A stretch of 64,000 nucleotides of DNA from IMG/VR virus record IMGVR_UViG_3300026311_000001, positions 19,873 to 83,872 of that record. One strand, 5' to 3'. The DNA is from a virus. A program made the translations under genes and the position numbers. The notes beneath the pieces were generated by a model. It was not told where the DNA came from, did not search any database, and worked only from the letters and a program-made list of their open reading frames with translations. Numbering within the stretch: position 1 is the first letter of the stretch; every line of letters begins with the position of its first letter. Below are positions 1 to 64,000 of the stretch, piece after piece.

Positions 1-2
1 CA

Positions 3-248
3 CGGAGAGGCGTACAACCTGATGAGGCCGGAAGGCTGAAGGTGCTGAAAGCTATCCAGGAAGAGATATTTAGCAGGAACAGGTACCAGATCATTGATGC
101 TATAGTATCTCATAAGGAAGCGGAGATAAGAGCTGAACTTCAAAAGAAGTACGAGAACAAGACTCCGATAAGCACACCACAGGCTCCTAAATTGGACGAT
201 GCAGCGAAAGCGGCTAACGCACAATGGAGGAAGGTTGTAGGGGTGTAA
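3..248 (+). CDS. hypothetical head-module protein, C-terminal part (ORF open to left window edge)
   Basis: Frame of ORF 42..248 has no stop back to base 3; lies directly upstream of the putative capsid gene. Confidence 0.4.
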   Translation, partial: RRGVQPDEAGRLKVLKAIQEEIFSRNRYQIIDAIVSHKEAEIRAELQKKYENKTPISTPQAPKLDDAAKAANAQWRKVVGV

Positions 249-273
249 ATGTGAAACTTTAAAAAATAATAAA

Positions 274-1752
274 ATGCCGACTACAGCAACAATCGGTGGA
301 GCGGCCGTAACGACCCCCACCAGTAATATGACGGTAGGAAATACCGGAGCGACTTGGCTTTCCTGGATGGCCAATGTAGCAGGAGTTACTGATCCTAATA
401 CTTATCCGCAGATCTACAAGAAATACGGAAAGACAGCATACCCATTATTCAGGGATATCATCCGTGCAAAAGGGCAGGAAATGGGAGGCCCGGCACAGGA
501 CTTAAATGTTCTGGAAGAAACAGCATATTGGAGACCTATTGTTACACGTGAAATAATTTCAGCCGGGGAAGCCGGGGCAGCTATCACTGTTTATCTGCAT
601 TCGAGTAATTACGAGAGTACCAAATCACCGGTACAGGAGCGTGATGTTATTCTTATCCCGGCCAAATATCTGAAGGCAGGACAGAATAAATCAGCAGAAT
701 ATGTTGTGATGAAATTGGGAACAGATGCACTTACAAACGACACTCTTACTTGCTATCCGAAAAATACAGCTACGGATATTGACACAGATATTCCGGCAGG
801 AGTTGAACTGGCAGTAGGGCCTAACACATGGGCGGTAGGTGAAGGACAGCCGAAAGGTAAGAACAACTTCCCTGTAGACTACACCTATACTCGTGGTATT
901 ATCAAAGCTACCGTAGGTATTGAGCAGGATTCTGTTGCTACCAAATTTGAGCCTGTAGAATTTAATGGAAACCGTTGGCTTATCAACGACCTTACTATTA
1001 AAATGGAAAGGGACATTGAATTCATGGAAGACTGGATGTTTTTCAGGGGAGAAAAAAACAGCAACCAATCCGTTCTTTTAGGTACTTCAGGGATCACAGG
1101 AGATAATGGGATACTTCGTTCATGTGACGGTCTGACGACCCTTATGGATGATTATTCACTTAACGATACCTATGACACTACATTCGATGAATCACATCTG
1201 GATAATGTAACCGAAGGGCTTATCGCAATGGGCAACCCGTCAAGGGACGTAGCAGTGTACTGCGGCCATATGTTCCGCAAGGATATGAACGATGTGTTCA
1301 GGGATTACATGGAGAAATATTCTTCTTCCGATCTGTATGACCGGGTTAAGAATATGCTAGGGGTAACCCCGGATGTATTGAACTGGAATGGTGTAAACTT
1401 CTATTTCCAGATACTTCACACGCTTAGCAATCCTTCAGTAACCGGTATTACCGCAAGTGGAGATTATCTGTATGAAGAACCTTATATGGCTATTTTCATC
1501 CCTGATAACCCTATCACGGTATCTAAGTTCGGGGAACAGGTAAATGCTTCTATACCGAATATCGGAGTTCAGTATACCAATTACAATGGCGAGAACAATG
1601 GTAAGGTGTTCAACATACTGAAAGGTATGACAAACCTTGAAGGAGGTAACCTGGGTACTGACAAAGCAGGTGTATTCTACTACATGATGTCAGAATCTAA
1701 GTTCTTCGGTGGAGCCTGGGAGCAGAAATTCCTTTACAGGAAACAGAAATAA
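274..1752 (+). CDS. putative major capsid protein
   Basis: 492-aa ORF at the head of the structural block, followed by a strong hairpin terminator; assignment by size and context only. Confidence 0.5.
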   Translation: MPTTATIGGAAVTTPTSNMTVGNTGATWLSWMANVAGVTDPNTYPQIYKKYGKTAYPLFRDIIRAKGQEMGGPAQDLNVLEETAYWRPIVTREIISAGEAGAAITVYLHSSNYESTKSPVQERDVILIPAKYLKAGQNKSAEYVVMKLGTDALTNDTLTCYPKNTATDIDTDIPAGVELAVGPNTWAVGEGQPKGKNNFPVDYTYTRGIIKATVGIEQDSVATKFEPVEFNGNRWLINDLTIKMERDIEFMEDWMFFRGEKNSNQSVLLGTSGITGDNGILRSCDGLTTLMDDYSLNDTYDTTFDESHLDNVTEGLIAMGNPSRDVAVYCGHMFRKDMNDVFRDYMEKYSSSDLYDRVKNMLGVTPDVLNWNGVNFYFQILHTLSNPSVTGITASGDYLYEEPYMAIFIPDNPITVSKFGEQVNASIPNIGVQYTNYNGENNGKVFNILKGMTNLEGGNLGTDKAGVFYYMMSESKFFGGAWEQKFLYRKQK

Positions 1753-1757
1753 AAAAC

Positions 1758-1780
1758 GGAGGGGGTAATACCCCTCCTTT
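1758..1780 (+). terminator. hairpin terminator after capsid gene
   Basis: GGAGGGG-gtaata-CCCCTCC followed by TTT. Confidence 0.6.
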
Positions 1781-1807
1781 CATAATACCAACACAAAACA
1801 AAACAAA

Positions 1808-2866
1808 ATGATAGTCGTAGATAAGAAAGAATTGAATTTAGACACGCCGGTAACGCATAATGAACTATTGGTGTCTAAATGGATCTCAGATCAAAAAGAA
1901 AAAAGAGGTAATGATGCAGTCATAAAACTCATCGACATAACGCCTCTGAAGAAAAATCAACTTGTATTTAAGCAGCCGAAAGGATTTGACGTATCAGGGC
2001 ATAAGGTAAACAGTAAGACCGGTGTGAAAGAATACTGGATATACTGTGACCAGAATCCTAAAGTGTTGAAAAACGGAGAAAAGTATTATCCAAAGAAACA
2101 TTTAAGGTTTTTCCGGGAAGCAAGTTTCTCTTTAAACGGAGATGCCGCATTGCTATATTTCTTACTTGAAGTAGTAGATGTAAAACAGTTCGGTTTTATC
2201 GTAGAGGACAAAGAGGCAATGGCAAAGAAAAAGCTTGACATGAGAAGAAATGCCTCTATTGTTGAGAACATAATCCTTGAAAAGTTAACGAAAGAAGATG
2301 TCGTTAAGTTTGCCGGACGTTGGGGGATAAAAGTAGATGGCAAAGGAGATAACGAACTTCGTGATGAACTATGGGAAGCCATAAAAGTGATGAATGAAAA
2401 GGCAAGGAAATCCGGTGACGATGATAACAAGATTTTCAGGCAGTTTATTGCCGAGGCTAACAGTGACGGGACAATTGTAAAGGTAGGAATGTACTTCTAT
2501 AAAGCTTTAAAAGATAAGCTTATCTCGTTCAATCCGAACAACAGGACATATTTCTGGACGGACAGCCATGAAGTATTAGGAGGATATATCCCGCCGAATA
2601 TGATCCATTCAAAGGAAGAATATATTATCAACTTATTGACCAATGATGAAAAAGAAAGAAACCAATTTATGATGGTTTTAGGGGGAGAAGTCGATAAGGT
2701 AGCTGCTGACGCCGGGGATTATAAAATGATCAAATCGCCTATGGCAAAAAAGGCATGGGCTAAAAAACATCTCGGATTAGAAATTCCTTTGGTAAGACTT
2801 GAAGAAGGGGATAAGCTAATCGAGGAATTTTTGAATAAGAGCAAAGAACAAGTTCCGACAGAATAG
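1808..2866 (+). CDS. hypothetical protein (head module)
   Basis: 352-aa ORF, lysine-rich, no motif recognised. Confidence 0.5.
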   Translation: MIVVDKKELNLDTPVTHNELLVSKWISDQKEKRGNDAVIKLIDITPLKKNQLVFKQPKGFDVSGHKVNSKTGVKEYWIYCDQNPKVLKNGEKYYPKKHLRFFREASFSLNGDAALLYFLLEVVDVKQFGFIVEDKEAMAKKKLDMRRNASIVENIILEKLTKEDVVKFAGRWGIKVDGKGDNELRDELWEAIKVMNEKARKSGDDDNKIFRQFIAEANSDGTIVKVGMYFYKALKDKLISFNPNNRTYFWTDSHEVLGGYIPPNMIHSKEEYIINLLTNDEKERNQFMMVLGGEVDKVAADAGDYKMIKSPMAKKAWAKKHLGLEIPLVRLEEGDKLIEEFLNKSKEQVPTE

Positions 2867-2889
2867 TGTTTTGTTTTCGTTGGTTGTCA

Positions 2890-2922
2890 GTCCTCTTGTC
2901 TTTAAGATAAGGGGACTTTTTT
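2890..2922 (+). terminator. hairpin terminator
   Basis: GTCCTCTTGTC-tttaa-GATAAGGGGAC followed by TTTTTT. Confidence 0.55.
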
Positions 2923-2977
2923 GTAATAAAAATCCACGGTTCAGTTGACCGGGGATAAACTAACCGTTCCTTCAAAG

Positions 2978-4102
2978 TTATGAAATCTTACCAAGGTTAA
3001 ATTCCATTACTTCTTCTGGTTTGCAACAGGCACCGTAGAGTCCTGTAATAAATCGCAACAAAATATTCAAGGATGCATTCAAATCTGCGTTGTCCTCGTG
3101 GCTACATTTAAGACACCTGAATATCTCTAAGTTTCGATTCATCCTATCAGAATAACCACATTTCGGACAGGTTGTACTTGTATAAAACGGAGCTACAGTG
3201 CGAAACTTAACACGGTTAAGTTCACATGCCATTTCAAGCCGTTTCAACCAATACTTCCAATTCCAAATTCCAATAGAGCGTCTAATATTTTTAGTCAATA
3301 GACGTTTGACCTTTGTATTCTTTCCAAGATCCTTCAATTTTTCAACTACAATCATATCAGGATCAAGTTTAATTATCTCTTGGACTACTTCATCTATTCT
3401 TTGTTTTAAAGCTCTACGAGCCTGTTTCTGACCGTTTGAGCCATGCTTACATCTCTTTACTCTTTCAATACATGATTTAATGTCAGTACCAAGCTGTGTT
3501 CTATTTGAAAGAGATGCTAAAGCATTAATACCAGTATCAATACCCAAAACCTTGTTACCTTCTTTTTTAGGTAAAGTTTCAATTTCAAAACTAAACTGAA
3601 CATATCTATCTGTAATGATATATGAATTCAATCGTTTACCTTGCAGACTCAACTTATTAAAATGTTTGTGATATCTAATTGGTAAATCCATTATATGTTT
3701 ACCACCAACAGAAGCAACGTGCAACCAAGCATCAAATTCAACAGACTCCTTTGAATCTATCAAATCAGCGATAGTACAAGAAACATACATTCTTTTGCCT
3801 TTGTGAACAGGCATTACCATCTTATTTGGTTTATCTTTCCACCTTTCACGAGTAGCTTTGATCATATCAATCGCTTCACGGGCACAAACTTTCCGCAATC
3901 TTGCCGATAGCCACGTATCCTTTGGAAGATCAACTATATCTTTAAGCAATTCAGATTTGGATGGTAAGTTGCCATTCTCCCAGAAGTGCTTAATAAAGAC
4001 ATTACAAACCTTACCATATTCAGTAAGTATAGTTTGTAATTCTTCGATTTTAGATTTAGTAGCAAACTTTAAGCTACATTTAGTTGATCTTATCAGTTTC
4101 AT
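2978..4102 (-). CDS. tnpB: TnpB-like RuvC nuclease (IS607-associated type)
   Basis: RuvC-I VLGIDTGINALASLS, RuvC-II MIVVEKLKDL, zinc ribbon CPKCG..CLKC, RuvC-III DNADLNASLNI. Confidence 0.85.
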   Translation of the reverse strand: MKLIRSTKCSLKFATKSKIEELQTILTEYGKVCNVFIKHFWENGNLPSKSELLKDIVDLPKDTWLSARLRKVCAREAIDMIKATRERWKDKPNKMVMPVHKGKRMYVSCTIADLIDSKESVEFDAWLHVASVGGKHIMDLPIRYHKHFNKLSLQGKRLNSYIITDRYVQFSFEIETLPKKEGNKVLGIDTGINALASLSNRTQLGTDIKSCIERVKRCKHGSNGQKQARRALKQRIDEVVQEIIKLDPDMIVVEKLKDLGKNTKVKRLLTKNIRRSIGIWNWKYWLKRLEMACELNRVKFRTVAPFYTSTTCPKCGYSDRMNRNLEIFRCLKCSHEDNADLNASLNILLRFITGLYGACCKPEEVMEFNLGKIS

Positions 4103-4372
4103 ACATATACAACGTCTTTAAGACCACCTATATGTTGGTGTTGATTCACATCGGGATTGTTACAATCCAGTACTTTATCCACAACACTGAGAGTTTCCTC
4201 TCTGTTTAATTGTGAATTTGTAGAGCAAAGAACTTGTGAAGCATTCTCTGGTACGTTTTTTAACTCTAATTGTAACTTCTGCATAAATTTTAATTTTTAA
4301 GCTCCCTAATCAACTCTTACGTTGTGCATCACTACACAAGCCCCTTGATCTTCAGTCAAGGGGTAATTGACT
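4103..4372 (-). ncRNA. HEARO/IscB-omega-RNA-like structured RNA candidate, copy 1
   Basis: About 70% identical over ~270 nt to 25823-26100. Differences keep the hairpins intact (CCCCTTGA..TCAAGGGG here, CCCTTCCC..GGGAAGGG there). ORF 4099..4284 is probably not coding. Confidence 0.4.
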
Positions 4373-4789
4373 TTGTTTCTTTTTCCTATTTTCAGCACTT
4401 CTTTTGCCATAAACTTTTGATGATGTTGAAGCAACCAATGACATAATATCTTCAACCAATTCAGCTTCAAAAGACTTTGGTAATGTTTCTTCTAATATAA
4501 CAACATCTACTCCATGACTACTGAAAAACCTTTGATAAACTGCAAAGTTAAACCTTGTCAATCTATCTTTATGTTCAACAATAACTTTATTAATCTTGTG
4601 TTTTTCTGCAATATCTAATAGTTTATGTAATTTAACTCTTGTATCTGACATTCCAGAACCAACTTCTTCAAAGATGAAATCAACTTGATATTTCTTTTTA
4701 ACGCAATATTCAAGCAGTCTACCTTTCTGTCTATCTAAATCACCTTTTTGTTTCTGTTCATGGGAAGATACTCTACAATAAACCCTTAT
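4352..4789 (-). pseudogene. tnpA: IS607-type serine recombinase TnpA, N-terminally truncated (no HTH domain, no ATG)
   Basis: In-frame extension upstream of ORF 4352..4651 reads ..IRVYCRVSSHEQKQKGDLDRQKGRLLEYC.. (catalytic Ser motif). The frame closes at 4835-4837 with no ATG. Confidence 0.75.
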
Positions 4790-5106
4790 TTCTTGTTTGC
4801 GCCGGTAACTTTTGCGGCCATGTTCAATACAAAATCATCCCATGTCCAATCTGTTTCCTTTGCAATTTTCTGTCCTAACCTTACAACAGCCTGAAGTGCT
4901 TCTTTTGCTTCGGGATTCAATTCATCCATCTTACCCAGGTAGTCAGAAACAATAGCGTTGTAATCAGAAATACTCGAAACAACATTGTTGTCAACTTCTG
5001 TTTTGGTTTTGTCGATAATGAAAGCTCCGACAATAAGCAGATCTTGTCCAATTTCGCTATTAAGAATAGCTTTAAATTCTTCGGGAGTTAATTTAATCTT
5101 ACCCAT
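4786..5106 (-). CDS. hypothetical protein
   Basis: 106-aa ORF; the IS607-like element abuts its stop codon. Confidence 0.5.
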   Translation of the reverse strand: MGKIKLTPEEFKAILNSEIGQDLLIVGAFIIDKTKTEVDNNVVSSISDYNAIVSDYLGKMDELNPEAKEALQAVVRLGQKIAKETDWTWDDFVLNMAAKVTGANKK

Positions 5107-5289
5107 AAAAGTACTTTTTTGATTATTAATAGAAATTATAGATCGTTATAACGTGTACAAGGTACGAAAAAAATTGAATAAATAGTTTGTTTATGTAAAA
5201 AATGTATTATAGTTGTGTCGTTATAGCACACATATTAATGAGAAGATTTCGTGAAGATTTCTTGTAATATATTAAGCCTTATTGATTTT

Positions 5290-5577
5290 TCAGTAAGGCT
5301 TTTTAATGTTTTTATTAATAGAATCGTTAACCTTTCGTATAATTGACTTGTCAGATTTAAGATCCCGGTGTATAATTCCTACGCCTCCCAAGATTGTAAA
5401 TCCGAAGTTCATCGCTTCCAGAACATCGGGATCAACATTGTTTTTTACGACTGCCAATTGACAGGCTCCTAATCCGATAATGGATATTGCAGATTTTTTA
5501 CCATTAAACCATCTGCCAGCTTTTACAACACCTGACCAAACTTTCTGACCAAATGTCTTTTGGGGTTCTTGTGTCAT
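5290..5577 (-). CDS. small membrane protein, holin candidate
   Basis: Two hydrophobic segments (ISIIGLGACQLAVV, FGFTILGGVGII); directly downstream of the lysozyme gene, which its start overlaps. Confidence 0.35.
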   Translation of the reverse strand: MTQEPQKTFGQKVWSGVVKAGRWFNGKKSAISIIGLGACQLAVVKNNVDPDVLEAMNFGFTILGGVGIIHRDLKSDKSIIRKVNDSINKNIKKPY

Positions 5578-6119
5578 ATATTAAAATATTTAAGTTGTCC
5601 TGAAATGAATAGTTCAGCTTCGGATTGCCTTCGGTACGTTAGTCCGGGAAGTACTTTTAATACTCCATTAGTCCTAATTTTATTCCACATTAGAAATGCC
5701 TCGTAAATCCTTCCGGGAGAATCTTTAAGTTTAACCCTTTTTAATAATGAACTGGAACCAAAATTTCCGATGCCTATGTTGTACACAATTGATACAAGTG
5801 CATCAAATTGATTTTGGTTAATGGGTAAATTAAGGCTATTTACCATGATTTCCCTTTTATCACAATCTTCGTCCAACCAATCTACAGCTTTGCTTTCTGT
5901 CAGCCCTTCGCAAAGTTTATAGGCAAGTTTTTTGTCTTTCTCACCTTTCAGGAATGATCCGGTTTCAGGATTCCTCAATGCCCTGCCATATCCACCTGTC
6001 CAGATACCTTTCGGGCAGGTTTTGGGCTGTAGTCCTATCATATGAAGATCTCCGTCATGAAGTCCTTCATAATGCTTGATAAGATCAAGTCCTTGAGTAC
6101 TGATTTTAAATGAGGTCAT
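5574..6119 (-). CDS. endolysin, phage lysozyme (GH24-like)
   Basis: ISTQGLDLIKHYEGL.. N-terminal lysozyme signature; likely start is the MTSFKIS ATG at 6119, overlapping the upstream stop. Confidence 0.7.
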   Translation of the reverse strand: MTSFKISTQGLDLIKHYEGLHDGDLHMIGLQPKTCPKGIWTGGYGRALRNPETGSFLKGEKDKKLAYKLCEGLTESKAVDWLDEDCDKREIMVNSLNLPINQNQFDALVSIVYNIGIGNFGSSSLLKRVKLKDSPGRIYEAFLMWNKIRTNGVLKVLPGLTYRRQSEAELFISGQLKYFNI

Positions 6120-6466
6120 TGTTTCATTTTTATTAAATCCTTTATATCGTCTAATCTGCAAGCGAAATCTTCAAATCTCGCACTTACAAAGCAACGAAAT
6201 TGTTCTATCGTGTCCTTAAAATCGTTTTTCACGTTAGCAAGGTCACGTTCACCTTCCTTGCTCATATTATCAATTTTATCGGTTAAATCTTTTTTTATCT
6301 CATCAAGTGCCGATTTATCTGCTTTCTTATCAAGAGCTTCACGGGTTTCTTTTTTTGATGCTAATATCGCACCCCCAATTGACAATAATAAAGTTACCAA
6401 TATAGAACCTATTTTTATCCACATATCATGCGAAGCAGAAGCCGAAATAACAGTATCAAGATACAT
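6116..6466 (-). CDS. membrane-anchored coiled-coil protein (lysis module)
   Basis: N-terminal TM IGSILVTLLLSIGGAILA followed by a charged helical region. Confidence 0.4.
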   Translation of the reverse strand: MYLDTVISASASHDMWIKIGSILVTLLLSIGGAILASKKETREALDKKADKSALDEIKKDLTDKIDNMSKEGERDLANVKNDFKDTIEQFRCFVSARFEDFACRLDDIKDLIKMKQ

Positions 6467-6750
6467 AAGGCCATAAATATTATAAATTCATACAAAAACT
6501 TCCATCCATATTTAATTGCCATCAGATTATAGAGAAATATACAAAAATACCCCAACTGCACCAACCCGACAATCAATATAATCCGGCCTTTTAATGTGTC
6601 TGTGCTTAAAGCTACCAATACAATACCTGTTCCGGCACAAGTAAACAGATAATGGATCGGAGATAGATCAGTAATCAAAAATAGCGGATAGGATGCAAAG
6701 ATTAACAATGCACCTATCACAGCTATAGTATTTCTAAACCTCTCACTCAT
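6415..6750 (-). CDS. polytopic membrane protein (lysis module)
   Basis: Three to four hydrophobic helices across 111 aa. Confidence 0.4.
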   Translation of the reverse strand: MSERFRNTIAVIGALLIFASYPLFLITDLSPIHYLFTCAGTGIVLVALSTDTLKGRIILIVGLVQLGYFCIFLYNLMAIKYGWKFLYEFIIFMALCILILLFRLLLRMICG

Positions 6751-7238
6751 TATTTTGGAGGTTTTGGAGGATCAGGCGGTGGCGGTATTGTGTCATGCCC
6801 GGCGGTGATCATACTTGTCAGTCCTTGCGCTGCCGAAGCTATTGCGACAAAAGCGTCCTTTGCATCTTTGACCTCGCTCTGTGGCTTTAGTTCAGATTCA
6901 TTGAGCCATAGAGGGGAGTTATAAAACTTGATTGTCCCGTCGTAGTACTCGATCAGAGGACACCAACCATAAATAGATTTCTTCAGTGCCGATATCAGGC
7001 TGATGTTGTCAATCGTATACTCATAAATAAAAAGTTTAACCAGGTATTCAAAAAGCACATCACCGGAACCGCCTAACATACTTTTGATTTCAAATTCAGG
7101 AAGCTGGTTATTCAGAATTTCAATCACACTTCCCTGAGTTGTGATATTCGAAATGTTATTCGAATTATCCGCATCGTGGAAATTGAACTCGATGTTCTTG
7201 TTTTCGTAAAGGGTTATATTTTTTATTCCTGCTTGCAT
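6750..7238 (-). CDS. hypothetical protein with proline-rich C-terminus
   Basis: 162-aa ORF ending PPPPDPPKPPK. Confidence 0.45.
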   Translation of the reverse strand: MQAGIKNITLYENKNIEFNFHDADNSNNISNITTQGSVIEILNNQLPEFEIKSMLGGSGDVLFEYLVKLFIYEYTIDNISLISALKKSIYGWCPLIEYYDGTIKFYNSPLWLNESELKPQSEVKDAKDAFVAIASAAQGLTSMITAGHDTIPPPPDPPKPPK

Positions 7239-7378
7239 AGCTTGAATTCGTTTCCTAAGTTACACCCCGGACAATCCTCATTCAACAGCCTCTGAAAATT
7301 CATGCACTTTGAACAATCAATTCCCTTCAGCTTTCTTTTAGCTTCCCGGAGTTGTTTTGGTGTGAGGTGGAGGGTCAT
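7223..7378 (-). CDS. small zinc-ribbon protein (below ORF-track cut-off)
   Basis: My translation: MTLHLTPKQLREAKRKLKGIDCSKCMNFQRLLNEDCPGCNLGNEFKLCKQE; CxxC..CxxC; fills the 7239-7379 gap. Confidence 0.35.
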   Translation of the reverse strand: MTLHLTPKQLREAKRKLKGIDCSKCMNFQRLLNEDCPGCNLGNEFKLCKQE

Positions 7379-7379
7379 T

Positions 7380-8744
7380 TTATTCAGTTACAGTTAATGT
7401 TAATTCAGCAGTTGTCCAAATACCTTGTAATGTTGTCACTTTACTAGCCGTGGCTGCTTCCATATCATCCCCACTAATATTTAACGTGCAATTTGCGGTT
7501 GGCGCATTAGTGGTATAATATGCAATCATAGCATCCAACAAGGCATCTACTTTTAGCGATGGAAAAGCATTGTTTTCAATCCTCATCAAGGTCATACCAG
7601 TTCGGAAAGTGGTTAAATTATCAGCATTCGTGAAATCACAGTTGTATGCCCGGTAATTCAAGGCGTTAGTAGCATGAGGAGTAATTTGAGGAATACCCCC
7701 GTACAAACTCGTGGAATAGATATACACTATGGTAGCTGATGCCGGTAGAATCCAATCAGAACAATCCCCGGTTAACTGTGGATTGTTATACAAATATATC
7801 TTGTCTATAGTTGCAGGAACAGTCCACGTACTTAAATCACTTGTATACCCATTATTGCCACAATATAAATTAACTAAACCGGGTAATAATGGTAAAGGTA
7901 AATGATTAATAAACCCATTACCACTCCCTGATGTAAATTGAGTGACGGCCTCAAATCCATCCTCACTGGTAGCAACAATCCATCCGTATTTACAAGTGAT
8001 AGCCGGTAAATCATTTTGAGTAACAACATCCCCTTCATCATACCCCACCATCCACCGTATAGTTTCCCCTGTCTTTGTATTGGTTTGGGTATTGATATTG
8101 GTAGCGGTATTTGAATTTTCAAGAAATAACAGGAAATCACAACTATCTTTGTTTAATCCATCAGGCCCAAATGTGGTTAAGACGTAAGATGACCCAAGTA
8201 TCCTTTCAATGGTGTCTTTTTGAGCTTGTGAAAAAGTATACATCTCATCATTAATATCCACATAACTGAGCATCATGGTATGCGCCCACGTTGTACCAAC
8301 CTCCACCTCTCCCCCATACGCCACTACTTCCCGTCCCGTCCGGCCTCCGGTCAAAGCCTTTGGAGTAACTCTCACAAGAGGAAAGTATGTACTTGCCGTG
8401 TCTGGCAGGGTTAATGAATCATCTGTTTCTCCCGTCAGGATTAAAGCGTTTGCAAGGGTGCTGTCAGGGGTTAAGTACCATTGGTAAAGATGTGTTCCCG
8501 CTGAATCGTTTTCCCTGTCCTCATAAGTAGGATTAGCGGTTAATGTTTCTCCGGGTATGTTATCTCCTGTAATAGTTACTGAACTGAAGTAAGGATATTG
8601 ATTGTAACGTATATCATTATCAATTATAATAAGCGATTGCCCTTCTCCATTATACCAATAGATTGTATCAGGCGGGATTAGATATGTCTGTCCGAATACG
8701 GACAACGGGAAAAGTAATAGTATGAGTAGTTTACTGTTTTTCAT
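7380..8744 (-). CDS. secreted protein with LRR-like C-terminal region (fibre/receptor-binding candidate)
   Basis: Signal peptide MKNSKLLILLLFPLSVFGQ; repetitive L/N-rich C-terminal region. Confidence 0.45.
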   Translation of the reverse strand: MKNSKLLILLLFPLSVFGQTYLIPPDTIYWYNGEGQSLIIIDNDIRYNQYPYFSSVTITGDNIPGETLTANPTYEDRENDSAGTHLYQWYLTPDSTLANALILTGETDDSLTLPDTASTYFPLVRVTPKALTGGRTGREVVAYGGEVEVGTTWAHTMMLSYVDINDEMYTFSQAQKDTIERILGSSYVLTTFGPDGLNKDSCDFLLFLENSNTATNINTQTNTKTGETIRWMVGYDEGDVVTQNDLPAITCKYGWIVATSEDGFEAVTQFTSGSGNGFINHLPLPLLPGLVNLYCGNNGYTSDLSTWTVPATIDKIYLYNNPQLTGDCSDWILPASATIVYIYSTSLYGGIPQITPHATNALNYRAYNCDFTNADNLTTFRTGMTLMRIENNAFPSLKVDALLDAMIAYYTTNAPTANCTLNISGDDMEAATASKVTTLQGIWTTAELTLTVTE

Positions 8745-9231
8745 AAGCTCCTATATCTGGTGTTCCATTCATTGTATTTTCCAAAATATCCCAAGTTTGA
8801 CCCCAATCATTTCCTGTATTAATAAGATCAGAGCCAGTTACTAATCTATAATCATTAGTTGCAGCATCCTCAAAGTCAGATGCGCATGTATCAATATCTG
8901 CATGATATGTTACTGCGGTATGTTCATCAATATTACCTATATGCATGTAAACGCCCGTAAAGCCAGGGACGTCCTTAAGCATAATATGCCACTTGAACCA
9001 TGAATATTTGACACGGTACTTTATAGTAAGCGGAGACGGCTTTCCATTAACCAGCGTTTTATTCAGCACTAACCTGTACCTTCCTTCAGGGACACGCGTT
9101 TCCTTTTTAACCTTCACAGCATGAAATTCATCTTCCAGGATAAATGCATCGGGGTATGATAGATCGAAGGCGAAGAACAGCCCGTAGGTATAGTCTTCAG
9201 CATGAGCAAAACGGTGGAGAAATACTTCCAT
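8731..9231 (-). CDS. DUF5675-like N-terminal domain fused to a beta-helix-type C-terminal tail
   Basis: YGLFF..ILEDE..VPEGRYRL..HIGN pattern, then ..DYRLVTGSDLINTG..PDIGAYE ending. Confidence 0.35.
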   Translation of the reverse strand: MEVFLHRFAHAEDYTYGLFFAFDLSYPDAFILEDEFHAVKVKKETRVPEGRYRLVLNKTLVNGKPSPLTIKYRVKYSWFKWHIMLKDVPGFTGVYMHIGNIDEHTAVTYHADIDTCASDFEDAATNDYRLVTGSDLINTGNDWGQTWDILENTMNGTPDIGAYEKQ

Positions 9232-9516
9232 TTATCCAAAAATTAATTTAAAAGCGATTGAAAACCCTATTGTAATTACAGCGGCGGCACCTAATATCCA
9301 TGCACGATCCGTATTATAACGTTCCCTTAGTTTTGTGATTTCCTGCTTATTATCTGAAACCTCATGAATCAACCCTTTCCCTTGCGTATATTCTGAACCA
9401 AGTAATTCCCTCTTAATGTCAGTTACATCTTGTGGAACATCTTTCAGGGCATTAACAATTGTTCTGAAATTGTCAATTTCATCCTTCATAATGCAAGCGC
9501 CGTTTTTAGTAGTCAT
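9232..9516 (-). CDS. small C-terminally membrane-anchored protein
   Basis: 94-aa ORF, C-terminal TM ILGAAAVITIGFSIAFKLIF. Confidence 0.4.
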   Translation of the reverse strand: MTTKNGACIMKDEIDNFRTIVNALKDVPQDVTDIKRELLGSEYTQGKGLIHEVSDNKQEITKLRERYNTDRAWILGAAAVITIGFSIAFKLIFG

Positions 9517-9554
9517 AGCAAATCATTATTAAAGTGATTATTAATGTAGTCATA

Positions 9555-12080
9555 TTAATTTGCTTCAATTGCCTCAACCCAGTTATCTTTAATTATCTGA
9601 TCTCCAGTATCATTGGGGTGTACCCCATCCCCTGAATCAAAAGCCTCATCTAAATACTCATCTTCATCCAAATCAAGCCCCGTGGTGTTCGCGGTCATCA
9701 CATAATCAATTCCTGTGATTGTACTGCTTATTGCGGCATTTAAAGCCAACCATTTCGTATGATTTACCTCACCCTCTGCTGTGGGCGTCAATGTCGCTGC
9801 AATAATTATAGCTTCCGGCGCATCGGTATTTAGTTGATCAACCAAAATTTGATAATGGCCAGGACCGTCTGCTTCGGCACCAAGATCGTTAAGACCTATT
9901 TGTAAGCATATATATTCAAACGATTGTTGGGCCGAATCACTTAGTGCGTCCCACGCTGTTTTTTGTTGAAGAATTGTGTGGCCTGAAACCGCAATATTTG
10001 TTATCACATAAGGTTCGTCGTCGGCAATAAACAAATCATCAATAGGGGCCATAGTGCTATTCCCGAGTAACAATACTTCCGATTGATCAATTTCAACCGT
10101 GAACCTTACACCAATATATCCACCATCGTAATCAGCCGAATACCTTACAAAAAGATACCTCCCTGAGCTTGTATATGGACCCAGGCTTGATATATCACCA
10201 ATGGGACCCTCTTTCAGTTCAAGAAAATTATTATCAGTTTGGTTCCCATCAAGTATATGGATTCTATCACCGTTGCCTATTCCGCCAGCGGTAAAGTCTA
10301 CCGTTGCAGTATTCCCCTCACCGGCATCTATCAGCCATGTTTCATCAAATCCATCAAGGACAAAACCATAGTCACTGCTTTGATAAGTATTTTCTTCTGT
10401 GATCAAGTGATCGTATTTTAAATTTTTATTCTGAATTGGTTGCGGAGTTTTTAAAAATGGATTTGCGTGCAATGCTTGCGTTCCCCAGGTCGGATCATCT
10501 TCCAGTGTGAATAGCTTGAAATTATCAAGTATAACATAGCATCCATCGTCTGAAGGAGCATAATATTCTCCAGTACCGCCATGAAAGCTACATATAATCA
10601 CTCCGTCAATACCCCATGCCGGATCATCAACCTCCATATATTTTATCTCATCATCTTCAAGTACTTTATGCCCATCTGCCCATACCTCATGTATGCCATC
10701 TGTGTTTGCATCCCCACCTGTAAAAGTATTGATGGCCACCCTTTGAACTACCTCGTATTCATTGCCATAAACCATGAAAATAGTATCCAGCCAATCCGTA
10801 TTAGCCCATCCGCACCATATTTTATCGTGTGAATATTCATAAGTATACCATTCCCCAGCCTGTTCAAAGTTAACTTTAGCTATAAAGCCATCACTGCCCT
10901 CCGGGCATTCTCCCGGTGAAAATCCTTTTGGCTTTGCCGAAAACCCCGGCATTTTACCGCCACCGGAACTGTTATAGTTCCATGAATATTTTATATGAAA
11001 GCTGAGATAGTACTCTCGCGCATCAGGGACCACCACTGATACCTCAAAGCCTCCGATAGTAGCCCCCGGCGGGCTATAAACTTTCAATGCTTTGGAAATC
11101 TCACCGTCGATAGTGTCGAGAACTATTGAAGATACCGGTACGCCTAAATATACATTGACGTTGTTATAGTTAGTTTCGGGCCAATATTTAACAGAACTAT
11201 CATAACTAAACACGCCAAGGTTCATTCGGCTGAAATCTTCTTCCCATATTATATTATCTTCTGGTTCAGGAACGACTTTTTGTGGTTTACCTTTTTTCCT
11301 GAATAGATTTTTCTGGACATACGATGAACCGACCTTCCTGTATCTGTCTTTCAGCACATTGTTTCGATATGTGTTTTTTTCTATGCGTGTTTCTACCACG
11401 AACGGATAAGAAATACCATTATATAAACTACTGGCCTCATCTGTCGTCAGTACACGACTCCACATACCAACTTCGTCAATTAATCCATTGAAATCTCTTA
11501 ATGTCGATGAACTAGTATATGTCCCTATTATATTTGAGCTGCTCCCATTGGTAACATTTGCTGTTAGTGTAAACGTTCCCGCAGGTGATCCGTTTATATA
11601 ATATGTTCCAGTGTTTGCTGTTGTATTAAATGTGACTAATATATAATGCCAGTTATTAACAGATATAGTACTTGTACTTTGATCTGCCTCTGACACGTTC
11701 ACGATAACAAATTGTATCGCCCCATTATTTCTTACAACCAAAGATGCTGCACCTGTTTCACCCCCCACAACGGCAATAAATGAACTCTCATAACTAATGA
11801 CTTTCACCCATGCACCTATAGATAGGTTTCCAGTTAATTGTATCCGGGCATTATCCGGGAGTGTAATGAATTGTGAACTACCATTAAATGAGTACGCATT
11901 CCCTATATGTCCTGACACTCCCTGTGTAGCCCCTGTTACTGTTCCGTTGTTATATCCTGTTGCGTCAATAGCATTCCCCGAAGACTCATCCAACTTCCAA
12001 TACCCGTTTATATCAGTCAGTAAGCTAGACTGAGAATACGCATTAACACAAACCAATAAGCATATAATTATTTTTCGCAT
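9555..12080 (-). CDS. secreted LamG-lectin / SGNH-hydrolase fibre or spike protein
   Basis: Signal peptide MRKIIICLLVCVNAYSQ; LamG-like N-terminus (..LIDEVGMWSRVLT); C-terminal SGNH blocks LLLGNST, GLNDLG, DGVHPND. Confidence 0.6.
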   Translation of the reverse strand: MRKIIICLLVCVNAYSQSSLLTDINGYWKLDESSGNAIDATGYNNGTVTGATQGVSGHIGNAYSFNGSSQFITLPDNARIQLTGNLSIGAWVKVISYESSFIAVVGGETGAASLVVRNNGAIQFVIVNVSEADQSTSTISVNNWHYILVTFNTTANTGTYYINGSPAGTFTLTANVTNGSSSNIIGTYTSSSTLRDFNGLIDEVGMWSRVLTTDEASSLYNGISYPFVVETRIEKNTYRNNVLKDRYRKVGSSYVQKNLFRKKGKPQKVVPEPEDNIIWEEDFSRMNLGVFSYDSSVKYWPETNYNNVNVYLGVPVSSIVLDTIDGEISKALKVYSPPGATIGGFEVSVVVPDAREYYLSFHIKYSWNYNSSGGGKMPGFSAKPKGFSPGECPEGSDGFIAKVNFEQAGEWYTYEYSHDKIWCGWANTDWLDTIFMVYGNEYEVVQRVAINTFTGGDANTDGIHEVWADGHKVLEDDEIKYMEVDDPAWGIDGVIICSFHGGTGEYYAPSDDGCYVILDNFKLFTLEDDPTWGTQALHANPFLKTPQPIQNKNLKYDHLITEENTYQSSDYGFVLDGFDETWLIDAGEGNTATVDFTAGGIGNGDRIHILDGNQTDNNFLELKEGPIGDISSLGPYTSSGRYLFVRYSADYDGGYIGVRFTVEIDQSEVLLLGNSTMAPIDDLFIADDEPYVITNIAVSGHTILQQKTAWDALSDSAQQSFEYICLQIGLNDLGAEADGPGHYQILVDQLNTDAPEAIIIAATLTPTAEGEVNHTKWLALNAAISSTITGIDYVMTANTTGLDLDEDEYLDEAFDSGDGVHPNDTGDQIIKDNWVEAIEAN

Positions 12081-13822
12081 TTCTCAAGATATTGTTTCAA
12101 AAGCAATTGTTCAAGTACTGAAACCCTATTTCTTAACTCTTCAAGTTCTATATCTTGCTGTTCATTCTGTTTCAGCAAAAACTCATTCATAGCCTGTAAT
12201 CTCGGAATAGCAGATTTCCATGAGTTTCCAATTGTATAATGTTTTTTACCGTTTATATCATACCATGCTATTTCCCCACCGTAAGTATCCGACAACATAT
12301 CTTTCGCCTTCTTTAGTGGTGCTTTTAACGCCCATCCGGCATCTGGCAGTGAGTCTGTTATTATGGCGCCAGTGGCACTTAACCCCAACGACATATCACC
12401 ATTTATAGAACCTATAAGGTATGGGAGGTAAACTGAATCCCCGGTAGCTATTATGGTGCCATTTAATGAAACAGAATCTTCGTCCATATAAGTATTGGAC
12501 GACCCCGTTATCGTACTTGATGACGAGAAATATGTTATTTGGTTTAGGTCTGGTGATCCAGTAGTTGCCATACCCCCACCAAACGTAGATGACGCAGCTA
12601 ATGATATACTACCATCTGGAGCCACAATCGGTACCGAATATACTTCCGGTGCTGAAGTAAACGATACAAGGTTTACGTGTGTCCCATTTGCTGTTATAAC
12701 AGACCCGGCATGTACACGTGTCGCACTTAATCCCGTGACAACTGCCGAATCCATTAGATTATTTATCTTTTTGCTTAATCCTGAATTATATTCTGAGGTA
12801 AATGTAGATTGCGCTCCTGCTACTAATCCTAGCTTGTCTGCGGACACCCATGAGTAACCGGTGTTAGCATCACTGTAATTTGGTCGTATAGGAGCCGATG
12901 TAGACGTTGGACTTGTATTCAAAACAACGGCATTTTTTGTATAAAATCCTCCATCCACACTACCTGCTATTATAGTAACCCCGTAACCACCTGCATATTC
13001 AAAATAAAAGATACCATTTGAAGGCCCATTACTCCTAATTCTTTTCGACCCAGAAGGATTAAATAATAAAGTGTCAATTGTTACCGAAGTCCAGCTACTA
13101 TCCCCTGATGGATCAACCCCATCCACGGCACTAGCTATCAATGACTCTATTTCTGCCGGATACATATAAGTTAATGTATCCCTGTAATTATCTATAGCTG
13201 TAGCCACATCATCATCACTGGCTGAATTATCCGTTATAAGAGTTATTAACTGACTTATCGTTAATGTAGAATCCCCAATCCATCCCCTTATCGTACTTTC
13301 TATATCCGGTATTACATTTAACGTATCCCTGAAATTATCCAAATTAGTGTTTAGTGTTTCAAGGTTTATTGAATACGATTCCACAATATCAATTACAGCT
13401 TGTTCATCTACCCCGCTTGCATCTATCATATCCTGGATCTGACTTGATGTTAATATGTTTGATGCATTAAGCCATGTTACCCCGTCATCAAAGGATATAG
13501 AATCTACCTTAAGACTGCTTAATGCTGATAAAGCTATGTCAGGCGCAATATGCTGTTTGCCATATAATGTATTGAAAGCTGTCATCGCAGAATCCATTAA
13601 CCCACTTCTCCCTGTCAATGCACCCAATAAATACAAGTCCATGAGCGTGTTGCCTTGTTCGAGTATTTTTTGTGAGTTTAATGCTTTTGATAAATTATTA
13701 TTATCTGCATAATTCTTGTACTGTGCGTAGTTTCGGTAAAGTGTGGTGAGTACTGAGTTTTGGGAATATCCGTATAATGTGATTATACTTAATCCGATAA
13801 ACAATATTAATCGTTTCATCAC
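12068..13822 (-). CDS. secreted fibre-like protein
   Basis: Signal peptide MMKRLILFIGLSIITLYGYSQ; S/T/G-rich body; C-terminal coiled coil. Confidence 0.45.
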   Translation of the reverse strand: MMKRLILFIGLSIITLYGYSQNSVLTTLYRNYAQYKNYADNNNLSKALNSQKILEQGNTLMDLYLLGALTGRSGLMDSAMTAFNTLYGKQHIAPDIALSALSSLKVDSISFDDGVTWLNASNILTSSQIQDMIDASGVDEQAVIDIVESYSINLETLNTNLDNFRDTLNVIPDIESTIRGWIGDSTLTISQLITLITDNSASDDDVATAIDNYRDTLTYMYPAEIESLIASAVDGVDPSGDSSWTSVTIDTLLFNPSGSKRIRSNGPSNGIFYFEYAGGYGVTIIAGSVDGGFYTKNAVVLNTSPTSTSAPIRPNYSDANTGYSWVSADKLGLVAGAQSTFTSEYNSGLSKKINNLMDSAVVTGLSATRVHAGSVITANGTHVNLVSFTSAPEVYSVPIVAPDGSISLAASSTFGGGMATTGSPDLNQITYFSSSSTITGSSNTYMDEDSVSLNGTIIATGDSVYLPYLIGSINGDMSLGLSATGAIITDSLPDAGWALKAPLKKAKDMLSDTYGGEIAWYDINGKKHYTIGNSWKSAIPRLQAMNEFLLKQNEQQDIELEELRNRVSVLEQLLLKQYLEKCEK

Positions 13823-13862
13823 TATTTTTTCTCAAAAATAGCAATTCTATTAAACTGGATTT

Positions 13863-14570
13863 TCAAACGGTTTTTGCGGCGATCTTACACCTTTGGCAGT
13901 AGTAATATTTTTTACCTAATATTTTGTAAATATCATTCTCCAACTCAGGTGCGAACTTATTAAATTCATCGGTGAATATTACCTTATCCCCTTTTTTTAC
14001 ATCTATCCCTTCATCGGCATTTTCTAACGTACTCTTGGTATAATAATAATTTGGATAAGATGTGTATTCTATAACGCCGTAACGGTAATCAATGACTTTT
14101 AAAGATGGTGCAGCTAAGTTTAGTTTTGTTTTGTATGTTTGGTATACCGGGGTAAAAAGCAGATATCCATTAACAGGGATGATCTTTTCTTTTCTTAATG
14201 CCGCAATGATATGATAATAAAGTATCATCCGATATTCTTTCCCGTCTGCCGTTTTTATTACTTTTGCGAATAACGAATCATGATATTGTACGAATATTTT
14301 ATCTCCTTTTTTTAAGTCTATCTTTGTTTTCCAGTATCCTCTTACTTCAGTTAGTTCTTCAGGAAGTTCAGCTACTTCAAATACACGTTCTACATTTTGC
14401 GTTAAATACTGGTCTCTATGATAAGATTCCGCTACCCTCTGAAGCCCTCCTTTAGTTTTTTCCTGAAAGTTATTTTTGATCCTTAAACATAACACATAAT
14501 TGTTCTGAGGTTTCAATCCTTTTATCGTATCCATCCTTATTACCTCGTGGATTTCTCTTTGGGTTTGCAT
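13863..14570 (-). CDS. hypothetical protein
   Basis: 235-aa ORF with two KKGDK-type beta-rich halves; function not recognised. Confidence 0.4.
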   Translation of the reverse strand: MQTQREIHEVIRMDTIKGLKPQNNYVLCLRIKNNFQEKTKGGLQRVAESYHRDQYLTQNVERVFEVAELPEELTEVRGYWKTKIDLKKGDKIFVQYHDSLFAKVIKTADGKEYRMILYYHIIAALRKEKIIPVNGYLLFTPVYQTYKTKLNLAAPSLKVIDYRYGVIEYTSYPNYYYTKSTLENADEGIDVKKGDKVIFTDEFNKFAPELENDIYKILGKKYYYCQRCKIAAKTV

Positions 14571-14880
14571 AATTGTATCTCCCTCTGTATTTATATTTTT
14601 TTATTACTTTCTCATCAAGATAAAGCCTTCTTCTTAATACTATTGCATCTATCGCTTCTAAGGTTTCTTCGCACTCTTTTTTTAGGGCGATCTTTTCATT
14701 GGTTTGTTTTAAGAATTCTATCCTGATTATTTTTTCTTCAGTCTTAGTCTTGACTGTCTCGATGGTATTATTCACAAAGTTTGTTATCAGGTCGTCAAAT
14801 TCACTTTCGTCCGCGAAATTTCTTGTGGATATGATAGCCAGTAATTCGCTAACCGTATTTCCTACTTCGATGATATACAA
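14470..14880 (-). CDS. hypothetical protein
   Basis: 136-aa ORF; overlaps the next ORF by about 100 nt. Confidence 0.4.
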   Translation of the reverse strand: MYIIEVGNTVSELLAIISTRNFADESEFDDLITNFVNNTIETVKTKTEEKIIRIEFLKQTNEKIALKKECEETLEAIDAIVLRRRLYLDEKVIKKYKYRGRYNYANPKRNPRGNKDGYDKRIETSEQLCVMFKDQK

Positions 14881-14948
14881 AATATTATATGATATGTAAT
14901 GTAAAAATAAGTAAATTATACTATATTTGAAAAAAATTTCGTAACATT

Positions 14949-15140
14949 ATGCCAGATTTTGAAAAAAACGAAATCTATTTTATCAATTTCCTTCATGATT
15001 TACAATCCGAAATATCAGATTTTTTCTATGACATAGCAATGGGTGAAGAATATAACGAAGATACCGCAGGGAGGTTATTCAGGTTCTATAAACTAAACCA
15101 ACAATTACAGGCTGACAACCAACGAAAAACCCCGGCTTAG
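14949..15140 (+). CDS. hypothetical small protein
   Basis: 63-aa ORF ending at a bidirectional terminator. Confidence 0.35.
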   Translation: MPDFEKNEIYFINFLHDLQSEISDFFYDIAMGEEYNEDTAGRLFRFYKLNQQLQADNQRKTPA

Positions 15141-15158
15141 TTCCGGGGTTTTGCTTTT
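15125..15158. terminator. bidirectional hairpin terminator between convergent genes
   Basis: AACCCCGG-cttagtt-CCGGGGTT flanked by A-run and T-run. Confidence 0.6.
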
Positions 15159-15441
15159 AAGTAGTATTATCCGAATCCTCTATCGCGGCTACTGTTTCTG
15201 TACACCACAAATCGAGATAATCACTTGGCCCATCACCTACGTCTATTCTGACACGGGAATTTGTGATACCATCAACGATACCATCTTTCTTACACACCGA
15301 AGGAATAATAGATATTACCTTATCGGTATTAATTGCCCATACTTCAGATGCATAGTTTACTGCCCTTCTCATCTTCTGACGAGCGCGGGTTACTGTTACG
15401 CTTTGTAAACTCATTTCTATTTTATTTTTAATGTTTGTCAA
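15157..15441 (-). CDS. hypothetical protein
   Basis: 94-aa ORF (alternative start MSLQ at 15414). Confidence 0.4.
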   Translation of the reverse strand: MTNIKNKIEMSLQSVTVTRARQKMRRAVNYASEVWAINTDKVISIIPSVCKKDGIVDGITNSRVRIDVGDGPSDYLDLWCTETVAAIEDSDNTT

Positions 15442-15501
15442 ATATATATATTTGTTTTTTGGCGTTTTTTATGTACATTTATGCCATAATTCAGTTAGTT
15501 T

Positions 15502-16059
15502 ATGGGTAAAATATTAGGGGTCGATGAGAACGGTGTATACGTTATCGACAAATCACAGCCGGTAAAACTCGATTTAGGTAGTGGATTAAATCAGATGCCT
15601 CATGAAGACGGGTGGATTCACCAGGATGTATCTTCAGCAAATGGAATAGAGATTGTATGTGAGTGGAAAAAAATACCATTAGAATCGGGAATAGTTGATA
15701 TATGCAGAATGGGAGACATAATAGAGCATATATTCCCGGATGATAAGGATACCATATTGAAAGAATGGAATAGGATTTTAAAAATAGGGGCAAAAGTACA
15801 TCTTACAACTCCAAACTTTGACTATTCATGCAGGGAATACACTCTTGGAAGAATGACGTTACATGAAGCACAACAAAATCTTTACGGCGACAGGATGAAC
15901 CAATGGTCAATTCATTGGGGAACATATACATTATCAACACTAAGAGAAACTTTAGAAAAATACGGATTTGGAGAAATAGACTTTAGTGAATCTCCGGGAG
16001 AAAAAAATTGTCCGTGGTGGATTGTTGCCAACTTTATTAAGATTAATAATGTTCACTAA
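15502..16059 (+). CDS. class I SAM-dependent methyltransferase
   Basis: VKLDLGSGLNQ glycine-rich motif I, later GDIIEHI and LKIGAKVHLTTPN. Confidence 0.55.
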   Translation: MGKILGVDENGVYVIDKSQPVKLDLGSGLNQMPHEDGWIHQDVSSANGIEIVCEWKKIPLESGIVDICRMGDIIEHIFPDDKDTILKEWNRILKIGAKVHLTTPNFDYSCREYTLGRMTLHEAQQNLYGDRMNQWSIHWGTYTLSTLRETLEKYGFGEIDFSESPGEKNCPWWIVANFIKINNVH

Positions 16060-16068
16060 TATCTAAGA

Positions 16069-16725
16069 ATGTCTAAAACAATAGCACTTATCATTAATTG
16101 GAATAGGCTTGAATATCCTAAAAACATGGCCGACTGGCTGGCTGAAAACGGGACTGTTGAACCAATAATAGTAGACAATGGCAGCACTTATCCACCGCTT
16201 TTAGAATATTACAAAAAATGTCCTCACAAAGTAGAGATGCTTAACGCCAATTGGGGGCCTGCCGGAATATTTTTATGTGGTGTCCTTGAAAAGTACGGAG
16301 TATCAGAAAATTTCATAATAACTGATTCTGATCTCGATTTAACCGGAGTACCAAGTGATTTTTTACACATCCTACGACTAGGATTAGACAGGTATAGTTT
16401 TGCTCATAAATCAGGATTCTCTTTAAAAATAGATGATTTACCTGAAAACGAACTAAAAGAATATGTCCTTCAATGGGAGCGACCGGCGTGGGGCAATAAA
16501 TTAGATAGTCAATTTTATTCAGCATATATTGACACTACTTTTTGTCTTTGCAGAAAGATTTATAATGATTTCCCATCGGTAAGATCGGCTCCGCCGTATC
16601 AGGTTCGACATTTACCGTGGTATTTAACCAAAGAAAACATCCCTCATGACGAAAAATACTACCTTGAACATACATCGTCATGTAGTGCATATGCAGAAAG
16701 ATTAAAACTAATGTTAGGAATATGA
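16069..16725 (+). CDS. glycosyltransferase family 2-like
   Basis: IALIINWNR..IIVDNGSTYP N-terminal GT-A pattern. Confidence 0.45.
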   Translation: MSKTIALIINWNRLEYPKNMADWLAENGTVEPIIVDNGSTYPPLLEYYKKCPHKVEMLNANWGPAGIFLCGVLEKYGVSENFIITDSDLDLTGVPSDFLHILRLGLDRYSFAHKSGFSLKIDDLPENELKEYVLQWERPAWGNKLDSQFYSAYIDTTFCLCRKIYNDFPSVRSAPPYQVRHLPWYLTKENIPHDEKYYLEHTSSCSAYAERLKLMLGI

Positions 16726-17132
16726 TAAAGATTTATTCTAACGTTGTGAAGGGATTGTTGCTACATCAAGTATGTAGATTTGAAGAAATACAAGAAGAGC
16801 GCACAAACCTATGTTCAGACAGTTCATTTATTCAATGTGCTGCTTTAAATATGAATAAAGGAAAGACATTTAAACCTCATAGGCACATTACAAAAAATCG
16901 CAATGAAATTTATACCCCTCAAGAGAGTTGGATTATATTAAAAGGGATCGCAAAAGTATTCTTATACGATACTGATGATTCATTATTAGCCACATACATA
17001 CTTAAACGAGGAGATTCCAGTTTCACTTTTTATGGTGGCCATACGTATGAAATTATGGAAAACAATACTATTGTAATGGAATATAAGACAGGGCCATACG
17101 AAGGACAGTCAAATGATAAGATTTTCATATGA
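16722..17132 (+). CDS. cupin-fold sugar isomerase/epimerase-like (WxcM/FdtA-like)
   Basis: KPHRH..ESWIILKG..YGGHTYE cupin motifs; translationally coupled within the sugar cluster. Confidence 0.4.
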   Translation: MIKIYSNVVKGLLLHQVCRFEEIQEERTNLCSDSSFIQCAALNMNKGKTFKPHRHITKNRNEIYTPQESWIILKGIAKVFLYDTDDSLLATYILKRGDSSFTFYGGHTYEIMENNTIVMEYKTGPYEGQSNDKIFI

Positions 17133-17161
17133 AAAAAGTTTTCATATATAATTGAAAATTA

Positions 17162-17200
17162 TTTATATGACGGAGCGTAAAACCCACAGGTCTTTGGTCA
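17162..17200 (+). repeat. degenerate left-end remnant of the TAGTTCAC-type TnpB element family
   Basis: ATTTATATGACGGAGCGTAAAACCCA closely matches ATTTATAAAACGGAGCGTAAAACCCA at 63742-63767. Confidence 0.4.
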
Positions 17201-17214
17201 AAACATAAAATTAG

Positions 17215-17736
17215 ATGGCGGTATTTGGTAAGGATATAAGGATACATAAAACGGCTGTTTTAAAACAGAAAAGCGTAATTAATTTTGGTAATCATATCTC
17301 TATTGATATGGGGGTTTACATTTCAACATACGCTGATATTGGGAGTTATGTTCATATTGCTCCTTATGTTTGTGTAATTGGGGGAAGTGCCGGATATTTA
17401 AGAATGGAAGACTTTACTAATATTTCTACCGGATGTAATATAATTATTATCAGTGATGACTTTAAATACGGAATGATCAACCCGATAGTTCCTATAAAAT
17501 ACAGACACTTAATAGGTAGCGAATTTATTATGAAAAGATTCTCAGTTATTGGGGCAGGTTCTACTGTCCTTCCTAACGTGATTATGGCTGAAGGGTCAGC
17601 TCTTGGGGCAAACTCATTACTTACAAAGAGTACTGAACCGTGGACTGTATATGCTGGTTCTCCGGCCAAACCAATCGGAGTAAGGGATAAAGAATTTATA
17701 TATAAATCAGCAAAAGAATTAGGATATGACATATAA
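17215..17736 (+). CDS. hexapeptide-repeat (left-handed beta-helix) acetyltransferase
   Basis: Repeated [LIV]-G-x4 hexapeptides: IGSYVHIAPYVCVIGG, VIGAGSTVLPNVIMAEGSALGANSLL. Confidence 0.6.
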   Translation: MAVFGKDIRIHKTAVLKQKSVINFGNHISIDMGVYISTYADIGSYVHIAPYVCVIGGSAGYLRMEDFTNISTGCNIIIISDDFKYGMINPIVPIKYRHLIGSEFIMKRFSVIGAGSTVLPNVIMAEGSALGANSLLTKSTEPWTVYAGSPAKPIGVRDKEFIYKSAKELGYDI

Positions 17737-18412
17737 CAGTTGGCCACTCGGTAAACTTCCAATAGAGAAACAAAGAAAGGAACCTGATACAATCAAAGGG
17801 ATGGGTTATTTATGGGATGATCCACGAGATATCATAGGAATGTTTGAAAATAAGGTAGCTGAGTTTGCCGGAGCTAAATACGCTGTAAGTACAGATTGTT
17901 GTTCACATGCCATATTCCTATGCCTAAAACTATTAGGGCTTAGAATTCCCATTACAATACCTAAACGGACATATATCTCGATTCCGATGCAGATAAGACA
18001 TGCTAATTGCCCGATAAGATATGAAGATTTAGAATGGTCTGGCATGTATCAATTAAAGCCGTTCCCTATTTATGATGCGGCTGTACGATGGCAAAAAGGT
18101 ATGTATATCCCCAATACATTTATGTGCCTTTCATTTCAGATAAAAAAGACTATCCCTATCGGAAGGGGAGGAATAATATTATGTGACAGTAAATATGCAT
18201 ACGATAGGTTAAAGTTAATGTCTTATGATGGCAGAGACTTAAACACACCATATGACAGTCCTGATCATATAAAATGTATCGGATATCATTATTATATGAC
18301 ACCTGAAGATGCTGCGAGGGGGATTATATTATTGGATTCTAATACCAAAGAGGGGGATTCAGGTAATTCAACGATGTACCCCGATGTATCAAATATCATG
18401 CAACGAATATGA
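17726..18412 (+). CDS. DegT/DnrJ/EryC1-type sugar aminotransferase, short form
   Basis: VAEFAGAKYAVSTDCCSHAIFLCLKLLG and LSFQIKKTIPIGRGGIIL (candidate PLP-lysine region); only 228 aa. Confidence 0.5.
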   Translation: MTYNSWPLGKLPIEKQRKEPDTIKGMGYLWDDPRDIIGMFENKVAEFAGAKYAVSTDCCSHAIFLCLKLLGLRIPITIPKRTYISIPMQIRHANCPIRYEDLEWSGMYQLKPFPIYDAAVRWQKGMYIPNTFMCLSFQIKKTIPIGRGGIILCDSKYAYDRLKLMSYDGRDLNTPYDSPDHIKCIGYHYYMTPEDAARGIILLDSNTKEGDSGNSTMYPDVSNIMQRI

Positions 18413-19365
18413 AGGCACTTATTACAGGCATAAGTGGTCAGGACGGATCTTACTTGTCAGAACATTTAATAAATGATGGCTATGAGGTGCATGGCCTCAT
18501 TCGTAGACATTCATTATCGGAAACACAACATCAAAGGACAGATCATATTGATAATGTTGAGTACCATTATGGAGATATGACAGATCCTTCTTCAATTGAA
18601 AAAGTATTAACAAAAGTTCATCCTGATCTTATTTTTAATCTTGCAGCACAATCCCATGTCCGTATTAGCTTTGACATACCTCAGTATACGATACAAGTAA
18701 ATGGCCTTGGCGTGGCAAATCTTCTTGAGGCATACAAAAGGATATGTCCTGAAGCTAAATTTTATCAGGCAAGCTCAAGTGAAATGTTTGGTCTTAGCGT
18801 TGAACAGGATATGAGTCAAAATGAGACCACTCCTATGAACCCAACAAGTCCATACGGATGCGCAAAAGTTATGGCTTATAATTTAGTGAGACATTATAGA
18901 AGGGCATATGGATTGCATTCTTGCAATGGTATTTTATTCAATCATGAATCACCAAGAAGAGGATTAAATTTTGTCACTCAAAAAGTGGTAAAAGGAGCAG
19001 TTGATATAAAAAAAAGGAAGACTAAATATCTTGAACTTGGCAATATAGACAGCATGAGAGATTGGGGCCATAGTAAGGATTACACAAAGGCAATGATTAA
19101 AATAATTCATCATAATATCCCCGATGATTTTGTAATAGCTACAGGTGAAACTCATTCTGTAAGGGATATGTGCGATCTTGCATTTGGTTATTTAGGACTT
19201 GACTACAAGGATTTTATAAAACAAAATTCTATTTTTTTTAGACCTGAAGAATTACCTTATTTAAAAGGTGATCCGACAAAAGCTAAAACGATATTAGGAT
19301 GGAATCCTGAATATACATTTGAAAGTACGATAAAAGAAATGTGTGATTACTGGATGCAATTATGA
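18409..19365 (+). CDS. gmd: GDP-mannose 4,6-dehydratase
   Basis: MKALITGISGQDGSYLSEHLI..GYEVHGLIRR, SSSEMFG, SPYGCAKV..Y, FNHESPRRG, LELGNIDSMRDWGHSKDY. Confidence 0.85.
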   Translation: MKALITGISGQDGSYLSEHLINDGYEVHGLIRRHSLSETQHQRTDHIDNVEYHYGDMTDPSSIEKVLTKVHPDLIFNLAAQSHVRISFDIPQYTIQVNGLGVANLLEAYKRICPEAKFYQASSSEMFGLSVEQDMSQNETTPMNPTSPYGCAKVMAYNLVRHYRRAYGLHSCNGILFNHESPRRGLNFVTQKVVKGAVDIKKRKTKYLELGNIDSMRDWGHSKDYTKAMIKIIHHNIPDDFVIATGETHSVRDMCDLAFGYLGLDYKDFIKQNSIFFRPEELPYLKGDPTKAKTILGWNPEYTFESTIKEMCDYWMQL

Positions 19366-20168
19366 AAAAAGTTTCCTTAATAGTTAACCATTTTGAGAGA
19401 TTCGTTCAACTAAAAAGAACGTTATCTTCTATAAAGAAAAGTGCGTATGACAATCTGTATGTGGTGGTTTTAGATCATGATAGTCCTAATTGGAATGTTC
19501 ATATCAGTGAATTAAAAAAAACATATCCTGATTATGAATTTATGTCAATTCCTAAGCCAGACAAAAACAATTGGTATAGCATAATAGTAACATATAATTG
19601 GTGCATGAAGTATGTTCTTGACAATGTAAAACCAGATGTGTTTATGTTACAAGATGCAGAGTGCTATCACGTTGGAGATATTATAAGCAGGGCCAGTGAG
19701 GTTGAAGAAGCCGAATATATATCTTTTTCCTGTTTTTCTACTGATGAAGAAACTTACAAAAGGACTGATTTTGAACAAGTAATTGAAGGGATAGCCATAT
19801 CATGTGAAAAAGAAGTGTGGGCTAACGGGGTGAATGCATGGTATAATCACCCGATTTATAGAGGTGTTGGATATGGATTTTGCTGTGCAATGACGGCAGA
19901 CACAATGAGAAAGTTAAATGGATTTGATGAAAGATATAAAGATGGTGTTGCATATGGTGACGATGATTTTGTAAGAAGGGTAAAGGCATTAGATCTGAAA
20001 ATTACAATGCCTTTAACTCCATTTGTTGTTCACCAGTGGCACTACGATAAAACCTATATAATAAAAGATGAACTGCTAAGAAAAAACAGGGATGTCTATA
20101 TTGAGATAGGCCAAGAAGAAAAACATTATAAAGCTATTCACTTGATAACACCAAATTTTTATGAGTAA
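19362..20168 (+). CDS. glycosyltransferase family 2-like
   Basis: SLIVNHFER..VVVLDHDS N-terminal pattern, later GDDDF. Confidence 0.5.
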   Translation: MKKVSLIVNHFERFVQLKRTLSSIKKSAYDNLYVVVLDHDSPNWNVHISELKKTYPDYEFMSIPKPDKNNWYSIIVTYNWCMKYVLDNVKPDVFMLQDAECYHVGDIISRASEVEEAEYISFSCFSTDEETYKRTDFEQVIEGIAISCEKEVWANGVNAWYNHPIYRGVGYGFCCAMTADTMRKLNGFDERYKDGVAYGDDDFVRRVKALDLKITMPLTPFVVHQWHYDKTYIIKDELLRKNRDVYIEIGQEEKHYKAIHLITPNFYE

Positions 20169-21108
20169 AATTAAAATATCAATAGTTGTAAGTGTATGGG
20201 GTACAGAACATTTACTACGCAGGAGTATTGAAACATGGGCTAATCAGGATTTCCCAAAGGATGAATGGGAACTTATAGTAGTCAATGACTGTGCACTTGG
20301 TGATGTAAAATCTATCATTGAACCATACTATGATAAGATTAACATACAATATATCGAGTTTAAGCATTTCATGGGGATGCGTGGCAATACCATTGCGCTT
20401 AATACAGGATGGATGTGCGGCAGAGGTGAATTTATTGCAGAATCAACTCCTGAAACAATGTGGCCGCCGAACCTCATAAGACTTCTATACGAGCTTCATG
20501 AGAATAAAAAAGACAGGTTTGTAATGTTCAAGACTTACAATCTTACCCACGATATGCAGTTAAAGATTGACTCCGTAGATTGGAGATCAGACATAATGAA
20601 TATTTCCAAACTCGAAGGATGGGATGCCGATTGGGTTCAGATGAACAAGAAAAAGGGCAATGATTGGGGGACACACCAGACTGATTCCATACGTAAAGAT
20701 ACATGGTTTAAAATAACTAATGGCTTCGGATTCCCCCTTTTTAGCGGCTACGGAGAAGATGATCCGTATTTTCTTGGATTACGCAGACAGAAAAACATTG
20801 ATGATTTCGTAGTTCTTGATCCACTGTGTATTCATCAACATCATTTACCCTGGAATTATTTTGCATCACTTGGACATAGCCCAATGACAAATAAAAACAG
20901 TCATTCGATAAAGAATGTATGGAATGATGTTTCAGGAAGGGTACCCGAAAGAGGCTCATGTGAAATATTTGACGGACAGGACACGTCATTAATGACCGAA
21001 CAGGAATTATTATCATGGAGAGATTGGGATAATTATTTTATCGAATCGGGAGGCGATCCTAAATATTTAGAACCAAAATACGATTATTACAAAAAATATG
21101 GCTACTAA
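20161..21108 (+). CDS. glycosyltransferase family 2-like
   Basis: ISIVVSVWG..LLRRSIETWANQ..IVVNDCA. Confidence 0.55.
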   Translation: MSKIKISIVVSVWGTEHLLRRSIETWANQDFPKDEWELIVVNDCALGDVKSIIEPYYDKINIQYIEFKHFMGMRGNTIALNTGWMCGRGEFIAESTPETMWPPNLIRLLYELHENKKDRFVMFKTYNLTHDMQLKIDSVDWRSDIMNISKLEGWDADWVQMNKKKGNDWGTHQTDSIRKDTWFKITNGFGFPLFSGYGEDDPYFLGLRRQKNIDDFVVLDPLCIHQHHLPWNYFASLGHSPMTNKNSHSIKNVWNDVSGRVPERGSCEIFDGQDTSLMTEQELLSWRDWDNYFIESGGDPKYLEPKYDYYKKYGY

Positions 21109-22075
21109 ACCTACAATCATTGTTTACGCTGACTCAGATCATTCAGCGTGTTCATTCTGGAGGGCTATCGGCCCATTTAACGAGTTAGAACGGCAGGGAC
21201 TTATAAATGTTATCCGTGGCACTTATAACGAGTCATGGACTACATTAAGAAGAGCTGACATGGCTTTCTTTCAACGGCCTATGAGCAAGAGATGTAAAGA
21301 ACAGATATTCATGGCCAAAGATGTCGGATTGAAAATATGGATAGACTTGGACGACTATAGTGTTATCCCTGAATATCACCCGGTATTCGATGTTTACGAA
21401 AATGAATTTGATGAAAGATTGTTCTTTAAATATATGCTATTGGCAGATGCTGTCACCGTGTCAACTGAATTCTTAAAAAATCATTATCTGAAATATTCTA
21501 ACGTAATTGAAATAGTCCCTAATGCTATTAATGATTATTGGTTGTCATTCAAGAAACCGCAGCAGAACAATATAATTTTCTTAAGGGGCGGTGACCATCA
21601 TGACCACGATATGTATTTTTACAAAAACGCTATCATTGAACTTTCCAATAAGCACAGCATGAAAGTTATTATATGCGGAAGCAATCCTATTTACTTTCAA
21701 CAGGAAATTGATAATTATTCCTATGCAGGGAACTTTAACCTGCACAGTTATTTTGCTTATATACTCAGGTTCAAACCAGCTATCTTTGCCCTGCCATTCA
21801 TCAACTGTGAATTTAACAGGGGCAAGAGTAATATAGGATTTTTGGAAGCTACACTTGCCGGAGGGACATCTTTAACCCCTTCATGGTATAACTTAGATAA
21901 GTATAGTTTTTCTTATTCGGACTACGATACCTTTTATAGTAATCTGGAAGAAATGATTATCAATCCGGAACTATGCAAAGAAAAACATAGCAATGCCGTT
22001 AAACTGGTTAAAGATGAATATCTTCTATCTAATGTTAATAAAAAACGAATAGACATAATCAAAAAACTTATATGA
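21098..22075 (+). CDS. glycosyltransferase-like protein (family unclear)
   Basis: 325-aa ORF coupled between two GT2 genes; no clear motif. Confidence 0.3.
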   Translation: MATKPTIIVYADSDHSACSFWRAIGPFNELERQGLINVIRGTYNESWTTLRRADMAFFQRPMSKRCKEQIFMAKDVGLKIWIDLDDYSVIPEYHPVFDVYENEFDERLFFKYMLLADAVTVSTEFLKNHYLKYSNVIEIVPNAINDYWLSFKKPQQNNIIFLRGGDHHDHDMYFYKNAIIELSNKHSMKVIICGSNPIYFQQEIDNYSYAGNFNLHSYFAYILRFKPAIFALPFINCEFNRGKSNIGFLEATLAGGTSLTPSWYNLDKYSFSYSDYDTFYSNLEEMIINPELCKEKHSNAVKLVKDEYLLSNVNKKRIDIIKKLI

Positions 22076-22863
22076 GGTCACTAATAGCCATAGCAGTATA
22101 CGATACTGACGACAACAAAAGAACTGAGTATACTATCAAAACATATGAGAGTGTTACGAGAACGATATTTGATGACACTCAGGTATGTTTTATAGATAAC
22201 GATTCATGCCTTAGAACAAAGGAGTTTTTAAAGTCTGTACAATCAGGTGACCTCAAGGTAGATGTTATCACTAATACATCTAACATAGGAACCGCAGAAG
22301 CCATTAATAAAGCATGGTATAAGTACAAAGATATCCCTTATAAGATTAAACTGGATAATGATGTTGTATTTCATGAACCTGGATGGGTTGAAGATATGAT
22401 AAGATGTTTCGAGTTAAATCCTGAAATTGGCATTTTAGGGCTTAAAAGAAAGGACTTGCCTAATGAGCCGTCATCAGAATCCTATCCGACAAAATTAGCT
22501 TACCTGAATCATTCTTTAGGGGATAAATGGGATTTTAAGAACGTAGTAGAATATTGCGAAGACATTATCGGCACGTGCCTTATGTTTAACCCTGAATTGT
22601 TTAATAAGATCGGATACCTTTATCAGCCTGGATCGTATGGGTTTGACGATGTATTAGCCTGTGCCAGATCGCTTAAAGCAGGGTTCAGGAACGCTTTCTA
22701 TCCGTCTGTTGAAATAGATCATATTGACACAGGAGAAACAGTTTATGCTGACTGGAAAAGAAAGTATGCCGGAGTATACCTGCCTAAGATCGGGGGAATA
22801 ATAAGTGAATATAGTTCAGGAGAAAAATCTATTCACTATAATCCGTTTGAAAATAATCAATAG
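22072..22863 (+). CDS. glycosyltransferase family 2-like
   Basis: [32 protein letters not shown]. Confidence 0.5.
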
Positions 22864-23800
22864 TCCGTATTAATCCTTCTCTTAGGTTAATTTTAGGATT
22901 CCAATTTAAAATGTTTTTCGCAAGTGTAATGTCTGGCTTTCTTTGCTTTGGATCATCGAAGGGCAAGTCAGTATAGATAATTTTAGATTTCGACCCTATC
23001 AAGTTGATGATTTCAACGGCTAAATCATTAATGGTAAACTCTACCGGATTACCTATATTTACCGGATAATTATAATCTGAGTTCATTAATAATATCAAGG
23101 CGTCGATAAGGTCTGAAATATATTGGAAACTTCTTGTCTGATTACCGCTTCCATAAACTGTAATATCTTTGTTCTGTAATGCCTGTACGATAAAGTTTGA
23201 TATTACCCTTCCGTCATCATGCCGCATATTTTCTCCGTATGTATTAAATATTCTGGCAATTCTAATGTCAACATTGTTTTGTTTATGGTAATCCATGAAA
23301 ATTGTTTCAGCGCAACGCTTTCCTTCATCGTAACAGCTACGGATGCCGATGGTATTTACATTGCCCCAATAGGATTCTTTTTGAGGGTGGATTTCCGGGT
23401 CACCGTATATTTCGCTGGTAGATGCCTGTAATATTTTGGCATGTACCCTTTTTGCTAATCCGCACATATTAACAGCACCTAAGACAGATGTTTTTATCGT
23501 CTTTATCGGATTATATTGATACTGGACAGGTGATGCAGGACAGGCTAAATTATATATTTCATCAACTTCCAGAAATATAGGTTGTGTTACATCATGCCTG
23601 ATGATTTCAAAGTTGGGGTTATCTAATAAATGAATAATGTTTTTCTTTCTCCCGGTAAAATAATTATCAAGACAGATTACTTCGTTTCCTTCTTTTAATA
23701 GCCTATCGCAAAGATGTGAACCAATAAACCCTGCCCCACCAGTTACAAGTATTCTTTTATAATATGAGTAGTTCACCGGTTCAAACATACTCAAACTCAA
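22829..23800 (-). CDS. UDP-glucuronate decarboxylase (UDP-xylose synthase)-type SDR
   Basis: [44 protein letters not shown], full-length extended SDR. Confidence 0.8.
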
Positions 23801-24119
23801 TACGGTTCACAGCAGATGTAGGCATTACTCCCTTATGAGTTTTACAGAACATATCTATAAACTCATCCGGCCTCATCCCCGGAAATCCCTCCAAAATACA
23901 TTCCTTTTCAGTTATGCAGAATAATGCCTCAGAACGGGTTGAAACAATCCTTATCTGACAGATTTTCTTTATTTTCTCCCCCTTCTTTAACCCCTGACAC
24001 TTTTCAACTGCATTGACAATCTCTCCTGGTTTTAAAAACCACCATCCGTTACGCCGGGTAACTGTTTTCGTCTTTTCTCTCACCTGATTAGGTGTAATCA
24101 TAAATGACATATTTCTCAT
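23781..24119 (-). CDS. ASCH-domain protein
   Basis: ..[19 protein letters not shown].. and small beta-barrel size. Confidence 0.5.
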
Positions 24120-24140
24120 AGGTTTTATCCCCTCGCCAAA

Positions 24141-24176
24141 GAAGACCCTCTCCTTTAGGGGAGGGATGAATTTGGC
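24141..24176 (-). repeat. end-hairpin module, copy 3 (right end of IscB-type element)
   Basis: GCCAAATTCATCCCTCCCCTAAAGGAGAGGGTCTTC aligns with CCAAGTCAATCACCCTTCCCTAAAGGGGAAGGGCTTG (26095..26060) and with copy 1 at 4366..4331. Confidence 0.5.
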
Positions 24177-24182
24177 TATTTT

Positions 24183-24328
24183 TTAATTCCATATTAAACC
24201 ACCTTGATTATAATATTTTTCTATGTCTTTTGTCTTAAAATATTCTTTAAGTTTTGTTGAACCATAGCAAATATATTTACCATAGCTGAACATTCCTTTA
24301 CAGATATATTTTTTTCCTTTAACCCAAA
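24183..24328 (-). pseudogene. possible IscB C-terminal fragment
   Basis: ..LWVKGKKYICKG..GKYICYGSTKLKEYF..KYYNQGGLIWN*. The ending resembles IscB C-termini as I recall them (..NNGGLQIYV); weak. Confidence 0.25.
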
Positions 24329-24380
24329 GTGAACTACCCACCCACAGCAAAGCTGATGAGTGGGCTTTCGCTCCTAATGT
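24329..24380 (-). mobile_element. 52-nt miniature element (single hairpin + TAGTTCAC end)
   Basis: ACATTAGGAGCGAAAGCCCACTCATCAGCTTTGCTGTGGGTGGGTAGTTCAC, preceded by TTTAC; 50 nt (24337-24386, spanning its hairpin, left end and adjacent TAM flank) identical to 25703-25752. Confidence 0.5.
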
Positions 24381-24444
24381 GTAAAAAGAGCTGGCTCTGT
24401 TTAAGAAGACAACCAGTGACTCCATTAGGTGAAATTGTGGGGCA

Positions 24445-24590
24445 GTGAACTACCCACCCACGCCAAAGGCGATGGGATGGGCTTCATGGGTCAAAGCTCC
24501 TTCTACTGAAGGCAACGTACCATGATTTTTTAGTGTATGTTCCGTACACAAATGATTGTTTAAAGCAAAATTTTTGATATTTATGGAAGC
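24445..24590 (-). ncRNA. omega-RNA (reRNA) scaffold of element 1, extent approximate
   Basis: The 3' end of tnpB plus the right end form hairpins (CCTTCAGTAGAAGG; CCCAUCCCAUCGC/GCGUGGGUGGG with two bulged U). Guide would be TGCCCCACAATTTCACCTAA (24444..24425). Confidence 0.5.
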
Positions 24591-25628
24591 GTTTAAATCC
24601 CGGTCAAGAACAGAACCACACTCAGGACAAGACCATTCACGGTCTTTGAGTGTAAGTTCTTTGTTGATATACCCACAGCCTGAGCATGTTTTCGAGCTGG
24701 GTTCAAACCTTCCAATGCGAAGTATATTAACTCCGCTCCATTTTGCTTTATATTCAAGCATGGTTACAAACATTCCCCAACTGGCATCTGAAATAGAACC
24801 AGCTAAACGATGGTTTTTTACCATACCTTTAATGTTTAAGTCTTCCAAAGCAATAGATTGGTTCTCTCGTATTAACTCCGTGCTAACTTTATGCAGAAAA
24901 TCATTTCTTTGGTTTGCTACTTTTTCATGTAACAAAGCAACTTTATGTTTACGCCTTTTCCCTTTATTTTTTGAATACTGGCGTTGGTTGTATTTTAGTT
25001 TATCCTGTGCTTTACGTAGGTATTTAGGGTTATCATATTCTTCACCATTTGAAGAAACTATATATGATTTGATTCCTAAATCTAACCCTACCGTTGTTTC
25101 TTCTTTTATTGGTTGTGATTGTTTTTCAACCTCGCCTGTTTCACATAGAATAGAAACAAAATATTTACCTGTTGGTGTACGGCTTATTGTAGCCTGTTTA
25201 ATATCTCCTTTTATAGGTCGATGTAGGATAACCTTAATACCTTTTTTAAATTTAGGTATGAATATCCTATCACCATCTAAGCGTACTGATTGCGGTATAT
25301 TAAAAGACTGCTTACCCCTACCTTTTTTCTTAAACTTGGGGAAATCATTTTGCGCTTTAAAAAAGGCTGTATATGCTTTATCTAAATTTGTTATTGACTG
25401 TTGCAAGGATTGGCTATTAACCTCTTTCAACCATTCGTATTCATTTTTTAGATTAGTTAATCTTTTATGTAGCGCAAATAAAGAATGGTTTGTCTTATCT
25501 TTAGCGTATTCAGTCTGCTTAAAAGCCAAAGCGTTATTATACACAAACCTTGCACAACCAATATGCTTATTGATTAACTCAGCTTGCGGGGCTGTTGGTG
25601 ATATTTTGTATTTATACGCTCTTAACAT
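24450..25628 (-). CDS. tnpB: TnpB RuvC nuclease
   Basis: MLRAYKYKISPT.., VGLDLGIKSY, IALEDLNIKGM, CSGCGY..CPECG, DRDLNASINI. Confidence 0.9.
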   Translation of the reverse strand: MLRAYKYKISPTAPQAELINKHIGCARFVYNNALAFKQTEYAKDKTNHSLFALHKRLTNLKNEYEWLKEVNSQSLQQSITNLDKAYTAFFKAQNDFPKFKKKGRGKQSFNIPQSVRLDGDRIFIPKFKKGIKVILHRPIKGDIKQATISRTPTGKYFVSILCETGEVEKQSQPIKEETTVGLDLGIKSYIVSSNGEEYDNPKYLRKAQDKLKYNQRQYSKNKGKRRKHKVALLHEKVANQRNDFLHKVSTELIRENQSIALEDLNIKGMVKNHRLAGSISDASWGMFVTMLEYKAKWSGVNILRIGRFEPSSKTCSGCGYINKELTLKDREWSCPECGSVLDRDLNASINIKNFALNNHLCTEHTLKNHGTLPSVEGALTHEAHPIAFGVGG

Positions 25629-25747
25629 ATTGCAAATATACAAAATTTACAGAAACATACTAATTAATTTAAATAAATTATCTTGTATTGGGTCGCTTTT
25701 ATCCCACCCACAGCAAAGCTGATGAGTGGGCTTTCGCTCCTAATGTG

Positions 25748-25822
25748 TAAAACTTTTGCCTTTCTTGGACTACAAGGCATCAAAGGTTCACCTCTTTGAT
25801 TTAAAACATAAACAGATACACT
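25748..25822 (-). pseudogene. IscB/IsrB-type PLMP-domain N-terminal fragment, no start codon
   Basis: SVSVYVLNQRGEPLMPCSPRKAKVL, cut off by the left end of TnpB element 1. Confidence 0.55.
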
Positions 25823-26100
25823 CGTGTTCTGTTTCCGATTTGACTCGGATTGATCCCCATCGGGATTGTTTAAGAACCGTTTGTCATTTTTCAGACCAAT
25901 CTCAACACTAAGAGTTTCCTCTTTGTTTAATTGAGAATTCACAGAGCAAAGGACTTGGGAAGTATCCCCTGGTGTGTTCTTTAACTTTTTCTTAAACTTC
26001 TGCATAAAACCTCTATTAAAATTTTAAGCTCCCTAATCAACCAATTACCCTTGAAAGTCACCTCTCAAGCCCTTCCCCTTTAGGGAAGGGTGATTGACTT
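25823..26100 (-). ncRNA. HEARO/IscB-omega-RNA-like structured RNA candidate, copy 2
   Basis: Immediately 5' of the PLMP fragment, as expected for IscB omega-RNA; homologous to 4103-4372 with hairpin covariation. Confidence 0.45.
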
Positions 26101-27174
26101 GGCCATTACAAATTTTCCATTTTTTAGCATATAAAACGTATCTGCCTTTATCTTTTTACCATCAACCTTTGCGGTCTTTACCGATTTTAACTCCCATCCA
26201 TAACTATTTTGAACCCATTCTGAAAGCGTTATCCAACAATTTAACGGTGCTTTAGCTTTGTTTTTTATCCCGAATCCTACTGCCATAGAATGATTACTAT
26301 CAATTCCCGTGATAGATGATTCAGATTCATAACCTGTCGTGGTCGATACAGTACCTATACCTGATGCCTGTGAGACTGAACTGTAACCTGATGCCTGTGA
26401 GGCTGAACTGTAACCTGATGCCTGTGAGGCTGACCTGTCACCTGATGCCTGTGAGGCTGACCTGTAACCTGATGCCTGTGAGGCTGAACTGTCACCTGAT
26501 GCCTGTGAGGCTGACCTGTCACCTAATGCCTGTGAGGCTGACCTGTCACCTGATGCCTGTGAGGCTGACCTGCCACCTGATGCCTGTGAGGCTGAACTGT
26601 CACCTGATGCCTGTGAGGCTGACCTGTCACCTGATGCCTGTGAGGCTGACCTGTCACCTGATGCCTGTGAGGCTGACCTGTCACCTGATGCCTGTGAGGC
26701 TGAACTGTCACCTGATGCCTGTGAGACTGAACTGTAACCTGATGCCTGTGAGGCTGAACTGTAACCTGATGCCTGTGAGGCTGACCTGTCACCTGATGCC
26801 TGTGAGGCTGACCTGTCACCTGATGTACTGTTTTCTTTAGTCCATGTAACTTTATCAAATATAAATTTAATTGCACATTCGACTAATGTTTTTATACTTA
26901 TCTCCGTTTCCACGTGTATCTTAGATGAAGCTATTTTTGAATCATCATTTCCTTTGTCAATCTTACCATCTACTTTACAAATGGCAAACCTGTTATTAGC
27001 CGGAGGATAATAATTGAACACATCCAACGGATATTCGCATGAATGAAATCCTTTATTCGTACACTGTACTGGTGTTTCATCCATTTCATAAGTTTTACCA
27101 ATTTCATACTGAAATTCATTCTCATTTGGAGAACATTTTAAATCTTTGGCAAATCCTTTGTACGTAGTTTTCAT
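26080..27174 (-). CDS. repeat protein with 17 tandem nonapeptides SGDRSASQA
   Basis: Start MKTTYKGF (27174) more likely than 27210. Cys/His-containing N-terminal domain, 17 x 9-aa repeats, conserved C-terminal domain. Confidence 0.6.
   Translation of the reverse strand: MKTTYKGFAKDLKCSPNENEFQYEIGKTYEMDETPVQCTNKGFHSCEYPLDVFNYYPPANNRFAICKVDGKIDKGNDDSKIASSKIHVETEISIKTLVECAIKFIFDKVTWTKENSTSGDRSASQASGDRSASQASGYSSASQASGYSSVSQASGDSSASQASGDRSASQASGDRSASQASGDRSASQASGDSSASQASGGRSASQASGDRSASQALGDRSASQASGDSSASQASGYRSASQASGDRSASQASGYSSASQASGYSSVSQASGIGTVSTTTGYESESSITGIDSNHSMAVGFGIKNKAKAPLNCWITLSEWVQNSYGWELKSVKTAKVDGKKIKADTFYMLKNGKFVMAKSITLP
26360..26826. repeat. 27-bp tandem repeat, about 17 copies
   Basis: CCTGATGCCTGTGAGGCTGA(A/C)CTGT(A/C)A units; open in several frames on both strands. 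Confidence 0.9.
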
Positions 27175-27197
27175 AGTGTTATTGATTAAAGTTGTTT

Positions 27198-28489
27198 GTA
27201 AACTACCCACCCACGCAAAGCGATGGGATGGGCTTTAAACCTGACAACGAATGCAAAGAGCAATACATAGTCGATTTTTCAGCAGAATTTACGGTCTGCC
27301 CAAGCAAAGAGATAACTTTAGAAGCGTTATAATCAGCGTCTATGGTATCTACATTGCAGTTTGTGTTTGTGCATTTAAACACTTTGTTTGTTCGTTTGCC
27401 AATATGTTTACATTCACAGCAAGTCTGCGAACTGTAAGCAGGATTGACCACAACAAGTTTAATCCCATTGAGCAAAGCCTTATATTCAAGTTTTACTCTC
27501 AAATCTGCAAAGTTCCATTTATTAAGTTTTGTCCTAAACTTTTTGTTTCTCCGTTTAGAAGTAAACCTGATATTGGTAAGGTCTTCAATGGAAATACCTT
27601 TACCCTGTTCTTTTGCAGATGCTACAATAGATTTACTTATTGTGTGGTTAATCAAATTAGCCGTTGTTCTTTCCTTGCCACTAAGCCGTTTAGACAACTT
27701 CCTGCAATTCCTTTTAGTGGAACGCTTAGAAGTGTCTGCCTTTGCCTGAATAGAACTACGAACTTTTTGCCGATGTTCACGATAAGTATTAAGCCACTCG
27801 GCAGAATGGTTAATACCATCAGAAGTTGCTATAATCGTTGTCAAACCAAAATCACAACCGATAAATTCCTCAATGTCTTTAACATCTTCTTCGGGAACGT
27901 CAACGGTCTGAAACAGGTAAAACTTGCCTTTCTTATAAACCAAATCCGCTTCACCTTTAATGTAAGGCAGGTAGTTTCTATTATGGCAAACAAAGGGAAC
28001 TTTAATCCTGCCACCGATAGCCCAAAGGGAAACAATATCGTTGGATTTGTAAGTCATAATCCTGCTATCATAACCAATGCTTCCAAGCGGTCTAAATTGT
28101 CTTTTGGTTTTCTTATCCAATTTGTAGCTATCAGCAACTTTTGCAATACATCTTACAAGAATTTGACTACTAAGTTTAAAAGTAGCCTTGTATTTATGAT
28201 AAACCTCGTGATGCAATTTAAAATTATTGAAAATACGCTTCTCACAAGCCACATCAGAAATGGCATTGCAAACAGCATTAGCTTCCTTCATCGTGTCGAG
28301 AAGCAAGTTAGCCTGTTCATCGGCAGGCAAAAGCTTTATTTTCAATGTCAACTTCATGGCACAAAGATACGAAATAATTTCACATATAAGAAAAATAATT
28401 ACTAATTTTGTTAAACAATTTAATTATGGAGCGACAATTCCTTCCATCGGCAGCAAAGCTGACCAATGGGTTTCCTTGCCGAAAAGCTT
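27198..28489 (-). mobile_element. TnpB-only IS200/IS605-like element 3
   Basis: Left-end hairpin CCATTGGTCAGC-tttg-CTGCCGATGG preceded by TTCAT; right-end hairpin + TAGTTTAC. In-silico excision restores a clean stop in the flanking ORF. Confidence 0.65.
27203..28357 (-). CDS. tnpB: TnpB RuvC nuclease (divergent from elements 1 and 2)
   Basis: FIGCDFGLTTIIATS, GISIEDLTNI, CCECKH..CTNTNC, DADYNASKVI. Confidence 0.85.
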   Translation of the reverse strand: MKLTLKIKLLPADEQANLLLDTMKEANAVCNAISDVACEKRIFNNFKLHHEVYHKYKATFKLSSQILVRCIAKVADSYKLDKKTKRQFRPLGSIGYDSRIMTYKSNDIVSLWAIGGRIKVPFVCHNRNYLPYIKGEADLVYKKGKFYLFQTVDVPEEDVKDIEEFIGCDFGLTTIIATSDGINHSAEWLNTYREHRQKVRSSIQAKADTSKRSTKRNCRKLSKRLSGKERTTANLINHTISKSIVASAKEQGKGISIEDLTNIRFTSKRRNKKFRTKLNKWNFADLRVKLEYKALLNGIKLVVVNPAYSSQTCCECKHIGKRTNKVFKCTNTNCNVDTIDADYNASKVISLLGQTVNSAEKSTMYCSLHSLSGLKPIPSLCVGG

Positions 28490-28635
28490 ATGAATTTTTT
28501 AATGCTAATAGTTTCTAATATTTCACTCTCCTGTACGGCTATCTTAGATTCTATCCGTTCTATTATCCTCTGATAGGCGGTCTTGCCGTCTAAGCCTAAT
28601 TGATAGGCGTCGGGTTTAGAATGAATCTTCTTCAT
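28420..28635 (-). CDS. small ORF whose 3' part (28420-28489) is IS-derived
   Basis: Reads ..ETISIKKFI then enters the element left end; ancestral end reconstructed as ..KKFINNFNQ*. Confidence 0.4.
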   Translation of the reverse strand: MKKIHSKPDAYQLGLDGKTAYQRIIERIESKIAVQESEILETISIKKFISFSARKPIGQLCCRWKELSLHN

Positions 28636-29455
28636 TGGTTTTATTTTCCGATTCTGTTAAATATGGTATTCCGTATTGATCAATACAAAGCCAATATTCA
28701 TTTATTTCAATATCCCTGAAATCTCTTGGAGTGACAACTGATATATTTTTATTTTCCCTATGTTTACTTATAAGTATTGTTGATTCTGCTAAATTTTGAA
28801 GTTCAGTGCCTAAATGACCTCTTGGCTTTTCCTCATCTCCTTTACGTAATGGATTTATGTGCAATACACAAGCAAAATGGCAATTCTTTCTGTCTGCCAA
28901 TGCTAAAAGTTTATTAAGAAGTTTTATGCACTCTTTAAGATCATTAAAATCATAAATAAACCTATGAAGTGTATCAAGTATTATCAATCCAGGTTCTTCA
29001 GTATTATCAATCACATATTCCAATATCCTTACCCTGTCCTCTGGTGAATATCCTTTAACGGACAATATTTTCAGATTATCAGGGTGTTTATCCAATCCTA
29101 ATTTTCTGCATATCCTATAAGCTATTCTGTTAACATAATACCTTGATTGCTCAGTGTCTATATAAAAATGAGTTTTACCAAAAGTATGACCTCTTAAATG
29201 CTCATCAACTATTCCGTTTTTAATTGCCGCGCTCATAATCAAACTAAGAAGAAATGTTTTACGGCTTTTCTGCTTACCTAAAATTCCTGAAATTCCACCA
29301 TAATTCATAAACAATTTTTCTGTAGCCCCTTCAATTACAGTTATGCAAGGCTCTGGTTTTTGAAATTTATCTCCAAATTGAACGGTAGCCTCTTTAATGA
29401 GTTCAGCTATATCTATTTCCTTTACATTCTCAGGAATGTTAATCTTTAACTGCAT
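28616..29455 (-). CDS. RecA-fold/AAA ATPase (DnaB-C/RepA-like, replication)
   Basis: Walker A GILGKQKSRKTF, Walker B LIILDTL. Confidence 0.55.
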   Translation of the reverse strand: MQLKINIPENVKEIDIAELIKEATVQFGDKFQKPEPCITVIEGATEKLFMNYGGISGILGKQKSRKTFLLSLIMSAAIKNGIVDEHLRGHTFGKTHFYIDTEQSRYYVNRIAYRICRKLGLDKHPDNLKILSVKGYSPEDRVRILEYVIDNTEEPGLIILDTLHRFIYDFNDLKECIKLLNKLLALADRKNCHFACVLHINPLRKGDEEKPRGHLGTELQNLAESTILISKHRENKNISVVTPRDFRDIEINEYWLCIDQYGIPYLTESENKTNEEDSF

Positions 29456-29862
29456 TTTGCAATGTATTCTTTTAATTCATTAATATCATTAGGTTTCCTA
29501 TCGTACTCAAATTCAAACTGCATAATTATGTTTTGGATACGAATAATATTTTCCACAGAGGGCTTTTTAGTAAGCTGTAACCTGTTATCAAATAAAAATT
29601 TTAAAGTCTCGTAATTAACTAGCCTGAAATCACTTTGGCAATAATCGTATATGCCAAGAACTAAAATGTATTTATCAAGCTCTGTGTCTACTTCACCGGG
29701 AAGTATATTGAATTTCCTTGATATAAGTTTATCTATATCATCGGATTGGTTATTAATAACATCTACCAATCCAGACAGTAGCTTAATGGCATAATTCTTC
29801 TGTCTTTCTGATTGAAAGTTATCGAATAATTCTATCAATTTATCTACTTTACTTTGCATCAC
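29446..29862 (-). CDS. hypothetical protein (replication module)
   Basis: 138-aa ORF coupled to its neighbours. Confidence 0.4.
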   Translation of the reverse strand: MMQSKVDKLIELFDNFQSERQKNYAIKLLSGLVDVINNQSDDIDKLISRKFNILPGEVDTELDKYILVLGIYDYCQSDFRLVNYETLKFLFDNRLQLTKKPSVENIIRIQNIIMQFEFEYDRKPNDINELKEYIAKCS

Positions 29863-30559
29863 TTAAAGGATAAAAATCTTTCCAACCACAAGTAATTGCT
29901 TTGTTTATTATTTCAATAGCATCAGAAGGAGTTTTAGCATACTCTTTTAATTTTTTTAATAATCTATCGGAAATACGATCAGAGTTTTGACATTTTAATT
30001 TTGGTCTTAAAGTAAGGTATTCAATAAAGGCTTTGTTAACTTCTGCGTTCTGAGAATAAATTTCCTTTATCTTATATTTTTCTAATCTGTCATTACTACT
30101 ACTTAACTTAGTATCTTCTTCTTTACCTAAACCATTACCTTTACCATTACCATTACCTGTGCCCCTCCGAAGCCCCTCCGAAGCCCCTTTGATAAAGGCG
30201 TCAATATTGGCAATCCCGAACTTCATAGAATATTGTTCAAATCGCCTTACAATTCCTCTATGAGACGGATTTTTTATAGGGTCTAATGGAAGGTTTTTTT
30301 GATGTTTTAAAAAATTATTTATATACAAACAATCACCTGTTATAGAATATGTTAAGCCCCTTTGAAGCCCCTTTAAAGCCCCTTCAATTATAATATTTGT
30401 AGTAACAATATCTGTGGCCCATCTTTTCACATTCAGTTCAATGAATCCACCTATATCACAATTATCACATAAATAGTTAAAAAGCAGTTTTTCCATAGGT
30501 TTTAAATTGGAATACCAACAGTCCGACCATTTATCTGTATTTGTGTATCTGTATGCCAT
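29849..30559 (-). CDS. replisome-organiser/DnaD-like protein candidate
   Basis: N-terminus ..DKWSDCWYSNLKPMEKLLFNYLCDNCDIGGF.. resembles phage replication-initiator N-domains; internal GNGNGKGNG linker. Confidence 0.35.
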   Translation of the reverse strand: MAYRYTNTDKWSDCWYSNLKPMEKLLFNYLCDNCDIGGFIELNVKRWATDIVTTNIIIEGALKGLQRGLTYSITGDCLYINNFLKHQKNLPLDPIKNPSHRGIVRRFEQYSMKFGIANIDAFIKGASEGLRRGTGNGNGKGNGLGKEEDTKLSSSNDRLEKYKIKEIYSQNAEVNKAFIEYLTLRPKLKCQNSDRISDRLLKKLKEYAKTPSDAIEIINKAITCGWKDFYPLSDAK

Positions 30560-30570
30560 TTATGAATTAT

Positions 30571-31764
30571 TTATGCTCCATTTTGTGAACTACCCACCCA
30601 CGCTAAAGCGATGGGATGGGCTTCATGGGTCAAAGCTCCTTCTAACGAAGGCAACGTACCATGATTTTTAAGTGTATGTTCCGTACACAATTTATTTAAT
30701 GCGAAATTTTTAATATTAACGGAAGCGTTAAGATCACGATTAAAAACAGAACCACATTCAGGACAAACCCATTCACGGTCTTTGAGTGTAAGTTCTTTGT
30801 TAATGTATCCGCACGCTGAACATGTTTTAGAGCTTGGTTCAAATCTCCCAATCCTTAGAATGTTTACACCGTTCCATTTTGCTTTATATTCAAGCATAGC
30901 AACAAACATTCCCCATGATACGTCAGAAATTGAACCTGCTAAACAGTGGTTCTTTAACATTCCAGAAATATTTAAGTCTTCCAAAGCAATAGATTGGTTC
31001 TCTCTTATTAACTCTGTACTGACCTTGTGCAAAAAGTCTTTTCTTTGGTTGGCTACTTTCTCATGTAGAATAGCTAACCGATGTTTACGCTTATTTGATT
31101 TGTGTCTTGAAAATTGTCGTTGCTGGTATTTTAAGCGATCTATTGATTTACGTAAGTACTTTGGATTGTCGTATTCTTTGCCATTTGAGGCAACAAGAAA
31201 AGATTTAATTCCTAAATCCACCCCTACTGTTGTTTCTTCATTAACTGGTTTTGATTGTTTTTCTACCTCGCCAGTTTCGCAAAGAATAGATACAAAATAT
31301 TTACCTGTTGGCGTTCTACTTATCGTAGCTTGTTTTATTTCTCCCTTTATCTGCCTATGTAATACAATATCAACACCCTTTTTAAACTTAGGAATAATAA
31401 GTTTGTCGTTATCAATTTTTATACTTTGTGGAATATTGAAAGACTGTTTTCCTCTACCCTTTTTCTTAAATTTAGGGAAATCAGTACGCCCCTTAAAGAA
31501 GTTTTCAAAAGCAGTGTTCATATTAACAATAGATTGTTGCAAAGACTGGCTATTAACTTCTTTTAACCATTCATTTTCTTTTTTTAAATCAGGGAGTCGT
31601 TTAACAAGGCTATACCAAGAATGGTTGGTTTTGTCTTTAGCGTATTCTGATTGTTTAAAAGCCAAAGCATTGTTATACACAAAGCGAGCGCAACCAATAT
31701 GTTTATTGATTAACTCAGCTTGTGGTGCTGTAGGATTCAAACGATATTTAAACGCTTTTAACAT
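30571..31764 (-). CDS. tnpB: TnpB RuvC nuclease (close paralogue of 24450..25628)
   Basis: MLKAFKYRLNPT.., VGVDLGIKSF, IALEDLNISGM, CSACGY..CPECG, NRDLNASVNI. Confidence 0.9.
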   Translation of the reverse strand: MLKAFKYRLNPTAPQAELINKHIGCARFVYNNALAFKQSEYAKDKTNHSWYSLVKRLPDLKKENEWLKEVNSQSLQQSIVNMNTAFENFFKGRTDFPKFKKKGRGKQSFNIPQSIKIDNDKLIIPKFKKGVDIVLHRQIKGEIKQATISRTPTGKYFVSILCETGEVEKQSKPVNEETTVGVDLGIKSFLVASNGKEYDNPKYLRKSIDRLKYQQRQFSRHKSNKRKHRLAILHEKVANQRKDFLHKVSTELIRENQSIALEDLNISGMLKNHCLAGSISDVSWGMFVAMLEYKAKWNGVNILRIGRFEPSSKTCSACGYINKELTLKDREWVCPECGSVFNRDLNASVNIKNFALNKLCTEHTLKNHGTLPSLEGALTHEAHPIALAWVGSSQNGA

Positions 31765-31869
31765 ATTGCAAATATACAATTTTTATATTAATTGTTATCT
31801 TTGTATAAGATTATTAACCATGCCTTACATCCAACCGACTGAAGATCGGTTGGTTTTACGGCATAAATT
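30585..31869 (-). mobile_element. TnpB-only IS200/IS605-like element 2
   Basis: Left end AATTTATGCCGTAAAACCA + hairpin ACCGATC..GTCGGTTGG, preceded by TTTAT (31874..31870); right-end hairpin + TAGTTCAC (30592..30585). Confidence 0.65.
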
Positions 31870-32009
31870 ATAAAATTTCATCGTCCCCAAAAATCCTCCT
31901 GAACATAGACCACAAAAACCTTATCCCTATGTAGAGATACCAAGAAAAGCAAAGGATTATCAAAATAATCCAGACAATTAATAGGATTGAAAGTGCTTGT
32001 ATCATATAC

Positions 32010-32477
32010 TTAATCTTTTGGTAGTCCTAATAATAACCTTATTGCTGTTTTTCTGTACAGACCTATATTGATTTGTTGTCTTTCTTCAAGGATTTCATCA
32101 ACAATTCTATCTATTGGTTGTTTTGATTTTAACGAATCAAACTCATATACTAAAGGCTGAAGTATCTTATATGCTTTTAAACACAGATATTTTAAATACA
32201 CGGATTCTTTATAATAAACCGAGCAATAATTATCAACCTTTTTAATACCTATAAAAACAGAAGCATGACTACCGTAGTTGACACGATTAGCAATGATTTT
32301 TTTAGATAACCGGTTTTGAACATACTTATAAAATATATTTATTGCGGTATATCTTGCTAATGCAATTGGGTTAGTTTCCCTGAGCTGTTGTTTTGAACAG
32401 AAATTATCATTCTGTGAATAAAAATGAAATGTCAATTTCAGGATCTTGTCAAAGGCTAATAAAAATTTTTCTTCCAT
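32010..32477 (-). CDS. DnaA-C-terminal-like HTH protein
   Basis: ..IALARYTAINIFYKYV..LSKKIIANRVNYGSHASVFIGIKKV.. resembles the DnaA domain IV pattern. Confidence 0.35.
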   Translation of the reverse strand: MEEKFLLAFDKILKLTFHFYSQNDNFCSKQQLRETNPIALARYTAINIFYKYVQNRLSKKIIANRVNYGSHASVFIGIKKVDNYCSVYYKESVYLKYLCLKAYKILQPLVYEFDSLKSKQPIDRIVDEILEERQQINIGLYRKTAIRLLLGLPKD

Positions 32478-32514
32478 GATGTATTACTTTTTCTTCCATG
32501 ATGTAATTTTACGA

Positions 32515-33039
32515 TCACTTACCAAGCGTAATTTTCACGTACGAATTTGAAGTTCTTACCGGTGGATTAATTTTCTCACCTGTAACCTTATCGTAAGTTT
32601 CCGTTTCCGCTTTTTCAATCGTTTTCAAAGCGTCCTCAGTCTTTTTAATCTGATCGAGTAGTTCTTTCCTCTTAGCGTAAAGATCATTCAGTACGCTTGA
32701 ATTACACCCGGAGAAATCATATTTAACTCCGGTTTCTGCCCTTTCAACTTTTGCACCCTTATATGAAAATACTTTCTGTGGATCTTTTTCAACTTCCGTC
32801 ATAATTCTGTCACGGACTAATTCATCAGCCCGGAGTATCTTAATGAGTTCTTCCATTGCCTTAAGTTGAATAGCAACATCAAGTGGGTTAATATACCCTG
32901 CATCGAGTTCGGCTCTGAACCGTTCAACAAAAGTATTTATCTGACTTTTATTTGACGGTAATACTGTTAGTTGTGAACTTGCTTTTTCTGGTAATCCGCT
33001 AATTACTTGATTATCAGAATGGTAAGTCATCTGCTCCAT
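32515..33039 (-). CDS. hypothetical coiled-coil protein (replication/recombination module)
   Basis: ORF 32515..33123 trimmed to the MEQMTYH start to limit overlap with the upstream gene. Confidence 0.4.
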   Translation of the reverse strand: MEQMTYHSDNQVISGLPEKASSQLTVLPSNKSQINTFVERFRAELDAGYINPLDVAIQLKAMEELIKILRADELVRDRIMTEVEKDPQKVFSYKGAKVERAETGVKYDFSGCNSSVLNDLYAKRKELLDQIKKTEDALKTIEKAETETYDKVTGEKINPPVRTSNSYVKITLGK

Positions 33040-33772
33040 CAGGTGTTGTTTTTGTGTTTTTCTTTTCTTCAAATCGCTGGTCAATATCCGAATACATTGT
33101 TTCAGTATCCGTTTTCGTATCATCGTATTTTACATCCTGTACATCTTCAATGCTTGAATTTACAATTTCTTCTTCTTTCTGAGAGAAGTAATGTTTAAGG
33201 TATTCCTGAAGTTGCCGGTCAAGTTCTGTAGCCTGTTTAATGTCGATGTCCCTTAATTTTACTGCTTTAAACACAGGTCTTTTGAAAGAAACGGATCCAC
33301 TACTATCTTCAACAGTTTCAAGTACCGAAACTCCAAATTTTTCTTTGTCTCCTTTGTAATCAAACCAAGGGGAACGGCTTGCACCGTGAAACTGGAAATT
33401 AACAAGTTCCATAGGTTTGTCTTTTACAATAAGTCCTGCATAAACTGACTTTGAATAGTGTCCCTGTATTCTTTCAACTTCTCCTTTGATCTTTTCCCAG
33501 GTTCCTACTAACTTGATGTCGGTTTTAAAGACCCTTACTGAAAGAAGTTCTTCTTTGATGTTTCTTACTTCATTTGAAACAATACCGGCTTTATAGTTCT
33601 TGTTGTACCCTTTAACGGTATGCAATTCATCAAGAACTACAAAGTAAATTGGTAAGGGCAGTGTGATGTTCTTTTCAGTTTCTTTATCATAATACTGAAA
33701 TGTTCCCGATTCTCCTTTAAATTCTAAGAATTTAACTGTCGGATTTTTTACTCTTGGATTACTGAAGCTCAT
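33014..33772 (-). CDS. SSB-like protein candidate (acidic C-terminal tip)
   Basis: Ends ..TPDGADDLPF*, the bacterial SSB-type partner-binding tip; body not recognisably OB-fold from sequence alone. Confidence 0.4.
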   Translation of the reverse strand: MSFSNPRVKNPTVKFLEFKGESGTFQYYDKETEKNITLPLPIYFVVLDELHTVKGYNKNYKAGIVSNEVRNIKEELLSVRVFKTDIKLVGTWEKIKGEVERIQGHYSKSVYAGLIVKDKPMELVNFQFHGASRSPWFDYKGDKEKFGVSVLETVEDSSGSVSFKRPVFKAVKLRDIDIKQATELDRQLQEYLKHYFSQKEEEIVNSSIEDVQDVKYDDTKTDTETMYSDIDQRFEEKKNTKTTPDGADDLPF

Positions 33773-33815
33773 AATTTATTATTTGTTTAATTAAAGTTAT
33801 TTGAATTTAATGATT

Positions 33816-34013
33816 TTATGCCATTTGTGCAAGCAATTGTACCATTTGCCCTAATTGAAATAACATTGAATCATAAGTATATGAAATAACGGCTTTGGCG
33901 AGCTTACTACTTTCATAAGGTTCAGTGCCTTTGTATTCAATATTTAGTTCATTGCAGGCTTTTTCCAGTATTTGTATCCTACTTTTTTCAATTAATATTG
34001 TTGTGGTTGTCAT
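33816..34013 (-). CDS. hypothetical small protein
   Basis: 65-aa ORF, first gene of the leftward operon. Confidence 0.35.
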   Translation of the reverse strand: MTTTTILIEKSRIQILEKACNELNIEYKGTEPYESSKLAKAVISYTYDSMLFQLGQMVQLLAQMA

Positions 34014-34142
34014 TATGTAAATTCTAATTCAAGGTCAAAGATAGTCATTTTTTTGATTGTGCAAAGAATTTTCCACATTTTTTATACAGTTATTGATTTA
34101 TTGTGTATATTTGTAGGAAATATTAAAATATGAAAACTATCA

Positions 34143-34340
34143 TTGAAGATTTTATTAAAAATGAATGACGAGCAAGAGCCTGAGTTACCGGAAGGGACAA
34201 CAATAAGGTTTGAAATAGGTGATCTAAGAATAAGTTGTAAGGCTGATGAAGAAGGTCTTGTCGTCCGCAAAACAAGTGTTACCGGCGAAGATAGGATTAT
34301 TATAGTCGGAATGAGTGGAAATGTAATCATAGTAAAATAA
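34143..34340 (+). CDS. hypothetical small protein
   Basis: 65-aa ORF, first gene of the rightward operon. Confidence 0.35.
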   Translation: MKILLKMNDEQEPELPEGTTIRFEIGDLRISCKADEEGLVVRKTSVTGEDRIIIVGMSGNVIIVK

Positions 34341-34347
34341 CGATAAA

Positions 34348-34617
34348 ATGAACCGAATACAAGAAGTATTAATTGAGCAGGGCAGAACGCAGGTATGGCT
34401 GTCCAAACAGCTTAACCGTAGCGATGAAACAATAAGCCGGTATTGCACAAATAAAATACAGCCGGATAATATTTATATGGAAAAAATAGCAAGCCTGCTG
34501 AACGTCCCTGTTGAAGTTCTCATAGTCAAACCATGCCCTGATTGTATGGGTAATATGATCTATAATGTGATAGAAAAACATTGGATATGTTTGAATTGTA
34601 AAAATGTAGTGGAATGA
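34348..34617 (+). CDS. XRE/Cro-type HTH regulator with C-terminal zinc ribbon
   Basis: GRTQVWLSKQLNRSDETISRYCTNK HTH; CPDC..CLNC. Confidence 0.6.
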   Translation: MNRIQEVLIEQGRTQVWLSKQLNRSDETISRYCTNKIQPDNIYMEKIASLLNVPVEVLIVKPCPDCMGNMIYNVIEKHWICLNCKNVVE

Positions 34618-35075
34618 AAAAGACACTAGCAAAGTATTTGAAAAAAGAAATGGTAAGCATAGACCCATTTGCGAACAAATGCAAATTAGCAAAAATTACC
34701 AATGATTTAAACCCTGAATACGATACGGATTACCATTTAGACGCTGTTGATTTTTTAAAGCAGTTTGAGGATAATTCAATTGATTTCGTTTTTTATGACC
34801 CACCATATTCATTAAGGCAGGTAAGCGAATGCTATAAAAATGTTGGAATACCTGTTACAATGGAAACCACGCAAAGCAGTTGGAGAACAAAGCACATAAA
34901 CGAAATTAGTCGAATACTAAAACCAAACGGGATTGTAATGTGCTTTGGGTGGAATAGTTCGGGTGTGGGTAAAAAACGAGGCACTGAATTAATCGAAGTG
35001 TTATTGGTTGCTCACGGTGGTAGCCACAATGATACAATTTGCACCGTAGAACGTAAGCCACCAAAGCTGTTTTAA
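34614..35075 (+). CDS. DNA methyltransferase (N6-A/N4-C class, DPPY)
   Basis: DFVFYDPPYSLRQ catalytic motif; small (153 aa). Confidence 0.6.
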   Translation: MKKTLAKYLKKEMVSIDPFANKCKLAKITNDLNPEYDTDYHLDAVDFLKQFEDNSIDFVFYDPPYSLRQVSECYKNVGIPVTMETTQSSWRTKHINEISRILKPNGIVMCFGWNSSGVGKKRGTELIEVLLVAHGGSHNDTICTVERKPPKLF

Positions 35076-35129
35076 CATTGCTGGTAATGTATCAAGTGTA
35101 TATGACGTAAAAAAAGCTAACACCAAACT

Positions 35130-36074
35130 ATGAACGAAGCACTAAAGGCATTTGAATTTAAAACCGAAGGGGAGGGAATTAATGTACTATCTCTTTTCGA
35201 TGGGATGTCGTGTGGGCAAATTGCATTGCAGAAACTTGGTGTAAAAGTTAAAAACTATTTTGCCTCTGAGATTAAACCACACGCCATAAAAGTAACTCAA
35301 CACAATTTCCCTGATACAATCCAGGTAGGTGATGTTACAAAACTACACGGTGAGTCATTTCCAAAAATAGACTTGCTAATAGGTGGCTCACCTTGTCAGG
35401 ATTTTAGCAGGGGTAATGCAATACGTGATGGATTGAATGGGATTAAATCAGGGCTTTTCTTTGAATACTTACGGCTAAAAGCTGAATTAAATCCTACCTA
35501 TTGGCTACTTGAAAATGTAGTGATGAGTGATGCTGATTATTTCACCATTAGCAACTACATGAAAACCGAACCAGTAAGGATTAATTCGGCTTTGATTTCT
35601 GCTCAATTACGTGACCGCCTTTATTGGACAAACGTAGGTCCGGAATACTTCGACTTATTTGGTAGCCGTAAGTGTGTAATACCACAACCAAAAGATAAAG
35701 GAATACTACTTAAACACATTTTAGAAAGTGGATATACTGATAGAGAAAAAAGCAGAGCATTACTTGAAAGTGATAGCCGACCATTACGGACACTTGAAAA
35801 AATGTGGCATAGATATTCTGATACAGGATTTACAACTGTGGTATTTGAAAGCCCTGATTTAGATTGGCAAAAAGGATTGAGATACTTTACACAAACTGAA
35901 TTAGAAAGACTACAAACTGTACCCGAAGGATACACCTCAATTTTGAAACGTAATGACGCAGCGTGTTTACTTGGTGATGGTTGGACTGTTGATGTTATTG
36001 CTCATATCTTGTCTTTCATGCGCGTGGGGGTTTTAAATTCAAATGCCTTACCCGAACTACAATATGAAACATGA
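35130..36074 (+). CDS. DNA (cytosine-5) methyltransferase
   Basis: LSLFDGMSCG (motif I), GGSPCQDFS (IV), LLENV (VI). Confidence 0.85.
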   Translation: MNEALKAFEFKTEGEGINVLSLFDGMSCGQIALQKLGVKVKNYFASEIKPHAIKVTQHNFPDTIQVGDVTKLHGESFPKIDLLIGGSPCQDFSRGNAIRDGLNGIKSGLFFEYLRLKAELNPTYWLLENVVMSDADYFTISNYMKTEPVRINSALISAQLRDRLYWTNVGPEYFDLFGSRKCVIPQPKDKGILLKHILESGYTDREKSRALLESDSRPLRTLEKMWHRYSDTGFTTVVFESPDLDWQKGLRYFTQTELERLQTVPEGYTSILKRNDAACLLGDGWTVDVIAHILSFMRVGVLNSNALPELQYET

Positions 36075-36090
36075 ACTCAATAGCTTTTTT

Positions 36091-36116
36091 TATGGCATAT
36101 ACACGTTGTTATGTGC
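36091..36116 (+). repeat. attC-like GTT-side half-site
   Basis: 3' arm GGCATATACAC + GTTATGTGC. Possible partner arm GTGTATATGAC at 35096-35106 after TTTTAAC (35070-35076), which would enclose the C5-MTase gene; tentative. Confidence 0.4.
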
Positions 36117-36240
36117 TGTAAACCGTGAGCGTATGGCAAGCCCAACATGTGCGGTGGGAATGGATTTGAAGCATTGCATATACGGCTGGTATATGCTGTG
36201 CGGCCTCCGGCAGGGGTTGGGCTTATTGAGGAGGTTTATT

Positions 36241-36376
36241 GCACATAACGTTGAGTGTAACCGCATGTAGCGGATTAGAAAGTAATAACCTATCAAATTA
36301 TACGAATATGAATAAAGAGCAGAACACTTCGCAAACCACAGAACCCGCTATTGCGGTTGACACTGTGTTAGGCAAC
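36241..36376 (+). repeat. attC-like imperfect palindrome (136 bp)
   Basis: GCACATAAC; arms GTTGAGTGTAACCGCATGTAGCGG / CCGCTATTGCGGTTGACACTGT; GTTAGGCAAC = revcomp of 36569-78. Confidence 0.65.
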
Positions 36377-36565
36377 GTACTTTATTTACCTGAATTGGTA
36401 ATGAGTTGGAAATCTTTAAATGTAGATAATTTTGGTGTTAAACTACCAATTACAACATATCCAGGGATGGGTAAATATTGGATACCTGTATTTGAAAGCA
36501 TTGAAGAATGCAAAAAAGAATATCCTGACAGTAAGGTGATAATTATAAAACAAGGGCAATGGTAG
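36308..36565 (+). CDS. hypothetical cassette protein
   Basis: Start MNKEQ in the palindrome loop; ORF track 36239 start unlikely. Confidence 0.45.
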   Translation: MNKEQNTSQTTEPAIAVDTVLGNVLYLPELVMSWKSLNVDNFGVKLPITTYPGMGKYWIPVFESIEECKKEYPDSKVIIIKQGQW

Positions 36566-36568
36566 TAT

Positions 36569-36625
36569 GTTGCCTAACGGTTAGTATAAACGGTCGTTTT
36601 AATGCCGTTTATACATTGTTGTGTG
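36569..36625 (+). repeat. attC-like imperfect palindrome (57 bp, minimal form)
   Basis: GTTGCCTAAC; arms GGTTAGTATAAACGGTCG / TGCCGTTTATACATT; GTTGTGTG = revcomp of 37118-25. Confidence 0.7.
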
Positions 36626-36732
36626 TCTGTGGGCGGTGATTTAGTACTAAACTTTATTTGAAATACTGAACAAAAAAGAAAAAAGGGAGGGGGAAAACTT
36701 TATAGAGTACCCATTTATATAAATCTGATACA

Positions 36733-37041
36733 ATGAAAGTATTAACAGAAGGTCACAAGTACCAATTAAGCGGTTTTGAGAACGCTGAAAACACTCAAGA
36801 AATCCAATTCATTGAGAAAACGCCAATTGAAGGCACAACCGAATTGAAAACGGTAAATGATGGAACAACTAACGAGGAACTTCTTGAAGTCTTAATTGAC
36901 CGAATGAACTACTTACAAGGAAAATTCCCTTGCCGTGAAAATGCAATTGTAATTACTAAACTTCAAGAATCTTTGATGTGGTTAGAAAAAAGAACGTCTG
37001 ACCGTAAAAAGAGAAATGTAGAAGGTAAACAATTGGCTTAA
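36733..37041 (+). CDS. hypothetical cassette protein
   Basis: 102-aa ORF. Confidence 0.5.
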   Translation: MKVLTEGHKYQLSGFENAENTQEIQFIEKTPIEGTTELKTVNDGTTNEELLEVLIDRMNYLQGKFPCRENAIVITKLQESLMWLEKRTSDRKKRNVEGKQLA

Positions 37042-37117
37042 ATTTTTGTGAGCGTGGGCTTTTTCTTTTTTGATTATTAGCAGAAATGTTGATTTGAAAA
37101 ACGGATTTAGCCCATTG

Positions 37118-37415
37118 CACACAACAAGGCTGGCGGTATGGGTATGTTTGCCCAACGCACCGCACCGGACTTGAATTGAAATACTTAACTTAAAAATACG
37201 AGCGATGGCATATTATTCATTGAATACACAAATAAACAAAGGGAAATACAAAGGGAAAAAAGTAGAGGAACTTATTAAAAGTACCGAAGGGCAAAAATAT
37301 CTTCTTGCCTTACATATTGGAAACTATAATGTGTTTTTAAACCCAGAAGTATTCAGAGCGTTGGCAGATTACACTCGAACAAAGAACGGCAAATTACCTA
37401 TACCGCATGTTAGCG
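37118..37415 (+). repeat. attC-like site, long and weak (298 bp)
   Basis: CACACAAC; arms GGCGGTATGGGTATG / CCTATACCGC; GTTAGCG = revcomp of 37511-17. The 3' arm lies inside ORF 37205..37516. Confidence 0.35.
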
Positions 37416-37516
37416 ATACGGTTTGCGATAATCCGCATTGCGTAGACGGTGTAGTAGCTGAAATATATGGCGAAAAAGTTTACTGCGATAAATGTCAATC
37501 GCAAACTGGACGCTAA
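37205..37516 (+). CDS. hypothetical cassette protein with C-terminal Cys cluster
   Basis: ..CDNPHCVDG..YCDKC; stop TAA inside CGCTAAC. Confidence 0.45.
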   Translation: MAYYSLNTQINKGKYKGKKVEELIKSTEGQKYLLALHIGNYNVFLNPEVFRALADYTRTKNGKLPIPHVSDTVCDNPHCVDGVVAEIYGEKVYCDKCQSQTGR

Positions 37517-37637
37517 CGTTTGACGGTATCAGCAGTATTTGCTTCACTAAATTTAATTTTAAACACAAATGACAAAATTAGCAGAAAATAATCCACAAGG
37601 CACGGCAAATATTGCTGATGACTGTGTGTTAGCCACC
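37511..37637 (+). repeat. attC-like imperfect palindrome (127 bp)
   Basis: CGCTAAC; arms GTTTGACGGTATCAGCAGTATTTGC / GCAAATATTGCTGATGACTGTGT; GTTAGCCACC = revcomp of 37887-96. Confidence 0.65.
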
Positions 37638-37895
37638 GTACTTTTATGTGATTGCGGGTCGGCGGAGCATCAAATAATAATACATAAAGACAAAGATTTT
37701 TCAGAAGGATATAGAGAAGTGATACTTTGTCCACACTTAATCACATACCGTAATATTTTCAAACGGGTATTGGTTGCTTTTAAATACATATTTGGTTATA
37801 AATGCAAATATGGTGCGTGGGATAGTATCATAGTTTCGAAACAAAATTATCTACCATTAAAAGAAGCTGTGGAGTTTCTTGAGTATGGTGGCTAA
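37569..37895 (+). CDS. hypothetical cassette protein
   Basis: Its only Met codon lies inside the preceding palindrome loop; an in-frame GTG sits at the GTT core (37626). Confidence 0.45.
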   Translation: MTKLAENNPQGTANIADDCVLATVLLCDCGSAEHQIIIHKDKDFSEGYREVILCPHLITYRNIFKRVLVAFKYIFGYKCKYGAWDSIIVSKQNYLPLKEAVEFLEYGG

Positions 37896-38022
37896 CGGAC
37901 GAGCGTATGAGTAGTGGCGGATAGAATGCAACTACCTTTCGTAAAGCACAAAGATTGAAAAGAGAACTAAACTTAAATATTAACACAAAAACCGCCATTA
38001 CTTATACGCATTGTTAGCGGTA
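37887..38022 (+). repeat. attC-like imperfect palindrome (136 bp)
   Basis: GGTGGCTAAC (stop TAA inside); arms GGACGAGCGTATGAGTAGTGGCGG / CCGCCATTACTTATACGCATT; GTTAGCGGTA = revcomp of 38596-605. Confidence 0.7.
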
Positions 38023-38049
38023 TGTATGGGCGGATTAGAAGTACAAAAG

Positions 38050-38604
38050 ATGAAAAAATACGAAATAATTTACGCAGATCCAGCTTGGCAATATAAGACC
38101 AAAGAAAGCCTTGCAAAAACAAGTATTTTGAATGGGGAGCTTAACACCCATTATGGAACGATGACTATTGCTGAGTTGGGTGGGTTGCCGTTGGGGAGCA
38201 TTTCAGATAAAAACTCTATGCTGTTTATGTGGGTGGTTAGCCCGATGCTTGATGATGGAATTGAACTTATGAAAAAATGGGGCTTTAAATATAGCACAAT
38301 AGCTTTTATTTGGCACAAACAAAGGGCTAACCCTGGACATTATACTATGAGCGAATGTGAAATATGTTTAGTTGGAAGGCGGGGTAAAATACCAACTCCA
38401 AGAGGGGCAAGAAATGTTCGTCAGTTTTTATCTGAAATGCGTGGAAAACACTCTGCTAAACCAACTGAAATAAGAAATAGAATTGAACTTATGTTTCCAA
38501 CACAAACAAAATTAGAAATGTTTGCAAGGCAGAGTGCGAAGGGTTGGGATGCGTGGGGAAACGAGGTTGAAAATAGCATTGACCTTAGCCCATATTACCG
38601 CTAA
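38050..38604 (+). CDS. MT-A70-family N6-adenine DNA methyltransferase
   Basis: MKKYEIIYADPAWQY (DPPW-type motif), ..HSAKPTE.. Confidence 0.8.
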   Translation: MKKYEIIYADPAWQYKTKESLAKTSILNGELNTHYGTMTIAELGGLPLGSISDKNSMLFMWVVSPMLDDGIELMKKWGFKYSTIAFIWHKQRANPGHYTMSECEICLVGRRGKIPTPRGARNVRQFLSEMRGKHSAKPTEIRNRIELMFPTQTKLEMFARQSAKGWDAWGNEVENSIDLSPYYR

Positions 38605-38697
38605 CGGCTTGTGGTATGAAATCGAAACCGACACCACCACAGCCTGAACAATGCGACTAAGCAACCAGAGGTTTTGTTTTATACCACTTGTTAGCCA
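38596..38697 (+). repeat. attC-like imperfect palindrome (102 bp)
   Basis: TACCGCTAAC (stop inside); arms GGCTTGTGGTATGAAATCGAAACC / GGTTTTGTTTTATACCACTT; GTTAGCCA = revcomp of 39141-48. Confidence 0.7.
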
Positions 38698-38739
38698 TCT
38701 GGTGCGGTCAATTAGTAATAAACTTAATTTGAAAACGAA

Positions 38740-39147
38740 ATGGAAGCAAAAAATTTTAGAATTGGAAATTTACTTACAAGCAAAGGATGGGGAAATGTTG
38801 GGGCAATTGAAGGGATTGAAATTACACAAGATGGTTTTGAATTGAAAGTAAAAGGGTATGTGCATCCTTGGGAAAAAGACAAATATTTTGATTTAGCCCC
38901 AATTGAATTAGATGAAGAATGGCTTACAAAATTTGGATTTATTGAAGAAACTCCAAACGAGTTTATACTACGGAAACATCCGATAATTTTTAACATTCAT
39001 AGAAATTTAGTCACTGGTGAGTTTATGTCCAGAATGAACCCGAATTATTCAATATTAGTTAAATCTGTTCATCAATTGCAGAATTTATTTTTTGCGCTTA
39101 CAAAAGATGAACTTGAATTGAAAACGGAATGTAGCACTTGTGGCTAA
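38740..39147 (+). CDS. hypothetical cassette protein
   Basis: 135-aa ORF, stop inside TGGCTAAC. Confidence 0.5.
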   Translation: MEAKNFRIGNLLTSKGWGNVGAIEGIEITQDGFELKVKGYVHPWEKDKYFDLAPIELDEEWLTKFGFIEETPNEFILRKHPIIFNIHRNLVTGEFMSRMNPNYSILVKSVHQLQNLFFALTKDELELKTECSTCG

Positions 39148-39235
39148 CGGTCGGGTATTGGCGATGCCCGCACTTAGAAACTTTAAATTATAAACAAGCT
39201 GTCCAGCGGGTATTGCCAATACCTTGTTAGCAGCA
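39141..39235 (+). repeat. attC-like imperfect palindrome (95 bp)
   Basis: TGGCTAAC (stop inside); arms GGTCGGGTATTGGCGATGCCCGC / GCGGGTATTGCCAATACCTT; GTTAGCAGCA = revcomp of 39446-55. Confidence 0.7.
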
Positions 39236-39252
39236 GTAACGGATTAAAAAAA

Positions 39253-39441
39253 ATGGAACAGTCAAAACAAGAAAAAGAAATTTATGAGTTAGCAGAACTT
39301 TTGATGCAGTCTGAAAACTTAGAAGCAAGTGCAACTATCCTTCGTGATTTTGCTGAAAAGTGTTATCAAGAAGGGGCGGTTGATGCTCAAAAAGATGCAG
39401 CGGAAGAAATACGTGAACACTATGTCGAAGGTGGTCGGTAG
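39253..39441 (+). CDS. hypothetical small acidic cassette protein
   Basis: 62-aa ORF. Confidence 0.4.
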   Translation: MEQSKQEKEIYELAELLMQSENLEASATILRDFAEKCYQEGAVDAQKDAAEEIREHYVEGGR

Positions 39442-39445
39442 TTAT

Positions 39446-39581
39446 TGCTGCTAACGGTTGATTATATGAAACGGTGGGGATTTAAAGCCTTACATTTTCG
39501 CATCGTAATAAACTAACAACAAGGCAGGTGGGCTAAAAAGACGTATGACACCCCACTGTTTTATATAATGTGTTGTGCGCA
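39446..39581 (+). repeat. attC-like imperfect palindrome (136 bp)
   Basis: TGCTGCTAAC; arms GGTTGATTATATGAAACGGTGGGG / CCCCACTGTTTTATATAATGT. GTTGTGCGCA differs from its own AAC side but equals revcomp of 39794-803. Confidence 0.7.
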
Positions 39582-39589
39582 GTACGGTT

Positions 39590-39790
39590 ATGAAATTTGC
39601 AGTAACAGTTTTTAATACTGAAAGAGTTTCTTACGAAGAAATAAAAGACGTAGGACACACGAAAATTTTTAATGACACTGATAGTTTGAAAGATATAATT
39701 GAATGGGGAAACTCTATTCGTGCAAAAACCTATGATGGGCCAAAAACAGTTGATATAACAGAATTAAGATTCAGCAAGTTGTGTGAGTAG
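39590..39790 (+). CDS. hypothetical small cassette protein
   Basis: ATG at 39590 preferred over the GTG at 39575, which lies in the GTT core. Confidence 0.4.
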   Translation: MKFAVTVFNTERVSYEEIKDVGHTKIFNDTDSLKDIIEWGNSIRAKTYDGPKTVDITELRFSKLCE

Positions 39791-39793
39791 TAT

Positions 39794-39891
39794 TGCGCAC
39801 AACGGATGGGTATATGAAAAGTAGCCCAACCGCAAACTTTGAACAACGCACGAACCTTTCATGGGCTATTTTTTATATACCGTGTTAGCTG
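39794..39891 (+). repeat. attC-like imperfect palindrome (98 bp)
   Basis: TGCGCACAAC; arms GGATGGGTATATGAAAAGTAGCCCA / TGGGCTATTTTTTATATACCGT; GTTAGCTG = revcomp of 40764-71. Confidence 0.7.
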
Positions 39892-39923
39892 TCTGGTGCG
39901 GATTTTAAAAACAAAACTTTAAT

Positions 39924-40757
39924 ATGAAAAACGAACGTAGTAATAATATTTTTTTGAGCGGTGGCAAAAATGGTTTTGAAAAAAACAAAAACATCCTTTG
40001 GTATGGTGAATGCCTTCAGATGATGAAGCAAATACCTGACCAGAGTATAAACCTAATCTGCTGTGATTTACCCTATGGTGTGACTAAAAATAAATGGGAT
40101 TCATTAATTGACTTGGATTTGCTTTGGGAGCAATACGAAAGAGTAATAGTTGAAAATGGTGCAATAGTTCTTTTTGGACAAGATAAATTTTCTGCAAGGT
40201 TGATGCTTTCAAATGAGAAGCTACATAGATATAACTTGATATGGCAGAAAACCACACCAACAGGACATTTGAACGCTAAAAGAATGCCCTTAAGAAGCCA
40301 CGAAGATATATTGGTGTTTTACAAGAAATTACCAACATATAACCCACAAAAAACGACTGGACACAAAAGGAAGGTAAGCACAGCAAAGCATAAGCGAAAC
40401 TCAAAAAAGACAACCAATTACGGTGAACACGGATTGACAACTTATGATAGTACCGAACGCTACCCGAAAAGTGTTTTGACCTTTGCAACTGATAAACAGA
40501 AATCAGCATTACATCCAACACAAAAACCGCTGGAGTTGATTAAATATCTTGTAAAAACATATTCAAATGAAAATGATTGGGTACTTGATAATACTTGCGG
40601 AAGTAACACAACTGGACTTGCTTGCTTTGAATTAAACCGAAACTATATTGGAATTGAGAATGATTTTGATATGTACGAAATTTCAAAAGAGCGGGTGGGA
40701 GAAAAAAATATTATTACGGCTGATATGCACGAACCTTCAATTAAAACTGGAACGTAG
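39924..40757 (+). CDS. DNA methyltransferase (N4-C/N6-A, beta class)
   Basis: LICCDLPYGV catalytic motif; HPTQKPLELIKYLV; DNTCGSNTTG AdoMet motif. Confidence 0.8.
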   Translation: MKNERSNNIFLSGGKNGFEKNKNILWYGECLQMMKQIPDQSINLICCDLPYGVTKNKWDSLIDLDLLWEQYERVIVENGAIVLFGQDKFSARLMLSNEKLHRYNLIWQKTTPTGHLNAKRMPLRSHEDILVFYKKLPTYNPQKTTGHKRKVSTAKHKRNSKKTTNYGEHGLTTYDSTERYPKSVLTFATDKQKSALHPTQKPLELIKYLVKTYSNENDWVLDNTCGSNTTGLACFELNRNYIGIENDFDMYEISKERVGEKNIITADMHEPSIKTGT

Positions 40758-40763
40758 CACTTG

Positions 40764-40900
40764 CAGCTAACGGATTACGGCTATGAAGCGTTGCCGAGTA
40801 AAACGCCCTAACTTTCAAATTAAAAATAAAATGAATAAAGAGAACAAAACTTCGGATAAGCACGAACACGGCAATGATTTTATAGCCGATGTTATGCAAC
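40764..40900 (+). repeat. attC-like imperfect palindrome (137 bp)
   Basis: CAGCTAAC; arms GGATTACGGCTATGAAGCGTTGCCG / CGGCAATGATTTTATAGCCGAT; GTTATGCAAC = revcomp of 41041-50. Confidence 0.7.
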
Positions 40901-41049
40901 GTTTTTTAATTTATGCTGATGACTACATCACTTGGAACAAACAAAAAAATGACTGGAATCATTCTGATGAATTTACAGGCACTTACTTAGACGCTCACGA
41001 ATATGCCCGTTCAAAATATGGTAAGCGTTATACTTTAAATGTTGCATAA
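40831..41049 (+). CDS. hypothetical small cassette protein
   Basis: MNKENK leader start in the loop; alternative in-frame ATG inside the GTTATGC core at 40894. Confidence 0.4.
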   Translation: MNKENKTSDKHEHGNDFIADVMQRFLIYADDYITWNKQKNDWNHSDEFTGTYLDAHEYARSKYGKRYTLNVA

Positions 41050-41174
41050 CGTGTTGCAAATAAATATAGTACGATTATGAAAGAAAAAATTATCGAAATA
41101 GTAGGATTTAACATGGAACCCGAAAGGGCTGAACTTATTGCGCAGCGAGTATTGGATTTATTTGCTGTTATGCG
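41041..41174 (+). repeat. attC-like imperfect palindrome (134 bp)
   Basis: GTTGCATAAC (stop inside); arms GTGTTGCAAATAAATAT / GATTTATTTGCT; GTTATGCG = revcomp of 41376-83. Confidence 0.55.
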
Positions 41175-41382
41175 ACGTTTTAATTTTAGAATTGTAAAAG
41201 ACGTGAATAGAGATAAAAAACACCCAGGATGGGAAATGATTAATTACGGATTAGAAATTGATAATGAAATAGTATGTTGGTTTGCTTATGAACATCCACA
41301 AATGACATTAGAAGAAATTAAGTTGCAACAAAATAAAAGAGAATTATATGAAGAAATTGTGCGCAGGGTAAATGGCGCATAA
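41077..41382 (+). CDS. hypothetical cassette protein
   Basis: 101-aa ORF; in-frame ATG inside the GTTATGCG core at 41170. Confidence 0.45.
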   Translation: MKEKIIEIVGFNMEPERAELIAQRVLDLFAVMRRFNFRIVKDVNRDKKHPGWEMINYGLEIDNEIVCWFAYEHPQMTLEEIKLQQNKRELYEEIVRRVNGA

Positions 41383-41472
41383 CGGTTGAGGCTAAGAAAC
41401 GTAGCCTTGTAATCACGTTTCAAAATAGGCAGGAACTTGTCAGGCTATGTTTTTTAGCCTTTGTTACCGCCA
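41374..41472 (+). repeat. attC-like imperfect palindrome (99 bp)
   Basis: GGCGCATAAC (stop inside); arms GGTTGAGGCTAAGAAACGTAGCC / GGCTATGTTTTTTAGCCTTT; GTTACCGCCA = revcomp of 41947-56. Confidence 0.7.
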
Positions 41473-41488
41473 GTTAATTTTAAAAGTC

Positions 41489-41746
41489 ATGAGTAATTAT
41501 TTGGAATTTCAAGAAATTAAATCAGATTATTTTAATGCTGATGGTGAATTTTACGGAGGATTCACAGGATGCTCGCCTGTAAAAAATATTATGGAAAAAA
41601 TGAACAAAACTATTGAGGAAATGGCAGAACATTCAAAACGCCTTGTTGCTCAAATTGAATCTTTTGACTTTATAAACAAAGAACCATTAAATTTAAAAGA
41701 TAGTGAACATTTTATTAACTTAAAAAAATATATAGATTATGTGTAA
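41489..41746 (+). CDS. hypothetical cassette protein
   Basis: MSNYLEF start preferred over the 41447 start, which lies in the palindrome arm. Confidence 0.4.
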   Translation: MSNYLEFQEIKSDYFNADGEFYGGFTGCSPVKNIMEKMNKTIEEMAEHSKRLVAQIESFDFINKEPLNLKDSEHFINLKKYIDYV

Positions 41747-41945
41747 ATATAAAAAATCAAACCCGCAACCTAAAAACATTCCATATCCAAGAGTTCAATT
41801 TGAATCTGAGTGTGGATTTAAACTTATGTTAACAGAAGGATATGACCAAGATTGGCATAACCACAAAAAATACGGACAGCCATTATTGCCAAAAGGTAAA
41901 TGCTTAAAGTGTCAGTCTGAAATTGAAGTAGTGCCGTCTTTTTAA
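41739..41945 (+). CDS. hypothetical small protein with a CxxC pair
   Basis: 68-aa ORF, ..CGF...GKCLKCQSE.. Confidence 0.4.
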   Translation: MCKYKKSNPQPKNIPYPRVQFESECGFKLMLTEGYDQDWHNHKKYGQPLLPKGKCLKCQSEIEVVPSF

Positions 41946-41946
41946 T

Positions 41947-42082
41947 TGGCGGTAACGGTGGGTGTAGCTGCCAGTGGCGGCAAGTAACCGAAAAGCATAA
42001 TTAGAATTATAAACTTTAAAATACTTACAAAATGTCAAACGAAGAACAACACCAGCCATTGCAGCTACACGATGTTAGCCGC
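41947..42082 (+). repeat. attC-like imperfect palindrome (136 bp)
   Basis: TGGCGGTAAC; arms GGTGGGTGTAGCTGCCAGTGGC / GCCATTGCAGCTACACGAT; GTTAGCCGC = revcomp of 42408-16. Confidence 0.65.
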
Positions 42083-42403
42083 TGCCCTTCTGATGTTGAA
42101 ATGATTGAATCATTAAATAAGAAGGTTGAAGAAAAACAACGAAAACTTAATGACCTGGAAAACAAATTCAGGGAATGCCGGGAAGAGTACAGGCAACTTA
42201 TATCTTTTCAAATCGCTCAATTAAGAGCAGTACAGATGCTTTACGATGTGATGAAAAACGGAAATACTCACTATCAAAAGGCTTTATTTGCTGAAATAGC
42301 TAAGGAATCGCTTGGCCGAGAAATAGGTTCACTTATTGAACGCTATCAAAACACTAAATGGAAATTTCGATTAGGTGACGAACCTGACGAACTACCGTTT
42401 TAG
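42032..42403 (+). CDS. coiled-coil protein with SSB-like acidic tip
   Basis: Ends ..GDEPDELPF*. Confidence 0.45.
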   Translation: MSNEEQHQPLQLHDVSRCPSDVEMIESLNKKVEEKQRKLNDLENKFRECREEYRQLISFQIAQLRAVQMLYDVMKNGNTHYQKALFAEIAKESLGREIGSLIERYQNTKWKFRLGDEPDELPF

Positions 42404-42407
42404 GGTT

Positions 42408-42542
42408 GCGGCTAACGTTGGGTATATGACCAGTAGCGGATTAAATAGTAATAACTTATCAAATTAGTAGAATGAATATAGAAAGCACAGAACTTCAAAA
42501 CAGCACCGCCCCCGCTATTGGTTATATACCGGGTTATGCACA
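42408..42542 (+). repeat. attC-like imperfect palindrome (135 bp)
   Basis: GCGGCTAAC; arms GTTGGGTATATGACCAGTAGCGG / CCGCTATTGGTTATATACCGG; GTTATGCACA = revcomp of 43555-64. Confidence 0.7.
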
Positions 42543-43551
42543 GGTTTTTTCTCATCGTTTTCCTTATCGTTGGACTTTGAAAGATGCCAACTTTACAAAG
42601 GATAAGGGCAAAGTATTTAGTTGCTTTGCTTGTGGTGGTGGTTCAACAATGGGTTACAAATTAGCGGGGTTTGATGTGATAGGATGCAATGAGATTGACC
42701 CTAAAATGATGGAAGCATACCGAACTAACCACAACCCCAAATACAGCTATTTAGAACCGATACAAACCTTTAAACTTAGAAAGGATTTACCAAAGGAATT
42801 ATACAACCTTGATATTTTGGACGGTTCACCACCTTGTAGCAGTTTTTCAATGGCTGGAAATAGAGAAAAAGACTGGGGTAAAGATAAGGTTTTTAGAGAA
42901 GGTCAAGCGATGCAAGTTTTAGATACTTTGTTTTTTGATTTTATTGATTTGGCGAAGAAATTACAGCCGAAAGTTGTGGTTGCTGAAAATGTGAAAGGGT
43001 TGCTTTTAGGCGAAGCGAAGAAATATGTAAGACAAATATACCGTGAGTTTGACCAAGCAGGATATTACTGCCAACATTGGCTTTTAGATGCTTCAAAAAT
43101 GGGTGTACCTCAAAGACGTGAGCGAGTGTTTTTTATTTGTTTACGTAAAGATTTAGCTGAACCTTTTTTGTATCAGCAAGATTTGTTTACGGTTAATCCT
43201 AAATTGGAATTGAATTTTAATGAGCCGGAAATACCTATAAAGCAATTTGCAAAAGGTATTGCAAAAAAAGAAAGTCAAAATTATTCAGAAGATAGATTTG
43301 GCGATGTAATGTTAGACTTGAATAGAGCAAGCAACACAATAGCGACAGACATAAATAGATATTGGCTTGATGAAAATACGTTGATTGATAAAAACACAGT
43401 TAGCTTAATAGGTAGTTATCCTATTGATTACAACCACTTGGAATTTAACAACCCTCAGTATTTAATCGGAATGAGCGTTCCGCCTGTAATGACAGCAAAC
43501 ATAGCGACTGAAATTTATTCGCAATGGCTCTCAAAATTGGCACGGTCTTAA
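42472..43551 (+). CDS. DNA (cytosine-5) methyltransferase
   Basis: FSCFACGGGSTMGY (I), GSPPCSSFSMAG (IV), ENVKGLL (VI), QRRERVFFI (VIII). Confidence 0.85.
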   Translation: MNIESTELQNSTAPAIGYIPGYAQVFSHRFPYRWTLKDANFTKDKGKVFSCFACGGGSTMGYKLAGFDVIGCNEIDPKMMEAYRTNHNPKYSYLEPIQTFKLRKDLPKELYNLDILDGSPPCSSFSMAGNREKDWGKDKVFREGQAMQVLDTLFFDFIDLAKKLQPKVVVAENVKGLLLGEAKKYVRQIYREFDQAGYYCQHWLLDASKMGVPQRRERVFFICLRKDLAEPFLYQQDLFTVNPKLELNFNEPEIPIKQFAKGIAKKESQNYSEDRFGDVMLDLNRASNTIATDINRYWLDENTLIDKNTVSLIGSYPIDYNHLEFNNPQYLIGMSVPPVMTANIATEIYSQWLSKLARS

Positions 43552-43554
43552 ACT

Positions 43555-43689
43555 TGTGCATAACGGCTGCGGGTATGACCAGTGGCGGATTACGAGTACA
43601 AAACTTTCAAAATACGATACAGAATGAACGAAGCAAATAACTTTCAAATAGCAGAAAACCCGCCATTGGTTATACCCGATGTTAGCAAC
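43555..43689 (+). repeat. attC-like imperfect palindrome (135 bp)
   Basis: TGTGCATAAC; arms GGCTGCGGGTATGACCAGTGGCGG / CCGCCATTGGTTATACCCGAT; GTTAGCAAC = revcomp of 44372-80. Confidence 0.7.
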
Positions 43690-44367
43690 TGCCCTTTTTC
43701 TATTGTCTTTAACGAGGATTGTGTGCAGGGTTTAAAACGCTTTGCAGATAATTACTTTGATTTGGCAATAGTTGACCCGCCTTATGGAATTGGAGCAGAT
43801 AAAGCCCAAAATAACGCTGCTATGCAAAGAATAAAAGCAGAAGGTAAAAGCAAAGCTGGGAGAGGTTGGAAATTATACGCTGATACTGATTGGGATAATG
43901 AAATACCAACCTTTGAATATTGGGAGCAGTTGTTTAGGGTATCTAAAAATCAAATTGTGTGGGGTGGCAATTACTTTACGGAATATCTGCCCCCATCAAT
44001 GGGTTGGGTAATGTGGGATAAAGGGCAAAGAGATTTTAGCCTTGCCGATGGGGAACTTGCATGGACAAGTTTTAACAAAGCCTTACGAATATTTGAAATG
44101 AGTAGAGGAAAGGCACTTGCTAAAAATAACGAGCAAGGGGGCAGATTTCACCCAACTCAAAAACCTGAAATGCTTTATAGTTGGATTTTGCAGAATTACG
44201 CAAAGCAGGGGGATTTGATTTTAGATACCCATTTAGGAAGTGGAAGTTCAAGAATAGCAGCGTATAAAGGCGGGTTCAACTTTGTAGGATTTGAAATAAA
44301 CGAACATTATTACGAGAAGCAAGAAAAGCGTTTTAAAAACTTCTCGGCACAGCAGCGGCTCTTTTAG
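43624..44367 (+). CDS. N6-adenine/N4-cytosine DNA methyltransferase (DPPY)
   Basis: LAIVDPPYGIG, HPTQKPEMLYSWIL, DTHLGSGSS; start MNEANNF preferred over the GTG at 43582. Confidence 0.8.
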   Translation: MNEANNFQIAENPPLVIPDVSNCPFSIVFNEDCVQGLKRFADNYFDLAIVDPPYGIGADKAQNNAAMQRIKAEGKSKAGRGWKLYADTDWDNEIPTFEYWEQLFRVSKNQIVWGGNYFTEYLPPSMGWVMWDKGQRDFSLADGELAWTSFNKALRIFEMSRGKALAKNNEQGGRFHPTQKPEMLYSWILQNYAKQGDLILDTHLGSGSSRIAAYKGGFNFVGFEINEHYYEKQEKRFKNFSAQQRLF

Positions 44368-44371
44368 GGTT

Positions 44372-44405
44372 GTTGCTAACATATGTATAAGCGCACTTTA
44401 CAGAC
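44372..44405 (+). repeat. attC-like AAC-side half-site (last of + array)
   Basis: GTTGCTAAC + ATATGTATAAGCGCAC... The only complementary partner in the window is the inverted copy at the right window edge. Confidence 0.4.
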
Positions 44406-44548
44406 GTAAATAATCATGTAATACAGTAACAATGGCACTTACAGAAAAACAAAAATATAATATTCAACAACTCTCCATTGAAGATACAATAGAAATACTT
44501 GACGAGTGTAAAGAAAGACTTGGATTAGTCTCGCAGGGAGATTATAAA
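44378..44548 (+). repeat. inverted repeat, left copy (171 bp)
   Basis: 100% identical to the reverse complement of 63743-63747 plus 63836 to window end. Confidence 0.9.
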
Positions 44549-44638
44549 AAGATAACAGCGTATCCATATTCCCGTGAAAATTTAGTACAGGATATGAAGA
44601 AAGGAAAGATCAGGTATTGGGAGTTGTACCCCATTTAA
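44432..44638 (+). CDS. hypothetical small protein; 5' part duplicated in inverted orientation at window end
   Basis: 68-aa ORF; bases 44432-44543 recur as the reverse complement at 63836-63947. Confidence 0.4.
   Translation: MALTEKQKYNIQQLSIEDTIEILDECKERLGLVSQGDYKKITAYPYSRENLVQDMKKGKIRYWELYPI
44551..44632 (+). repeat. possible attC-like site between small ORF and tnpB unit (arms weak)
   Basis: GATAAC (44551-56) ... GTTGTACCCC (44623-32) = revcomp of 45917-26; inner-arm pairing poor. Confidence 0.3.
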
Positions 44639-45926
44639 GGACGCAAAGAGCGACCATAAACAGTTCCTCCTTCATAGATTCGACTAATGCCGACATCTCC
44701 AGAGGCTCTTCCGACAGTACCTGCCGTGAGTAAGTTTTGTTTCTGTAATCCGAATTTTAGAATATTATTTGCAGCAAGAAAATCTCTATTGTTTTCAATA
44801 CCGCATTTACTACAAGTCCAAACTCGGTCAGATAATTTTAATTCTTTATTTATTTCACCACAACCGCACATTTTAGAACTTGGTTCAAATCTTCCTATTT
44901 CTAAATAGTTACCGCCTTGTTCCTGCATCTTGTATTGCAACAAGGTATAAAATCTACCTAATCCTAAATCCGAAATAGATTGTGCAAGTTTGTGGTTTCT
45001 CATCATACCATATATGTTTAAGTTTTCACACGCAACCGTATTGTACTGTTTGGCTATCGCAGTAGTTATTTTGTGTAGGAAATCTAATCTCTGATTTGAT
45101 ATTTTCTCGTGAAGCAAAGCCACTTTTAAGTTTGCTTTTTTTCTGTTTGAGCTTCCTTTTTGCTTTTTTGAAGCTCTACGTTGTAATACTTTTAATCTTT
45201 GTATTGAGTTTTTTAAGTGTTTTGGATTTTCTATTTCAGTACCATCAGATAAAGTTGCAAATGTTTTTATTCCAGTATCAATACCAACAGCATTAACCTT
45301 CGATATAGGCTTTTGCTTCACTTTAACATCAGGTAATTCAACCGTTATTGAAACAAAGAACTTTCCAGTTGGTTTTTTCTCTATTGCTGCTGTTTTTATT
45401 TTGCCGTCAAACGTTCTGCTAATCTTAGTTTTTATCCATCCAATTTTATTTACAGATACTTTATTATTTTCAAAATCTACTTTCGTGTTTTGCGGAAATC
45501 CGACACTGTGAGTCCCTTTGTGCTTGCTCTTAAATTTTGGGAAGCCCTTCTTTTGCTTAAAGAAACGTGTAAATGCTTTGTCCATATTTACAATGGATTG
45601 CTGCAAACTTTGAGCAACAGATAGCTTTAACCACTCATATTCGGGATTCTTTTTTAACTGAGTAAGTTCGGTCATTAAAGTAAAAGCGGATATGCTTTTC
45701 TTTTCTGATTGGTATTCCTTTATACGTCTATCCAATGCCCAATTGTATACAAAACGAGCATTTCCCAGCATCTGATTTAATTGCTGTTCCTGCTCTTTGT
45801 TCGGATAAACCCTATATCGAAAACCTTTTACCATAATGCAAATATATAAAAAATATTTTAATTCCTACACAAAAGCATTAATTATTTTAGAACTCAAGAA
45901 CGCAAAGAATAAAAACGGGGTACAAC
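44623..45926 (-). mobile_element. tnpB unit bounded by perfect 10-bp GTTGTACCCC/GGGGTACAAC inverted cores
   Basis: Cores at 44623-32 and 45917-26; flanked by attC-like hairpin 45917-45975. Confidence 0.55.
44635..45834 (-). CDS. tnpB: TnpB RuvC nuclease (third subtype)
   Basis: MVKGFRYRVYPN.., AVGIDTGIKTFATLS, TVACENLNIYGM, CGCGE..CSKCG, NRDFLAANNI. Confidence 0.9.
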   Translation of the reverse strand: MVKGFRYRVYPNKEQEQQLNQMLGNARFVYNWALDRRIKEYQSEKKSISAFTLMTELTQLKKNPEYEWLKLSVAQSLQQSIVNMDKAFTRFFKQKKGFPKFKSKHKGTHSVGFPQNTKVDFENNKVSVNKIGWIKTKISRTFDGKIKTAAIEKKPTGKFFVSITVELPDVKVKQKPISKVNAVGIDTGIKTFATLSDGTEIENPKHLKNSIQRLKVLQRRASKKQKGSSNRKKANLKVALLHEKISNQRLDFLHKITTAIAKQYNTVACENLNIYGMMRNHKLAQSISDLGLGRFYTLLQYKMQEQGGNYLEIGRFEPSSKMCGCGEINKELKLSDRVWTCSKCGIENNRDFLAANNILKFGLQKQNLLTAGTVGRASGDVGISRIYEGGTVYGRSLRP

Positions 45927-45975
45927 ACGGTATAAACCGCATTAAAACGACGGCTTATACTCATCGTTAGGAGGA
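45917..45975 (-). repeat. attC-like minimal palindrome, opposite polarity
   Basis: Minus strand TCCTCCTAACGATGAGTATAAGCCGTCGTTTTAATGCGGTTTATACCGTGTTGTACCCC. 43/50 identical to 36573-36622, with compensatory arm changes. Confidence 0.7.
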
Positions 45976-46049
45976 ATTAGATTTCCTATAATTAATACTT
46001 AAAATCTCAATATTTAGAAATCATTACTTTTGAAGAAAAGTAAAAGGTA

Positions 46050-46691
46050 ATGACTTTAAAGGACGTGTTATATACTTTCTGGCATTTCGTAGGAGAGAAG
46101 AAACTTGACATATCACTTGACCAAATAAACAGGTATCTTGAATTCGCGAATGAAGAATTAAAGAGGACTGTATACGGTCGCATAGGCGAAGAAAAAGGTT
46201 TCGAGAACGAGCAACAGATAATGGATGCCTTACTACCTTTTAAAACATTTGTAAATATTTCATTGACTAACGGGGCGGGTAATTTACCTGCCGATTACTG
46301 GCATAAAGCAAGGATGGAGGTTACTTCTAACGGGTATGAGGTAAAATTTGTAACCTCGGAAGAATGTGCAAGAAGGAGAAATAATTCTATTACTCAGCCG
46401 ACTACTACTTATCCGATAGTAGAATTAAAAGATGGGATATTTCAAGTATATCCTACTTCAATAACTCAGGTTACGCTTGTATATTTAAAAAAAGGAAATA
46501 CACCAAAGATTGCATTGAAGTTAGAAAATGCCATCCAGATATATGATTCATCTAATTCGGTAGAACTTGAATGGTCAACTACCGATAAATATCTTGATAT
46601 AGTAAGGATAATGTTAGGGTATGTTAATGTACCAATATCTAACGAGCAAATATTATCTTATGTAGAACAAAAGGTAGATAAAGAAAATTAA
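46050..46691 (+). CDS. virion-module protein, function unknown
   Basis: 213-aa ORF, first of a tightly coupled + strand block. Confidence 0.5.
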   Translation: MTLKDVLYTFWHFVGEKKLDISLDQINRYLEFANEELKRTVYGRIGEEKGFENEQQIMDALLPFKTFVNISLTNGAGNLPADYWHKARMEVTSNGYEVKFVTSEECARRRNNSITQPTTTYPIVELKDGIFQVYPTSITQVTLVYLKKGNTPKIALKLENAIQIYDSSNSVELEWSTTDKYLDIVRIMLGYVNVPISNEQILSYVEQKVDKEN

Positions 46692-46693
46692 TC

Positions 46694-47485
46694 ATGACGC
46701 TAGCTCAGATATATAAAAATGTACATACGATACTATCAAAAGATGGTAATGAAGGGTTGATATCTATGGATAGGTGGAATCCTCTTATCTATTCTTTATA
46801 TCATCAGTTCATTAAGAATAAGATAGAAGAACAGTTCTATATACTTTCCAGTGGTGCGATACGTCCTAAGACTATATATTCATCAAAGCTTATCAACAAT
46901 TTAATAATTCAGGACACAACAAGTAGCACGCTGGTAGATGCTCAAAAAAGGAAGCATAATCTATCATTTACAATGTTATATTGGTTATCAGCAAAGACGG
47001 CCACTGCCTATAATGGACAGATAAGAGAAATTGAACTTATTGATGAATACGAATTAAGGAACAGACAATCATCTATGCGTAAGCCGATAGACGAATATCC
47101 GGTTGCTACAATACTAAGAGAGATAAATGGTCTTGAGACAGCTACGCCGCATAGTTATATTTATGTATGGCCTACAGATATTTCATCTATACATTTGTCA
47201 TACGTAAAAAGACCCGTTACGCCATTTTTAGATTATTATATAGATGCTAATTATCAAACACAATTCATATCGGCAGGAACTACGCAAGCGATAACAAGTG
47301 GATCGCAATACAGAGACGGGACAACGACAGGCACTAAAACATCGGCAACGGTGGAGTTGGAACTTGATGAAAATTTTCATCCTGCATTTCAGGAATATAT
47401 AGTTGGTGAGTTACAGCGTATGTTAGGAGATATGAATTCAGAACAAATAACATTAGCTAAACGGCAAATGGAGGAAAGCAAATGA
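46694..47485 (+). CDS. virion-module protein, function unknown
   Basis: 263-aa ORF. Confidence 0.5.
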   Translation: MTLAQIYKNVHTILSKDGNEGLISMDRWNPLIYSLYHQFIKNKIEEQFYILSSGAIRPKTIYSSKLINNLIIQDTTSSTLVDAQKRKHNLSFTMLYWLSAKTATAYNGQIREIELIDEYELRNRQSSMRKPIDEYPVATILREINGLETATPHSYIYVWPTDISSIHLSYVKRPVTPFLDYYIDANYQTQFISAGTTQAITSGSQYRDGTTTGTKTSATVELELDENFHPAFQEYIVGELQRMLGDMNSEQITLAKRQMEESK

Positions 47486-48093
47486 CCAAACAGGAATACA
47501 TAGATTTTGTTCATGAAGAATTAGGCGAGGCACTCAGAAAGAACATTGAGAAGCAGTCTGTGGAAGCTGCTATAAATACGGCGTATAATCAGATTGTATT
47601 CGATCTTGTAAGGGGAGGTGTAAGAAATTTTGATCTATGCAGGAAAAGATTTACAAGTATTGCCGTTACTTATGATTCAAATGCAGATGTTTATTACTCT
47701 GATTGGCCTGCCGCGATAGTTCCTCATATTAACGGAGAAATGATAGTCAGTACCGTTCAGGGATCAGGAATAAGGTTTGCGCCTATGTCAGAACAAGATG
47801 TCCTTCTTACTACCGGGCTACTCGTTGATTTAATAGACACGACAATTTATACGATAATAAAACGTGAAAGGATTGAATATTATAATATGGAAAGTCTATC
47901 TCAGGACGAGATAGACACAGGGTCAAGTCCGACTCCTAAAATATCTACTGTGAGAATGGATTTAGCTATTGAATTCAGGGAGTTCGCAACGACAGATGAG
48001 GTATACATGCCTATGGGGAGAGATTATGAGGTACTTGAATTAGCACTTGATTTCTTAAGAAAAGAACCGATTATCGACATAAGAAATAACTAA
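47482..48093 (+). CDS. virion-module protein, function unknown
   Basis: 203-aa ORF, 4-nt overlap with the upstream gene. Confidence 0.5.
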   Translation: MTKQEYIDFVHEELGEALRKNIEKQSVEAAINTAYNQIVFDLVRGGVRNFDLCRKRFTSIAVTYDSNADVYYSDWPAAIVPHINGEMIVSTVQGSGIRFAPMSEQDVLLTTGLLVDLIDTTIYTIIKRERIEYYNMESLSQDEIDTGSSPTPKISTVRMDLAIEFREFATTDEVYMPMGRDYEVLELALDFLRKEPIIDIRNN

Positions 48094-48095
48094 CG

Positions 48096-48827
48096 ATGGC
48101 AGAGATAAACACAGAAATAAAAGCATCCATATATCTTGAAGATATTGTAAATAAAGCCATTTATAAGCTGCCTGAAAACCAGAGAAGTGTTTATAACAAA
48201 AGGCGGTTTACGGAGTTTGCCATTGACGCATGCAGGGAATTAAGGTTGATGGTCACTAAAGACGGGAAGAAATGGGTCAGGGTTGCCCCCGATGGAAATA
48301 ATCGTATCGACTTTCCTTCAGATATGGAAGAATTTATAAGTCTTAATGTTCCGTACAATGGTAAGTTATGGCCGTTAACCAGGATAAATGAAATTATACC
48401 GACAAAGACGGTTGTTGGAATAGACGAGTCTCTCGACAGTTCAGCAGGGGAAGGTGTTGATTTACCAACGTCGCAAGCGGATAGTTTTACTGCCGTTGGA
48501 GGGGTTAATGCTTACGGGTATTATACACTGGATTATTATACCAAAGAAATCATAGTTAATGCCACGATACATGACGAGTTGATATTAATGTATGTGAGTT
48601 CAGGAATAAGCGGATCTACATTAACACCGATTCCTGCTAAATATGCTGCCGCTATAGTTTCTTTTATATTATTGGCAGACGTAGAACACGACAGGTCGGT
48701 GCAAGAATATATAGTAAGAAGATATCAGGCAATTTATGAACGAGAAAAGAGAAAGATAAAACTTATTGAAATGCCATCATTACAAGAGTGGCTTGATGCA
48801 TGGAACAATAAAAGTAGCGTAAGATAA
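48096..48827 (+). CDS. virion-module protein, function unknown
   Basis: 243-aa ORF. Confidence 0.5.
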   Translation: MAEINTEIKASIYLEDIVNKAIYKLPENQRSVYNKRRFTEFAIDACRELRLMVTKDGKKWVRVAPDGNNRIDFPSDMEEFISLNVPYNGKLWPLTRINEIIPTKTVVGIDESLDSSAGEGVDLPTSQADSFTAVGGVNAYGYYTLDYYTKEIIVNATIHDELILMYVSSGISGSTLTPIPAKYAAAIVSFILLADVEHDRSVQEYIVRRYQAIYEREKRKIKLIEMPSLQEWLDAWNNKSSVR

Positions 48828-51800
48828 TGCAATATGGGAATATATCACCGGCAGGTAAAAAATTAAATTGGGATGATGACCTTCATAATATTCCATTGGG
48901 AGATTCCAGGGATAGACTGGATATGGTGTATCCCGACGGAGATATATCAGTTATTGAGAGTCGCAGAGAACTTACGTTGATTAATAGAACACTTCCTCCG
49001 GGAACGAATAAATGTATAGGGAGCTGCCCGGATATTGAAAATAATGCAGAAATATTAGCAATATATAATAGTAATAATCAACATTGTATCATAAGATTTT
49101 ATCATGACAATACTTTTCAAAATATATCATATGCGAAATCCGCATGGGCTTTTCAATCTGATAAGCCCGTTACTATGTTTACTATTGGTACAGGTGATGA
49201 TACAATGTTATTTATGAATGATGGGGTAAATCCTCAGAGGCTTGTCAATATAAAAAACCTTGCAGACGGAAAATATTCTTCCCTGCAAGCTAGTGAGATT
49301 AATCTAATAAAACCATCTCCGCAGAAAAAACCGACATTAACATTATATTCCAATATTAATATAGCTACCAATAATATTTGGGGTAAGTTATTCCAATTTG
49401 CTTTTATTAATGTATTTGACACAGGGCAAAAAAGTCTTTTAGGTCATTACAGTGATATTGTTTATGATTATCGAAATGAAACTATAGCAGGGGATTACGA
49501 ATTCACGAATACAGTGAATAATTGCATTATAGTGGGGTTAGAAAGAGATTACAGCAATATTGAAAAATTGGAGTTATATGTAAGGGTAGTCGATATAGGC
49601 AGTGGCGCGTTAGGGGGATGGGTCTTGTATGATGTAATAGAGATGAGTGGGGATACTGCTGATTATTATTTTTATAATGACAAGATGGGTACCGCACCGG
49701 TAGAGTCAGTAGATTATATATATGAGGAAATACCGTTAACATCGCAAGTATCTTGTTTGGCAGACAATAGAATAATACTAGGTCAAAATAATGTAAATTA
49801 TGATAATGTAGATATTGATATTGATTTATTTTCATTTCATTATAAAAGGGTTGCTAATCCTGGCGGGATTGCATATCGTTCAGGAGATCCATATATTTCA
49901 TCTACAACAATGGATATATATTATGCCGGAGGTAATACATTGGCATCTATATATGTAGTGTTATGTAAAGTCATTAATACTGGTAATATTATAGATTCAT
50001 ACAGGAAATTTTATTATCTACATAAGGCGTCGGTGACATCAAATGCCGCTATAGTATCATTTTTCGCAGGGGCTATTACTGAGGATACCGCATGGGCAGG
50101 TGTAACTGCCAGTGTGTTAACAACGGGTGGATCTCCGCATAGATTACAGATAAACAATACAGGGTATTCTACCCATACGATATATGCCTATGCTTTTACC
50201 GCGCCTATATTGACCAAATCCCTCATTTTAAAAACAAGATGTACGGAAAAATTAGCTATATGTTATTATGATTCATATAATAGACAGGGTAGGGCTTTAA
50301 TTAAAGACCTTTCGGTAGTTATGCCAAGATATCCGGCTACTTATAATGGATATGTACATAATTATATAACATTTGTTATAAACCATTTACCCCCTTCATG
50401 GGCCGTATGTTATCGTTTTATGTATGGTACAAACGGGATATCATCTCATTTTACGATACCTGTATTGCTATATCCGACATTTACAGATACGGCAGATTTT
50501 GTAGATGATGGGCTGTATTTCAGATTGGATATTGATGCTGCGTTGAATAGGTGTTATGACATTAATGAATCATCTAATTTTAATGTATTTGACGTGCGTA
50601 AAGGAGATAGGATGCGAATTGTAGGGAGGATATCAGGGACATTAAATGAGAGCGACACATGGAAATATCAGTATTATGGGACTGAAGATATAGATGTAAC
50701 AGTGCTTGGGGTAGATGATGATGGCAAGATATTACTACCGTCACTAAAAAAATATACGTCTATATTTAATGTTTTTCTCCAATTTTACCCTATTTATTAT
50801 TTTCAGTTTTACAGGCCGATACAAAATACAGGAGAAGATAATTTAGTATACCATGAAATAGGAGATATAATGGATATTACAGGCGGGTATCATATGGTTA
50901 ATACAAGTTATAGTCCTCCTGTAGAGTCAGGGTCTATATCCATTAATAATCAAAGTGAAGGTGTCCCGGCAAGAGGGGTATTAAATTTTGGGGACACGTA
51001 CAATTTATACTACCATTTTGGTAGTTTATTTGTACATCTAGGAAGTACGGAATACAGATTGATACCTATTTGGGGGAATGTAGAGTCTGTTTCATCATCA
51101 TTCGCATATAATTCAAGAGCATTGCCATTTGGAAGGGTTAATACATATAATGCTGATCAACGAAATGAGACCCTTCATACGTTAGTATATGGAGAAAAAT
51201 ATCAAAATGCAGATCTCAAATATAATACAGTAAACAGGTTTATTACCCAACCTGTTTATATGGATATAAAAAATGGAGTTATTACCGGATTAAGTATAAA
51301 AGGTGATACATTAAGGGCGTATCAGGAAAAAAAGATTACTGTATATTATCTTAATAAAGATGAAGTAACCTATGCGGATGGGTCAAGGGCTTTGATTACC
51401 GGGAATAATTTTTTGTCGGCAAAAAACGAATTACCTTATGATGTCGGATGCTCGCATATCAATAGTATGGCAGGCACGTTATATGCTGATTATTTTTATG
51501 ATTACAGAACATCGGCATGGTATAGGTTTTCCCAAGATGGATTGCTTAATATCACTGAACCACACGAAACAAATCTTAATGCTTTTAAAATGAAAGCATA
51601 TGGGATATATTTATCAAAGTTAGTAGCCTCAGCTATAAAGGCAGGGGATACATACTATATAAGAAGCGCATTTGACCCTGTTAAGAACCTATATATTTTT
51701 ACTTATATTAATAGTACTAACCCATCTCAAAGTGTCACGTTAGGGTTTCATGAACCTACTAACTCATGGTTATCATTCTATTCATTTGCAAATGAATGGT

Positions 51801-52276
51801 ATTTCGGGATGAATGATAATAGATTTTTTTCATTAGACATGGGAAGGGTTTATGAACATCATATCTCATCTATAAGAGTAAGCACAGGATATATAAAATT
51901 ACATTTTCACACAGGGAATATAAATATATTCAGAAATATAGAGTTAGATTCTGATCAGGTATGGTCTCCAAGTAGTGAATGGGATATAACGATAAATGAT
52001 GATATGGGTGCCGTACAGAATTATGATTCATATGAATGGAACGCACCGAAGATGGCGTCTCTTTTAAAAGAGATACATTTTAAAAATTACGATACAAAAT
52101 ATATAGCATGGTTTTTAAGAAATGTACTTAACAAGAAGGGTGTTTCGGTAGGTAAGATAGGGCTTGTTAACGGGGAGTTATTACGAGGTAAGGTAATAAA
52201 CATTACTTTGCGTAATACTAAACTAACAGCTAATATTTTAAGAGCGGTAAAAATAGGGTTTGAAAATACAGTATAA
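48827..52276 (+). CDS. large virion protein (tail/baseplate-like), function unknown
   Basis: 1149-aa ORF, Y/N/T-rich beta-type composition. Confidence 0.5.
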   Translation: MQYGNISPAGKKLNWDDDLHNIPLGDSRDRLDMVYPDGDISVIESRRELTLINRTLPPGTNKCIGSCPDIENNAEILAIYNSNNQHCIIRFYHDNTFQNISYAKSAWAFQSDKPVTMFTIGTGDDTMLFMNDGVNPQRLVNIKNLADGKYSSLQASEINLIKPSPQKKPTLTLYSNINIATNNIWGKLFQFAFINVFDTGQKSLLGHYSDIVYDYRNETIAGDYEFTNTVNNCIIVGLERDYSNIEKLELYVRVVDIGSGALGGWVLYDVIEMSGDTADYYFYNDKMGTAPVESVDYIYEEIPLTSQVSCLADNRIILGQNNVNYDNVDIDIDLFSFHYKRVANPGGIAYRSGDPYISSTTMDIYYAGGNTLASIYVVLCKVINTGNIIDSYRKFYYLHKASVTSNAAIVSFFAGAITEDTAWAGVTASVLTTGGSPHRLQINNTGYSTHTIYAYAFTAPILTKSLILKTRCTEKLAICYYDSYNRQGRALIKDLSVVMPRYPATYNGYVHNYITFVINHLPPSWAVCYRFMYGTNGISSHFTIPVLLYPTFTDTADFVDDGLYFRLDIDAALNRCYDINESSNFNVFDVRKGDRMRIVGRISGTLNESDTWKYQYYGTEDIDVTVLGVDDDGKILLPSLKKYTSIFNVFLQFYPIYYFQFYRPIQNTGEDNLVYHEIGDIMDITGGYHMVNTSYSPPVESGSISINNQSEGVPARGVLNFGDTYNLYYHFGSLFVHLGSTEYRLIPIWGNVESVSSSFAYNSRALPFGRVNTYNADQRNETLHTLVYGEKYQNADLKYNTVNRFITQPVYMDIKNGVITGLSIKGDTLRAYQEKKITVYYLNKDEVTYADGSRALITGNNFLSAKNELPYDVGCSHINSMAGTLYADYFYDYRTSAWYRFSQDGLLNITEPHETNLNAFKMKAYGIYLSKLVASAIKAGDTYYIRSAFDPVKNLYIFTYINSTNPSQSVTLGFHEPTNSWLSFYSFANEWYFGMNDNRFFSLDMGRVYEHHISSIRVSTGYIKLHFHTGNINIFRNIELDSDQVWSPSSEWDITINDDMGAVQNYDSYEWNAPKMASLLKEIHFKNYDTKYIAWFLRNVLNKKGVSVGKIGLVNGELLRGKVINITLRNTKLTANILRAVKIGFENTV

Positions 52277-52309
52277 AGAAAATGTTAATTTTGGAAAAAC
52301 AATAATACG

Positions 52310-53275
52310 ATGGCATTTCGTGATCGGATGTTAGAAACATTTTTTCCTAATATAGCGAGTCAGCAAGAATCAGACGAGCAGAGAGATACTGCTATGCATA
52401 ATCTTGAGAACTTAAAGCCTAAATATGAAGAACAATATGGGCAATACAAAAAGCAAGTAGAGGAATTACTTCGTAATAACCCACAACTTGATTTAACCTC
52501 ATACATGGATATGTTGGGTGAAATAAGTTCTGGATTATCAGACATAGGAAGAAATACAGAAGTAGGTGTTGGTAGATATTTAAGGCAGGGGCAGGAGTAC
52601 ACCGATTCGATGCTTGATGAGATAATGAGTTCGACGGGCGATTATTTGTCAGGGTATAAGAAGTTAGCAAGATCGGAAATGCCGGGGATGGATATTTACA
52701 GAGATCAGATTACCAGTGGGCTATCCGGAAATATAAACATGTTAAAATCAATGGGAGGGTTGTCACAAAATTCATTGGTGTCGTTATTGCAGGGAAATCA
52801 AAGTCAAATGGCTAATTTATCGTTAGAGGCCGGACGATATAAAACACAAATGCAACAGAATTTAGCTGATGCATATTTAACATCAGGGACAGCTAGGGGA
52901 GATGCATTAAATAAAGCCGCCGGATTTAGTCAAAATGCTGCGGGAATTAGGACTAACTTAGGGCAGTTTAGCGCGGGAATAGCGGGACAACAGGCAGGAA
53001 TAGCAGGACAACAGGCTAATATGCAAAATACAATGTTCCAGAATAATGAGATGGCTCGGTGGATGGCTAATCTTAATTGGTCTATAACGCAAGCACAGTC
53101 AATGAATCCACTAGCGTTTGCCGCTGATTTATATGGATCACAGGTAGGATTTTACGAGGGAGAATCTGATGAGGCGCGCGAAGAAAGAAGGGCTAATCAG
53201 CAAGCCATGATGGATTTATTTACTACATATATGAATACAGGACAAGATGCATTACAAACGGCAGCATTAGCATAA
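52310..53275 (+). CDS. Q/G/M/N-rich internal virion protein candidate
   Basis: 321-aa ORF; low-complexity AGIAGQQAGIAGQQANMQN segment. Confidence 0.45.
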   Translation: MAFRDRMLETFFPNIASQQESDEQRDTAMHNLENLKPKYEEQYGQYKKQVEELLRNNPQLDLTSYMDMLGEISSGLSDIGRNTEVGVGRYLRQGQEYTDSMLDEIMSSTGDYLSGYKKLARSEMPGMDIYRDQITSGLSGNINMLKSMGGLSQNSLVSLLQGNQSQMANLSLEAGRYKTQMQQNLADAYLTSGTARGDALNKAAGFSQNAAGIRTNLGQFSAGIAGQQAGIAGQQANMQNTMFQNNEMARWMANLNWSITQAQSMNPLAFAADLYGSQVGFYEGESDEAREERRANQQAMMDLFTTYMNTGQDALQTAALA

Positions 53276-54816
53276 TGGCACTTATACCAACATATCAACC
53301 AGATAACATAAAACCTTTGGATTTCTCAGGGATTGGACAGTCTATGCAGAATGTTAATTATTTATTTAAGCAAAGAGCGCAAGATCAAAGGTTAAAGAAA
53401 CAGGCTATCCAAAAGGCCATGATCGAATATAATTCGGCAGAGCCTATTATGAAGAAGCATCAGGAAGTTATGACAGAGGCGATTGATATGCTTCAGGAGG
53501 AATACGCCAATATGTTAACTTATGGAGAGGACGGTAAGGTAAAAAGAGGATTCGGAGAGCCTAAAATAACGGATAAAGAGTATTTACAATGGATGCAAAA
53601 TGCCGCAAAATTAGGAGTTCAGGCTGAAAAATGGAAAAAGGATACTGACCAGGTTTATAAAGAGGTTGAAGAATATAAAAAAAATACCGATAAATATGAC
53701 GCAAGGACGTTCAATTTAAGGAATTCGGACTGGTTGGTAACGGGAGAGTATGAGCTACCCTTACTGGAAGCTGCACCGGCAAACGTATACGAATATCTTT
53801 CAAAACTTGATCCGAGGACGGACAATGAAATAAAAATTGGTACATCCAAAGTTCCAGTTGGTAATGAATGGGAAATAACGATACAATCACTTAATCCTGA
53901 GATACAGCGTCAACTTTATTATACGGCTGCAAATAATGATTACGCTTTCCAGAAGGGGTTGGTAGATATGATGATGGATGACAATGCACTCACCAAAGAT
54001 CAGAAGATAGAATACATAAGAGGCATTATCGCTCCTAATCTGCCTTACGATAAACCGGGGGAATATATGCAGAATGAGGCTGTAAGAAAACAGATATTCA
54101 AAGCACATGAAGAAGCTATGCGCGTAGTTGATGAATATGAGGTAGAGAGAAAGTTCGACCCAAGAATTATAGATGCGGCGGCCTATTATAATGACGAGAG
54201 GTTCGGACTTTCACAAAGGATAGGCATGGGGGGATCGTATAGAACACCTAACGAGACTATGATTAATTACGATGCAAGGAAGGCTAGGGAGGAAGAAGAG
54301 TATGAACCGACAGAACAAAGAACATATACTATTGATGAAATGCCGGTGGAGGGAGTTGACTTAAGTATGAGTACCAAAACAAAGCTTAGCAATTTTCAAT
54401 TACCAAAAGGTAGTTATACGATGGAGGTAGGACAGACAAAATCACAACTGGAATTAATGACTGAAAGAGCTAATGAACTAGAAAGTAAAGGAGAAAAAAA
54501 GAAGGCAAAAGAAATTAGGGACAAGATAAACAAAGGTGAATATTCTTCAGAGACAAGACGAATTACGGCTAAAAAAACATTGTCAGATACTAAAACGGCA
54601 GATTATGAAGTAGTAACTTACGGTAAAGATGGATCAGATAATAATGTTATAGTTATTAAAGAACCTGACACAGAAGATTCATACGGCAGGGGGGTAAAAG
54701 GAAGGTATATATTTGTACCAATGGAGGGGAATGAATCTATATTAAACCAGATAAACAAGAACTTTAAGAAAGATCAGGAATCGCAGAGTGATCTAATAGA
54801 AATACCAGGATTCTAA
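53275..54816 (+). CDS. virion-module protein, function unknown
   Basis: 513-aa ORF, charged and helical. Confidence 0.5.
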   Translation: MALIPTYQPDNIKPLDFSGIGQSMQNVNYLFKQRAQDQRLKKQAIQKAMIEYNSAEPIMKKHQEVMTEAIDMLQEEYANMLTYGEDGKVKRGFGEPKITDKEYLQWMQNAAKLGVQAEKWKKDTDQVYKEVEEYKKNTDKYDARTFNLRNSDWLVTGEYELPLLEAAPANVYEYLSKLDPRTDNEIKIGTSKVPVGNEWEITIQSLNPEIQRQLYYTAANNDYAFQKGLVDMMMDDNALTKDQKIEYIRGIIAPNLPYDKPGEYMQNEAVRKQIFKAHEEAMRVVDEYEVERKFDPRIIDAAAYYNDERFGLSQRIGMGGSYRTPNETMINYDARKAREEEEYEPTEQRTYTIDEMPVEGVDLSMSTKTKLSNFQLPKGSYTMEVGQTKSQLELMTERANELESKGEKKKAKEIRDKINKGEYSSETRRITAKKTLSDTKTADYEVVTYGKDGSDNNVIVIKEPDTEDSYGRGVKGRYIFVPMEGNESILNQINKNFKKDQESQSDLIEIPGF

Positions 54817-57800
54817 TGGCAGAACAATTTGACGGATTAGGAATATTATGGAACACAGTATCGAAAGAGTATAATATCGGTACTTATGATGAGTTTTCAT
54901 CTAAGATGCAAGATCGTGAAAAGAGAAAAGCTTTTTACAATACAGTAGGAAAGAGATATAATCTCGGTAAGACATTTATTGAGTTTGAAAATAAGATAAA
55001 AAAAAAAGAAGAATTACCTTCAGGAGAAATGCCGGAAGTTGGTGGAACTCGTTTATCGTTATCAGGTTTTAAACAAAATACACTTCAGGGAGGATTGACG
55101 GATACAATCAAGGAATCCCTAAAGGACAATTTATTAACAAAGGAAGATAAGTCACAATTTTCACCGGGTATTCTAAAAGAACAATCATTATCTATGCCGG
55201 GGTCAGAAATGATATCTTCAAATATCCCTGGCCTATTCAAAAAAGACCCGTATGCCGGATTAGAATATGGATTGAGAAAACAGAGTGAAGAAAGGCTTGC
55301 GAGAGAAAACAGATACAGGGGGACAATTGCCGGGAATATTAATTGGGAGGATGAATCTACGGCAAAAAAAATAGCCGGTGGGTTCGCTACGGGTATGGCC
55401 TCATTACCGGGTAATGTAATCAATGCCCTTGATTATATGTATAAGATAGCCAATCAGGCATCTACTAAAGACGCATTATTAAGGCAAGGCGGTAAAGAGT
55501 ATAAAGATGTTTTCGATGAGTTTAAAGAAAACGACTGGTGGAAACAATACAGATACGGACTTCAGACGGCTTCTCAGGAAATGATGGGAGGTTCTATTGT
55601 TGATCAATGGAAGTCAGGGGACATAAAAGGTGCGATAGAGAGTGCCGTAGTAGGTGCAGCACAAAGTTTGCCGTTAACTTTAGCTGCTATGTTTGGAGGG
55701 CCGATGGGATTAACGTCAGTAGGATTAGTAGCTGCCGGGGAAAAATATGATACACTATCTGAAACAGACCTTCCGATGGCTAATAAGTTATTAAATGCAA
55801 CAATCACCGGGTCATTAGAGGCGGCCACTGAATCAATTACGCAAGGGTATGGGAAAGTGTTGGAAGGGATATTCCAACGAGAAGGTAAGAAAATAGGTAA
55901 GGATATTATAAAACAAGGATTTAAAGGATGGTTATATCAACCGTTAAAAAGATTAGGCATATATACCGCACCGGTTGGAGAGAGTTTAAGCGAAGGAATA
56001 AACGGATGGTCAGAGTATTTAACCGATGTAGCTTTCGGGATAGAGGAATATAGTTCTGATAATGCTAAAAGGGCATTTCTTGACAATGCGGCAATAGGGC
56101 TTCCTATGGGTAGTACGTTTAGTATAGTAGGGGCATCTGGGAAACTTATAAAACCAGCGTCAAAGACACGGGCTGAAAACGAAAACATTAAAAAAGAATT
56201 AAAAGATAAGGCAAAAGTTCCTGAAGATGAAAAGGAACTGTATATGGATAAGGTGCTAAAAGATGTACCGAAAGAGTACGCGGAGCCGGTAAGAAAACAG
56301 ATAGCTGAATTACTGATAAAGAAAGACGAGTTACAGCAGAAGCAGGAGGAAGCAGGGGAGAAGATAAAGCCGGTATTCGACAAACAGATAAAAGCCGTAG
56401 ACAATGCAATATCAGAAGTGGTAAATGCGGCTGAAGGATTTGCACAGGACACGGAAACAAAAGGAGATCAATTAAAACAGGTAAGCGATGAAAAAGCAGA
56501 AAAAAAACAAGGAGTACCCGAAAAGCCCGAAGCCGCACAACAAGAACAACCAGAGCCAGTCGAAACAGAAAAAGGGCAAGAAGAAGAAACGGTAAAGCCT
56601 AAAGAATTTAAGGTAACCAGGATTGCCGGTTTAGGCATGGGACAATCACAGGCATCCGGCACTTATTATTCAACGGAAGAAGGTAACAGGTATGAAACCG
56701 TAAGCGGAAAGAAAGCAAAAAGAGAGACGGTAGTCGTAGAGAATCCTATTGAGTTCGATCAGAACAAGAATGAGTTTACCAATTTAAGAAATGAAGTTCT
56801 TCAAAAGAATATTGATAAATTCGAAGAAGTAGATTTTGATGGAGCCACGATACCTGAAAGGATAACGGTTGATGATTTGTCTGAATCAGGATTAAACAAA
56901 TTAGGTGAATTTATAACTAAAGACTTAAGAAGAAATGGCCACTATTATATTCTGTTTACCGGTGAGGGAGAGGGTGAGTTTGTGGTATTTCCTTCAACAG
57001 ATGAACCCGGACAAGAGGTAACTCCCCAAGATATTGTTGATACCATACTTAATTATCCATCGGCAAGAGCAAGGAAAACGACAGACTTACAAACTCAAAT
57101 AGCCAGAAGATATAAAGAGGTTACAGGAGAGTCGATAAGGAATAAAAAATACGTAAGCGATAGCGAGGTGAGGAATAACCTTGAAAAGTTTGTTAATGAT
57201 AATAATATATCATGGTTTACATTTGAAGACTTAGAACAAGGAATAGAAACCAATAAAAATAAACTAACAAAATCAGAATATGAACAGTACAAAGACTACA
57301 TCAACAACGAAAAAGAATCCTTCGATGCCGGAGAAACATTCTGGGAAGATGACATGGCAGGAACAATTGGAGAGAGCCAGGAAGAACCTGTTCGAGAAGA
57401 ACAAACAGGAACAAGAGAAAAGTTAGATCAAGAAATAAATGATCTGAAAGACCAACTTGTTAAGGCAAAACAAAACAGACAAGAGAAAATAGCTGAATTT
57501 AATTCTCGTAAAGGATTATTTGGTGATACTAAACGAGAAACAGAAGGTACTACATTATTTGAATCCCCTACCGATTTATCTCAAGAAAGTTTAAATAAGT
57601 TTATTCAACCAGAAGAAAATGTAATTAAAAGACTTACATCTCAAATAGATAAGTTAGAATCTACTAAGGAAAGTAAGATTAAAGAATCAGAGGGTCAATT
57701 AAAAATACAAAAAAATGAGTCCATTCAGAAGCAAAAAGCAACGCCGGTTTCTAAGGTGGAAACACCCGAAAATATACAAGAAGTGGAAACAGAAATACGG

Positions 57801-60800
57801 GCTGAAAATAAGAAGGAAAAAGAAAAAATAGAACAAAATGAAATACGACAAGAGAAAACAGGAGAGGTTAGCCCTACGGAAGTTCGGGACAACGACAAGC
57901 AAGGAAGCCCTGAAGTTAATTTACGGGAAGAAACAAGAGAAGAAAGATTAACCAGAGCGAAATCAAAAGAAGAACTTAATTCCCTGTTAGGGAAAGATTT
58001 TAAATTCTCAGATAAAGATTGGCAAAAAGCCGTTGGGGAAGCAGAGAAAAAAGGATGGTTTAATAAGGAAGATGTAGACGTTGGAACTTCTTATGGTTAT
58101 GCGTCTACTAATAGCAATACTAAAACAATCGATGATTTAGCTAAAGATTTAACAGAGGGTAAAAGGCAGGATGATTTTATTATAAGCGATAGGGTAAGAA
58201 AAATACTAAATGATTTAGGTGTTCCGGTTGCAGAGAAAAAATTACCTTCAAGATATGCTGGGTTATATAAACTAAAACCTGAAAAAATAAGAGTTCAGGC
58301 AGCTTTTGATATTGTAGTTGCCACACATGAAGCGGCTCACTACATAAGTGATAAAGCAGGTTTATTTGATAAGATAAAAGGCAATAAACAAATCACTAAA
58401 GACCTAACTAATATTTATGTTGAGTTTTATCCGGGAGCTAAAAGGTCACATAAACTAAATAAACGTGTAGAAGAAGGAATAGCTACGTTATTTGAAAATT
58501 ATTTTACAAACCCAAATGAAATAGGGCAAAAATATCCAAGATTAGTTAATGAGTTTATCAATCCAAAAGGGAAATATCATGACCCTAAATTTACTCAGTT
58601 AATTAATGATATGAATAGTCTAGTTGAAGACTATGCAAAACTAAACCCTGAACAAAAGATCGGCGGGAGAATAGTCAGAGGCAAGGAAATTGTTGATAAG
58701 GATAAAGGGTTTAATACGGTTCAGAGAATTAAATATGAATATTTTAACAGGTTTGAACCTTTATCAAGAATAAGTAAAAAGGCCGGAGTATCGGAAGAAT
58801 TTTCAGACCCTTATGTTCATGCTTTTCAATGGATGAACAGAGGAACTTTTATACATGACTGGATAAAAGGTAATTCAAAAATGATTATAGGTAAAGACGG
58901 AAATTGGATAAGTAAACCAAAAACTATCCATGACTATTTGAAATTAGTAAAGAACAATGAAAAAGAATTTGAAGTATATCTAGTATCAAGAAGGGTATTA
59001 TCCGATTATAATTCTATGATCTCCTCAAATGAGGCTTTAAGATTAAAACAATCAGAGATAGAAGGAGTAGAAATCGGTACTGACGAATATAATGAGATCA
59101 ATAAGGATATTATAAACCTTCAGTCTAAAGTTGACAAATTAAGATCGATATTAAAAAACGATGCATTTAATATACATGATATAGCTACTGTTGTTAATAC
59201 ATATAAAAAACAATTCTTTGAGGCAGAAAAGATATTTGATGATGTGACTAAATCATTGATAGATTTCTCAGAAAATACAGGGTTGATATCTGAAGATATT
59301 GCAAATGAATATAGAAATACAGAAGGATATGCTCCTATGTTCAGGTTTATTAATGATGAATTAATAGGGGATAATTTTGGTACTATGCCATCTACTAATT
59401 CTCAAACAAAAGCAAAAATGTTTAAACAGAGAACTGGTAGTAAATTAGATATAGTTTCTCCGATATATAATCAAATGATCGCTGTAAATGAAGTAATAAG
59501 CAAAGGACTTGAAAATAATATATGGAGAAATGTTGCAAAATTAGCAGATAATAATGTAGAGATTGCTCGAAGGTTTGAAAAAATAGAATCAGAGCCACTT
59601 GTTTTAGATAATGGGTCAATTAGTTATCCACAAGATAAAGACCCTAGTCTTATAAAGGTTATGATTAACGGACAAAGGAACTACTATATGGCTGCCCCTG
59701 AATTATTGGCTGTATCAAAAAACTTAAGAGGTGAGGAGTGGAATGTATTTAGTAAGATGATTCGTTTACCTAGTGCATTATTTACAAGGCTTACTACTTC
59801 AGCTAACCCATTATTTGCTTTAGGAAACTTACCTGTAGACCAAGTATCTGCTTATATTCAATCTAAAACGGGGTATATTCCCGGAGTAAGTGCTGTTGAT
59901 AGTTTCGTAGAAATGGCTAAATCATTAAAAAATATAAATTCTGATGAAGAAACTTTATTTAGAAAATATATAAGAACAGGTGGGAGAAGACAAACATTTG
60001 CTTCATTTCATAATTTATCCCCAGAAGAAACAATAGCTAAAATATCAGGAGAAAAAACATTTGACAGGGTATTGGAGAAAATGGATTTAGGACTTAGCGT
60101 ACTTGAGTTTCCTTCTAATTCATCGGAATATATGTCAAGGTTTGCTGAATATAAAAGGGCTATAAATATGGGAAAAACAGAAACAGAAGCCATGTTCATG
60201 GCTAGTCAGGTAACTGTTCCTTTTCAATTATATGGTAACTGGCATGGGGGAATTGGAAAAACATGGATTAAATCACTACCATATTTTAATGCAGCTTTAC
60301 AGGTAAATTATAAATTTTTAAAGTCAGCAAAAGAAAATCCTGAGAAAGTAGCTATAATGGGGTCGGCTTTATTAGGAACATCATTGACTATGGCTGCACT
60401 GGTTTTCTCATCTGGTAGTGACGAACAAAAAAGACTACTAGCAAATATGCCAGCCAGAGAATTAGCTAGGGCTATTTTCTTCCCTCACCCATTAGATAAG
60501 AAAAAATTAATTCGTATAAGAATACCTGAAAACTTAGGGGTGTTTACAGGACTTGGATATTTATTTGCTATTCAGCATTACACAAAGCAAAAAGCAAGAT
60601 ATAAAGATTATATTGATAATACTACTGCTTTTATCCCAGATCAATTCAATCCATTAAAACCGACAGAAATGACTTTTGCGTGGGTTCCGCAAGTGCTATC
60701 CCCATCCATAGAAACGGCTGCAAATATAAGGACTTACCCGGAATTATCCCCAATAGTCCCTGAATACATGATAGAATCACAGCCACCAGAATTACAGTAT

Positions 60801-61364
60801 TATGAATACACTACTAATGTAGCTAAAAAAATAGGGTCATTAATAGGGGTATCTCCTGCTAAAACAGAATATTGGATACGTAATCAATTTGGGGCTGTAG
60901 GAGGAATGGCTATTGGTAAATTACCTAATAACCCGCTTATTCTTCAGGAAGAACATCACGTAATGAGAGGCCGATCTTATAGTTATTTTTATGATGATAA
61001 GAACAAAGCTACACAAGAATATAATTCATTAAAACTCAACTCATATAATGAAGAAGAACAGAACGGAATTATTGAGGATTATGTTTTGTATAACAAGACA
61101 AGTGATGTTCTTTCTAACATGAGAAGAACTATTCAAGTAAATAAAGATATTCCTGAATCGATAAAACAACGGTCTTTTGAATTATTAGTAAAAATAAATA
61201 ATGGAGAAAGAAAAAATATTTATGAAGAAATTGAAGGATTAAATACTGAAATACTAGATTTTTTATCTGATAATGGAATAGATATAGGAAGAACATATAA
61301 AGTAACTGTTTCATCAATATACAAGTCAATTAGAGAGTATAAAAAGGAACAATATAAGAATTAG
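54816..61364 (+). CDS. giant polyvalent virion/ejection protein with HEXXH motif
   Basis: 2182 aa; hydrophobic glycine-zipper-like segment AVVGAAQSLPLTLAAMFGGPMGLTSVGLVAAG; long E/K coiled coil; VVATHEAAHYISD zincin-type motif. Confidence 0.55.
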   Translation: MAEQFDGLGILWNTVSKEYNIGTYDEFSSKMQDREKRKAFYNTVGKRYNLGKTFIEFENKIKKKEELPSGEMPEVGGTRLSLSGFKQNTLQGGLTDTIKESLKDNLLTKEDKSQFSPGILKEQSLSMPGSEMISSNIPGLFKKDPYAGLEYGLRKQSEERLARENRYRGTIAGNINWEDESTAKKIAGGFATGMASLPGNVINALDYMYKIANQASTKDALLRQGGKEYKDVFDEFKENDWWKQYRYGLQTASQEMMGGSIVDQWKSGDIKGAIESAVVGAAQSLPLTLAAMFGGPMGLTSVGLVAAGEKYDTLSETDLPMANKLLNATITGSLEAATESITQGYGKVLEGIFQREGKKIGKDIIKQGFKGWLYQPLKRLGIYTAPVGESLSEGINGWSEYLTDVAFGIEEYSSDNAKRAFLDNAAIGLPMGSTFSIVGASGKLIKPASKTRAENENIKKELKDKAKVPEDEKELYMDKVLKDVPKEYAEPVRKQIAELLIKKDELQQKQEEAGEKIKPVFDKQIKAVDNAISEVVNAAEGFAQDTETKGDQLKQVSDEKAEKKQGVPEKPEAAQQEQPEPVETEKGQEEETVKPKEFKVTRIAGLGMGQSQASGTYYSTEEGNRYETVSGKKAKRETVVVENPIEFDQNKNEFTNLRNEVLQKNIDKFEEVDFDGATIPERITVDDLSESGLNKLGEFITKDLRRNGHYYILFTGEGEGEFVVFPSTDEPGQEVTPQDIVDTILNYPSARARKTTDLQTQIARRYKEVTGESIRNKKYVSDSEVRNNLEKFVNDNNISWFTFEDLEQGIETNKNKLTKSEYEQYKDYINNEKESFDAGETFWEDDMAGTIGESQEEPVREEQTGTREKLDQEINDLKDQLVKAKQNRQEKIAEFNSRKGLFGDTKRETEGTTLFESPTDLSQESLNKFIQPEENVIKRLTSQIDKLESTKESKIKESEGQLKIQKNESIQKQKATPVSKVETPENIQEVETEIRAENKKEKEKIEQNEIRQEKTGEVSPTEVRDNDKQGSPEVNLREETREERLTRAKSKEELNSLLGKDFKFSDKDWQKAVGEAEKKGWFNKEDVDVGTSYGYASTNSNTKTIDDLAKDLTEGKRQDDFIISDRVRKILNDLGVPVAEKKLPSRYAGLYKLKPEKIRVQAAFDIVVATHEAAHYISDKAGLFDKIKGNKQITKDLTNIYVEFYPGAKRSHKLNKRVEEGIATLFENYFTNPNEIGQKYPRLVNEFINPKGKYHDPKFTQLINDMNSLVEDYAKLNPEQKIGGRIVRGKEIVDKDKGFNTVQRIKYEYFNRFEPLSRISKKAGVSEEFSDPYVHAFQWMNRGTFIHDWIKGNSKMIIGKDGNWISKPKTIHDYLKLVKNNEKEFEVYLVSRRVLSDYNSMISSNEALRLKQSEIEGVEIGTDEYNEINKDIINLQSKVDKLRSILKNDAFNIHDIATVVNTYKKQFFEAEKIFDDVTKSLIDFSENTGLISEDIANEYRNTEGYAPMFRFINDELIGDNFGTMPSTNSQTKAKMFKQRTGSKLDIVSPIYNQMIAVNEVISKGLENNIWRNVAKLADNNVEIARRFEKIESEPLVLDNGSISYPQDKDPSLIKVMINGQRNYYMAAPELLAVSKNLRGEEWNVFSKMIRLPSALFTRLTTSANPLFALGNLPVDQVSAYIQSKTGYIPGVSAVDSFVEMAKSLKNINSDEETLFRKYIRTGGRRQTFASFHNLSPEETIAKISGEKTFDRVLEKMDLGLSVLEFPSNSSEYMSRFAEYKRAINMGKTETEAMFMASQVTVPFQLYGNWHGGIGKTWIKSLPYFNAALQVNYKFLKSAKENPEKVAIMGSALLGTSLTMAALVFSSGSDEQKRLLANMPARELARAIFFPHPLDKKKLIRIRIPENLGVFTGLGYLFAIQHYTKQKARYKDYIDNTTAFIPDQFNPLKPTEMTFAWVPQVLSPSIETAANIRTYPELSPIVPEYMIESQPPELQYYEYTTNVAKKIGSLIGVSPAKTEYWIRNQFGAVGGMAIGKLPNNPLILQEEHHVMRGRSYSYFYDDKNKATQEYNSLKLNSYNEEEQNGIIEDYVLYNKTSDVLSNMRRTIQVNKDIPESIKQRSFELLVKINNGERKNIYEEIEGLNTEILDFLSDNGIDIGRTYKVTVSSIYKSIREYKKEQYKN

Positions 61365-61388
61365 TATATTTGAATAAAATTTATTACG

Positions 61389-61853
61389 ATGAAAAAGTTA
61401 TTTATACTCATAAGTCTGTGTGTTTTCACGCTTTGCAATGCTCAGAAATATTCATGGGCTATTACTGATCAAGCTAAAGAAGATACGGCTAATTATAATC
61501 GTTCCGGTGGTGAAGATTGGACGGGTATGAAAGTTATTATAAGTATAACGATTTGGGAGTTGGAGGATACCACGGGTACGTTCCTTTTTGGAGGTCACGA
61601 CAATAAGGTAACTGCCGCTACCTCAAAACAGGACTGGAATTATTATTCTACGGACAAAACAGGGGTAGATATAGGCCCTTTACTTGCAGACACGGTAAGC
61701 TGTCTTATATTCATTCCTAATGAAGATTCTACAAGATATAATGCAAGGCTAACTATTGAATCATTCGATTTTAAACTACCGGCATATAAGTATACTAAAA
61801 ATAGCAATGATTCACTTTGGTATTATATGTTGTGGCAAGCTTACAGAAAATGA
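61389..61853 (+). CDS. secreted small protein
   Basis: Signal peptide MKKLFILISLCVFTLCNAQ. Confidence 0.45.
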   Translation: MKKLFILISLCVFTLCNAQKYSWAITDQAKEDTANYNRSGGEDWTGMKVIISITIWELEDTTGTFLFGGHDNKVTAATSKQDWNYYSTDKTGVDIGPLLADTVSCLIFIPNEDSTRYNARLTIESFDFKLPAYKYTKNSNDSLWYYMLWQAYRK

Positions 61854-62542
61854 AACCAATAGAAGTAAAAATACCCGTAGCCGCACTAATAATAACCGGC
61901 GTAATAATAATTGCCTCAGTAATTGTAACCACGGTAATAATCACCAACGGTAATGTCAAAAGGAAATTAAAGGGCGAAGTAATCCTTGTAAACGATCAGT
62001 ATCAGCAGTATAAGACTGAAGCCGAAAAAATCATAAGCCAGAAGGAAGATACTATACAGTACTATAAAAACATAGTGTTCAATAGAGATGAACGGATAAG
62101 GACACTGAACGGCAGTATCACTTCACTTAAAAATAAGCTATCCGAAATTCCTGCCGAAGCAAGTAAATATACCCCTAACGAACTTTACGAAGAACTGCAA
62201 AAGGTGTACGGAGAAAAAACAGACACGTTAGAATATCCATTTTCAGGAAACCAGGTAACTGAAATTTATGTAGAACATAAATATGCTAACGGGCTTGCGG
62301 AATTAACACAGCAATATGAATATATGATCGTAGAGTACATAAACAGGGTTGATGCAAGCGATAAGCAGATAGGGGAGCAGGATAAGTTATTGGAAATAAG
62401 AAAATCTATGCTGGAAGAAAGCGAAAAGAACGCGCAGATATTGTACGATAAATTCTTAAAAGAGCAAAAGAGGAAAAAGATATGGAGGGCGACCAGTGCA
62501 ATAGGCACGGTAGCGGGGATAGGAATTGGATTATTAATTTAG
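61850..62542 (+). CDS. membrane-anchored coiled-coil protein
   Basis: Start MKPIEVK (ATGA overlap with the upstream stop); TM AALIITGVIIIASVIVTTVII; C-terminal TM. Confidence 0.45.
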   Translation: MKPIEVKIPVAALIITGVIIIASVIVTTVIITNGNVKRKLKGEVILVNDQYQQYKTEAEKIISQKEDTIQYYKNIVFNRDERIRTLNGSITSLKNKLSEIPAEASKYTPNELYEELQKVYGEKTDTLEYPFSGNQVTEIYVEHKYANGLAELTQQYEYMIVEYINRVDASDKQIGEQDKLLEIRKSMLEESEKNAQILYDKFLKEQKRKKIWRATSAIGTVAGIGIGLLI

Positions 62543-62543
62543 T

Positions 62544-62597
62544 CGCTAAGTTAATTCGTGAGAACCAAATCGCCTCTGGCGTGGGTGGGTAGTTCAC
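62544..62597 (+). mobile_element. miniature/solo right end of TAGTTCAC-type TnpB element
   Basis: ..GAGAACCAAATCGCCTCTGGCGTGGGTGGGTAGTTCAC in the 60-nt gap between two genes. Confidence 0.5.
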
Positions 62598-62607
62598 TGC
62601 TTTGGAA

Positions 62608-63096
62608 ATGACCGACAAGAAGTTTGAAAATATCATTGAATTAGTTTACATGGGAGGGGGGTTTCTCCCGGCAAACCAGAGAGCCAATGAACTTACTGAA
62701 AACTGTGTAAAAGGTGAGATATTAAGTTTCTTGGAGGTAACGGAGCGTGACCTGAAATTTCATAAATGTTATTTCTCATTACTTGGGTACATTTACGACT
62801 ATCTTCCCATGAGTTTTACAAGCAAGGTAAGCAAAGATAACTTTCATAAGTTCCTGAAGCATTTACAGGGTAAGTACAAGGTTTTATTTACCTTTAAGGA
62901 TGGAACGGTCATGGTAGAATACGAATCAATTTCCTTTGGCAATATGAGCCAAAAAAGATTTGAAGAGTATGTAAAAGAACAGTTACCGTATATTTATGAA
63001 AATGTAATCGGAGCATTCTTTGAAGGTGAAATGTACGATAATATAATCGCTACCATTGAAGAAGAATACGAGAAGTTTTTAGTTAAATTGCACTAA
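62608..63096 (+). CDS. hypothetical protein
   Basis: ATG at 62608 (ORF track starts at a TTG, 62602). Confidence 0.45.
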   Translation: MTDKKFENIIELVYMGGGFLPANQRANELTENCVKGEILSFLEVTERDLKFHKCYFSLLGYIYDYLPMSFTSKVSKDNFHKFLKHLQGKYKVLFTFKDGTVMVEYESISFGNMSQKRFEEYVKEQLPYIYENVIGAFFEGEMYDNIIATIEEEYEKFLVKLH

Positions 63097-63780
63097 ATGA
63101 TTCAGCGAAAGAAAAAAATATGTAAAGATTGCAAAACGGAACAATACCTTTTCAGTCATGGCCGTTGCAAAAAATGTTTTCAATCATGGTGTTATTCTAC
63201 ACCTGAAGGACAGGAATATCTTAACCGTGTATGTTTAAAAGCAAAAAATAAAGTCAGGATAGAGGGGAAGAAAGAAACTCAGGAAAAAAAAGTTGAATTG
63301 ATGTCTTGCGATGAATACCGTAAAAAATATGTTCAGCCGATTTTTAATGAAATAGCCAGATTGATTGATTACGGCCAACCTTGTATAGCAACCGGAAAGT
63401 TCGGAGGTAAGTTAAATGGAGGTCATTTTCATTCTGTTGGATCGAATAGAACCTTAGCCTTTCATCTCCATAATATTCATCTACAGTCAGAACATTCAAA
63501 CAGTTATAAAGGAGGCGATAACAATAGATACCGGGAAGGGTTAGTAAGGGAATACGGGCAAAAGTATGCTGATTATGTGGATTCATTAAAATCAATTCAA
63601 CCTATTAAACTCAGTAAATCAGATTTAATTGAGATTAAAAATATAGCTACAGTGATAAAGAATGAATTGAAAAATAATCCTGTAGTAATGACGGCACAGG
63701 AGAGAATAGAAATCCGGGATGAAATAAACAAAAGAATAGGGATTTATAAAACGGAGCGTAAAACCCAGTCATCGCTTTAG
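63097..63780 (+). CDS. NinG/Rap-like recombination endonuclease candidate; last ~11 codons supplied by the mini-element
   Basis: N-terminal CKDC..CKKC zinc cluster, GGHFHSVG..R..H..N..QSEHSN pattern. Confidence 0.4.
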   Translation: MIQRKKKICKDCKTEQYLFSHGRCKKCFQSWCYSTPEGQEYLNRVCLKAKNKVRIEGKKETQEKKVELMSCDEYRKKYVQPIFNEIARLIDYGQPCIATGKFGGKLNGGHFHSVGSNRTLAFHLHNIHLQSEHSNSYKGGDNNRYREGLVREYGQKYADYVDSLKSIQPIKLSKSDLIEIKNIATVIKNELKNNPVVMTAQERIEIRDEINKRIGIYKTERKTQSSL

Positions 63781-63835
63781 CGTGGATGCCGTGAAACCCG
63801 AAGCCCATTTGTCTTTAGCAAATGGGTAGTTCACA
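63748..63835 (+). mobile_element. 88-nt miniature element (two hairpins, no ORF) of the TAGTTCAC family
   Basis: TTTAT|AAAACGGAGCGTAAAACCCAGTCATCGCTTTAGCGTGGATG..CCCATTTGTCTTTAGCAAATGGGTAGTTCAC|; interrupts the right copy of the 171-bp repeat. Confidence 0.6.
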
Positions 63836-64000
63836 ATCTCCCTGCGAGACTAATCCAAGTCTTTCTTTACACTCGTCAAGTATTTCTATTGTATCTTCAA
63901 TGGAGAGTTGTTGAATATTATATTTTTGTTTTTCTGTAAGTGCCATTGTTACTGTATTACATGATTATTTACGTCTGTAAAGTGCGCTTATACATATGTT
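63836..64000 (-). repeat. inverted repeat, right copy (runs off window)
   Basis: Reverse complement of 44378-44543; separated from its last 5 nt (TTTAT, 63743-47) by the 88-nt mini-element. Confidence 0.9.

Follow-up and report, generated by a model that had tools for sequence, protein, structure and literature searches.

A HEARO RNA block between tnpA and tnpB of a phage-borne IS607 copy is probably the remnant of a nested IscB-type element

Genes and RNA features at the locus

In the 64,000-nt stretch of viral DNA analyzed here (the window), a copy of an IS607 transposon carries a structured RNA of the HEARO family between what is left of its tnpA gene and an intact tnpB gene. The features of this locus, from upstream to downstream, are as follows.

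4784..4372, minus strand: 5'-truncated IS607 tnpA, serine recombinase catalytic domain (Pfam Resolvase, E 8e-23)
4387..4372, minus strand: AGGAAAAAGAAACAAA, the 16 nt that the orphan omega-RNA would use as its guide; 3' end of IS607 tnpA, directly 5' of the HEARO scaffold
4371..4103, minus strand: inserted 269-bp block, comprising a complete IscB omega-RNA (HEARO) scaffold and the first ~3 iscB codons
4371..4140, minus strand: HEARO (RF02033), locus 1; Rfam score 117.3 bits against a gathering cut-off of 83, E 1.4e-23
4284..4099, minus strand: 61-codon ORF opening at ATGCAGAAG within HEARO and ending ..DVVYV
4139..4103, minus strand: omega-RNA 3' tail, with a small covarying hairpin CACC...GGTG (4140..4125), then ..AAAGACGTTGTATATGT, the iscB start region (..DVVYV)
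4102..2978, minus strand: intact IS607-type tnpB, 374 aa (Pfam Cas12f1-like_TNB, PF07282, E 4.6e-17; PF01385, E 5e-5)
4098..4102, plus strand: TTCAT, candidate transposon-adjacent motif (TAM); reverse complement of the tnpB start ATGAA, adjoining the insert
3152..2963, minus strand: TnpB 3' omega-RNA-like region and IS607 right end, finishing ...CTTTGAAGGAACGGT (from the terminal motif and covariation)
2962..2926, minus strand: 37-nt segment that separates the phage backbone from the IS607 right end; putative guide of the TnpB omega-RNA

Scanning the whole window at the Rfam gathering threshold gave exactly two matches, both to HEARO on the minus strand and covering model positions 1-211. The preliminary description had recognized a second HEARO-like copy upstream of tnpB and its homology to a block near 25823-26100. 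Both observations hold: the match at 4371..4140 is full-length, and the other, at 26098..25848 (locus 2), shares 77% column identity with it in the alignment. When five HEARO copies were folded with RNAalifold, compensatory changes were present in 30 of 67 pairs, and the locus 1 RNA keeps all helices common to four related copies, including an extra 3' hairpin. The hairpin in the 3' tail covaries as well (CACC/GGTG at locus 1; GTTC/GAAC and TCCGA/TCGGA in other copies), and the tail can be aligned in register to the junctions of HEARO and IscB in contigs L019, L010, and L011 and at locus 2. The assignment to the HEARO family stands. The RNA-protein unit is incomplete, with only about three iscB codons downstream of the RNA, and the block contains neither an iscB gene nor the IscB-distal transposon end. 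Its 5' edge is a transposon end: the match to canonical IS607 breaks off exactly where HEARO begins (4372|4371). IscB guides lie outside the transposon end that adjoins HEARO (Meers et al., bioRxiv 10.1101/2023.03.14.532601), a position in which AGGAAAAAGAAACAAA could act as a guide.

The reading frame ending ..DVVYV is present as previously described, with its TGA (4101..4099) overlapping the tnpB ATG (4102..4100). In L010, L011, L019, locus 2, and P0122, the frame that starts at the same ATG within HEARO runs on into iscB. In the intact relatives L010, L011, and L019, an in-frame GTG at a V of the V(Y/F)V motif is the candidate IscB start, and if this GTG is taken as the start, about three IscB codons (GTA TAT GT) are left in the block. 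The claim that tnpB begins exactly where iscB would begin then needs a small correction, since tnpB would start 8 nt past the position of the candidate IscB start.

On the other side of the block, the tnpA remnant has lost the HTH domain and any start codon ahead of the catalytic Ser, and it is displaced from tnpB by 269 nt. The recombinase fragment ends ..QSQLPLD at a stop codon (4354..4352) inside the first HEARO hairpin, so its last codons are indeed encoded by the hairpin, as had been noted. The junction of tnpA with the phage backbone falls within a 7-nt overlap, GGTTTAT.

TnpB itself is intact, with the motifs GIDTG, VVEKL, and DNADLNAS in its translation, a RuvC-like core, and a zinc-finger TNB domain. 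We found 822 homologues. The end of the element, …GGAACGGT, is 100% identical to that of the canonical copy on contig L013, and identity to L013 stops at 2963. Among 60 relatives scanned, 54 have AACGG(T) at or just past the tnpB stop codon, and the number rises to 58 if four copies with AACGAT are included; beyond this point the sequences diverge. In an RNAalifold analysis of the tnpB 3' end from 34 sequences, 20 of 29 pairs showed compensatory changes. Scaffolds of IS607 omega-RNAs end in ...UCGG (Zedaveinyte et al., bioRxiv 10.1101/2023.11.20.567912), and the features at this end resemble those of IS607 elements with a serine recombinase tnpA and a tnpB, in which a structured 3' RNA with a scaffold ending ..CGG overlaps the end of the ORF (Zedaveinyte et al., bioRxiv 10.1101/2023.11.20.567912; Karvelis et al. 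2021, PMC8612924). A scan of 2700..4900 by Rfam E-value for known TnpB omega-RNA families, such as RAGATH-18, gave nothing credible except HEARO. We predict that TnpB, if it works at all, uses its own 3' omega-RNA.

The 37-nt segment beyond the right end is missing from L013 and from the L091 and L092 variants of the same phage. One candidate for an IscB far end, the hairpin at 2917..2889 farther downstream of tnpB, was rejected, as it forms an intrinsic terminator on the plus strand (a stem followed by TTTTTTG) for a convergent gene encoding 352 aa and is phage backbone in variants without the insert. Searching IMG/VR with the 352-aa protein revealed no related phages, and blastn of 2700..5300 against 50,697 phage records gave no match.

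The block in comparison with canonical IS607 copies

The 374-aa TnpB is also encoded, as a 100% identical protein, in canonical IS607 elements on contigs L013 and L014. In L013, a tnpA gene for a 212-aa protein with MerR and Resolvase domains overlaps tnpB by 23 nt, in agreement with the earlier statement that the two genes abut in IS607 elements. A MerR-HTH serine recombinase gene lies directly upstream of or overlaps tnpB at 28 listed loci, some of which come from the same contig. By blastn, the window and L013 are 100% identical over 1140 nt (4102..2963) and 99.8% identical over 413 nt (4784..4372). At the tnpA/tnpB junction L013 reads ...AAACAAA|ATGAAACTG, and the window carries the 269-bp insert at the bar. 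These 269 nt are the sole difference across the aligned stretch, and the target was neither lost nor duplicated. The block is absent from all canonical IS607 copies found elsewhere (L013, L014). Because tnpA in the window, unlike that of canonical elements, is 5'-truncated and split from tnpB by a foreign block, this IS607 copy is probably immobile.

We consider it probable, at roughly 85%, that the block derives from an IscB-type IS200/IS605 element that sat inside a decaying IS607 copy of the phage and is now a remnant with a single end. In its present state, the RNA could be produced only by read-through from upstream phage genes, and the window holds no cognate protein. The adjacency of HEARO and tnpB is most likely an accident of this nesting and not a partnership between the RNA and TnpB. 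The block separates tnpA from tnpB. Insertion of a mini element of the IscB type between these two genes had been suggested before; the insertion itself is supported by the clean 269-bp difference from L013 and L014, but the inserted DNA appears to be a one-ended remnant and not a complete mini element.

In the history that we propose, a full HEARO-iscB element would have inserted 3' of TTCAT at the tnpB start codon, whose ATGAA makes TTCAT on the opposite strand. Loss of the iscB gene and the far end would have followed, through aberrant cleavage by the Y1 transposase where TAM and left end join or through a short-homology deletion. Experiments identified TTCAT as the TAM of GstIscB/ISGst5, where it lies 5' of the left end, and HEARO adjoins the right end (Meers et al., bioRxiv 10.1101/2023.03.14.532601). 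The sequence ATGAA also occurs downstream of iscB in L011 and L019. As a TAM, TTCAT is borrowed from the Geobacillus element and may not be that of the phage-borne subfamily; locus 2 would give CTCAT. The 3' edge of the block falls about three codons into iscB, and a deletion ending 0-3 nt from the junction of element and flank is unlikely by chance and would need a special mechanism. The structurally perfect HEARO copy fits a recent origin and would equally fit selection. Given flanks that are 99.8-100% identical to the canonical copy, intactness is what a very recent event would be expected to leave. Retro-insertion of the omega-RNA was ruled out, as the scaffold is not preceded by a foreign guide.

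The closest known counterparts are the ISGst5-type IscB-omega-RNA elements of Geobacillus stearothermophilus, which are non-autonomous IS200/IS605 elements. The block resembles them in RNA family, in the position of the RNA at the transposon end, in having the guide outside, and in TTCAT. It differs in that iscB is cut to about three codons, the far (left) end is missing, and the host site is an IS607 transposon; iscB genes are reported not to have been found with serine resolvases (Meers et al., bioRxiv 10.1101/2023.03.14.532601). No intermediate with a full iscB element at the IS607 junction was uncovered: scanning metagenomes for the tnpA/HEARO junction AGGAAAAAGAAACAAAGTCAAT gave one match, a chance occurrence in an unrelated gene (L020), and when proteins were searched with the 61-aa peptide for a parental full-length IscB, it matched only itself and a 105-aa fragment of an IscB with 68% identity.

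Alternative readings of the HEARO-tnpB adjacency

The block could instead be a complete, protein-less mini element inserted directly by a Y1 transposase and not the product of a deletion. Palindrome-associated transposable elements (PATEs) are protein-less IS200/IS605 derivatives and, like the block, derive from omega elements without a nuclease gene; PATEs related to the IscB-bearing ISGst5 have been described (Meers et al., bioRxiv 10.1101/2023.03.14.532601). Such an origin is consistent with the clean insertion adjoining TTCAT and with the last ~13 nt of the block, which are weakly like the far end of L011 (TAAAGATTTTGTA; shuffle p 0.07). A PATE, however, retains both subterminal hairpin ends, whereas the block retains the HEARO-side hairpin only: 4139..4103 contains no far-end hairpin like CCCTCCCCTAAAGGAGAGGG of locus 2, and the tail is without the 8-9-bp GC-rich hairpin that both locus 2 and L011 have at their far ends. 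The tail is instead in register with HEARO-iscB junctions, VVYV codons included. In addition, no second copy was found in the window, in the fetched loci, or in IMG/VR pattern scans with the conserved HEARO core and the 3' end. We consider such a direct insertion unlikely.

A second possibility is that the remnant is active in trans. A read-through omega-RNA with the guide AGGAAAAAGAAACAAA would be served by an IscB supplied by the host, by a co-infecting phage, or by this phage beyond the window, and the RNA would be a working hyperparasite of IS607. IscB would cut uninterrupted tnpA/tnpB junctions, in which the target is followed by ATGAA, and recombinational repair would copy the RNA-only block into other IS607 copies. 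The scaffold is intact, and the geometry of guide and TAM exactly fits the uninterrupted L013 junction. No terminator-like minus-strand site lies between the block and the upstream genes, and intact HEARO-IscB elements of the same subfamily are present in other viral contigs (L010, L011, L019). Against homing in trans, tblastn with the IscB proteins of L010 and L011 recovered no intact IscB in the window, only remnants. The block was found at one genomic site only, the canonical IS607 copies on L013 and L014 are without it, and a very recent event would leave the scaffold intact anyway. The block is a candidate substrate for tests of trans-acting IscB homing. We regard such activity as quite improbable.

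Alternatively, the block may have been exapted as a leader that gives tnpB its expression signals, either by translational coupling of the 61-codon ORF through the ATGA overlap or through an RNA structure that stabilizes the message. Such a leader would compensate for the lost coupling to the truncated tnpA. The overlap of TGA and ATG is present, the native tnpA-tnpB coupling (the 23-nt overlap in L013) went with the tnpA start, and in six of six copies a reading frame leads from the ATG inside HEARO into iscB. The overlap, however, arises automatically once ...TATGT is inserted before ATGA. The block contains no promoter-like site, regional counts of promoter-like sites are not above those of shuffled sequences, and a leader function is without comparative support. 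We are very doubtful of this explanation.

The preliminary description also raised the prospect of a chimeric system in which the TnpB nuclease uses the 5' HEARO RNA as its guide RNA or cofactor. The intact scaffold 38 nt from the tnpB ATG and the position of tnpB almost where iscB would be would favor such a system, as would the same arrangement, unchanged, in contigs of at least five samples. The block is 100% identical in L012, L015, L016, and L017, and five identical contigs represent one lineage and not independent evidence. Adjacency of the RNA to tnpB in other genomes, which had been proposed as a comparative check, was seen in none of ~56 distinct relatives with 49-97% identity and at least 417 nt of upstream sequence (Rfam scans of 9 and 58 loci). 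The identical protein exists without HEARO in L013 and L014, and TnpB retains its own covarying 3' RNA and an element end identical to the canonical one. The two RNAs also place their guides on opposite sides, 5' of the scaffold for HEARO (Meers et al., bioRxiv 10.1101/2023.03.14.532601) and 3' for TnpB (Zedaveinyte et al., bioRxiv 10.1101/2023.11.20.567912). We give the chimeric system almost no credence.

A 5' RNA module before TnpB would not be without precedent, as is clear from the architecture of IStrons, in which a group I intron is combined with tnpB inside IS605 or IS607 elements. The likeness lies in a large structured RNA 5' of tnpB within one element. The introns of IStrons, however, are conserved as partners, and their interplay with both TnpB and its omega-RNA has been demonstrated, whereas the HEARO described here is confined to one lineage and gives no indication of a partnership. 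A chimeric system, if real, would have connected the guide-RNA lineages of IscB/Cas9 and TnpB/Cas12, but that reading is not supported. What the locus probably offers is a well-resolved natural case of one RNA-guided transposon nested in another and then stripped to its RNA gene, and a small data point on the origin of orphans that consist of an omega-RNA only. It is also a warning for genome-mining pipelines that adjacency alone is insufficient for pairing a guide RNA with a nuclease.

A second HEARO locus and other relics in the phage

The other HEARO in the window is also orphaned. Its surroundings contain the following features.

26098..25848, minus strand: HEARO, locus 2 (Rfam 103.7 bits)
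25746..24381, minus strand: IS605-type tnpB element, after TTTTAC inside the locus 2 iscB remnant (Pfam HTH_OrfB_IS605, OrfB_IS605, TNB)
24380..24329, minus strand: 52-nt mini copy following the IS605-type tnpB element

Downstream of the locus 2 HEARO, only N-terminal (25813..25747) and C-terminal (24328..24183) remnants of iscB are left. In the L096 variant of the same phage, tnpB is absent at this locus and the 52-nt mini element alone is kept. An empty site of the locus 2 IscB element, which would fix its TAM, was not found among the variants, which differ only in the nested tnpB. Nested insertions and microhomology deletions are seen at locus 2 as well as at the 4784 junction, and they are polymorphic among the variants L089, L091, L092, and L096. 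Short-homology deletions also occur elsewhere at the tnpA-tnpB locus. Among the scanned loci of TnpB relatives, one (L082) has a HEARO ~1 kb downstream.

PATE-like mini elements are present in the window at 24380..24329 and at ~63,743..63,835. The phage is crowded with polymorphic OMEGA relics, among them three tnpB genes, two orphan HEAROs, and several mini elements.

Identity of the HEARO block and its insertion into an IS607 element

When the window was scanned with Rfam at the gathering threshold (83 bits for HEARO), HEARO (RF02033) was the only family matched, with two full-model matches, both on the minus strand:

4371..4140, minus strand, HEARO copy 1, 117.3 bits, E 1.4e-23
26098..25848, minus strand, HEARO copy 2 (locus 2), 103.7 bits

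The first lies in a block (4371..4103) within a truncated IS607 copy (locus 1). The preliminary description had recognized this block as a HEARO-like copy homologous to that at 25823-26100, as borne out by these matches and by 77% column identity in an alignment of the two blocks. It had also correctly read the flanks: a Resolvase-domain fragment of the serine recombinase ends ..QSQLPLD within the first HEARO hairpin, and the ..DVVYV frame has 61 codons and a TGA that overlaps the ATG of a 374-aa TnpB. RNAalifold, applied to the two window copies and the IscB-linked copies of viral contigs L010, L011 and L019, gave a consensus of 67 pairs with compensatory changes in 30. All helices are retained in 4371..4103, among them an additional small hairpin at the 3' end that itself covaries (CACC/GGTG in the block versus GTTC/GAAC and TCCGA/TCGGA in other copies). 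The observation of HEARO before tnpB is real and far beyond chance. By score and structure the block RNA is a member of the HEARO/IscB omega-RNAs, and its RNA-protein unit is incomplete.

The exact 374-aa TnpB was found on 14 contigs by protein look-up. In L013 and L014 it belongs to a canonical IS607 within a phage replication module, where tnpA encodes a 212-aa MerR+Resolvase protein and has a 23-nt overlap with tnpB. Compared with L013, the window shows 100% identity across 1140 nt (4102..2963) and 99.8% across 413 nt (4784..4372). With slashes marking the edges, the junction reads ...GAAAATAGGAAAAAGAAACAAA/ATGAAACTGATAAG in L013 and ...AAACAAA/GTCAATTACCCC...GTTGTATATGT/ATGAAACTGATAAG in the window. 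On this alignment, the block is a clean 269-bp insertion (4371..4103), with the target neither lost nor duplicated, directly 5' of the tnpB ATG and inside the final tnpA codons. The other block-bearing contigs (L012, L015, L016 and L017) match the window at 100% identity and therefore represent the same lineage.

An invariant ATGCAG(A/C)AG within HEARO opens a frame continuous with iscB in six of six copies of this HEARO subfamily (window 4284 and 26005; L010 551; L011 6538; L019 870; protein P0122), and indels between copies come in multiples of 3. At V(Y/F)V intact IscBs carry an in-frame GTG, whereas GTA or GTT stands there in the two orphan copies. The frame may specify a ~60-aa N-terminal extension of IscB, encoded by its own guide RNA, or may be a mere by-product.

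Origin of the block

At its 5' edge the block has a normal HEARO-side transposon end. Its final 37 nt, made up of the covarying hairpin, an A-rich segment and TGT(G/A)TA(T/C)GT in that order, can be aligned in register with intact elements at their HEARO-iscB junction, so the block stops about three codons into iscB. In L010, L011 and L019 the last of these motifs includes the in-frame V(Y/F)V GTG, where iscB may start. The GC-rich hairpin of the iscB-distal ends in locus 2 and L011 is absent from the block, which is not a two-ended PATE. An IscB-type mini element between tnpA and tnpB, one of two readings offered previously, agrees with the clean insertion relative to L013 but not with this missing far end.

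On the plus strand, the last base ahead of the insert finishes a TTCAT (4098..4102), which on the other strand reads ATGAA, the tnpB start. For ISGst5, an IscB element of Geobacillus, experiments defined TTCAT as the transposon-adjacent motif (TAM), located 5' of the left end, and iscB is reported not to have been found with serine resolvases (Meers et al., bioRxiv 10.1101/2023.03.14.532601). ATGAA also occurs downstream of iscB at a plausible distance in L011 and L019, and ATGAG at locus 2. These sites and the anatomy of the block suggest that a full HEARO-iscB element integrated 3' of TTCAT and later lost iscB and its left end, with a deletion endpoint probably at, or no more than ~3 nt from, the TAM/left-end junction. 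The loss could be due either to a Y1 transposase cutting aberrantly at the true left-end site or to a deletion through short homology; both fit. A 61-aa peptide search and a metagenome junction scan found no full-length HEARO-iscB intermediate at the junction. The feature is real and its explanation is ordinary, namely elements of known kinds in a new instance and a nested arrangement, and it would provide a tidy natural case of a tnpB start codon as the target of an IscB element.

TnpB, its own RNA and its relatives

The 374-aa protein carries the TnpB TNB domain PF07282 and has a very large family (822 matches at E <= 1e-5), with at least 65% identity in all 120 matches listed. Upstream of tnpB in 28 listed relative loci (some the same contig fetched again) is a MerR-HTH serine recombinase, either directly adjoining or overlapping tnpB or lying 340-650 nt away from it. 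The window tnpB is a member of this IS607-type family. AACGGT lies at or just past the tnpB stop in 54 of 60 relatives scanned, and AACGAT in 4 more; beyond the motif the sequences are unrelated. Among 34 aligned sequences, the last 190 nt before AACGGT contain 29 consensus pairs, 20 with compensatory changes, and one hairpin pair is changed on both sides in 18 sequences despite the coding region. Judged by covariation, the region corresponds to the omega-RNA that a TnpB is expected to have across the end of its ORF. IS607 omega-RNA scaffolds end ...UCGG (bioRxiv 10.1101/2023.11.20.567912).

3152..2963, TnpB 3' omega-RNA region, intact in the window

The RNA scaffold of the block is intact, its cognate protein is absent from the window, which holds only IscB remnants, and TnpB has its own 3' RNA. 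In a scan running from the upstream lysis-module genes through the block to tnpB, no minus-strand terminator-like site was found and promoter-like sites were no commoner than in shuffles; the HEARO RNA would probably arise by read-through only. The would-be guide (AGGAAAAAGAAACAAA) plus ATGAA is an exact match to the junction of the unbroken IS607 in L013. In principle the block could be homed into further IS607 copies by an IscB acting in trans, which we consider improbable. The ATGA overlap would permit the block to serve as a translational leader of tnpB, an idea that is possible but without support and that we regard as quite unlikely. The chimeric system proposed earlier, in which TnpB uses the 5' HEARO RNA, is contradicted by guide polarity (5' of the scaffold in HEARO, 3' in TnpB), by the occurrence of the identical TnpB where the block is missing, by the absence of a conserved association and by the 3' RNA that TnpB has of its own; we judge it extremely improbable.

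Relatives comprised 9 IMG/VR loci from a single-protein query, 59 from an alignment query (nine repeating the same contigs), 7 from a genome collection, and L013 and L018 from exact-protein look-ups with the window TnpB and its 97% relative P0001. All non-duplicate loci were scanned with Rfam at the gathering threshold. HEARO was found upstream of tnpB in none of the ~56 distinct loci that cover the start of tnpB plus 417 nt or more upstream; as far as sequence can show, the suspected association does not extend beyond this lineage, and the composite is a member of no conserved architecture. By comparison, IStrons are true composites with a structured RNA 5' of tnpB, so such an architecture is not wholly without precedent. 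Adjacency alone should not be used to pair guide RNAs with nucleases.

The only relative with HEARO nearby is L082 (3658..3925, 107 bits), on the same strand ~985 nt downstream of tnpB. It presumably belongs to a separate IscB element; the locus sequence stops before any iscB could show. L002 (96% identical TnpB) carries tnpB alone, after an unrelated gene, and L001 (84%) has a complete IS607 in which a further 139-aa ORF (2580..2999) separates tnpA from tnpB. None of the 340-650-nt intervening segments (L001, L004, L021, L035, L042, L048, L060, L065 and L082) contains HEARO, and extra DNA seems to have been accommodated repeatedly at the tnpA/tnpB junction. Relatives on viral contigs often lie within ~1.5-3 kb of tRNA genes or arrays (L009, L021, L027, L042, L045, L064, L072, L073 and L084), with 13 tRNA matches in L009 and 4 each in L042 and L064.

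Decayed OMEGA elements in the window

24183..26098, minus strand, locus 2: HEARO, then 22 iscB codons, then an inserted tnpB element
25746..24381, minus strand, IS605-type tnpB element in locus 2, after TTTTAC
24380..24329, minus strand, 52-nt mini copy of that element
24182..24120, minus strand, far end of locus 2, after the last ~48 iscB codons
27203..28357, minus strand, third TnpB, 384 aa, TNB domain only
26080..27210, minus strand, DUF7666 protein with a long SGDRSASQA-type tandem repeat

In L096, a variant of the same phage, locus 2 lacks the tnpB element and keeps the mini copy, so the presence of the element is polymorphic. At the left boundary of locus 1 (4778..4784), the junction between IS607 and the phage backbone falls within tnpA, at 7 nt (GGTTTAT) that backbone and tnpA share; at the right boundary, 37 nt (2926..2962) extend beyond the IS607 right end and end in TTTAT. 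The inserted segment is thus flanked by TTTAT on both sides, itself following TTTAT, which is the TAM of GstTnpB2 (Meers et al., bioRxiv 10.1101/2023.03.14.532601). Aberrant Y1-transposase action or microhomology recombination may have produced it. From locus 2, the locus 1 boundaries and the variants, nested insertion and microhomology decay are the rule in this phage genome, making an accidental HEARO-tnpB adjacency unsurprising; it arose twice in the window, by different routes.

The site downstream of the 106-aa gene at locus 1 is a hotspot, with a 48-nt PATE-like element after GGGTTTAT in variants L091 and L092 and a different TnpB-like ORF in L089. The third TnpB ends at the start (GTG, 27210) of the DUF7666 repeat protein, whose 3' end is overlapped by HEARO copy 2. 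A ~90-nt PATE-like mini IS605 element lies at ~63,743..63,835 on the plus strand (TTTAT/AAAACGGAGCGTAAAACCC...AAATGGGTAGTTCAC), and its terminal motif GGGTAGTTCAC also occurs at 24340, 24456, 30596 and 62586.

Follow-up and report, generated by a model that had tools for sequence, protein, structure and literature searches.

How does a mobile element with a full-length guide RNA and two apparently intact ends come to hold only the two extremities of its nuclease gene, with a complete second element and a one-hairpin fragment lying between them? The question is raised by a locus in a 64,000-nt stretch of DNA (the window), which was taken from the complete, 83,872-nt record of a phage found in bioreactor samples. 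An earlier note made from the sequence alone had described a decayed IscB-type element with a HEARO-like RNA, split by nested TnpB insertions and composed of eight parts. All eight are present, and IscB and TnpB lineages do occur together in this one phage locus. The stretch is not an assembly artefact, because it is found whole in five assemblies at 99.3-100% identity and its junctions are covered without differences by Logan contigs from three runs; the samples may nonetheless share one reactor habitat (one reactor kind), and the Logan contigs from RNA runs are no measure of expression. Read along the minus strand, the locus has the following features:

26099..26118 (-), guide of the IscB omegaRNA, formed by the 3′ end of the DUF7666 gene (left flank), directly 5′ of the GTCAA end
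25848..26098 (-), full-length HEARO/omegaRNA scaffold (Rfam RF02033, 103.7 bits, model 1-211)
25747..26005 (-), N-terminal part of IscB, with an SD-ATG in the RNA, an extension of about 60 codons and PLMP, ending at a native TTTAC
25695..25746 (-), left end of the TnpB element, with guide AAAG and a hairpin, 3′ of TTTAC
24450..25628 (-), tnpB, 392 aa, IS200/IS605 (IS1341-like, no tnpA), by Pfam, with GLDLG, ALEDL and DRDLNA intact
24445..24490 (-), right end of the TnpB element, with guide GAAG, a hairpin and TTCAC, the same in L052, L054 and L055
24381..24444 (-), 59 foreign nt plus TTTAC, the first 16-20 nt being the TnpB guide
24329..24380 (-), 52-nt single-hairpin hybrid, 44 nt of left end passing via GTGGGTGGG to the right-end tail TAGTTCAC
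24183..24328 (-), C-terminal tail of IscB, resuming right after a native TTTAT, 89-91% identical in DNA to L016 and L137-139
24129..24176 (-), left end of the IscB element, a hairpin with guide AAGA on the plus strand, conserved in L012, L014, L016, L017 and L137
24124..24128 (-), TAM/target ATAAA (TTTAT on the plus strand), which follows the end in five relatives

The outer element, an IS200/IS605-type IscB element of 1,970 nt (26098..24129, minus strand), interrupts the phage DUF7666 gene at its stop codon. It begins at 26098 with GTCAA, has a hairpin at about 26090-26070 (fold z -2.75) and another at its far end (24176-24135), and stops at 24129, followed by ATAAA. The same ATAAA follows the far end in all five relatives examined, and their flanks diverge beyond it. 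Removal of the element in silico restores the end of DUF7666 as ...GKFVMAK-stop, and two homologs end FVLAK* and FVIAK*. Searches for an empty phage allele of 26098..24129 found none, leaving a reconstructed one only; two plus two candidate empty-site matches were unrelated chance matches. The DUF7666 gene also contains a 27-nt tandem repeat (ASQASGDRS-type; window 26251-26933, minus strand), whose copy number varies between assemblies to give proteins of 274, 373 and about 364-376 aa.

The HEARO model, with a cut-off of 83 bits, hits both regions that the note had proposed for searching, and the second (4140-4371, minus strand) scores 117.3 bits and likewise spans model positions 1-211; the two RNAs, noted earlier as a conserved block, are 75% alike over 200 nt. 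Because the full-length score of the first is close to those of intact relatives (104.9-119.9 bits), the scaffold appears little decayed. At its 5′ end the scaffold forms the transposon's right end (TGAC on the plus strand, guide CAAG). Both ends on the plus strand fit the IS608 guide/cleavage pairing, as AAGA/TTAT and CAAG/TGAC, in a register that we take to be that of the IS608 scheme, and on this ground the outer element may be excisable in trans. Excision of either the whole 1,970 nt or the inner 1,302 nt would be by a host TnpA only, since the single Y1 tnpA of the phage (G000:C1 about 9309-9695, minus strand; L036 1393-1779) is truncated: it covers Pfam positions 3-81 of 121 and retains the HUH motif, with a foreign C-terminus where the catalytic helix belongs. 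The omegaRNA is probably usable in trans by a compatible host IscB, as stand-alone omegaRNAs are (PMC10691335). Neither a compatible host IscB nor a host TnpA was identified, the phage has no intact IscB, and in the phage itself no target of the three guides has fewer than 6 mismatches of 16.

The second HEARO RNA belongs to a further feature of the window:

4103..4371 (-), stand-alone omegaRNA of 269 nt without a left-end hairpin, inserted at CAAA|ATGAA between IS607 tnpA and tnpB

An exact empty site for it, CAAA|ATGAA, is the intact IS607 tnpA-tnpB junction of L200 (901), which matches guide plus ATGAA. The neighbouring IS607 tnpA in the window has lost its N-terminal part. A HEARO-guided TnpB at 4371..2978 was considered and rejected: this TnpB forms an IS607 pair, a HEARO lies upstream in none of nine relative loci, and the identical protein occurs without one. 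A third IscB remnant of the phage (G000:C1 11007-11400, plus strand; L048) consists of the C-terminal 100 codons and the left-end hairpin, without RNA, and begins directly after a GroES-like gene.

The two protein fragments are what remains of iscB. The N-terminal part is 83% identical to residues 1-95 of P0127 and matches positions 1-22 of the IscB profile NF040563, and the C-terminal tail is up to 89% identical to full-length IscB proteins of 450-455 aa with RRXRR and HNH. Overall, the fragments are 80-89% identical to RRXRR+HNH proteins that themselves score 324-328 bits on NF040563 (cut-off 175). Against one full-length IscB, the window aligns to residues 1-95 and 407-455; residues about 87-407 are missing and neither the RuvC nor the HNH nuclease domain is intact. 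The IscB protein is dead, as the note had supposed, and the open reading frame is a remnant and not a working nuclease. 'Decayed' is thus apt for the reading frame but not for the element as a whole, in that the RNA and both ends look intact.

Intact relatives place the breakpoints to the nucleotide. The closest (L016 and L137-139) are 93-94% identical over the 5′ part and 89-91% over the 3′ part, and carry, precisely where the fragments break off and resume, a TTTAC on the left and a TTTAT on the right, the latter being TTTGT in more distant relatives. Relative to an ancestor inferred from these 89-94% identical sequences, 963 nt of iscB encoding RuvC, the bridge helix and HNH are missing, exactly from native TTTAC to native TTTAT, and both are target motifs of the TnpB family. 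A TnpB element does lie inside iscB, but the gene is not merely split by it, as had been suggested. TTAY precedes 1.4% of iscB positions and 0.6% of tnpB-element positions, a chance figure that is post hoc. Related contigs from a groundwater run (X6) break alignment at 25747 and 24328. The idea that the dead element had become a landing pad finds nothing beyond ordinary TTTAY targets in an expendable gene, and no preference is shown. A related locus, L015 (2001-2552), encodes an in-frame 183-aa IscB stub (P0124) with an intact HEARO and no TnpB ends; it is deleted from TTAT to TTAT, its right TTAT being the same as in the window, and could itself be an excision joint.

The N-terminal fragment had been thought to lack a start codon. 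In fact the PLMP frame opens inside the HEARO RNA with an ATG (26005) preceded by an SD-like AGAGG, and 74 stop-free codons separate this ATG from LMP; the window has no other start codon within 50 codons of PLMP. The frame is open in all nine DNA loci compared (the window, L012, L014, L015, L017, L018, L022, L135 and L137). In seven DNA loci, including some only 51-56% identical in protein, it runs without a stop across the RNA core, and the other two frames have 2-7 stops each. All RRXRR-containing homologs found with the tail fragment start MQK or MQQ, 69-74 codons before LMP; lengths differ by whole codons downstream of the start, but not between there and the RNA 5′ end. These patterns make it likely that translation in this IscB clade begins within the element's own omegaRNA, about 60 codons of which would then probably be translated as part of a dual-coding RNA.

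The inserted TnpB element is complete. It spans 1,302 nt (25746..24445, minus strand), encodes an intact 392-aa TnpB with the catalytic D-E-D and zinc ribbon, and begins, as the note had stated, directly after TTTAC (25751-25747); the protein scores 423.9 bits on NF038281, just under the cut-off of 425, and passes NF040570 with 345.8 (cut-off 100). Four copies in other genomes also follow TTTAC in unrelated flanks, so that the motif precedes five copies in all, and the AAAG/TTAC pairing is that of the IS608 end rule (PMC3201880). Within the window, a sister element of 79% identity has TTTAT in front of it, an AAAA guide and the same right end, and in L055 an AAAG guide is paired with TTTAT. 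The window carries several TnpB genes, and further members or remnants of the family lie at 27195-28500 (-), 30585-31864 (-), 62540-62597 (+) and 63790-63834 (+). Guides co-vary with motifs at the left end of the 30.6-31.9-kb copy (AAAA/TTTAT) and at the right end of the 27.2-28.4-kb copy (AAAG/TTTAC). Solo right ends without tnpB are found in L217 (near 1520-1561), where the hairpin is extended with the end motif mirrored on both arms, and in L220 (near 2600-2645). A 171-nt inverted duplication, 99% alike (window 44378-44548 and 63830-64000), has its start immediately behind a right end of TnpB type, where the record ends.

The spacer that follows the TnpB element (24444-24381) is 64 nt with its final TTTAC, 59 nt without it, and 58 nt – the length given in the note – if TTTTAC is left out. 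It is not a remnant of IscB, as it matches no IscB relative on either strand, and it has no match in the rest of the phage or in viral, metagenome or genome contigs, phages or plasmids; among 401 genomes there is only a 21-nt match at chance level. Neither the spacer nor the 4103 junction folds better than shuffled sequences. The reading that suits the 59 nt best is that of a right flank captured by the TnpB element, since the closing TTTAC is one base off the end motif TTCAC and another element of the window ends in TTTAC; TnpA can choose a cleavage site beyond the right end (10.1101/2023.03.14.532601). With this foreign sequence and not iscB as its right flank, the element appears to have travelled with its own guide.

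The 52-nt piece had been taken for a mini-element inserted after TTTAC. Its position is as described, but its structure hardly suits a second nested insertion. Over its first 44 nt it reproduces the left end of the full element without a difference, GTGGGTGGG is shared between left and right ends, and folding gives one hairpin only, with separate left and right hairpins absent; its flanks stem from iscB sites 963 nt apart. The same type of hybrid, 52-53 nt long, occurs in three genomes, the others being L053 (3216-3373) and phage L207 (near 2560-2615), and in L053 the order is TTTAC, the hybrid, and then a 3′ piece of tnpB that in intact copies follows a native TTAT. Each hybrid has its own 6-nt start, and in the window and in L053 this equals the start of the full element present there, which argues for repeated local collapse rather than one mobile mini-element. 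The phage holds one copy, and the 401 Bacteroidales-order genomes searched contain no one-hairpin copy. We regard the hybrid as most likely a recombination scar and not an independent insertion. An allele with the scar and without tnpB and spacer, 1,366 nt shorter, is present in L040 (SRR5215120, 637-700); it may be a precursor, a pop-out through a 50-nt repeat or a low-depth assembly shortcut.

The explanation that we favour, to which we give a probability of roughly 0.6 on the strength of these comparisons, is that two insertions and a recombination between hairpins removed most of iscB and left a TnpB element with an old flank. Homology shows that a Y1 transposase pasted an intact IscB element into the DUF7666 stop codon, 5′ of ATAAA, the empty allele being a reconstruction; comparison with intact iscB shows that TnpB-family ends became joined to two native motifs, a left end behind the TTTAC of the PLMP region and a right end behind the TTTAT near the C-terminus. 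Two copies would have inserted at these TTTAC and TTTAT sites, and the left-end hairpin of the first would have recombined with the near-identical right-end hairpin of the second – the two end hairpins of this family are nearly identical – with loss of the intervening DNA, including the 963 nt, and a 52-nt one-hairpin scar remaining. Before or after this collapse, the full TnpB copy would have arrived with 59 nt from the right flank that it had before, up to a TTTAC. It might have come as a circle, cut at this TTCAC-like site and then integrated at the TTTAC/left end of the scar, or as part of the first insertion. Two-copy recombination is supported by L053 as an independent parallel, L207 as a third hybrid, and the precedent of tnpB in Halanaerobium hydrogeniformans, in which two inserts gave a hybrid and what lay between them was lost (PMC7290912). 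An intermediate with two full copies, a donor of the 59 nt and an empty phage allele were not found.

A single copy at TTTAC would also serve if TnpA joined its right end to the downstream TTTAT, in an adjacent deletion with the same chemistry as integration (PMC3201880), and the one-hairpin piece arose by a separate collapse of a single copy. Such collapse seems to occur, as the flanks of the L207 hybrid may rejoin in one 69-codon frame. We nevertheless think this route unlikely: in L053 the TTAT is internal to the element and precedes its right end, a position from which one copy cannot give the product, and an AAAG guide would have to read a near-cognate TTAT, a pairing that L055 does have. 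Still less probable is that iscB was shortened beforehand by a microhomology deletion to an in-frame 134-aa stub, into whose TTTAC a composite of full element, 59 nt and mini-element then inserted. The joint is indeed in frame, and the L015 stub is an independent in-frame case that shares the right breakpoint and lacks TnpB ends; yet TTAC and TTAT offer only 3-4 nt of microhomology, L053 is left unexplained, the one-hairpin piece has no cognate GAAG guide to act as a right end, and the stub in L015 could be an excision joint.

The note's picture of two independent nested insertions, a full element and a mobile 52-nt mini-element at two TTTAC sites with 58 nt left over, is very improbable. Both left ends do follow TTTAC and pieces of 52-53 nt recur in three genomes, but no IscB contains a match to the 59 nt, even with flanks that are 89-94% identical, the right flank of the mini-element natively follows TTTAT and not the TTTAC of the spacer, TnpA requires a hairpin at each end (PMC3201880), and no one-hairpin copy was seen in the 401 Bacteroidales-order genomes. 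Returning to two-copy recombination, a broader reading is tentative and rather doubtful as a whole: paired insertions in this TnpB family might regularly collapse motif-to-motif into one-hairpin scars, turning IscB elements into guide-RNA-only loci, and the scar might be a re-entry site for TnpB circles carrying an old flank and hence a guide against foreign DNA.

The locus is not a new kind of system, as IscB elements, TnpB-only elements, gene-less remnants and stand-alone omegaRNAs are already described. It shares with IscB-omegaRNA (OMEGA/ISC) elements the HEARO at the GTCA end, the PLMP N-terminus, subterminal hairpins, and insertion by a short motif without duplication or a tnpA of its own (PMC4810608; 10.1101/2023.03.14.532601), and differs in that 963 nt of the reading frame, and hence the nuclease, are lost. 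IsrB has its SD at the 3′ end of the RNA (PMC9581776), whereas the frame in the window's clade starts inside it. The inner element resembles TnpB-only IS200/IS605 (IS1341-type) elements in its AAAG guide/TTAC target, hairpins at both ends, intact RuvC motifs and use of the right flank as guide (PMC3201880), but that flank is 59 foreign nt ending in TTTAC and not iscB. Like PATEs (10.1101/2023.03.14.532601), the 52-nt piece consists of gene-less ends; unlike them it has one shared hairpin and not two ends, and in place of identical copies at several clean sites there is one copy here, the look-alikes in L053 and L207 starting differently. The RNA at 4371..4103 is, like stand-alone omegaRNAs (PMC10691335), an RNA-only locus that may be usable in trans, and differs in having no left end. 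The Halanaerobium hydrogeniformans case (PMC7290912) shares the merging of two short related inserts into a hybrid with loss of the DNA between; there the inserts are 64 nt and of unknown source, whereas those of the window are IS ends, and its breakpoints are the family's own target motifs in the gene of another element. In the literature searched we met no description of an internal IscB start codon or of hybrids of two ends with one hairpin; for both, this is weak evidence that none exists.

The locus contributes a deletion that is well resolved from one motif to the other, together with a one-hairpin scar of a kind that recurs; it also provides a probable case of flank capture and strengthens the evidence that the start codon lies inside the omegaRNA. 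If translation begins there, it would compete with RNA folding on one transcript, and cloning from the PLMP motif in this clade would drop about 60 native residues. At present the phage would make no IscB protein; its omegaRNA with a compatible host IscB could cut empty phage alleles, and the intact TnpB would cut the joint that forms when its own element leaves. The 59 nt would be a likely natural case of flank capture, for which excision products in the laboratory had given the earlier hint. From the scar one can see fairly clearly how one mobile element destroyed another, and it offers a traceable natural route to stand-alone omegaRNAs and one-hairpin IS remnants.

Follow-up and report, generated by a model that had tools for sequence, protein, structure and literature searches.

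The window analysed here, a 64,000-nt stretch of viral DNA, carries five tnpB genes, all on the (-) strand (24450-25643, 27203-28357, 30571-31779, 2978-4102, and 44635-45834); the first-pass annotation had counted the same number, and Pfam matches (OrfB_IS605, Cas12f1-like_TNB, HTH_OrfB_IS605) identify all five as real. The first three lie in elements of a common layout, with a left end that bears a subterminal hairpin, a promoter, an intact tnpB gene, and a right end. E1 (24445..25746, 1302 nt) encodes a protein of 392 aa (ATG at 25628, TAG at 24450; ORF 24450-25643), and E2 (27198..28489, 1292 nt) a divergent TnpB of 384 aa (27203-28357), its right end closing with TAGTTTAC; in E3 (30585..31869, 1285 nt), the reading frame (ATG at 31764, stop at 30571; ORF 30571-31779) runs through the right end. 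No decay is visible in the ends or the tnpB genes of any of the three. Their left flanks are TTTAC for E1 (25751-25747), TTCAT for E2 (28494-28490), and TTTAT for E3 (31874-31870), at the coordinates already assigned to them in the first-pass annotation, and the terminal structure that it described as common to the three genes, a hairpin followed by TAGTTCAC or TAGTTTAC, is indeed present in the sequence.

This right-end hairpin, CCCA(T)CCCA(T)CGC-loop-GCGTGGGTGGG, overlaps the tnpB stop together with its 8-nt tip. The motif GTGGGTGGGTAGTTYAC occurs five times in the window, against 0.07 copies expected from shuffles: three copies mark the tnpB ends (24445-24461, 27198-27214, and 30585-30601), and the other two belong to a 52-nt mini element (24329-24380) and to an orphan right end (62569-62597, (+)). 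E1 and E2 translate the hairpin's 5' arm in different frames, so that its conservation lies at the nucleic-acid level. The boundary of the tip is fixed by unrelated flanks in 102 unique loci, and left-end hairpins are found in E1-E3 as well as in approximately 43 relatives, so that both ends carry the subterminal imperfect hairpins of the IS200/IS605 family.

The TnpB proteins of E1 and E3 are 80.6% identical, and the product of the gene at 27203 is very different, as had been claimed, with 25% identity to the other two. All three keep the RuvC D-E-D residues and the zinc-finger cysteines, and thus the catalytic triad and zinc-ribbon (TNB) domain that characterize TnpB/OMEGA nucleases, as seen by Pfam and by alignment to solved TnpB and Cas12f structures. 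The nearest solved relatives of the E2 protein are Cas12f-like proteins and not ISDra2 TnpB; its D/E/D residues align with theirs, and it carries the Pfam TNB domain. The TnpB proteins are only ~45% identical to homologues from Firmicute phages.

The boundaries of the elements were examined by seeking empty sites in near-identical phage contigs (99.4-100% identity). An exact empty site for E3, TTTAT|AAAATGGAGC, is present in contigs L196/L210, L208/L215, L209/L216, and L221, with a size difference of 1285 nt, and one for E2, TTCAT|AAACAACTTT, in L208/L215, L209/L216, and L213, where occupied and empty alleles differ by 1292 nt. At both sites the empty allele corresponds exactly to the target motif (TAM) joined to the right flank, and no target-site duplication is present; the proposed boundaries and TAMs of E2 and E3 therefore hold, having passed the very comparison that the first-pass annotation had named as capable of refuting them. 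The reverse situation was also encountered, the window itself being the empty allele of an E3-like insertion carried by L196, at a TTTAT near 34155. E2, E3, and the L196 insertion all display the scarless insertion 3' of a short motif, without duplication, that is typical of IS200/IS605 elements. Presence/absence polymorphism at exact TAM junctions affects at least four sites among genomes that are 99.4-100% identical; E2 and E3 are either both present or both missing in the contigs seen, and private further insertions occur in different contigs (L196, L197).

For E1, no clean empty site was found among the near-identical contigs. The alternative allele, in L204/L205, has lost the DNA between two identical left ends: the 52-nt mini element, which shares an exact 50-nt repeat with the left end of E1, directly follows the N-terminus of an IscB gene, and E1 plus 75 nt are missing. 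In the window, E1 sits after TTTAC inside this IscB remnant, whose N-terminal PLMP codons lie at ~25747-25830 (with a weak RRXRR match in Pfam). The remnant retains its omega-RNA gene, one of two HEARO genes in the window (25848..26098, (-); Rfam RF02033, 103.7 bits against a gathering score of 83). The predicted E1 boundary and its TAM, TTTAC, follow from the family-wide pairing of AAAG with TTTAC, established from insertions in unrelated viral contigs.

This pairing is part of a more general rule. Among ~43 independent IMG/VR insertions, the TAM and the four bases located 5' of the foot of the left-end hairpin vary together, with AAAA accompanied by TTTAT in 17 of 18 cases, AAAG by TTTAC in 8 of 9, and GAAA by TTCAT in 11 of 13. 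A matching relation links the right-end tip to the four bases that precede the right-end hairpin on its 5' side, the combinations being GAAG/TTCAC and AAAG/TTTAC (GAAG with TCAC at 72 loci, AAAG with TTAC at 22). These counts involve few guide and motif classes, but each flank represents an independent insertion. Cleavage-site motifs that covary with DNA guides are a further hallmark of the IS200/IS605 family. Each of E1-E3 has a TAM and a right-end tip that disagree at position 3 and/or 5, and for this reason the occupied site is not expected to serve as a target.

The omega-RNA of ISDra2 shares sequence with both the 3' end of tnpB and the right end, and its guide derives from the 3' flank. 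By the same arrangement, the last ~120 nt of E1 (24445..24565, (-)) are a predicted omega-RNA scaffold with a predicted guide at 24444-24425, TGCCCCACAATTTCACCTAA; in E3, the corresponding scaffold (30585..30705, (-)), which belongs to the same alignment and shows the same covariation, has its predicted guide at 30584-30565, AAAATGGAGCATAAATAATT. For E2 the predicted region is 27198..27320 (-), with a guide at 27197-27178, AAACAACTTTAATCAATAAC; its scaffold is of a different class upstream of the common terminal hairpin, and this upstream sequence is shared by 18 non-redundant right ends of the E2 class. In the E1/E3 class, the terminal hairpin is invariant and two upstream stems contain compensatory changes, and covariation is seen in three helices (score 0.349, against 0.109 +/- 0.011 for shuffles, none of 500 of which reached it, and at most 0.069 for slid controls), which supports a structured RNA overlapping the tnpB 3' end and the right end. 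A search of Rfam gave no model matching the right-end RNA of E1-E3. The predicted guides match nothing but their own flanks, and in the empty alleles the TAM and the E3 guide sequence are intact.

Mini elements of the family retain the left end, the promoter, and a 3' segment of ~118 nt, exactly the portion that would hold the omega-RNA. Among the right ends with enough upstream sequence, 32 of 91 have no full tnpB, and several consist of left end, omega-RNA, and right end. Several features of the window had escaped the first-pass annotation, namely two minis, the orphan right end, a left-end fragment that stands alone near 17165, and the two HEARO genes. The 52-nt mini (24329..24380, (-)) runs from an E1-type left end through the hairpin, is fused to the tip TAGTTCAC, and follows TTTAC (24385-24381). 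An 87-nt mini (63748..63834, (+)), after TTTAT (63743-63747), has a variant right-end hairpin, CCCATTTGTC..GCAAATGGG, and then TAGTTCAC. Both possess the two ends and no protein gene, as do PATE- and MITE-like elements. The orphan right-end fragment (62569..62597, (+)) comprises the 3' half of the hairpin plus TAGTTCAC, and is flanked by short stretches that resemble an internal tnpB segment; it is fixed in seven related contigs, and L240 holds a mini made of left end and right-end tip at the same right flank.

As to the enzyme that could move these elements, the first-pass annotation had reported that no Y1 TnpA is present, which is correct as far as the window and intact genes are concerned. 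A tblastn search of the window with six TnpAs of the family gave a best E value of 0.03, a Pfam scan of ~60 of its 82 predicted ORFs found no Y1_Tnp, and this domain is equally absent from the stored Pfam matches of identical genes in relatives (13.8-24 kb, 52-64 kb). E1-E3 therefore do not carry within them the Y1 HUH TnpA of autonomous family members. For the ~19 kb of the phage genome outside the window, the sequence was taken from a relative that matches at 100% identity wherever the overlaps were compared. These ~19 kb contain what is left of a family TnpA, 80% identical over its first 100 aa: the first 100 of 136 aa and the HUH motif are kept, and the region of the catalytic Tyr is lost. 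No intact TnpA was found in the window or in these extra ~19 kb. Autonomous relatives with the same ends do exist, in viral contigs L054, L084, L092, L093, L098, and L117 and in the complete genome of Arachidicoccus soli, and these encode a divergent Y1 HUH TnpA of 133-136 aa, with a C-terminal Tyr, between the left end and tnpB. Being non-autonomous is the commonest state of IS200/IS605 family members (PMC10055086). The serine recombinase of the window is truncated, as previously noted: a 99-aa ORF (4352-4651, (-)) covers only positions 42-140 of the 145 of the Resolvase profile. It belongs to a separate element together with the tnpB gene at 2978-4102, homologues of which lie directly downstream of full IS607-type recombinases.

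The exact right-end pattern occurs in at least 117 IMG/VR contigs and in only 69 stretches, all from MAGs, among 185,579 species genomes, a disparity which suggests that the sub-lineage of E1-E3 circulates mainly in phages. Because the loci were found with an exact pattern, part of the extreme identity of their right-end hairpins follows from the search itself; A. soli and two minis have variant hairpins. The family is also carried by Chitinophagaceae.

Taken together, these data make it highly probable that E1-E3 are non-autonomous, tnpB-only IS200/IS605 elements of IS1341-like layout, residing in a Bacteroidota phage of roughly 83 kb and mobilized in trans. According to published work on IS608 and ISGst elements, a TnpA acting in trans would excise and insert the top strand as single-stranded DNA; it could be supplied by the host, as Chitinophagaceae carry the family, by a co-infecting phage, or by a formerly intact copy in the phage itself. 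The last ~120 nt and the 3' flank would be transcribed as omega-RNA, with which TnpB would cut TAM-plus-flank sites, that is, the empty alleles, and recombinational repair could then restore or spread the element.

Part of this picture could also be produced by inert relics, once moved by the phage's own, now decayed TnpA, with the polymorphism representing old insertions sorted by recombination among lineages. The TnpA remnant in the relative's genome, the joint presence or absence of E2 and E3, and the abundant debris (two minis, orphan right end, solo left-end fragment) would be in keeping with such a history, which is nonetheless doubtful in view of the divergence of only 0.1-0.6% between occupied and empty genomes, the private insertions in L196 and L197, and the undecayed ends and TnpB genes of E1-E3. 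It could further be imagined that the tnpB genes have been domesticated by the phage, as TldR-like regulators or as a weapon against hosts or rival phages, and are immobile, the hairpin serving solely as RNA scaffold or terminator. No intact transposase was found in the phage, E1-E3 all point in the same direction as the neighbouring genes, and phage records often include tnpB genes, with 429 among the phages of GenBank. TldR-like genes, however, have an inactive RuvC, lost ends, and a fixed position, whereas E1-E3 keep the RuvC D/E/D residues and both transposon ends, which obey the TnpA guide/cleavage-site rule, vary in presence at exact TAM junctions at four or more sites, and have guides that match their own flanks only, all of which makes domestication unlikely. 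Under an assignment to the IS607 family, whose members have a serine recombinase TnpA beside tnpB and no hairpin ends, movement would be due to the recombinase of which the window contains a truncated gene. The Resolvase-domain fragment at 4352-4651 speaks for it, but this fragment, the only one of its kind, belongs to the other element; E1-E3 have hairpin ends and TAM rules of the type associated with Y1 transposition, and a Y1 TnpA is encoded by their autonomous relatives. The data contradict this assignment, and it can practically be dismissed.

For non-autonomous elements mobilized in trans, homing by TnpB between co-infecting phages is plausible by analogy with related elements (PMC10055086), and has been listed as an idea in a 2026 review (PMC13565253); field evidence for it was not found in the literature searched. 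The population still contains empty alleles whose TAM and target are intact, so that any homing drive is not overwhelming. A second empty allele at the E2 site reads TTCGTG and not TTCATA, with two transitions (TAM position 4 and target position +1) and an Ile-to-Val change; no other pair among the 16 SNPs in 4.9 kb lies within 3 nt of each other. A tentative reading, which we consider possible rather than probable, is that TnpB and its omega-RNA act as a phage-against-phage gene drive that cuts the empty alleles of near-identical rivals at co-infection ("non-restorative homing" or marker exclusion), and that the TTCGTG allele may be an escape variant. The near-identical phage genomes with and without elements, one of them with a TAM-mutated empty allele, constitute a ready system in which to test TnpB homing. 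The practical value of the locus also includes three pairs of intact TnpB and predicted omega-RNA from a Bacteroidota phage; natural empty sites confirm the borders, TAMs, and guides of E2 and E3, and those of E1 are predictions of the family rule. Existing knowledge is left unchanged by the finding, the IS200/IS605 mechanism being textbook material.

With regard to known systems, the TnpBs of E1 and E3 align with ISDra2 TnpB (PDB 8H1J, 8EXA) over 368 residues (E=3e-67 for 8H1J), with D/E/D conserved; the ISDra2 TAM, TTGAT, is unlike those found here, and the E2 TnpB comes from another clade, nearer to Cas12f-like proteins. IS608 of Helicobacter pylori, the IS200/IS605 prototype, likewise has subterminal imperfect hairpins with an extrahelical T, inserts 3' of TTAC without duplication, and recognizes its cleavage sites through four bases that precede the hairpin foot on the 5' side (PMC10055086). 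Its left-end pair, AAAG/TTAC, is the one present at the left end of E1 and the right end of E2; IS608 is, however, autonomous (tnpA plus tnpB) whereas E1-E3 lack tnpA, the motif here has five bases, and the end sequences differ. ISGst1-5 of Geobacillus stearothermophilus (IS605 group; Meers et al. 2023, PMC10055086) employ the same vocabulary, with experimentally validated TAMs TTTAT (TnpB2) and TTCAT and the TEM TTCAC; there too, positions 3 and 5 distinguish TAM from TEM, both motifs covary with guide bases beside the hairpins, a single TnpA serves many elements that lack tnpA and carry different nucleases, and protein-less PATEs occur, as do PATE-like minis here. Unlike ISGst, which belongs to Firmicutes, the present elements are found in a Bacteroidota phage and their family in Chitinophagaceae, with an additional TAM, TTTAC, and TTTAC as a right-end tip. 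The mechanism of E1-E3 is known IS200/IS605 biology, and they are members of a known family that match the ISGst grammar.

Three tnpB genes lie on the minus strand at 24.1-32.1 kb, within the elements E1 (24445-25746), E2 (27198-28489) and E3 (30585-31869), and were confirmed by Pfam, as were two further tnpB genes, in agreement with the five that the first-pass annotation had counted in the window. The terminal structure described there as common to the three genes is borne out by the sequence: each ends in a hairpin, CCCA(T)CCCA(T)CGC-loop-GCGTGGGTGGG, followed by TAGTTCAC in E1 and E3 or by TAGTTTAC in E2, and the window contains five copies of the 17-mer GTGGGTGGGTAGTTYAC where shuffled sequences predict 0.07, the two extra copies belonging to a 52-nt protein-less “mini” element (24329-24380) and to an orphan right-end fragment (62569-62597, plus strand). 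The E1 and E3 proteins are 80.6% identical, while that of E2, already noted as very different, shares about 25% identity with either and finds its nearest solved structures among Cas12f-like proteins; E1 TnpB resembles ISDra2 TnpB (E=3e-67), and nuclease motifs are intact in all three. The tnpB stop codon of E1 and E2 is a TAG within GGGTAGTTCAC, and these two elements differ in the frame that runs through the 5' arm of the hairpin, indicating that the shared sequence is conserved as nucleic acid and not as protein. The fifth tnpB (44635-45834, minus strand), whose 399-aa product shares 47% identity with E1/E3, differs in its ends and lacks an accompanying TnpA (the Y1 HUH transposase); it breaks up a run of plus-strand genes, and GC skew dips there. 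In GenBank, 429 phage records contain TnpB genes.

The window is phage DNA, encoding a lysozyme, an SU10-type adaptor, a tail-fibre-like lectin/lyase protein and five DNA methyltransferases, with no tRNAs; its structural proteins show distant similarity to their counterparts in Cellulophaga and Flavobacterium podophages, and in the stored annotation of a relative, identical genes are listed as encoding NinG and a 2182-aa LPD38 protein as well. Methyltransferase genes are unusually dense at 34614-44367 (two C-5 cytosine, two N6/N4, one MT-A70), a region that also holds a further Methyltransf_11 ORF. A near-identity DNA search with 24100-32100 yielded no close phage relative in GenBank, an IMG/VR protein search with the AAA_25 neighbour returned only relatives of approximately 30% identity, of no use for empty sites, and a metagenome scan with a 236-aa neighbour protein found none. 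Relatives were located by exact-protein look-ups, which revealed the same phage in many metagenomes, including contigs of 64 kb and 83,393 bp; the latter appears circularly permuted relative to the window, from which some 19 kb of the genome are therefore missing. Among these contigs, the DUF7666 protein (26080-27210, minus strand), which contains an extended array of 27-nt repeats (SGDRSASQA units), varies in repeat copy number (376, 373, 274 and 269 aa) and coincides with breaks in the assemblies. One relative, L242, whose sequence continues past the window end, displays a type-P3 twister ribozyme match in its early-gene region (16288-16358, minus strand; 48 bits against a gathering score of 39.9) and another protein-less element of about 290 nt (~17020-17310).

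Element boundaries were addressed through scanning of IMG/VR with the right-end pattern CCCATCGC-N3-5-GCGTGGGTGGGTAGTTYAC, which recovered at least 117 contigs. Among the matches listed, the DNA just past ...TAGTTYAC is unrelated from locus to locus (102 unique loci), which fixes the right boundary. In related contigs sharing 99.4-100% identity with the window, empty sites are seen, with no duplication and no scar, for E3 (GATGAAATTTTAT/AAAATGGAGCATAAAT, the slash marking the junction; L196/L210, L208/L215, L209/L216 and L221; size difference 1285 nt) and for E2 (AAAAAATTCAT/AAACAACTTTAATC; L208/L215, L209/L216 and L213; size difference 1292 nt), thus defining E3 as 30585-31869 and E2 as 27198-28489, exactly as had been proposed. 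No clean empty site was found for E1 among the related contigs. The reverse case also exists: a TTTAT site near 34155, empty in the window, is followed in L196 by an E3-like element (88.6% identical) in opposite orientation, and in L197 a TTCAT overlapping the E3 site precedes a left end of the E2 class, which lies on the opposite strand. The presence/absence polymorphism of these elements is recent, and some samples contain both alleles, among them JGI 3300037067, 3300019239 and 3300009542 and SRR21487925.

The left ends of approximately 43 independent insertions, located among the matches listed, reveal that the 5-nt left flank, or target motif (TAM), tracks the four bases 5' of the hairpin foot. 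Within this set, AAAA is associated with TTTAT (17/18), AAAG with TTTAC (8/9) and GAAA with TTCAT (11/13); the two GAAA exceptions (L012 and L104), together with L124, are better read as AAAT with TTTAA. The sequence after the right end of L012 is that which precedes the left end in L104, suggesting tandem copies or a circle junction of a TTTAA-class element. At the other end, GAAG accompanies the tip TCAC at 72 loci and AAAG accompanies TTAC at 22, again among the matches listed. The rule is obeyed by E1 (AAAG/TTTAC), E2 (GAAA/TTCAT) and E3 (AAAA/TTTAT), and in each the TAM mismatches the element's own right-end tip at position 3 and/or 5.

Since Rfam contains no family that matches the predicted TnpB omega-RNAs of these elements, its sole match in the window being HEARO (the IscB omega-RNA), covariation was assessed on an alignment of the last ~118 nt of 31 non-redundant E1/E3-class right ends from the matches listed. 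This alignment displays an invariant terminal hairpin and two variable stem-loops with many double-sided changes, with a covariation score of 0.349 against 0.109 +/- 0.011 when shuffled (0/500) and at most 0.069 when partners are slid, in support of a structured RNA at the 3' end. A full tnpB is missing from 32 of the 91 listed right ends with sufficient upstream sequence, and several of these are minis that keep only the left end, a Bacteroidetes-type promoter and the ~118-nt segment, a pattern consistent with a predicted omega-RNA that could be used in trans.

The absence of a Y1 TnpA, remarked upon in the first-pass annotation, holds for the window by tblastn (best E=0.03), by Pfam scans of ~60 of the 82 predicted ORFs, and by the stored Pfam entries of relatives for genes identical to those at 13.8-24 kb and 52-64 kb. 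The weak tblastn match (28602-28438) covers the E2 left end and a small phage ORF, and was treated as chance. Elsewhere in the family, six full-element loci among the matches listed carry a divergent 133-136-aa Y1 TnpA (HUH motif HIHFL, C-terminal RQYI) between left end and tnpB, with complete or partial copies in several additional loci and 976 homologues at E<=1e-10. A genome scan placed the exact right-end pattern in 69 genome stretches, all from MAGs, mostly of Bacteroidota, and none from isolates. The complete genome of Arachidicoccus soli (CP032489), a member of the Chitinophagaceae and thus of the probable host family of the phage, harbors a matching element with divergent tnpA and tnpB, whose left end reads TTTAT/ATGATGGAGCGTAAAACCC... 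and whose right end closes with ...GAAGCCCACTCATCGCTTTGCGTGAATGGGTAGTTCAC. In addition, the extra DNA of L242 contains a TnpA remnant (20133-20432, minus strand) corresponding to the first 100 residues, 80% identical to the family TnpA, in which the HUH motif is kept but no frame retains the catalytic tyrosine region; a splitting intron was rejected, with none detected by Rfam and no C-terminal coding left in any frame. The phage formerly had an autonomous copy and is now without one, and present mobility must come from elsewhere or be earlier than the decay of TnpA.

Further traces of these elements are scattered along the window. An 87-nt mini (63748-63834, plus strand) sits after TTTAT, and the 166 nt past its right-end tip (63835-64000) are 100% identical, inverted, to 44378-44543; in one copy the identity begins right at the tip, in the other right behind a TTTAT, which makes the copy at 44.5 kb a perfect TAM-plus-target for the mini's would-be guide. 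At 62543-62601 (plus strand), the orphan right end bears on both sides short stretches like an internal tnpB segment (gttaat.cg.gagaaccaa ... tgctttggaa), suggestive of a nested insertion that may later have been mostly deleted. In L240, a left-end/right-end-tip mini links the orphan's right flank with the beginning of the epimerase gene (at ~23.8 kb in the window), implying rearrangement or chimeric assembly across elements. A solo left-end fragment with a truncated hairpin (~17165-17200, plus strand; TTTAT/ATGACGGAGCGTAAAACCCACAGGTC...) occupies an intergenic gap.

At 25664-26098 (minus strand), a HEARO (103.7 bits) precedes the initial ~25 codons of IscB (PLMP motif), in a gene interrupted by E1 at TTTAC; past E1, 75 nt and the 52-nt mini lies a C-terminal IscB-like tail (within the region 24183-24425) whose frame is open once the mini is removed, the whole catalytic core having been lost. 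In L204/L205 this mini directly follows the IscB N-terminus, the outcome that would be expected from recombination between two identical 50-nt left-end repeats. The serine recombinase previously called truncated is indeed so: a 99-aa, N-terminally truncated protein encoded in an IS607-type element (2978-4651, minus strand) together with a divergent TnpB-like gene of 374 aa, with a full-length HEARO (4140-4371; 117 bits) exactly between the recombinase and the TnpB-like gene (2978-4102). A new pairing of TnpB with an IscB-type RNA was considered and rejected, as HEARO is missing at seven homologous loci, three of which have an IS607 serine recombinase directly upstream of the gene instead; this HEARO is a solo segment lodged in the spacer between truncated tnpA and tnpB.

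By analogy with work on IS608 and ISGst (elements of Geobacillus), TnpA supplied in trans would move these elements through single-strand peel-and-paste, omega-RNA guides would be drawn from the 3' flank, and TnpB would cut empty alleles consisting of TAM plus flank, with recombinational repair as the next step. Among phages, such cutting would naturally be directed at co-infecting genomes without the element, and TnpB cutting of co-infecting, element-free phages is among the possibilities listed in a 2026 review (PMC13565253). L196/L210, L197 and L212 carry a second empty allele at the site where E2 is inserted (28490-28494 and 27197 in the window), reading TTCGTG (TTCGTGAAC) instead of TTCATA (TTCATAAAC). 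One transition falls on TAM position 4 and the other on target position +1 (the first guide-matching base); together they result in a conservative Ile-to-Val change and are the sole pair within 3 nt of each other among 16 SNPs in 4873 nt. This allele is compatible with conflict between phages and could represent either escape from TnpB cutting or the ancestral state. At the E2 site as at the E3 site, there are still empty alleles whose TAM and target are intact, a point against strong drive. The main value of this system is that a natural phage population with occupied and empty sites offers a test bed for inter-phage TnpB homing.

The initial reading of the three elements was correct overall, and E1-E3 belong to a known kind. 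Their target-rule behaviour agrees with that published for ISGst, whose experimentally verified TAMs are TTTAT and TTCAT, with TTCAC as the TEM, TAM and TEM differing at positions 3 and 5 and covarying with DNA guides, and with PATE-like (protein-less) minis (PMC10055086). E1-E3 display the IS200/IS605 defining features tested, except for a TnpA of their own, and are therefore non-autonomous members of IS200/IS605, the commonest state of this group (PMC10055086).

Follow-up and report, generated by a model that had tools for sequence, protein, structure and literature searches.

The window analysed is a 64,000-nt stretch of a ~83-kb Bacteroidota phage genome, and it contains about 17 swappable gene cassettes with integron-like hairpin sites between them (Table 1). 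The array comprises a truncated cassette followed by 16 intact ones on the plus strand, then a terminal junction and one inverted cassette. Variability begins at 34634/34635, which is not at a core, and ends with the GTT at 45966-45968. A first-pass annotation of the sequence had begun the array at 35069, but its left end is really at about 34635, since it includes a truncated methylase cassette with homology to L001 and L002. A complete version of this cassette (GTTACCAGCAG...CTGCTGGTAAC) is present in both of these loci, and in the window its right core is mutated, with CATTGCTGGTAAT (35076-35088) in place of ..GGTAAC. The end of a second array enters the window at its right edge, where the copied segment covers the junction and the first 37 codons of the adjoining small ORF; this array lies mostly outside the window (L235 10902-12638, five units).

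Table 1. Features of the cassette array and of the end of the second array (positions in the window)
Feature	Position	Strand	Basis or remarks
Whole cassette array	34635..45968	+	Limits from L255 (left) and L241/L242 (right)
Methylase cassette, 5'-truncated, Methyltransf_11-like	34614..35088	+	Pfam; gene 34614-35075
Site 0, split/large-loop	35080..36114	+	Arms fit family consensus
Unit 1, 142 nt	36108..36249	+	G+C-rich non-coding tail of C5 methylase cassette
Site 1, 131 nt	36243..36373	+	Loop ATG 36308 starts 85-aa ORF 36308-36565
Site 2, 53 nt, short type	36572..36624	+	Covariance model
Cassette gene, weak Acb2/Tad1-like hairpin-domain similarity	36733..37041	+	25.8 bits, cut-off 27
Site 3, 297 nt	37119..37415	+	Arms GGCGGTATGGGTA and TACCTATACCGCA around most of ORF 37205-37516
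Site 4	37511..37634	+	Loop ATG 37569 starts 108-aa ORF
Site 5	37890..38019	+	Followed by MT-A70 methylase cassette 38050-38604
Site 6	38599..38696	+	Found twice in viral contig L101
Site 7	39142..39232	+	DNA fold
Site 8	39449..39578	+	
Site 9	39797..39890	+	Followed by N6/N4 methylase cassette 39924-40757 (Pfam)
Site 10	40765..40897	+	Loop ATG 40783 starts 88-aa ORF
Site 11	41044..41173	+	Loop ATG 41077
Site 12	41377..41469	+	Covariance model, 32.4 bits
Site 13	41950..42080	+	Loop ATG 42032
Site 14	42410..42539	+	Loop ATG 42472 starts C5 methylase 42472-43551
Site 15	43558..43687	+	Loop ATG 43624 starts N6/N4 methylase 43624-44367
Terminal junction	44374..44431	+	TGCTAAC ATATGTATAAGCGCAC...
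Small ORF after junction	44432..44638	+	68 aa here, 75 aa uninterrupted
Inverted cassette, 1343 nt	44626..45968	-	TnpB gene 44635-45834 (minus) and own short hairpin site
Last site, inverted, site-2-type hairpin	45920..45972	-	Covariance model and folding
End of second array	63835..64000	-	Inverted 100% copy of 44378-44543

The 17 GTT.../...AAC end pairs of the first-pass annotation are all present where it had placed them, as exact reverse complements of 7-10 nt. Chance pairs of at least 7 nt are common (56 seen against 36 expected in shuffled sequences), but there are 18 of at least 9 nt, where shuffles lead one to expect 2.9 and never gave more than 9, which rules out chance flank complementarity for the specific pattern. 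The bases past GTT pair with the AAC side of their own unit over a mean of 6.2 nt (minimum 4), compared with a mean of 1.36 for the AAC sides of other units and 0-4 within their own site, and none of 100,000 permutations reached the observed sum; the match is thus across the unit and not within the palindrome, as had been claimed. The permutation test and the empty sites in L241 and L242 (see below) give the units the defining property of integron cassettes, a crossover inside the core triplet and two ends that were once one site. TAA codons were found at the positions proposed for stops lying in ..TAAC (37893, 38602, 39145, 41047 and 41380), and the segment of unit 1 described as without a credible ORF (36117-36240) indeed has none.

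Like attC, the sites are imperfect palindromes with outer AAC and GTT cores, arms whose structure, though not their sequence, is conserved and a variable loop; those in the window are 53-133 nt long, and Rfam holds no attC-type family. Among 25 sites, compensatory changes are seen at 17 of 22 arm pairs, AAC and GTT are invariant, and the asymmetry of AAC-G on the left with T-GTT on the right is present in 23. Covariation and unit-specific pairing agree with the original description of an integron-like cassette array with constantly asymmetric hairpins between units, except that sites 0, 3 and 16 are not ordinary. Site 0 has a left arm GTGTATATGACG (35096-35107), a right arm CATATACAC (36096-36104) and a tandem GTT GTT (36105-36110), with a C5 DNA methylase gene (35130-36074, PF00145) inside its loop. 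The asymmetry takes the form of mismatches and a spacer, with 5' spacers of 4-6 nt and 3' spacers of 1-4 nt, such that two to three extra bases are unpaired on the 5' side; clear single-base bulges occur in few sites (1 and 13), and otherwise there are no clear bulged extrahelical bases. Folding of both strands revealed the anticipated strand bias, the plus strand being the better, as at site 7 (-21.6 kcal/mol, z -5.5, against -16.1 on the minus strand), and the covariance model scores site 2 at 29.0 bits on plus and 8.6 on minus, and site 9 at 31.6 and 12.4. The long-loop sites have modest folding z-scores (-1.1 to -2.4).

In at least eight cassettes the start codon is held within the hairpin, and the transcribed strand's hairpins are closed by G.U-compatible pairs, both of which are compatible with a model in which the array was built elsewhere, in a host or in an integrase-encoding phage, and the hairpins now do no more than punctuate the expression of a fixed accessory operon, by way of start codons, terminators or RNA processing sites. 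However, G.T pairs whose G lies in the 5' arm are found in 298 and 318 of 341 sites at two arm positions 5 nt apart, and the reverse orientation at most 12 times per position; this fixed position and single orientation suggests recognition by a protein rather than RNA wobble tolerance. Moreover, in bacterial arrays the same hairpins are antisense to the genes, and a role in coding-strand RNA therefore cannot be their common function.

At the right end of the array, the candidate 'site 16' (44374-44629) was rejected as an ordinary site, as it is not a hairpin and consists of the terminal junction and the small ORF. The junction is preserved in L241 and L242, where other last cassettes precede it, and it resembles both the recombinase-adjoining array ends of L232-L234 and the reverse complement of the L229 and L230 array starts; from these similarities we consider it a candidate attI-like end. 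The small ORF has no Pfam match, and its 3' end was replaced through insertion of the TnpB cassette at a secondary GTT. The empty site (...TATTGGGAGTTAGGAGG...) is seen in L241 and L242, in which a single GTT joins window position 44625 to 45966. This unit, whose gene has TnpB Pfam families assigned to it in L239, behaves as a cassette carrying its own attC-type hairpin, and it alone is reversed, as noted in the first pass, with a site scoring 26.2 bits on minus and 8.5 on plus.

Y1 transposases act on DNA hairpins, and with five TnpB genes in the genome and a Y1_Tnp gene just outside the window (L235 20046-20342), a single-strand HUH transposase (Y1, IS200/IS605-type TnpA), or another hairpin-specific nuclease, might be proposed to move the units. 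We regard this as extremely unlikely. IS200/IS605 elements carry a subterminal hairpin of their own at either end and no terminal inverted repeats; they neither share sites with their neighbours nor form arrays. In the units here, by contrast, neighbours have one hairpin in common and the inverted ends are 7-10 nt. The AAC/GTT cores, the end pairing and a recombinase at the array end are features of integrons, and the bacterial loci L229 and L230 have a tyrosine recombinase and no Y1 among their called genes.

The cargo includes six DNA methylases, the weak Acb2/Tad1-like match, small unknown proteins and TnpB. DNA methylases dominate it, which is also true of the attC clusters that Qi et al. 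2023 (PMC9892861) found in phages. The array is the accessory, anti-restriction region of the phage, an accessory role having already been assigned in the first pass. The gene with Acb2/Tad1-like similarity has a precomputed match to the same Pfam family in L250 and L253, and is a candidate anti-defence sponge. With such cassettes the phage could reshuffle its counter-defence genes. In orientation, the plus strand corresponds to the canonical attC bottom strand, AAC-G...T-GTT, which is the pattern of the aadA7 bottom strand (Qi 2023 Table S3, PMC9892861), so that the phage cassettes run the opposite way to those of bacteria. ORFs lie on this bottom-like strand in a ratio of 24:1 in phage arrays and 4:70 in bacterial arrays of the same site family, which keep the canonical gene orientation. 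Rather than a promoterless ORF upstream of attC on the top strand, expressed from a shared promoter at attI as in integron cassettes, the arrangement here is one in which the hairpin precedes the gene.

Cassette gain and loss at the triplet is precise, and cassettes are polymorphic among near-identical phages. Alignment of L241 and L242, near-identical phage contigs, shows absence of the TnpB cassette and, at the same junction, other last cassettes with breaks exactly at the AAC core; L255 differs in the cassettes that it carries at the array's left edge. The same cassette or hairpin also recurs in unrelated phage backbones with breaks at cores. The copies of site 6 in L101 are 88-90% identical to it and have other cassettes on their flanks, similarity of site 10 to L117 (84% identity) is confined to the site, and the first 29 nt of the site 11 hairpin, up to the locus end, lie behind a different cassette in L001. 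Site 14 is 96% identical in L105 from AAC to 22 nt beyond GTT, and in L092, L087 and L002 homology to site 15 begins at AAC and continues into the gene.

That same-type hairpins recur in many genomes at 80-96% identity raises the alternative that they seed homologous recombination, shuffling modules without a site-specific enzyme, as proposed for T4-type promoter-early stem-loops. We find this very unlikely, as the TnpB cassette and its target have only GTT in common, neighbouring hairpins in the array differ in sequence, and unit-specific complementary ends are not expected from such a process.

The first-pass annotation had placed the exchange at or inside GTT. Exchange inside the conserved triplet is borne out by the single GTT of L241 and L242, although the left core AAC is favoured as its position. 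End complementarity alone does not distinguish a right-core (GTT) from a left-core (AAC) crossover; however, shared segments start at AAC and run via the hairpin into the downstream gene, with 41 right-flank linkages and 7 left-flank, and by these comparisons the crossover on this strand is best placed at AA|C, which corresponds to the canonical G|TT on the complement.

Turnover of cassettes is not fast, since the first ~10 are 100% identical in L250 and L253, from two other samples. This identity, together with the ~83-kb genome having no recombinase, could be taken to favour the fixed-operon model introduced above, but phages with near-identical backbones are told apart by an exact cassette insertion and by their terminal cassettes, and most assemblies break at the array edges. 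On balance we think it unlikely that the array is a fossil.

The window and the flanks that bring the genome to its full ~83 kb contain neither a tyrosine recombinase homologue nor a box-II motif, extending the earlier remark that the recombinase is not in the window; with none encoded by the phage, such an enzyme would have to come in trans. The array is not an integron in the strict sense, as no integron integrase (a tyrosine recombinase with the IntI-specific additional domain) is present; with 16 co-oriented sites in a genome without an integrase it is an attC cluster lacking integrase (two or more attC sites in a row), but only when its sites are taken to be attC. In Bacteroidota genomes, sites of this family make up dense arrays that keep to one orientation and show the same end-pairing chain, and one tyrosine recombinase family (37-42% mutual identity) lies at the array end in all seven loci showing both (L106/L232, L146, L228, L229, L230, L233 and L234). 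Some large phage-like contigs encode this Xer-like recombinase at the array end. The array-adjoining recombinases score 151-225 bits in two stretches against TIGR02249 (cut-off 265), and are without the IntI-specific insertion, ~48 residues of VchIntIA (175-261) having no counterpart. Their closest solved relatives are XerA and XerC/D, with colinear alignment over the full length.

We conclude that the window very probably contains a gene-cassette array of integron type, whose lineage is specific to Bacteroidota and the phages that infect them. In plus-strand order, each cassette consists of C, the hairpin, GTT, the gene body and ..(T)AA, with a loop that often holds the gene's start codon and first codons and may also hold promoters. 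The enzyme that moves the cassettes is most likely an Xer/IntI-like tyrosine recombinase, which would excise and insert them by cutting inside the triplet (AA|C) at a site most likely folded as single-stranded DNA, and which may be supplied by a host chromosomal array or a co-infecting phage.

Arrays of this family resemble sedentary chromosomal integrons (the Vibrio superintegron, VCR) in their long series of co-oriented single-gene units, AAC/GTT hairpins that are homogeneous within a genome, crossover in the core triplet, and an end tyrosine recombinase adjoining a GTT-containing junction. They differ in that the array recombinase is without the IntI-specific insertion and, in L229 and L230, points the same way as the cassettes, and in that the sites have conserved G.T pairs and a spacer asymmetry of 2-3 nt instead of the described bulged bases. 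The task of Xer enzymes is to resolve chromosome dimers, at double-stranded dif sites, whereas the array-associated genes are located where cassette arrays end, phage-like contigs included. T4-type phage promoter-early stem-loop cassettes likewise bracket phage accessory genes, with expression signals in the stem-loops and modular shuffling, but to our knowledge no AAC/GTT cores, unit-specific complementary ends or dedicated recombinase have been described for them.

For Bacteroidetes, the IntegronFinder authors reported no more than lone integrases and a single complete integron, in Salinibacter, and the site family described here thus fills chromosomes of a phylum reported to be almost integron-free. 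We found no literature report of this family as dense arrays in Bacteroidota chromosomes, of a neighbouring Xer-like recombinase without the IntI-specific insertion, of large phage-like contigs encoding such a recombinase at an array end, or of phage cassettes with the gene on the attC bottom-like strand and the start codon often in the loop.

The first-pass suggestion that no such array had been described in a phage does not hold, as Qi et al. 2023 (PMC9892861) report attC clusters of 2-3 sites without integrase in virulent phages, one being Polaribacter phage P12002L. Those clusters share with ours the attC-like sites, lack of integrase and DNA methylase cargo, and P12002L_attC1 is of the same type as site 2; they differ in having 2-3 sites per phage, compared with about 17 cassettes and a second array here. 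That study is silent on gene orientation, loop start codons, the link to Bacteroidota chromosomes and the Xer-like recombinase. P12002L_attC1, the only tested site of the family, was the one site in that study to fail with IntI1, no attC x attI1 product being verified (PMC9892861). One P12002L site of the window family had been flagged, by HattCI alone (PMC9892861), and our scan of that phage reveals at least six more that are absent from the Qi et al. listing.

The stretch from 34635 to 45968 is a genuine cassette array, integron-like in operation and lacking an integrase of its own. All 17 left and right end pairs named in the first-pass annotation were located where stated, with exact reverse complementarity over 7-10 nt in every pair. 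GTT and AAC ends with at least 7 nt of complementarity are common by chance (56 seen versus about 36 expected per 11-kb shuffle), but those with at least 9 nt are not (18 versus 2.9 expected, with a maximum of 9 in the shuffles). The pairing is also unit-specific, in that the sequence following GTT is complementary to the AAC side of its own unit over a mean of 6.2 nt (minimum 4), versus a mean of 1.36 nt for the AAC sides of other units and 0-4 nt for the opposite core of its own site; in 100,000 permutations the observed sum was never reached. Between units, the sequence folds into long hairpins. An integron-type, site-specific cassette system is quite likely. The description of the array as integron-like thus stands for the cassette array and not for integron membership in the strict sense, because there is no integrase and the phage cassette layout is inverted.

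In an alignment of 25 sites, drawn from the window, from two viral contigs and from the Polaribacter phage P12002L, the AAC and GTT cores are invariant, 17 of the 22 predicted pairs show compensatory double changes, and the asymmetry next to the cores that had been reported as constant (AAC-G and T-GTT) is present in 23 sites. The arms hold two more G.T pairs, 5 nt from each other (TATGA/TTATA and AGT/ATT). Among 341 sites from all loci, a G.T pair with its G on the 5' arm occupies these positions 298 and 318 times, the reverse orientation occurring at most 12 times at any position, and the spacers measure 4-6 nt on the 5' side and 1-4 nt on the 3' side. As a consequence of this fixed asymmetry, folding at the sites tested is more favorable on the plus strand than on the minus (-13.2 versus -10.6, -13.2 versus -8.9, and -21.6 versus -16.1 kcal/mol); at the last site the opposite holds. 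A covariance model derived from loop-trimmed sites was useful for strand polarity only and confirms it, giving plus-strand scores of 32.4, 31.6, and 29.0 bits to sites 12, 9, and 2, and scoring the last site (45920-45972) at 26.2 bits on the minus strand versus 8.5 on the plus. This model detects short-loop sites only and misses the class of about 122 nt, and sites were therefore located with our own arm-pairing scanner, which has a background of 0.2 hits per 64 kb in shuffles; an Rfam search of the window gave no attC-like family.

The bottom strand of the reference attC aadA7 reads ..TCTAAC-G...T-GTTAGA and its top strand AAC-A...C-GTT (Qi et al. 2023, Table S3, PMC9892861), and by this AAC-G...T-GTT mark the plus strand of the window is the bottom-like strand. 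Independent support comes from ORF orientation relative to the sites: in bacterial arrays of this site family, 70 units have their ORFs on the opposite strand and four on the same strand, versus one and 24 in phage and viral arrays. The bacterial arrays are therefore canonical in geometry, and the phage arrays have the gene inverted inside the cassette.

End complementarity is compatible with crossover at either core, and the two models differ in the neighbor that the hairpin travels with. The first-pass annotation placed exchange at or inside GTT on the plus strand, a position we have dropped in favor of the AAC core. Segments common to other contigs (see table) start at AAC and continue through the hairpin into the downstream unit, never extending leftward by more than 12 nt, and among similar hairpin pairs from different loci the right flank alone is also similar in 41 and the left flank alone in seven. 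These observations point to crossover between AA and C (AA/C) on the plus strand, the complement of the canonical G/TT, with a predicted plus-strand cassette of C, hairpin, GTT, gene, and ..AA. This layout accounts for the start codons that lie in hairpin loops: at least eight cassettes have the start codon and first 15-25 codons inside the loop, with an ORF that crosses the right arm and GTT, and the hairpin is part of the gene downstream of it. The TAA stop codon of ..TAAC is the exact end of many cassettes. By eye, the loops contain no clear match to sigma-70 or Bacteroidota -7/-33 promoter motifs, for which reason promoters in them are regarded as putative.

The phage genome is about 83 kb (83,393 nt in the ENA contig), and near-identical contigs are present in many samples. 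Two of these (L241 and L242) read ...TATTGGGAGTTAGGAGG..., with window position 44625 joined directly to 45966; the 1343 nt that they lack comprise the TnpB gene and a short hairpin with GTT at both ends, and represent a precise cassette insertion at a secondary GTT. The same two contigs have different last cassettes before the same junction, AAC ATATGTATAAGCGCAC; both differences are direct evidence that cassettes move. Four others (L255-L258) depart from the window sequence at 34634, past which they hold other cassettes. This left edge (34634/34635) is not at an AAC or GTT core: seven backbone codons (MKKTLAK, 34614-34635) are fused to the middle of a methylase cassette to give the first array ORF, and in L255-L258 the same codons are joined to a different 112-aa ORF. 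Cassettes and hairpins of the array also occur in unrelated phage backbones with breaks at the cores: the truncated methylase (34614-35075) is a complete cassette in L001 and L002, and in L001 another cassette precedes the start of hairpin 11. Cassette turnover is not rapid, as the first ten or so cassettes are unchanged in L250 and L253, and the array edges are the break points of most assemblies of these phages. Three near-identical phage contigs (L240, L245, and L248, first ~210 nt) have no array at the position of window ~45998, and in its place a G+C-rich, possibly structured segment upstream of an adaptor-like gene; the right-flank gene, queried against viral contigs, found nothing.

We found no tyrosine recombinase in the 64-kb window, in agreement with the first-pass annotation, nor in the flanks that complete the genome. 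Recombinases adjoin arrays elsewhere: three of one family, with 37-42% mutual identity, do so at L106, L146, and L228, loci chosen solely for having sites, and the converse search from recombinase homologues agrees, with arrays again adjoining. The array directly follows the recombinase genes of Ekhidna and Reichenbachiella (L229 and L230), and in phage-like contigs of 34, 348, and 279 kb (L232-L234) arrays of 7, 10, and 8 detected sites finish just upstream of the recombinase gene. By alignment the enzyme is Xer-like, being colinear with archaeal XerA; the integron-integrase model TIGR02249 matches it below cut-off and in two pieces, and it lacks any equivalent of about 48 residues in VchIntIA 175-261, where the IntI-specific insertion is located. 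We somewhat favor this family as the enzyme of the cassette system. The L228 recombinase (578 aa) has an N-terminal extension of about 300 aa. A conserved gene of about 135 aa is divergent from the recombinase, 76-77 nt upstream, in all three Cytophagales-type loci; it has no significant Pfam match and may encode an accessory factor.

The array end by the recombinase reads ..TAAC TATTATATATAAA in phage-like contigs and ..TATA GTTAGGC on the coding strand in bacteria. The terminal junction of the window, TGCTAAC ATATGTATAAGCG, is similar to these ends and may be attI-like. The small ORF after it is duplicated at a second, smaller array that begins just past the window end, where the junction and first 37 codons are a 100% inverted copy of 44378-44543. 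A Xis-like fold for this ORF is unsupported, with no significant Pfam match.

A search with a degenerate pattern based on the left half-site gave 27 viral contigs with co-oriented arrays (up to seven detected sites per locus) and at least 120 bacterial loci; among the matches listed, the latter are almost all Bacteroidota, with Flavobacteriaceae, Cyclobacteriaceae, Bacteroidales, Saprospiraceae, and Ignavibacteriales represented. The bacterial arrays are dense, with up to 12 sites in 8 kb, and repeat the end-pairing chain seen here; within any one genome their sites are homogeneous. P12002L has at least six sites of this family, on the gene strand. A phage-encoded recombinase shared by P12002L and the window was considered and rejected, as only methylase cassettes and a NinG/Rap-like gene are common to both.

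The first-pass annotation knew of no such array in a phage, but attC clusters without an integrase have been published for virulent phages including P12002L, with methylase cargo (Qi et al. 2023, PMC9892861), although these have 2-3 sites compared to 17 cassettes here. P12002L_attC1, the only site of that study to give no verified IntI1 product, is of the same type as site 2 of the window. Integrons are considered close to absent from Bacteroidota: for Bacteroidetes, the IntegronFinder 2.0 paper reports only lone integrases plus one complete Salinibacter integron, and a 2024 preprint counts Bacteroidota with the clades in which no integrons had been found before. One classification of tyrosine recombinases has an 'integron-like' subgroup with incomplete conservation of the insertion. 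The literature searched contains no account of Bacteroidota attC arrays, a Xer-like integron integrase, or inverted phage cassettes, which does not prove that none exists.

The cassettes encode six DNA methylases (one Methyltransf_11-like, two C5, one MT-A70, and two N6/N4), a weak Acb2/Tad1-like match (25.8 bits, just under cut-off), one TnpB, and about ten small proteins of no family; six small cassette ORFs have no significant Pfam match. We infer an anti-restriction or counter-defence role for this cargo. A G+C-rich 142-nt unit without an ORF, at the end of a C5 methylase cassette, may be either a structured RNA or the remnant of a cassette.

A 17-cassette phage array has thus led to hundreds of sites of one family in the chromosomes and phages of Bacteroidota, which have a recombinase family of their own. 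We lean slightly toward a broader reading, that Bacteroidota and their phages harbor a large integron lineage overlooked by present tools and in the literature, with fixed G.T pairs in attC, a Xer-like integrase without the IntI insertion, a phage form whose inverted gene has its start in the attC upstream, anti-restriction and anti-defence genes passing from one phage to another unrelated one, and the integrase in some large (279-348 kb) phage-like contigs. If confirmed, this would widen the definition of the integron, since the IntI insertion would no longer be required, provide a mechanism by which Bacteroidota phages of marine and gut habitats quickly reassort their methylase and anti-defence genes, and account for the metagenome assembly breaks of these phages at array regions. 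It offers a testable recombinase-and-site pair, and the cassettes may carry their own expression signals.

Coordinates of shared segments and other features (window numbering unless a comparison locus, L, is named)
Feature	Position	Strand	Locus	Remark
Shared segment	42413-42561		L105	96%
Shared segment	43561-43804		L092 and L087	
Shared segment	43561-43697		L002	
Shared segment	38602-38702		L101	twice
Unit without ORF	36108-36249			
Second array	63835-64000; L235 10902-12638	minus		
Recombinase	L228 5760-7496	minus		
~135-aa gene	L229 9515-9925; L230 9518-9925; L231 9517-9924	minus		
HEARO RNA	4140-4371	minus		117 bits
HEARO RNA	25848-26098	minus		104 bits
TnpB-like genes	2978-4102; 24450-25643; 27203-28357; 30571-31779; 44635-45834	minus		last only in cassette form
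Long antisense ORFs	24556-25722; 27251-28405; 30782-31873			overlap three TnpB-like genes
Resolvase ORF	4352-4651	minus		99 aa; PF00239
Y1_Tnp gene	L235 20046-20342			98 aa
Sugar-nucleotide and glycosyltransferase genes	15502-23800			cluster

The window has five TnpB-like genes. HEARO RNAs, usually tied to HNH/IscB-type ORFs, are the only Rfam matches in the window, each just upstream of a TnpB-like gene (the first and second in the table). The ORF with a precomputed Resolvase match adjoins the first of these genes, and the two could be an IS607-like remnant; an IS200/IS605 TnpA-like gene (Y1_Tnp) lies in the same phage genome about 10 kb past the right end of the window. The cluster at 15502-23800 includes two GDP-mannose dehydratase/epimerase-like genes, one family 2 glycosyltransferase, and a weak, below-cut-off match to Glyco_transf_7C.
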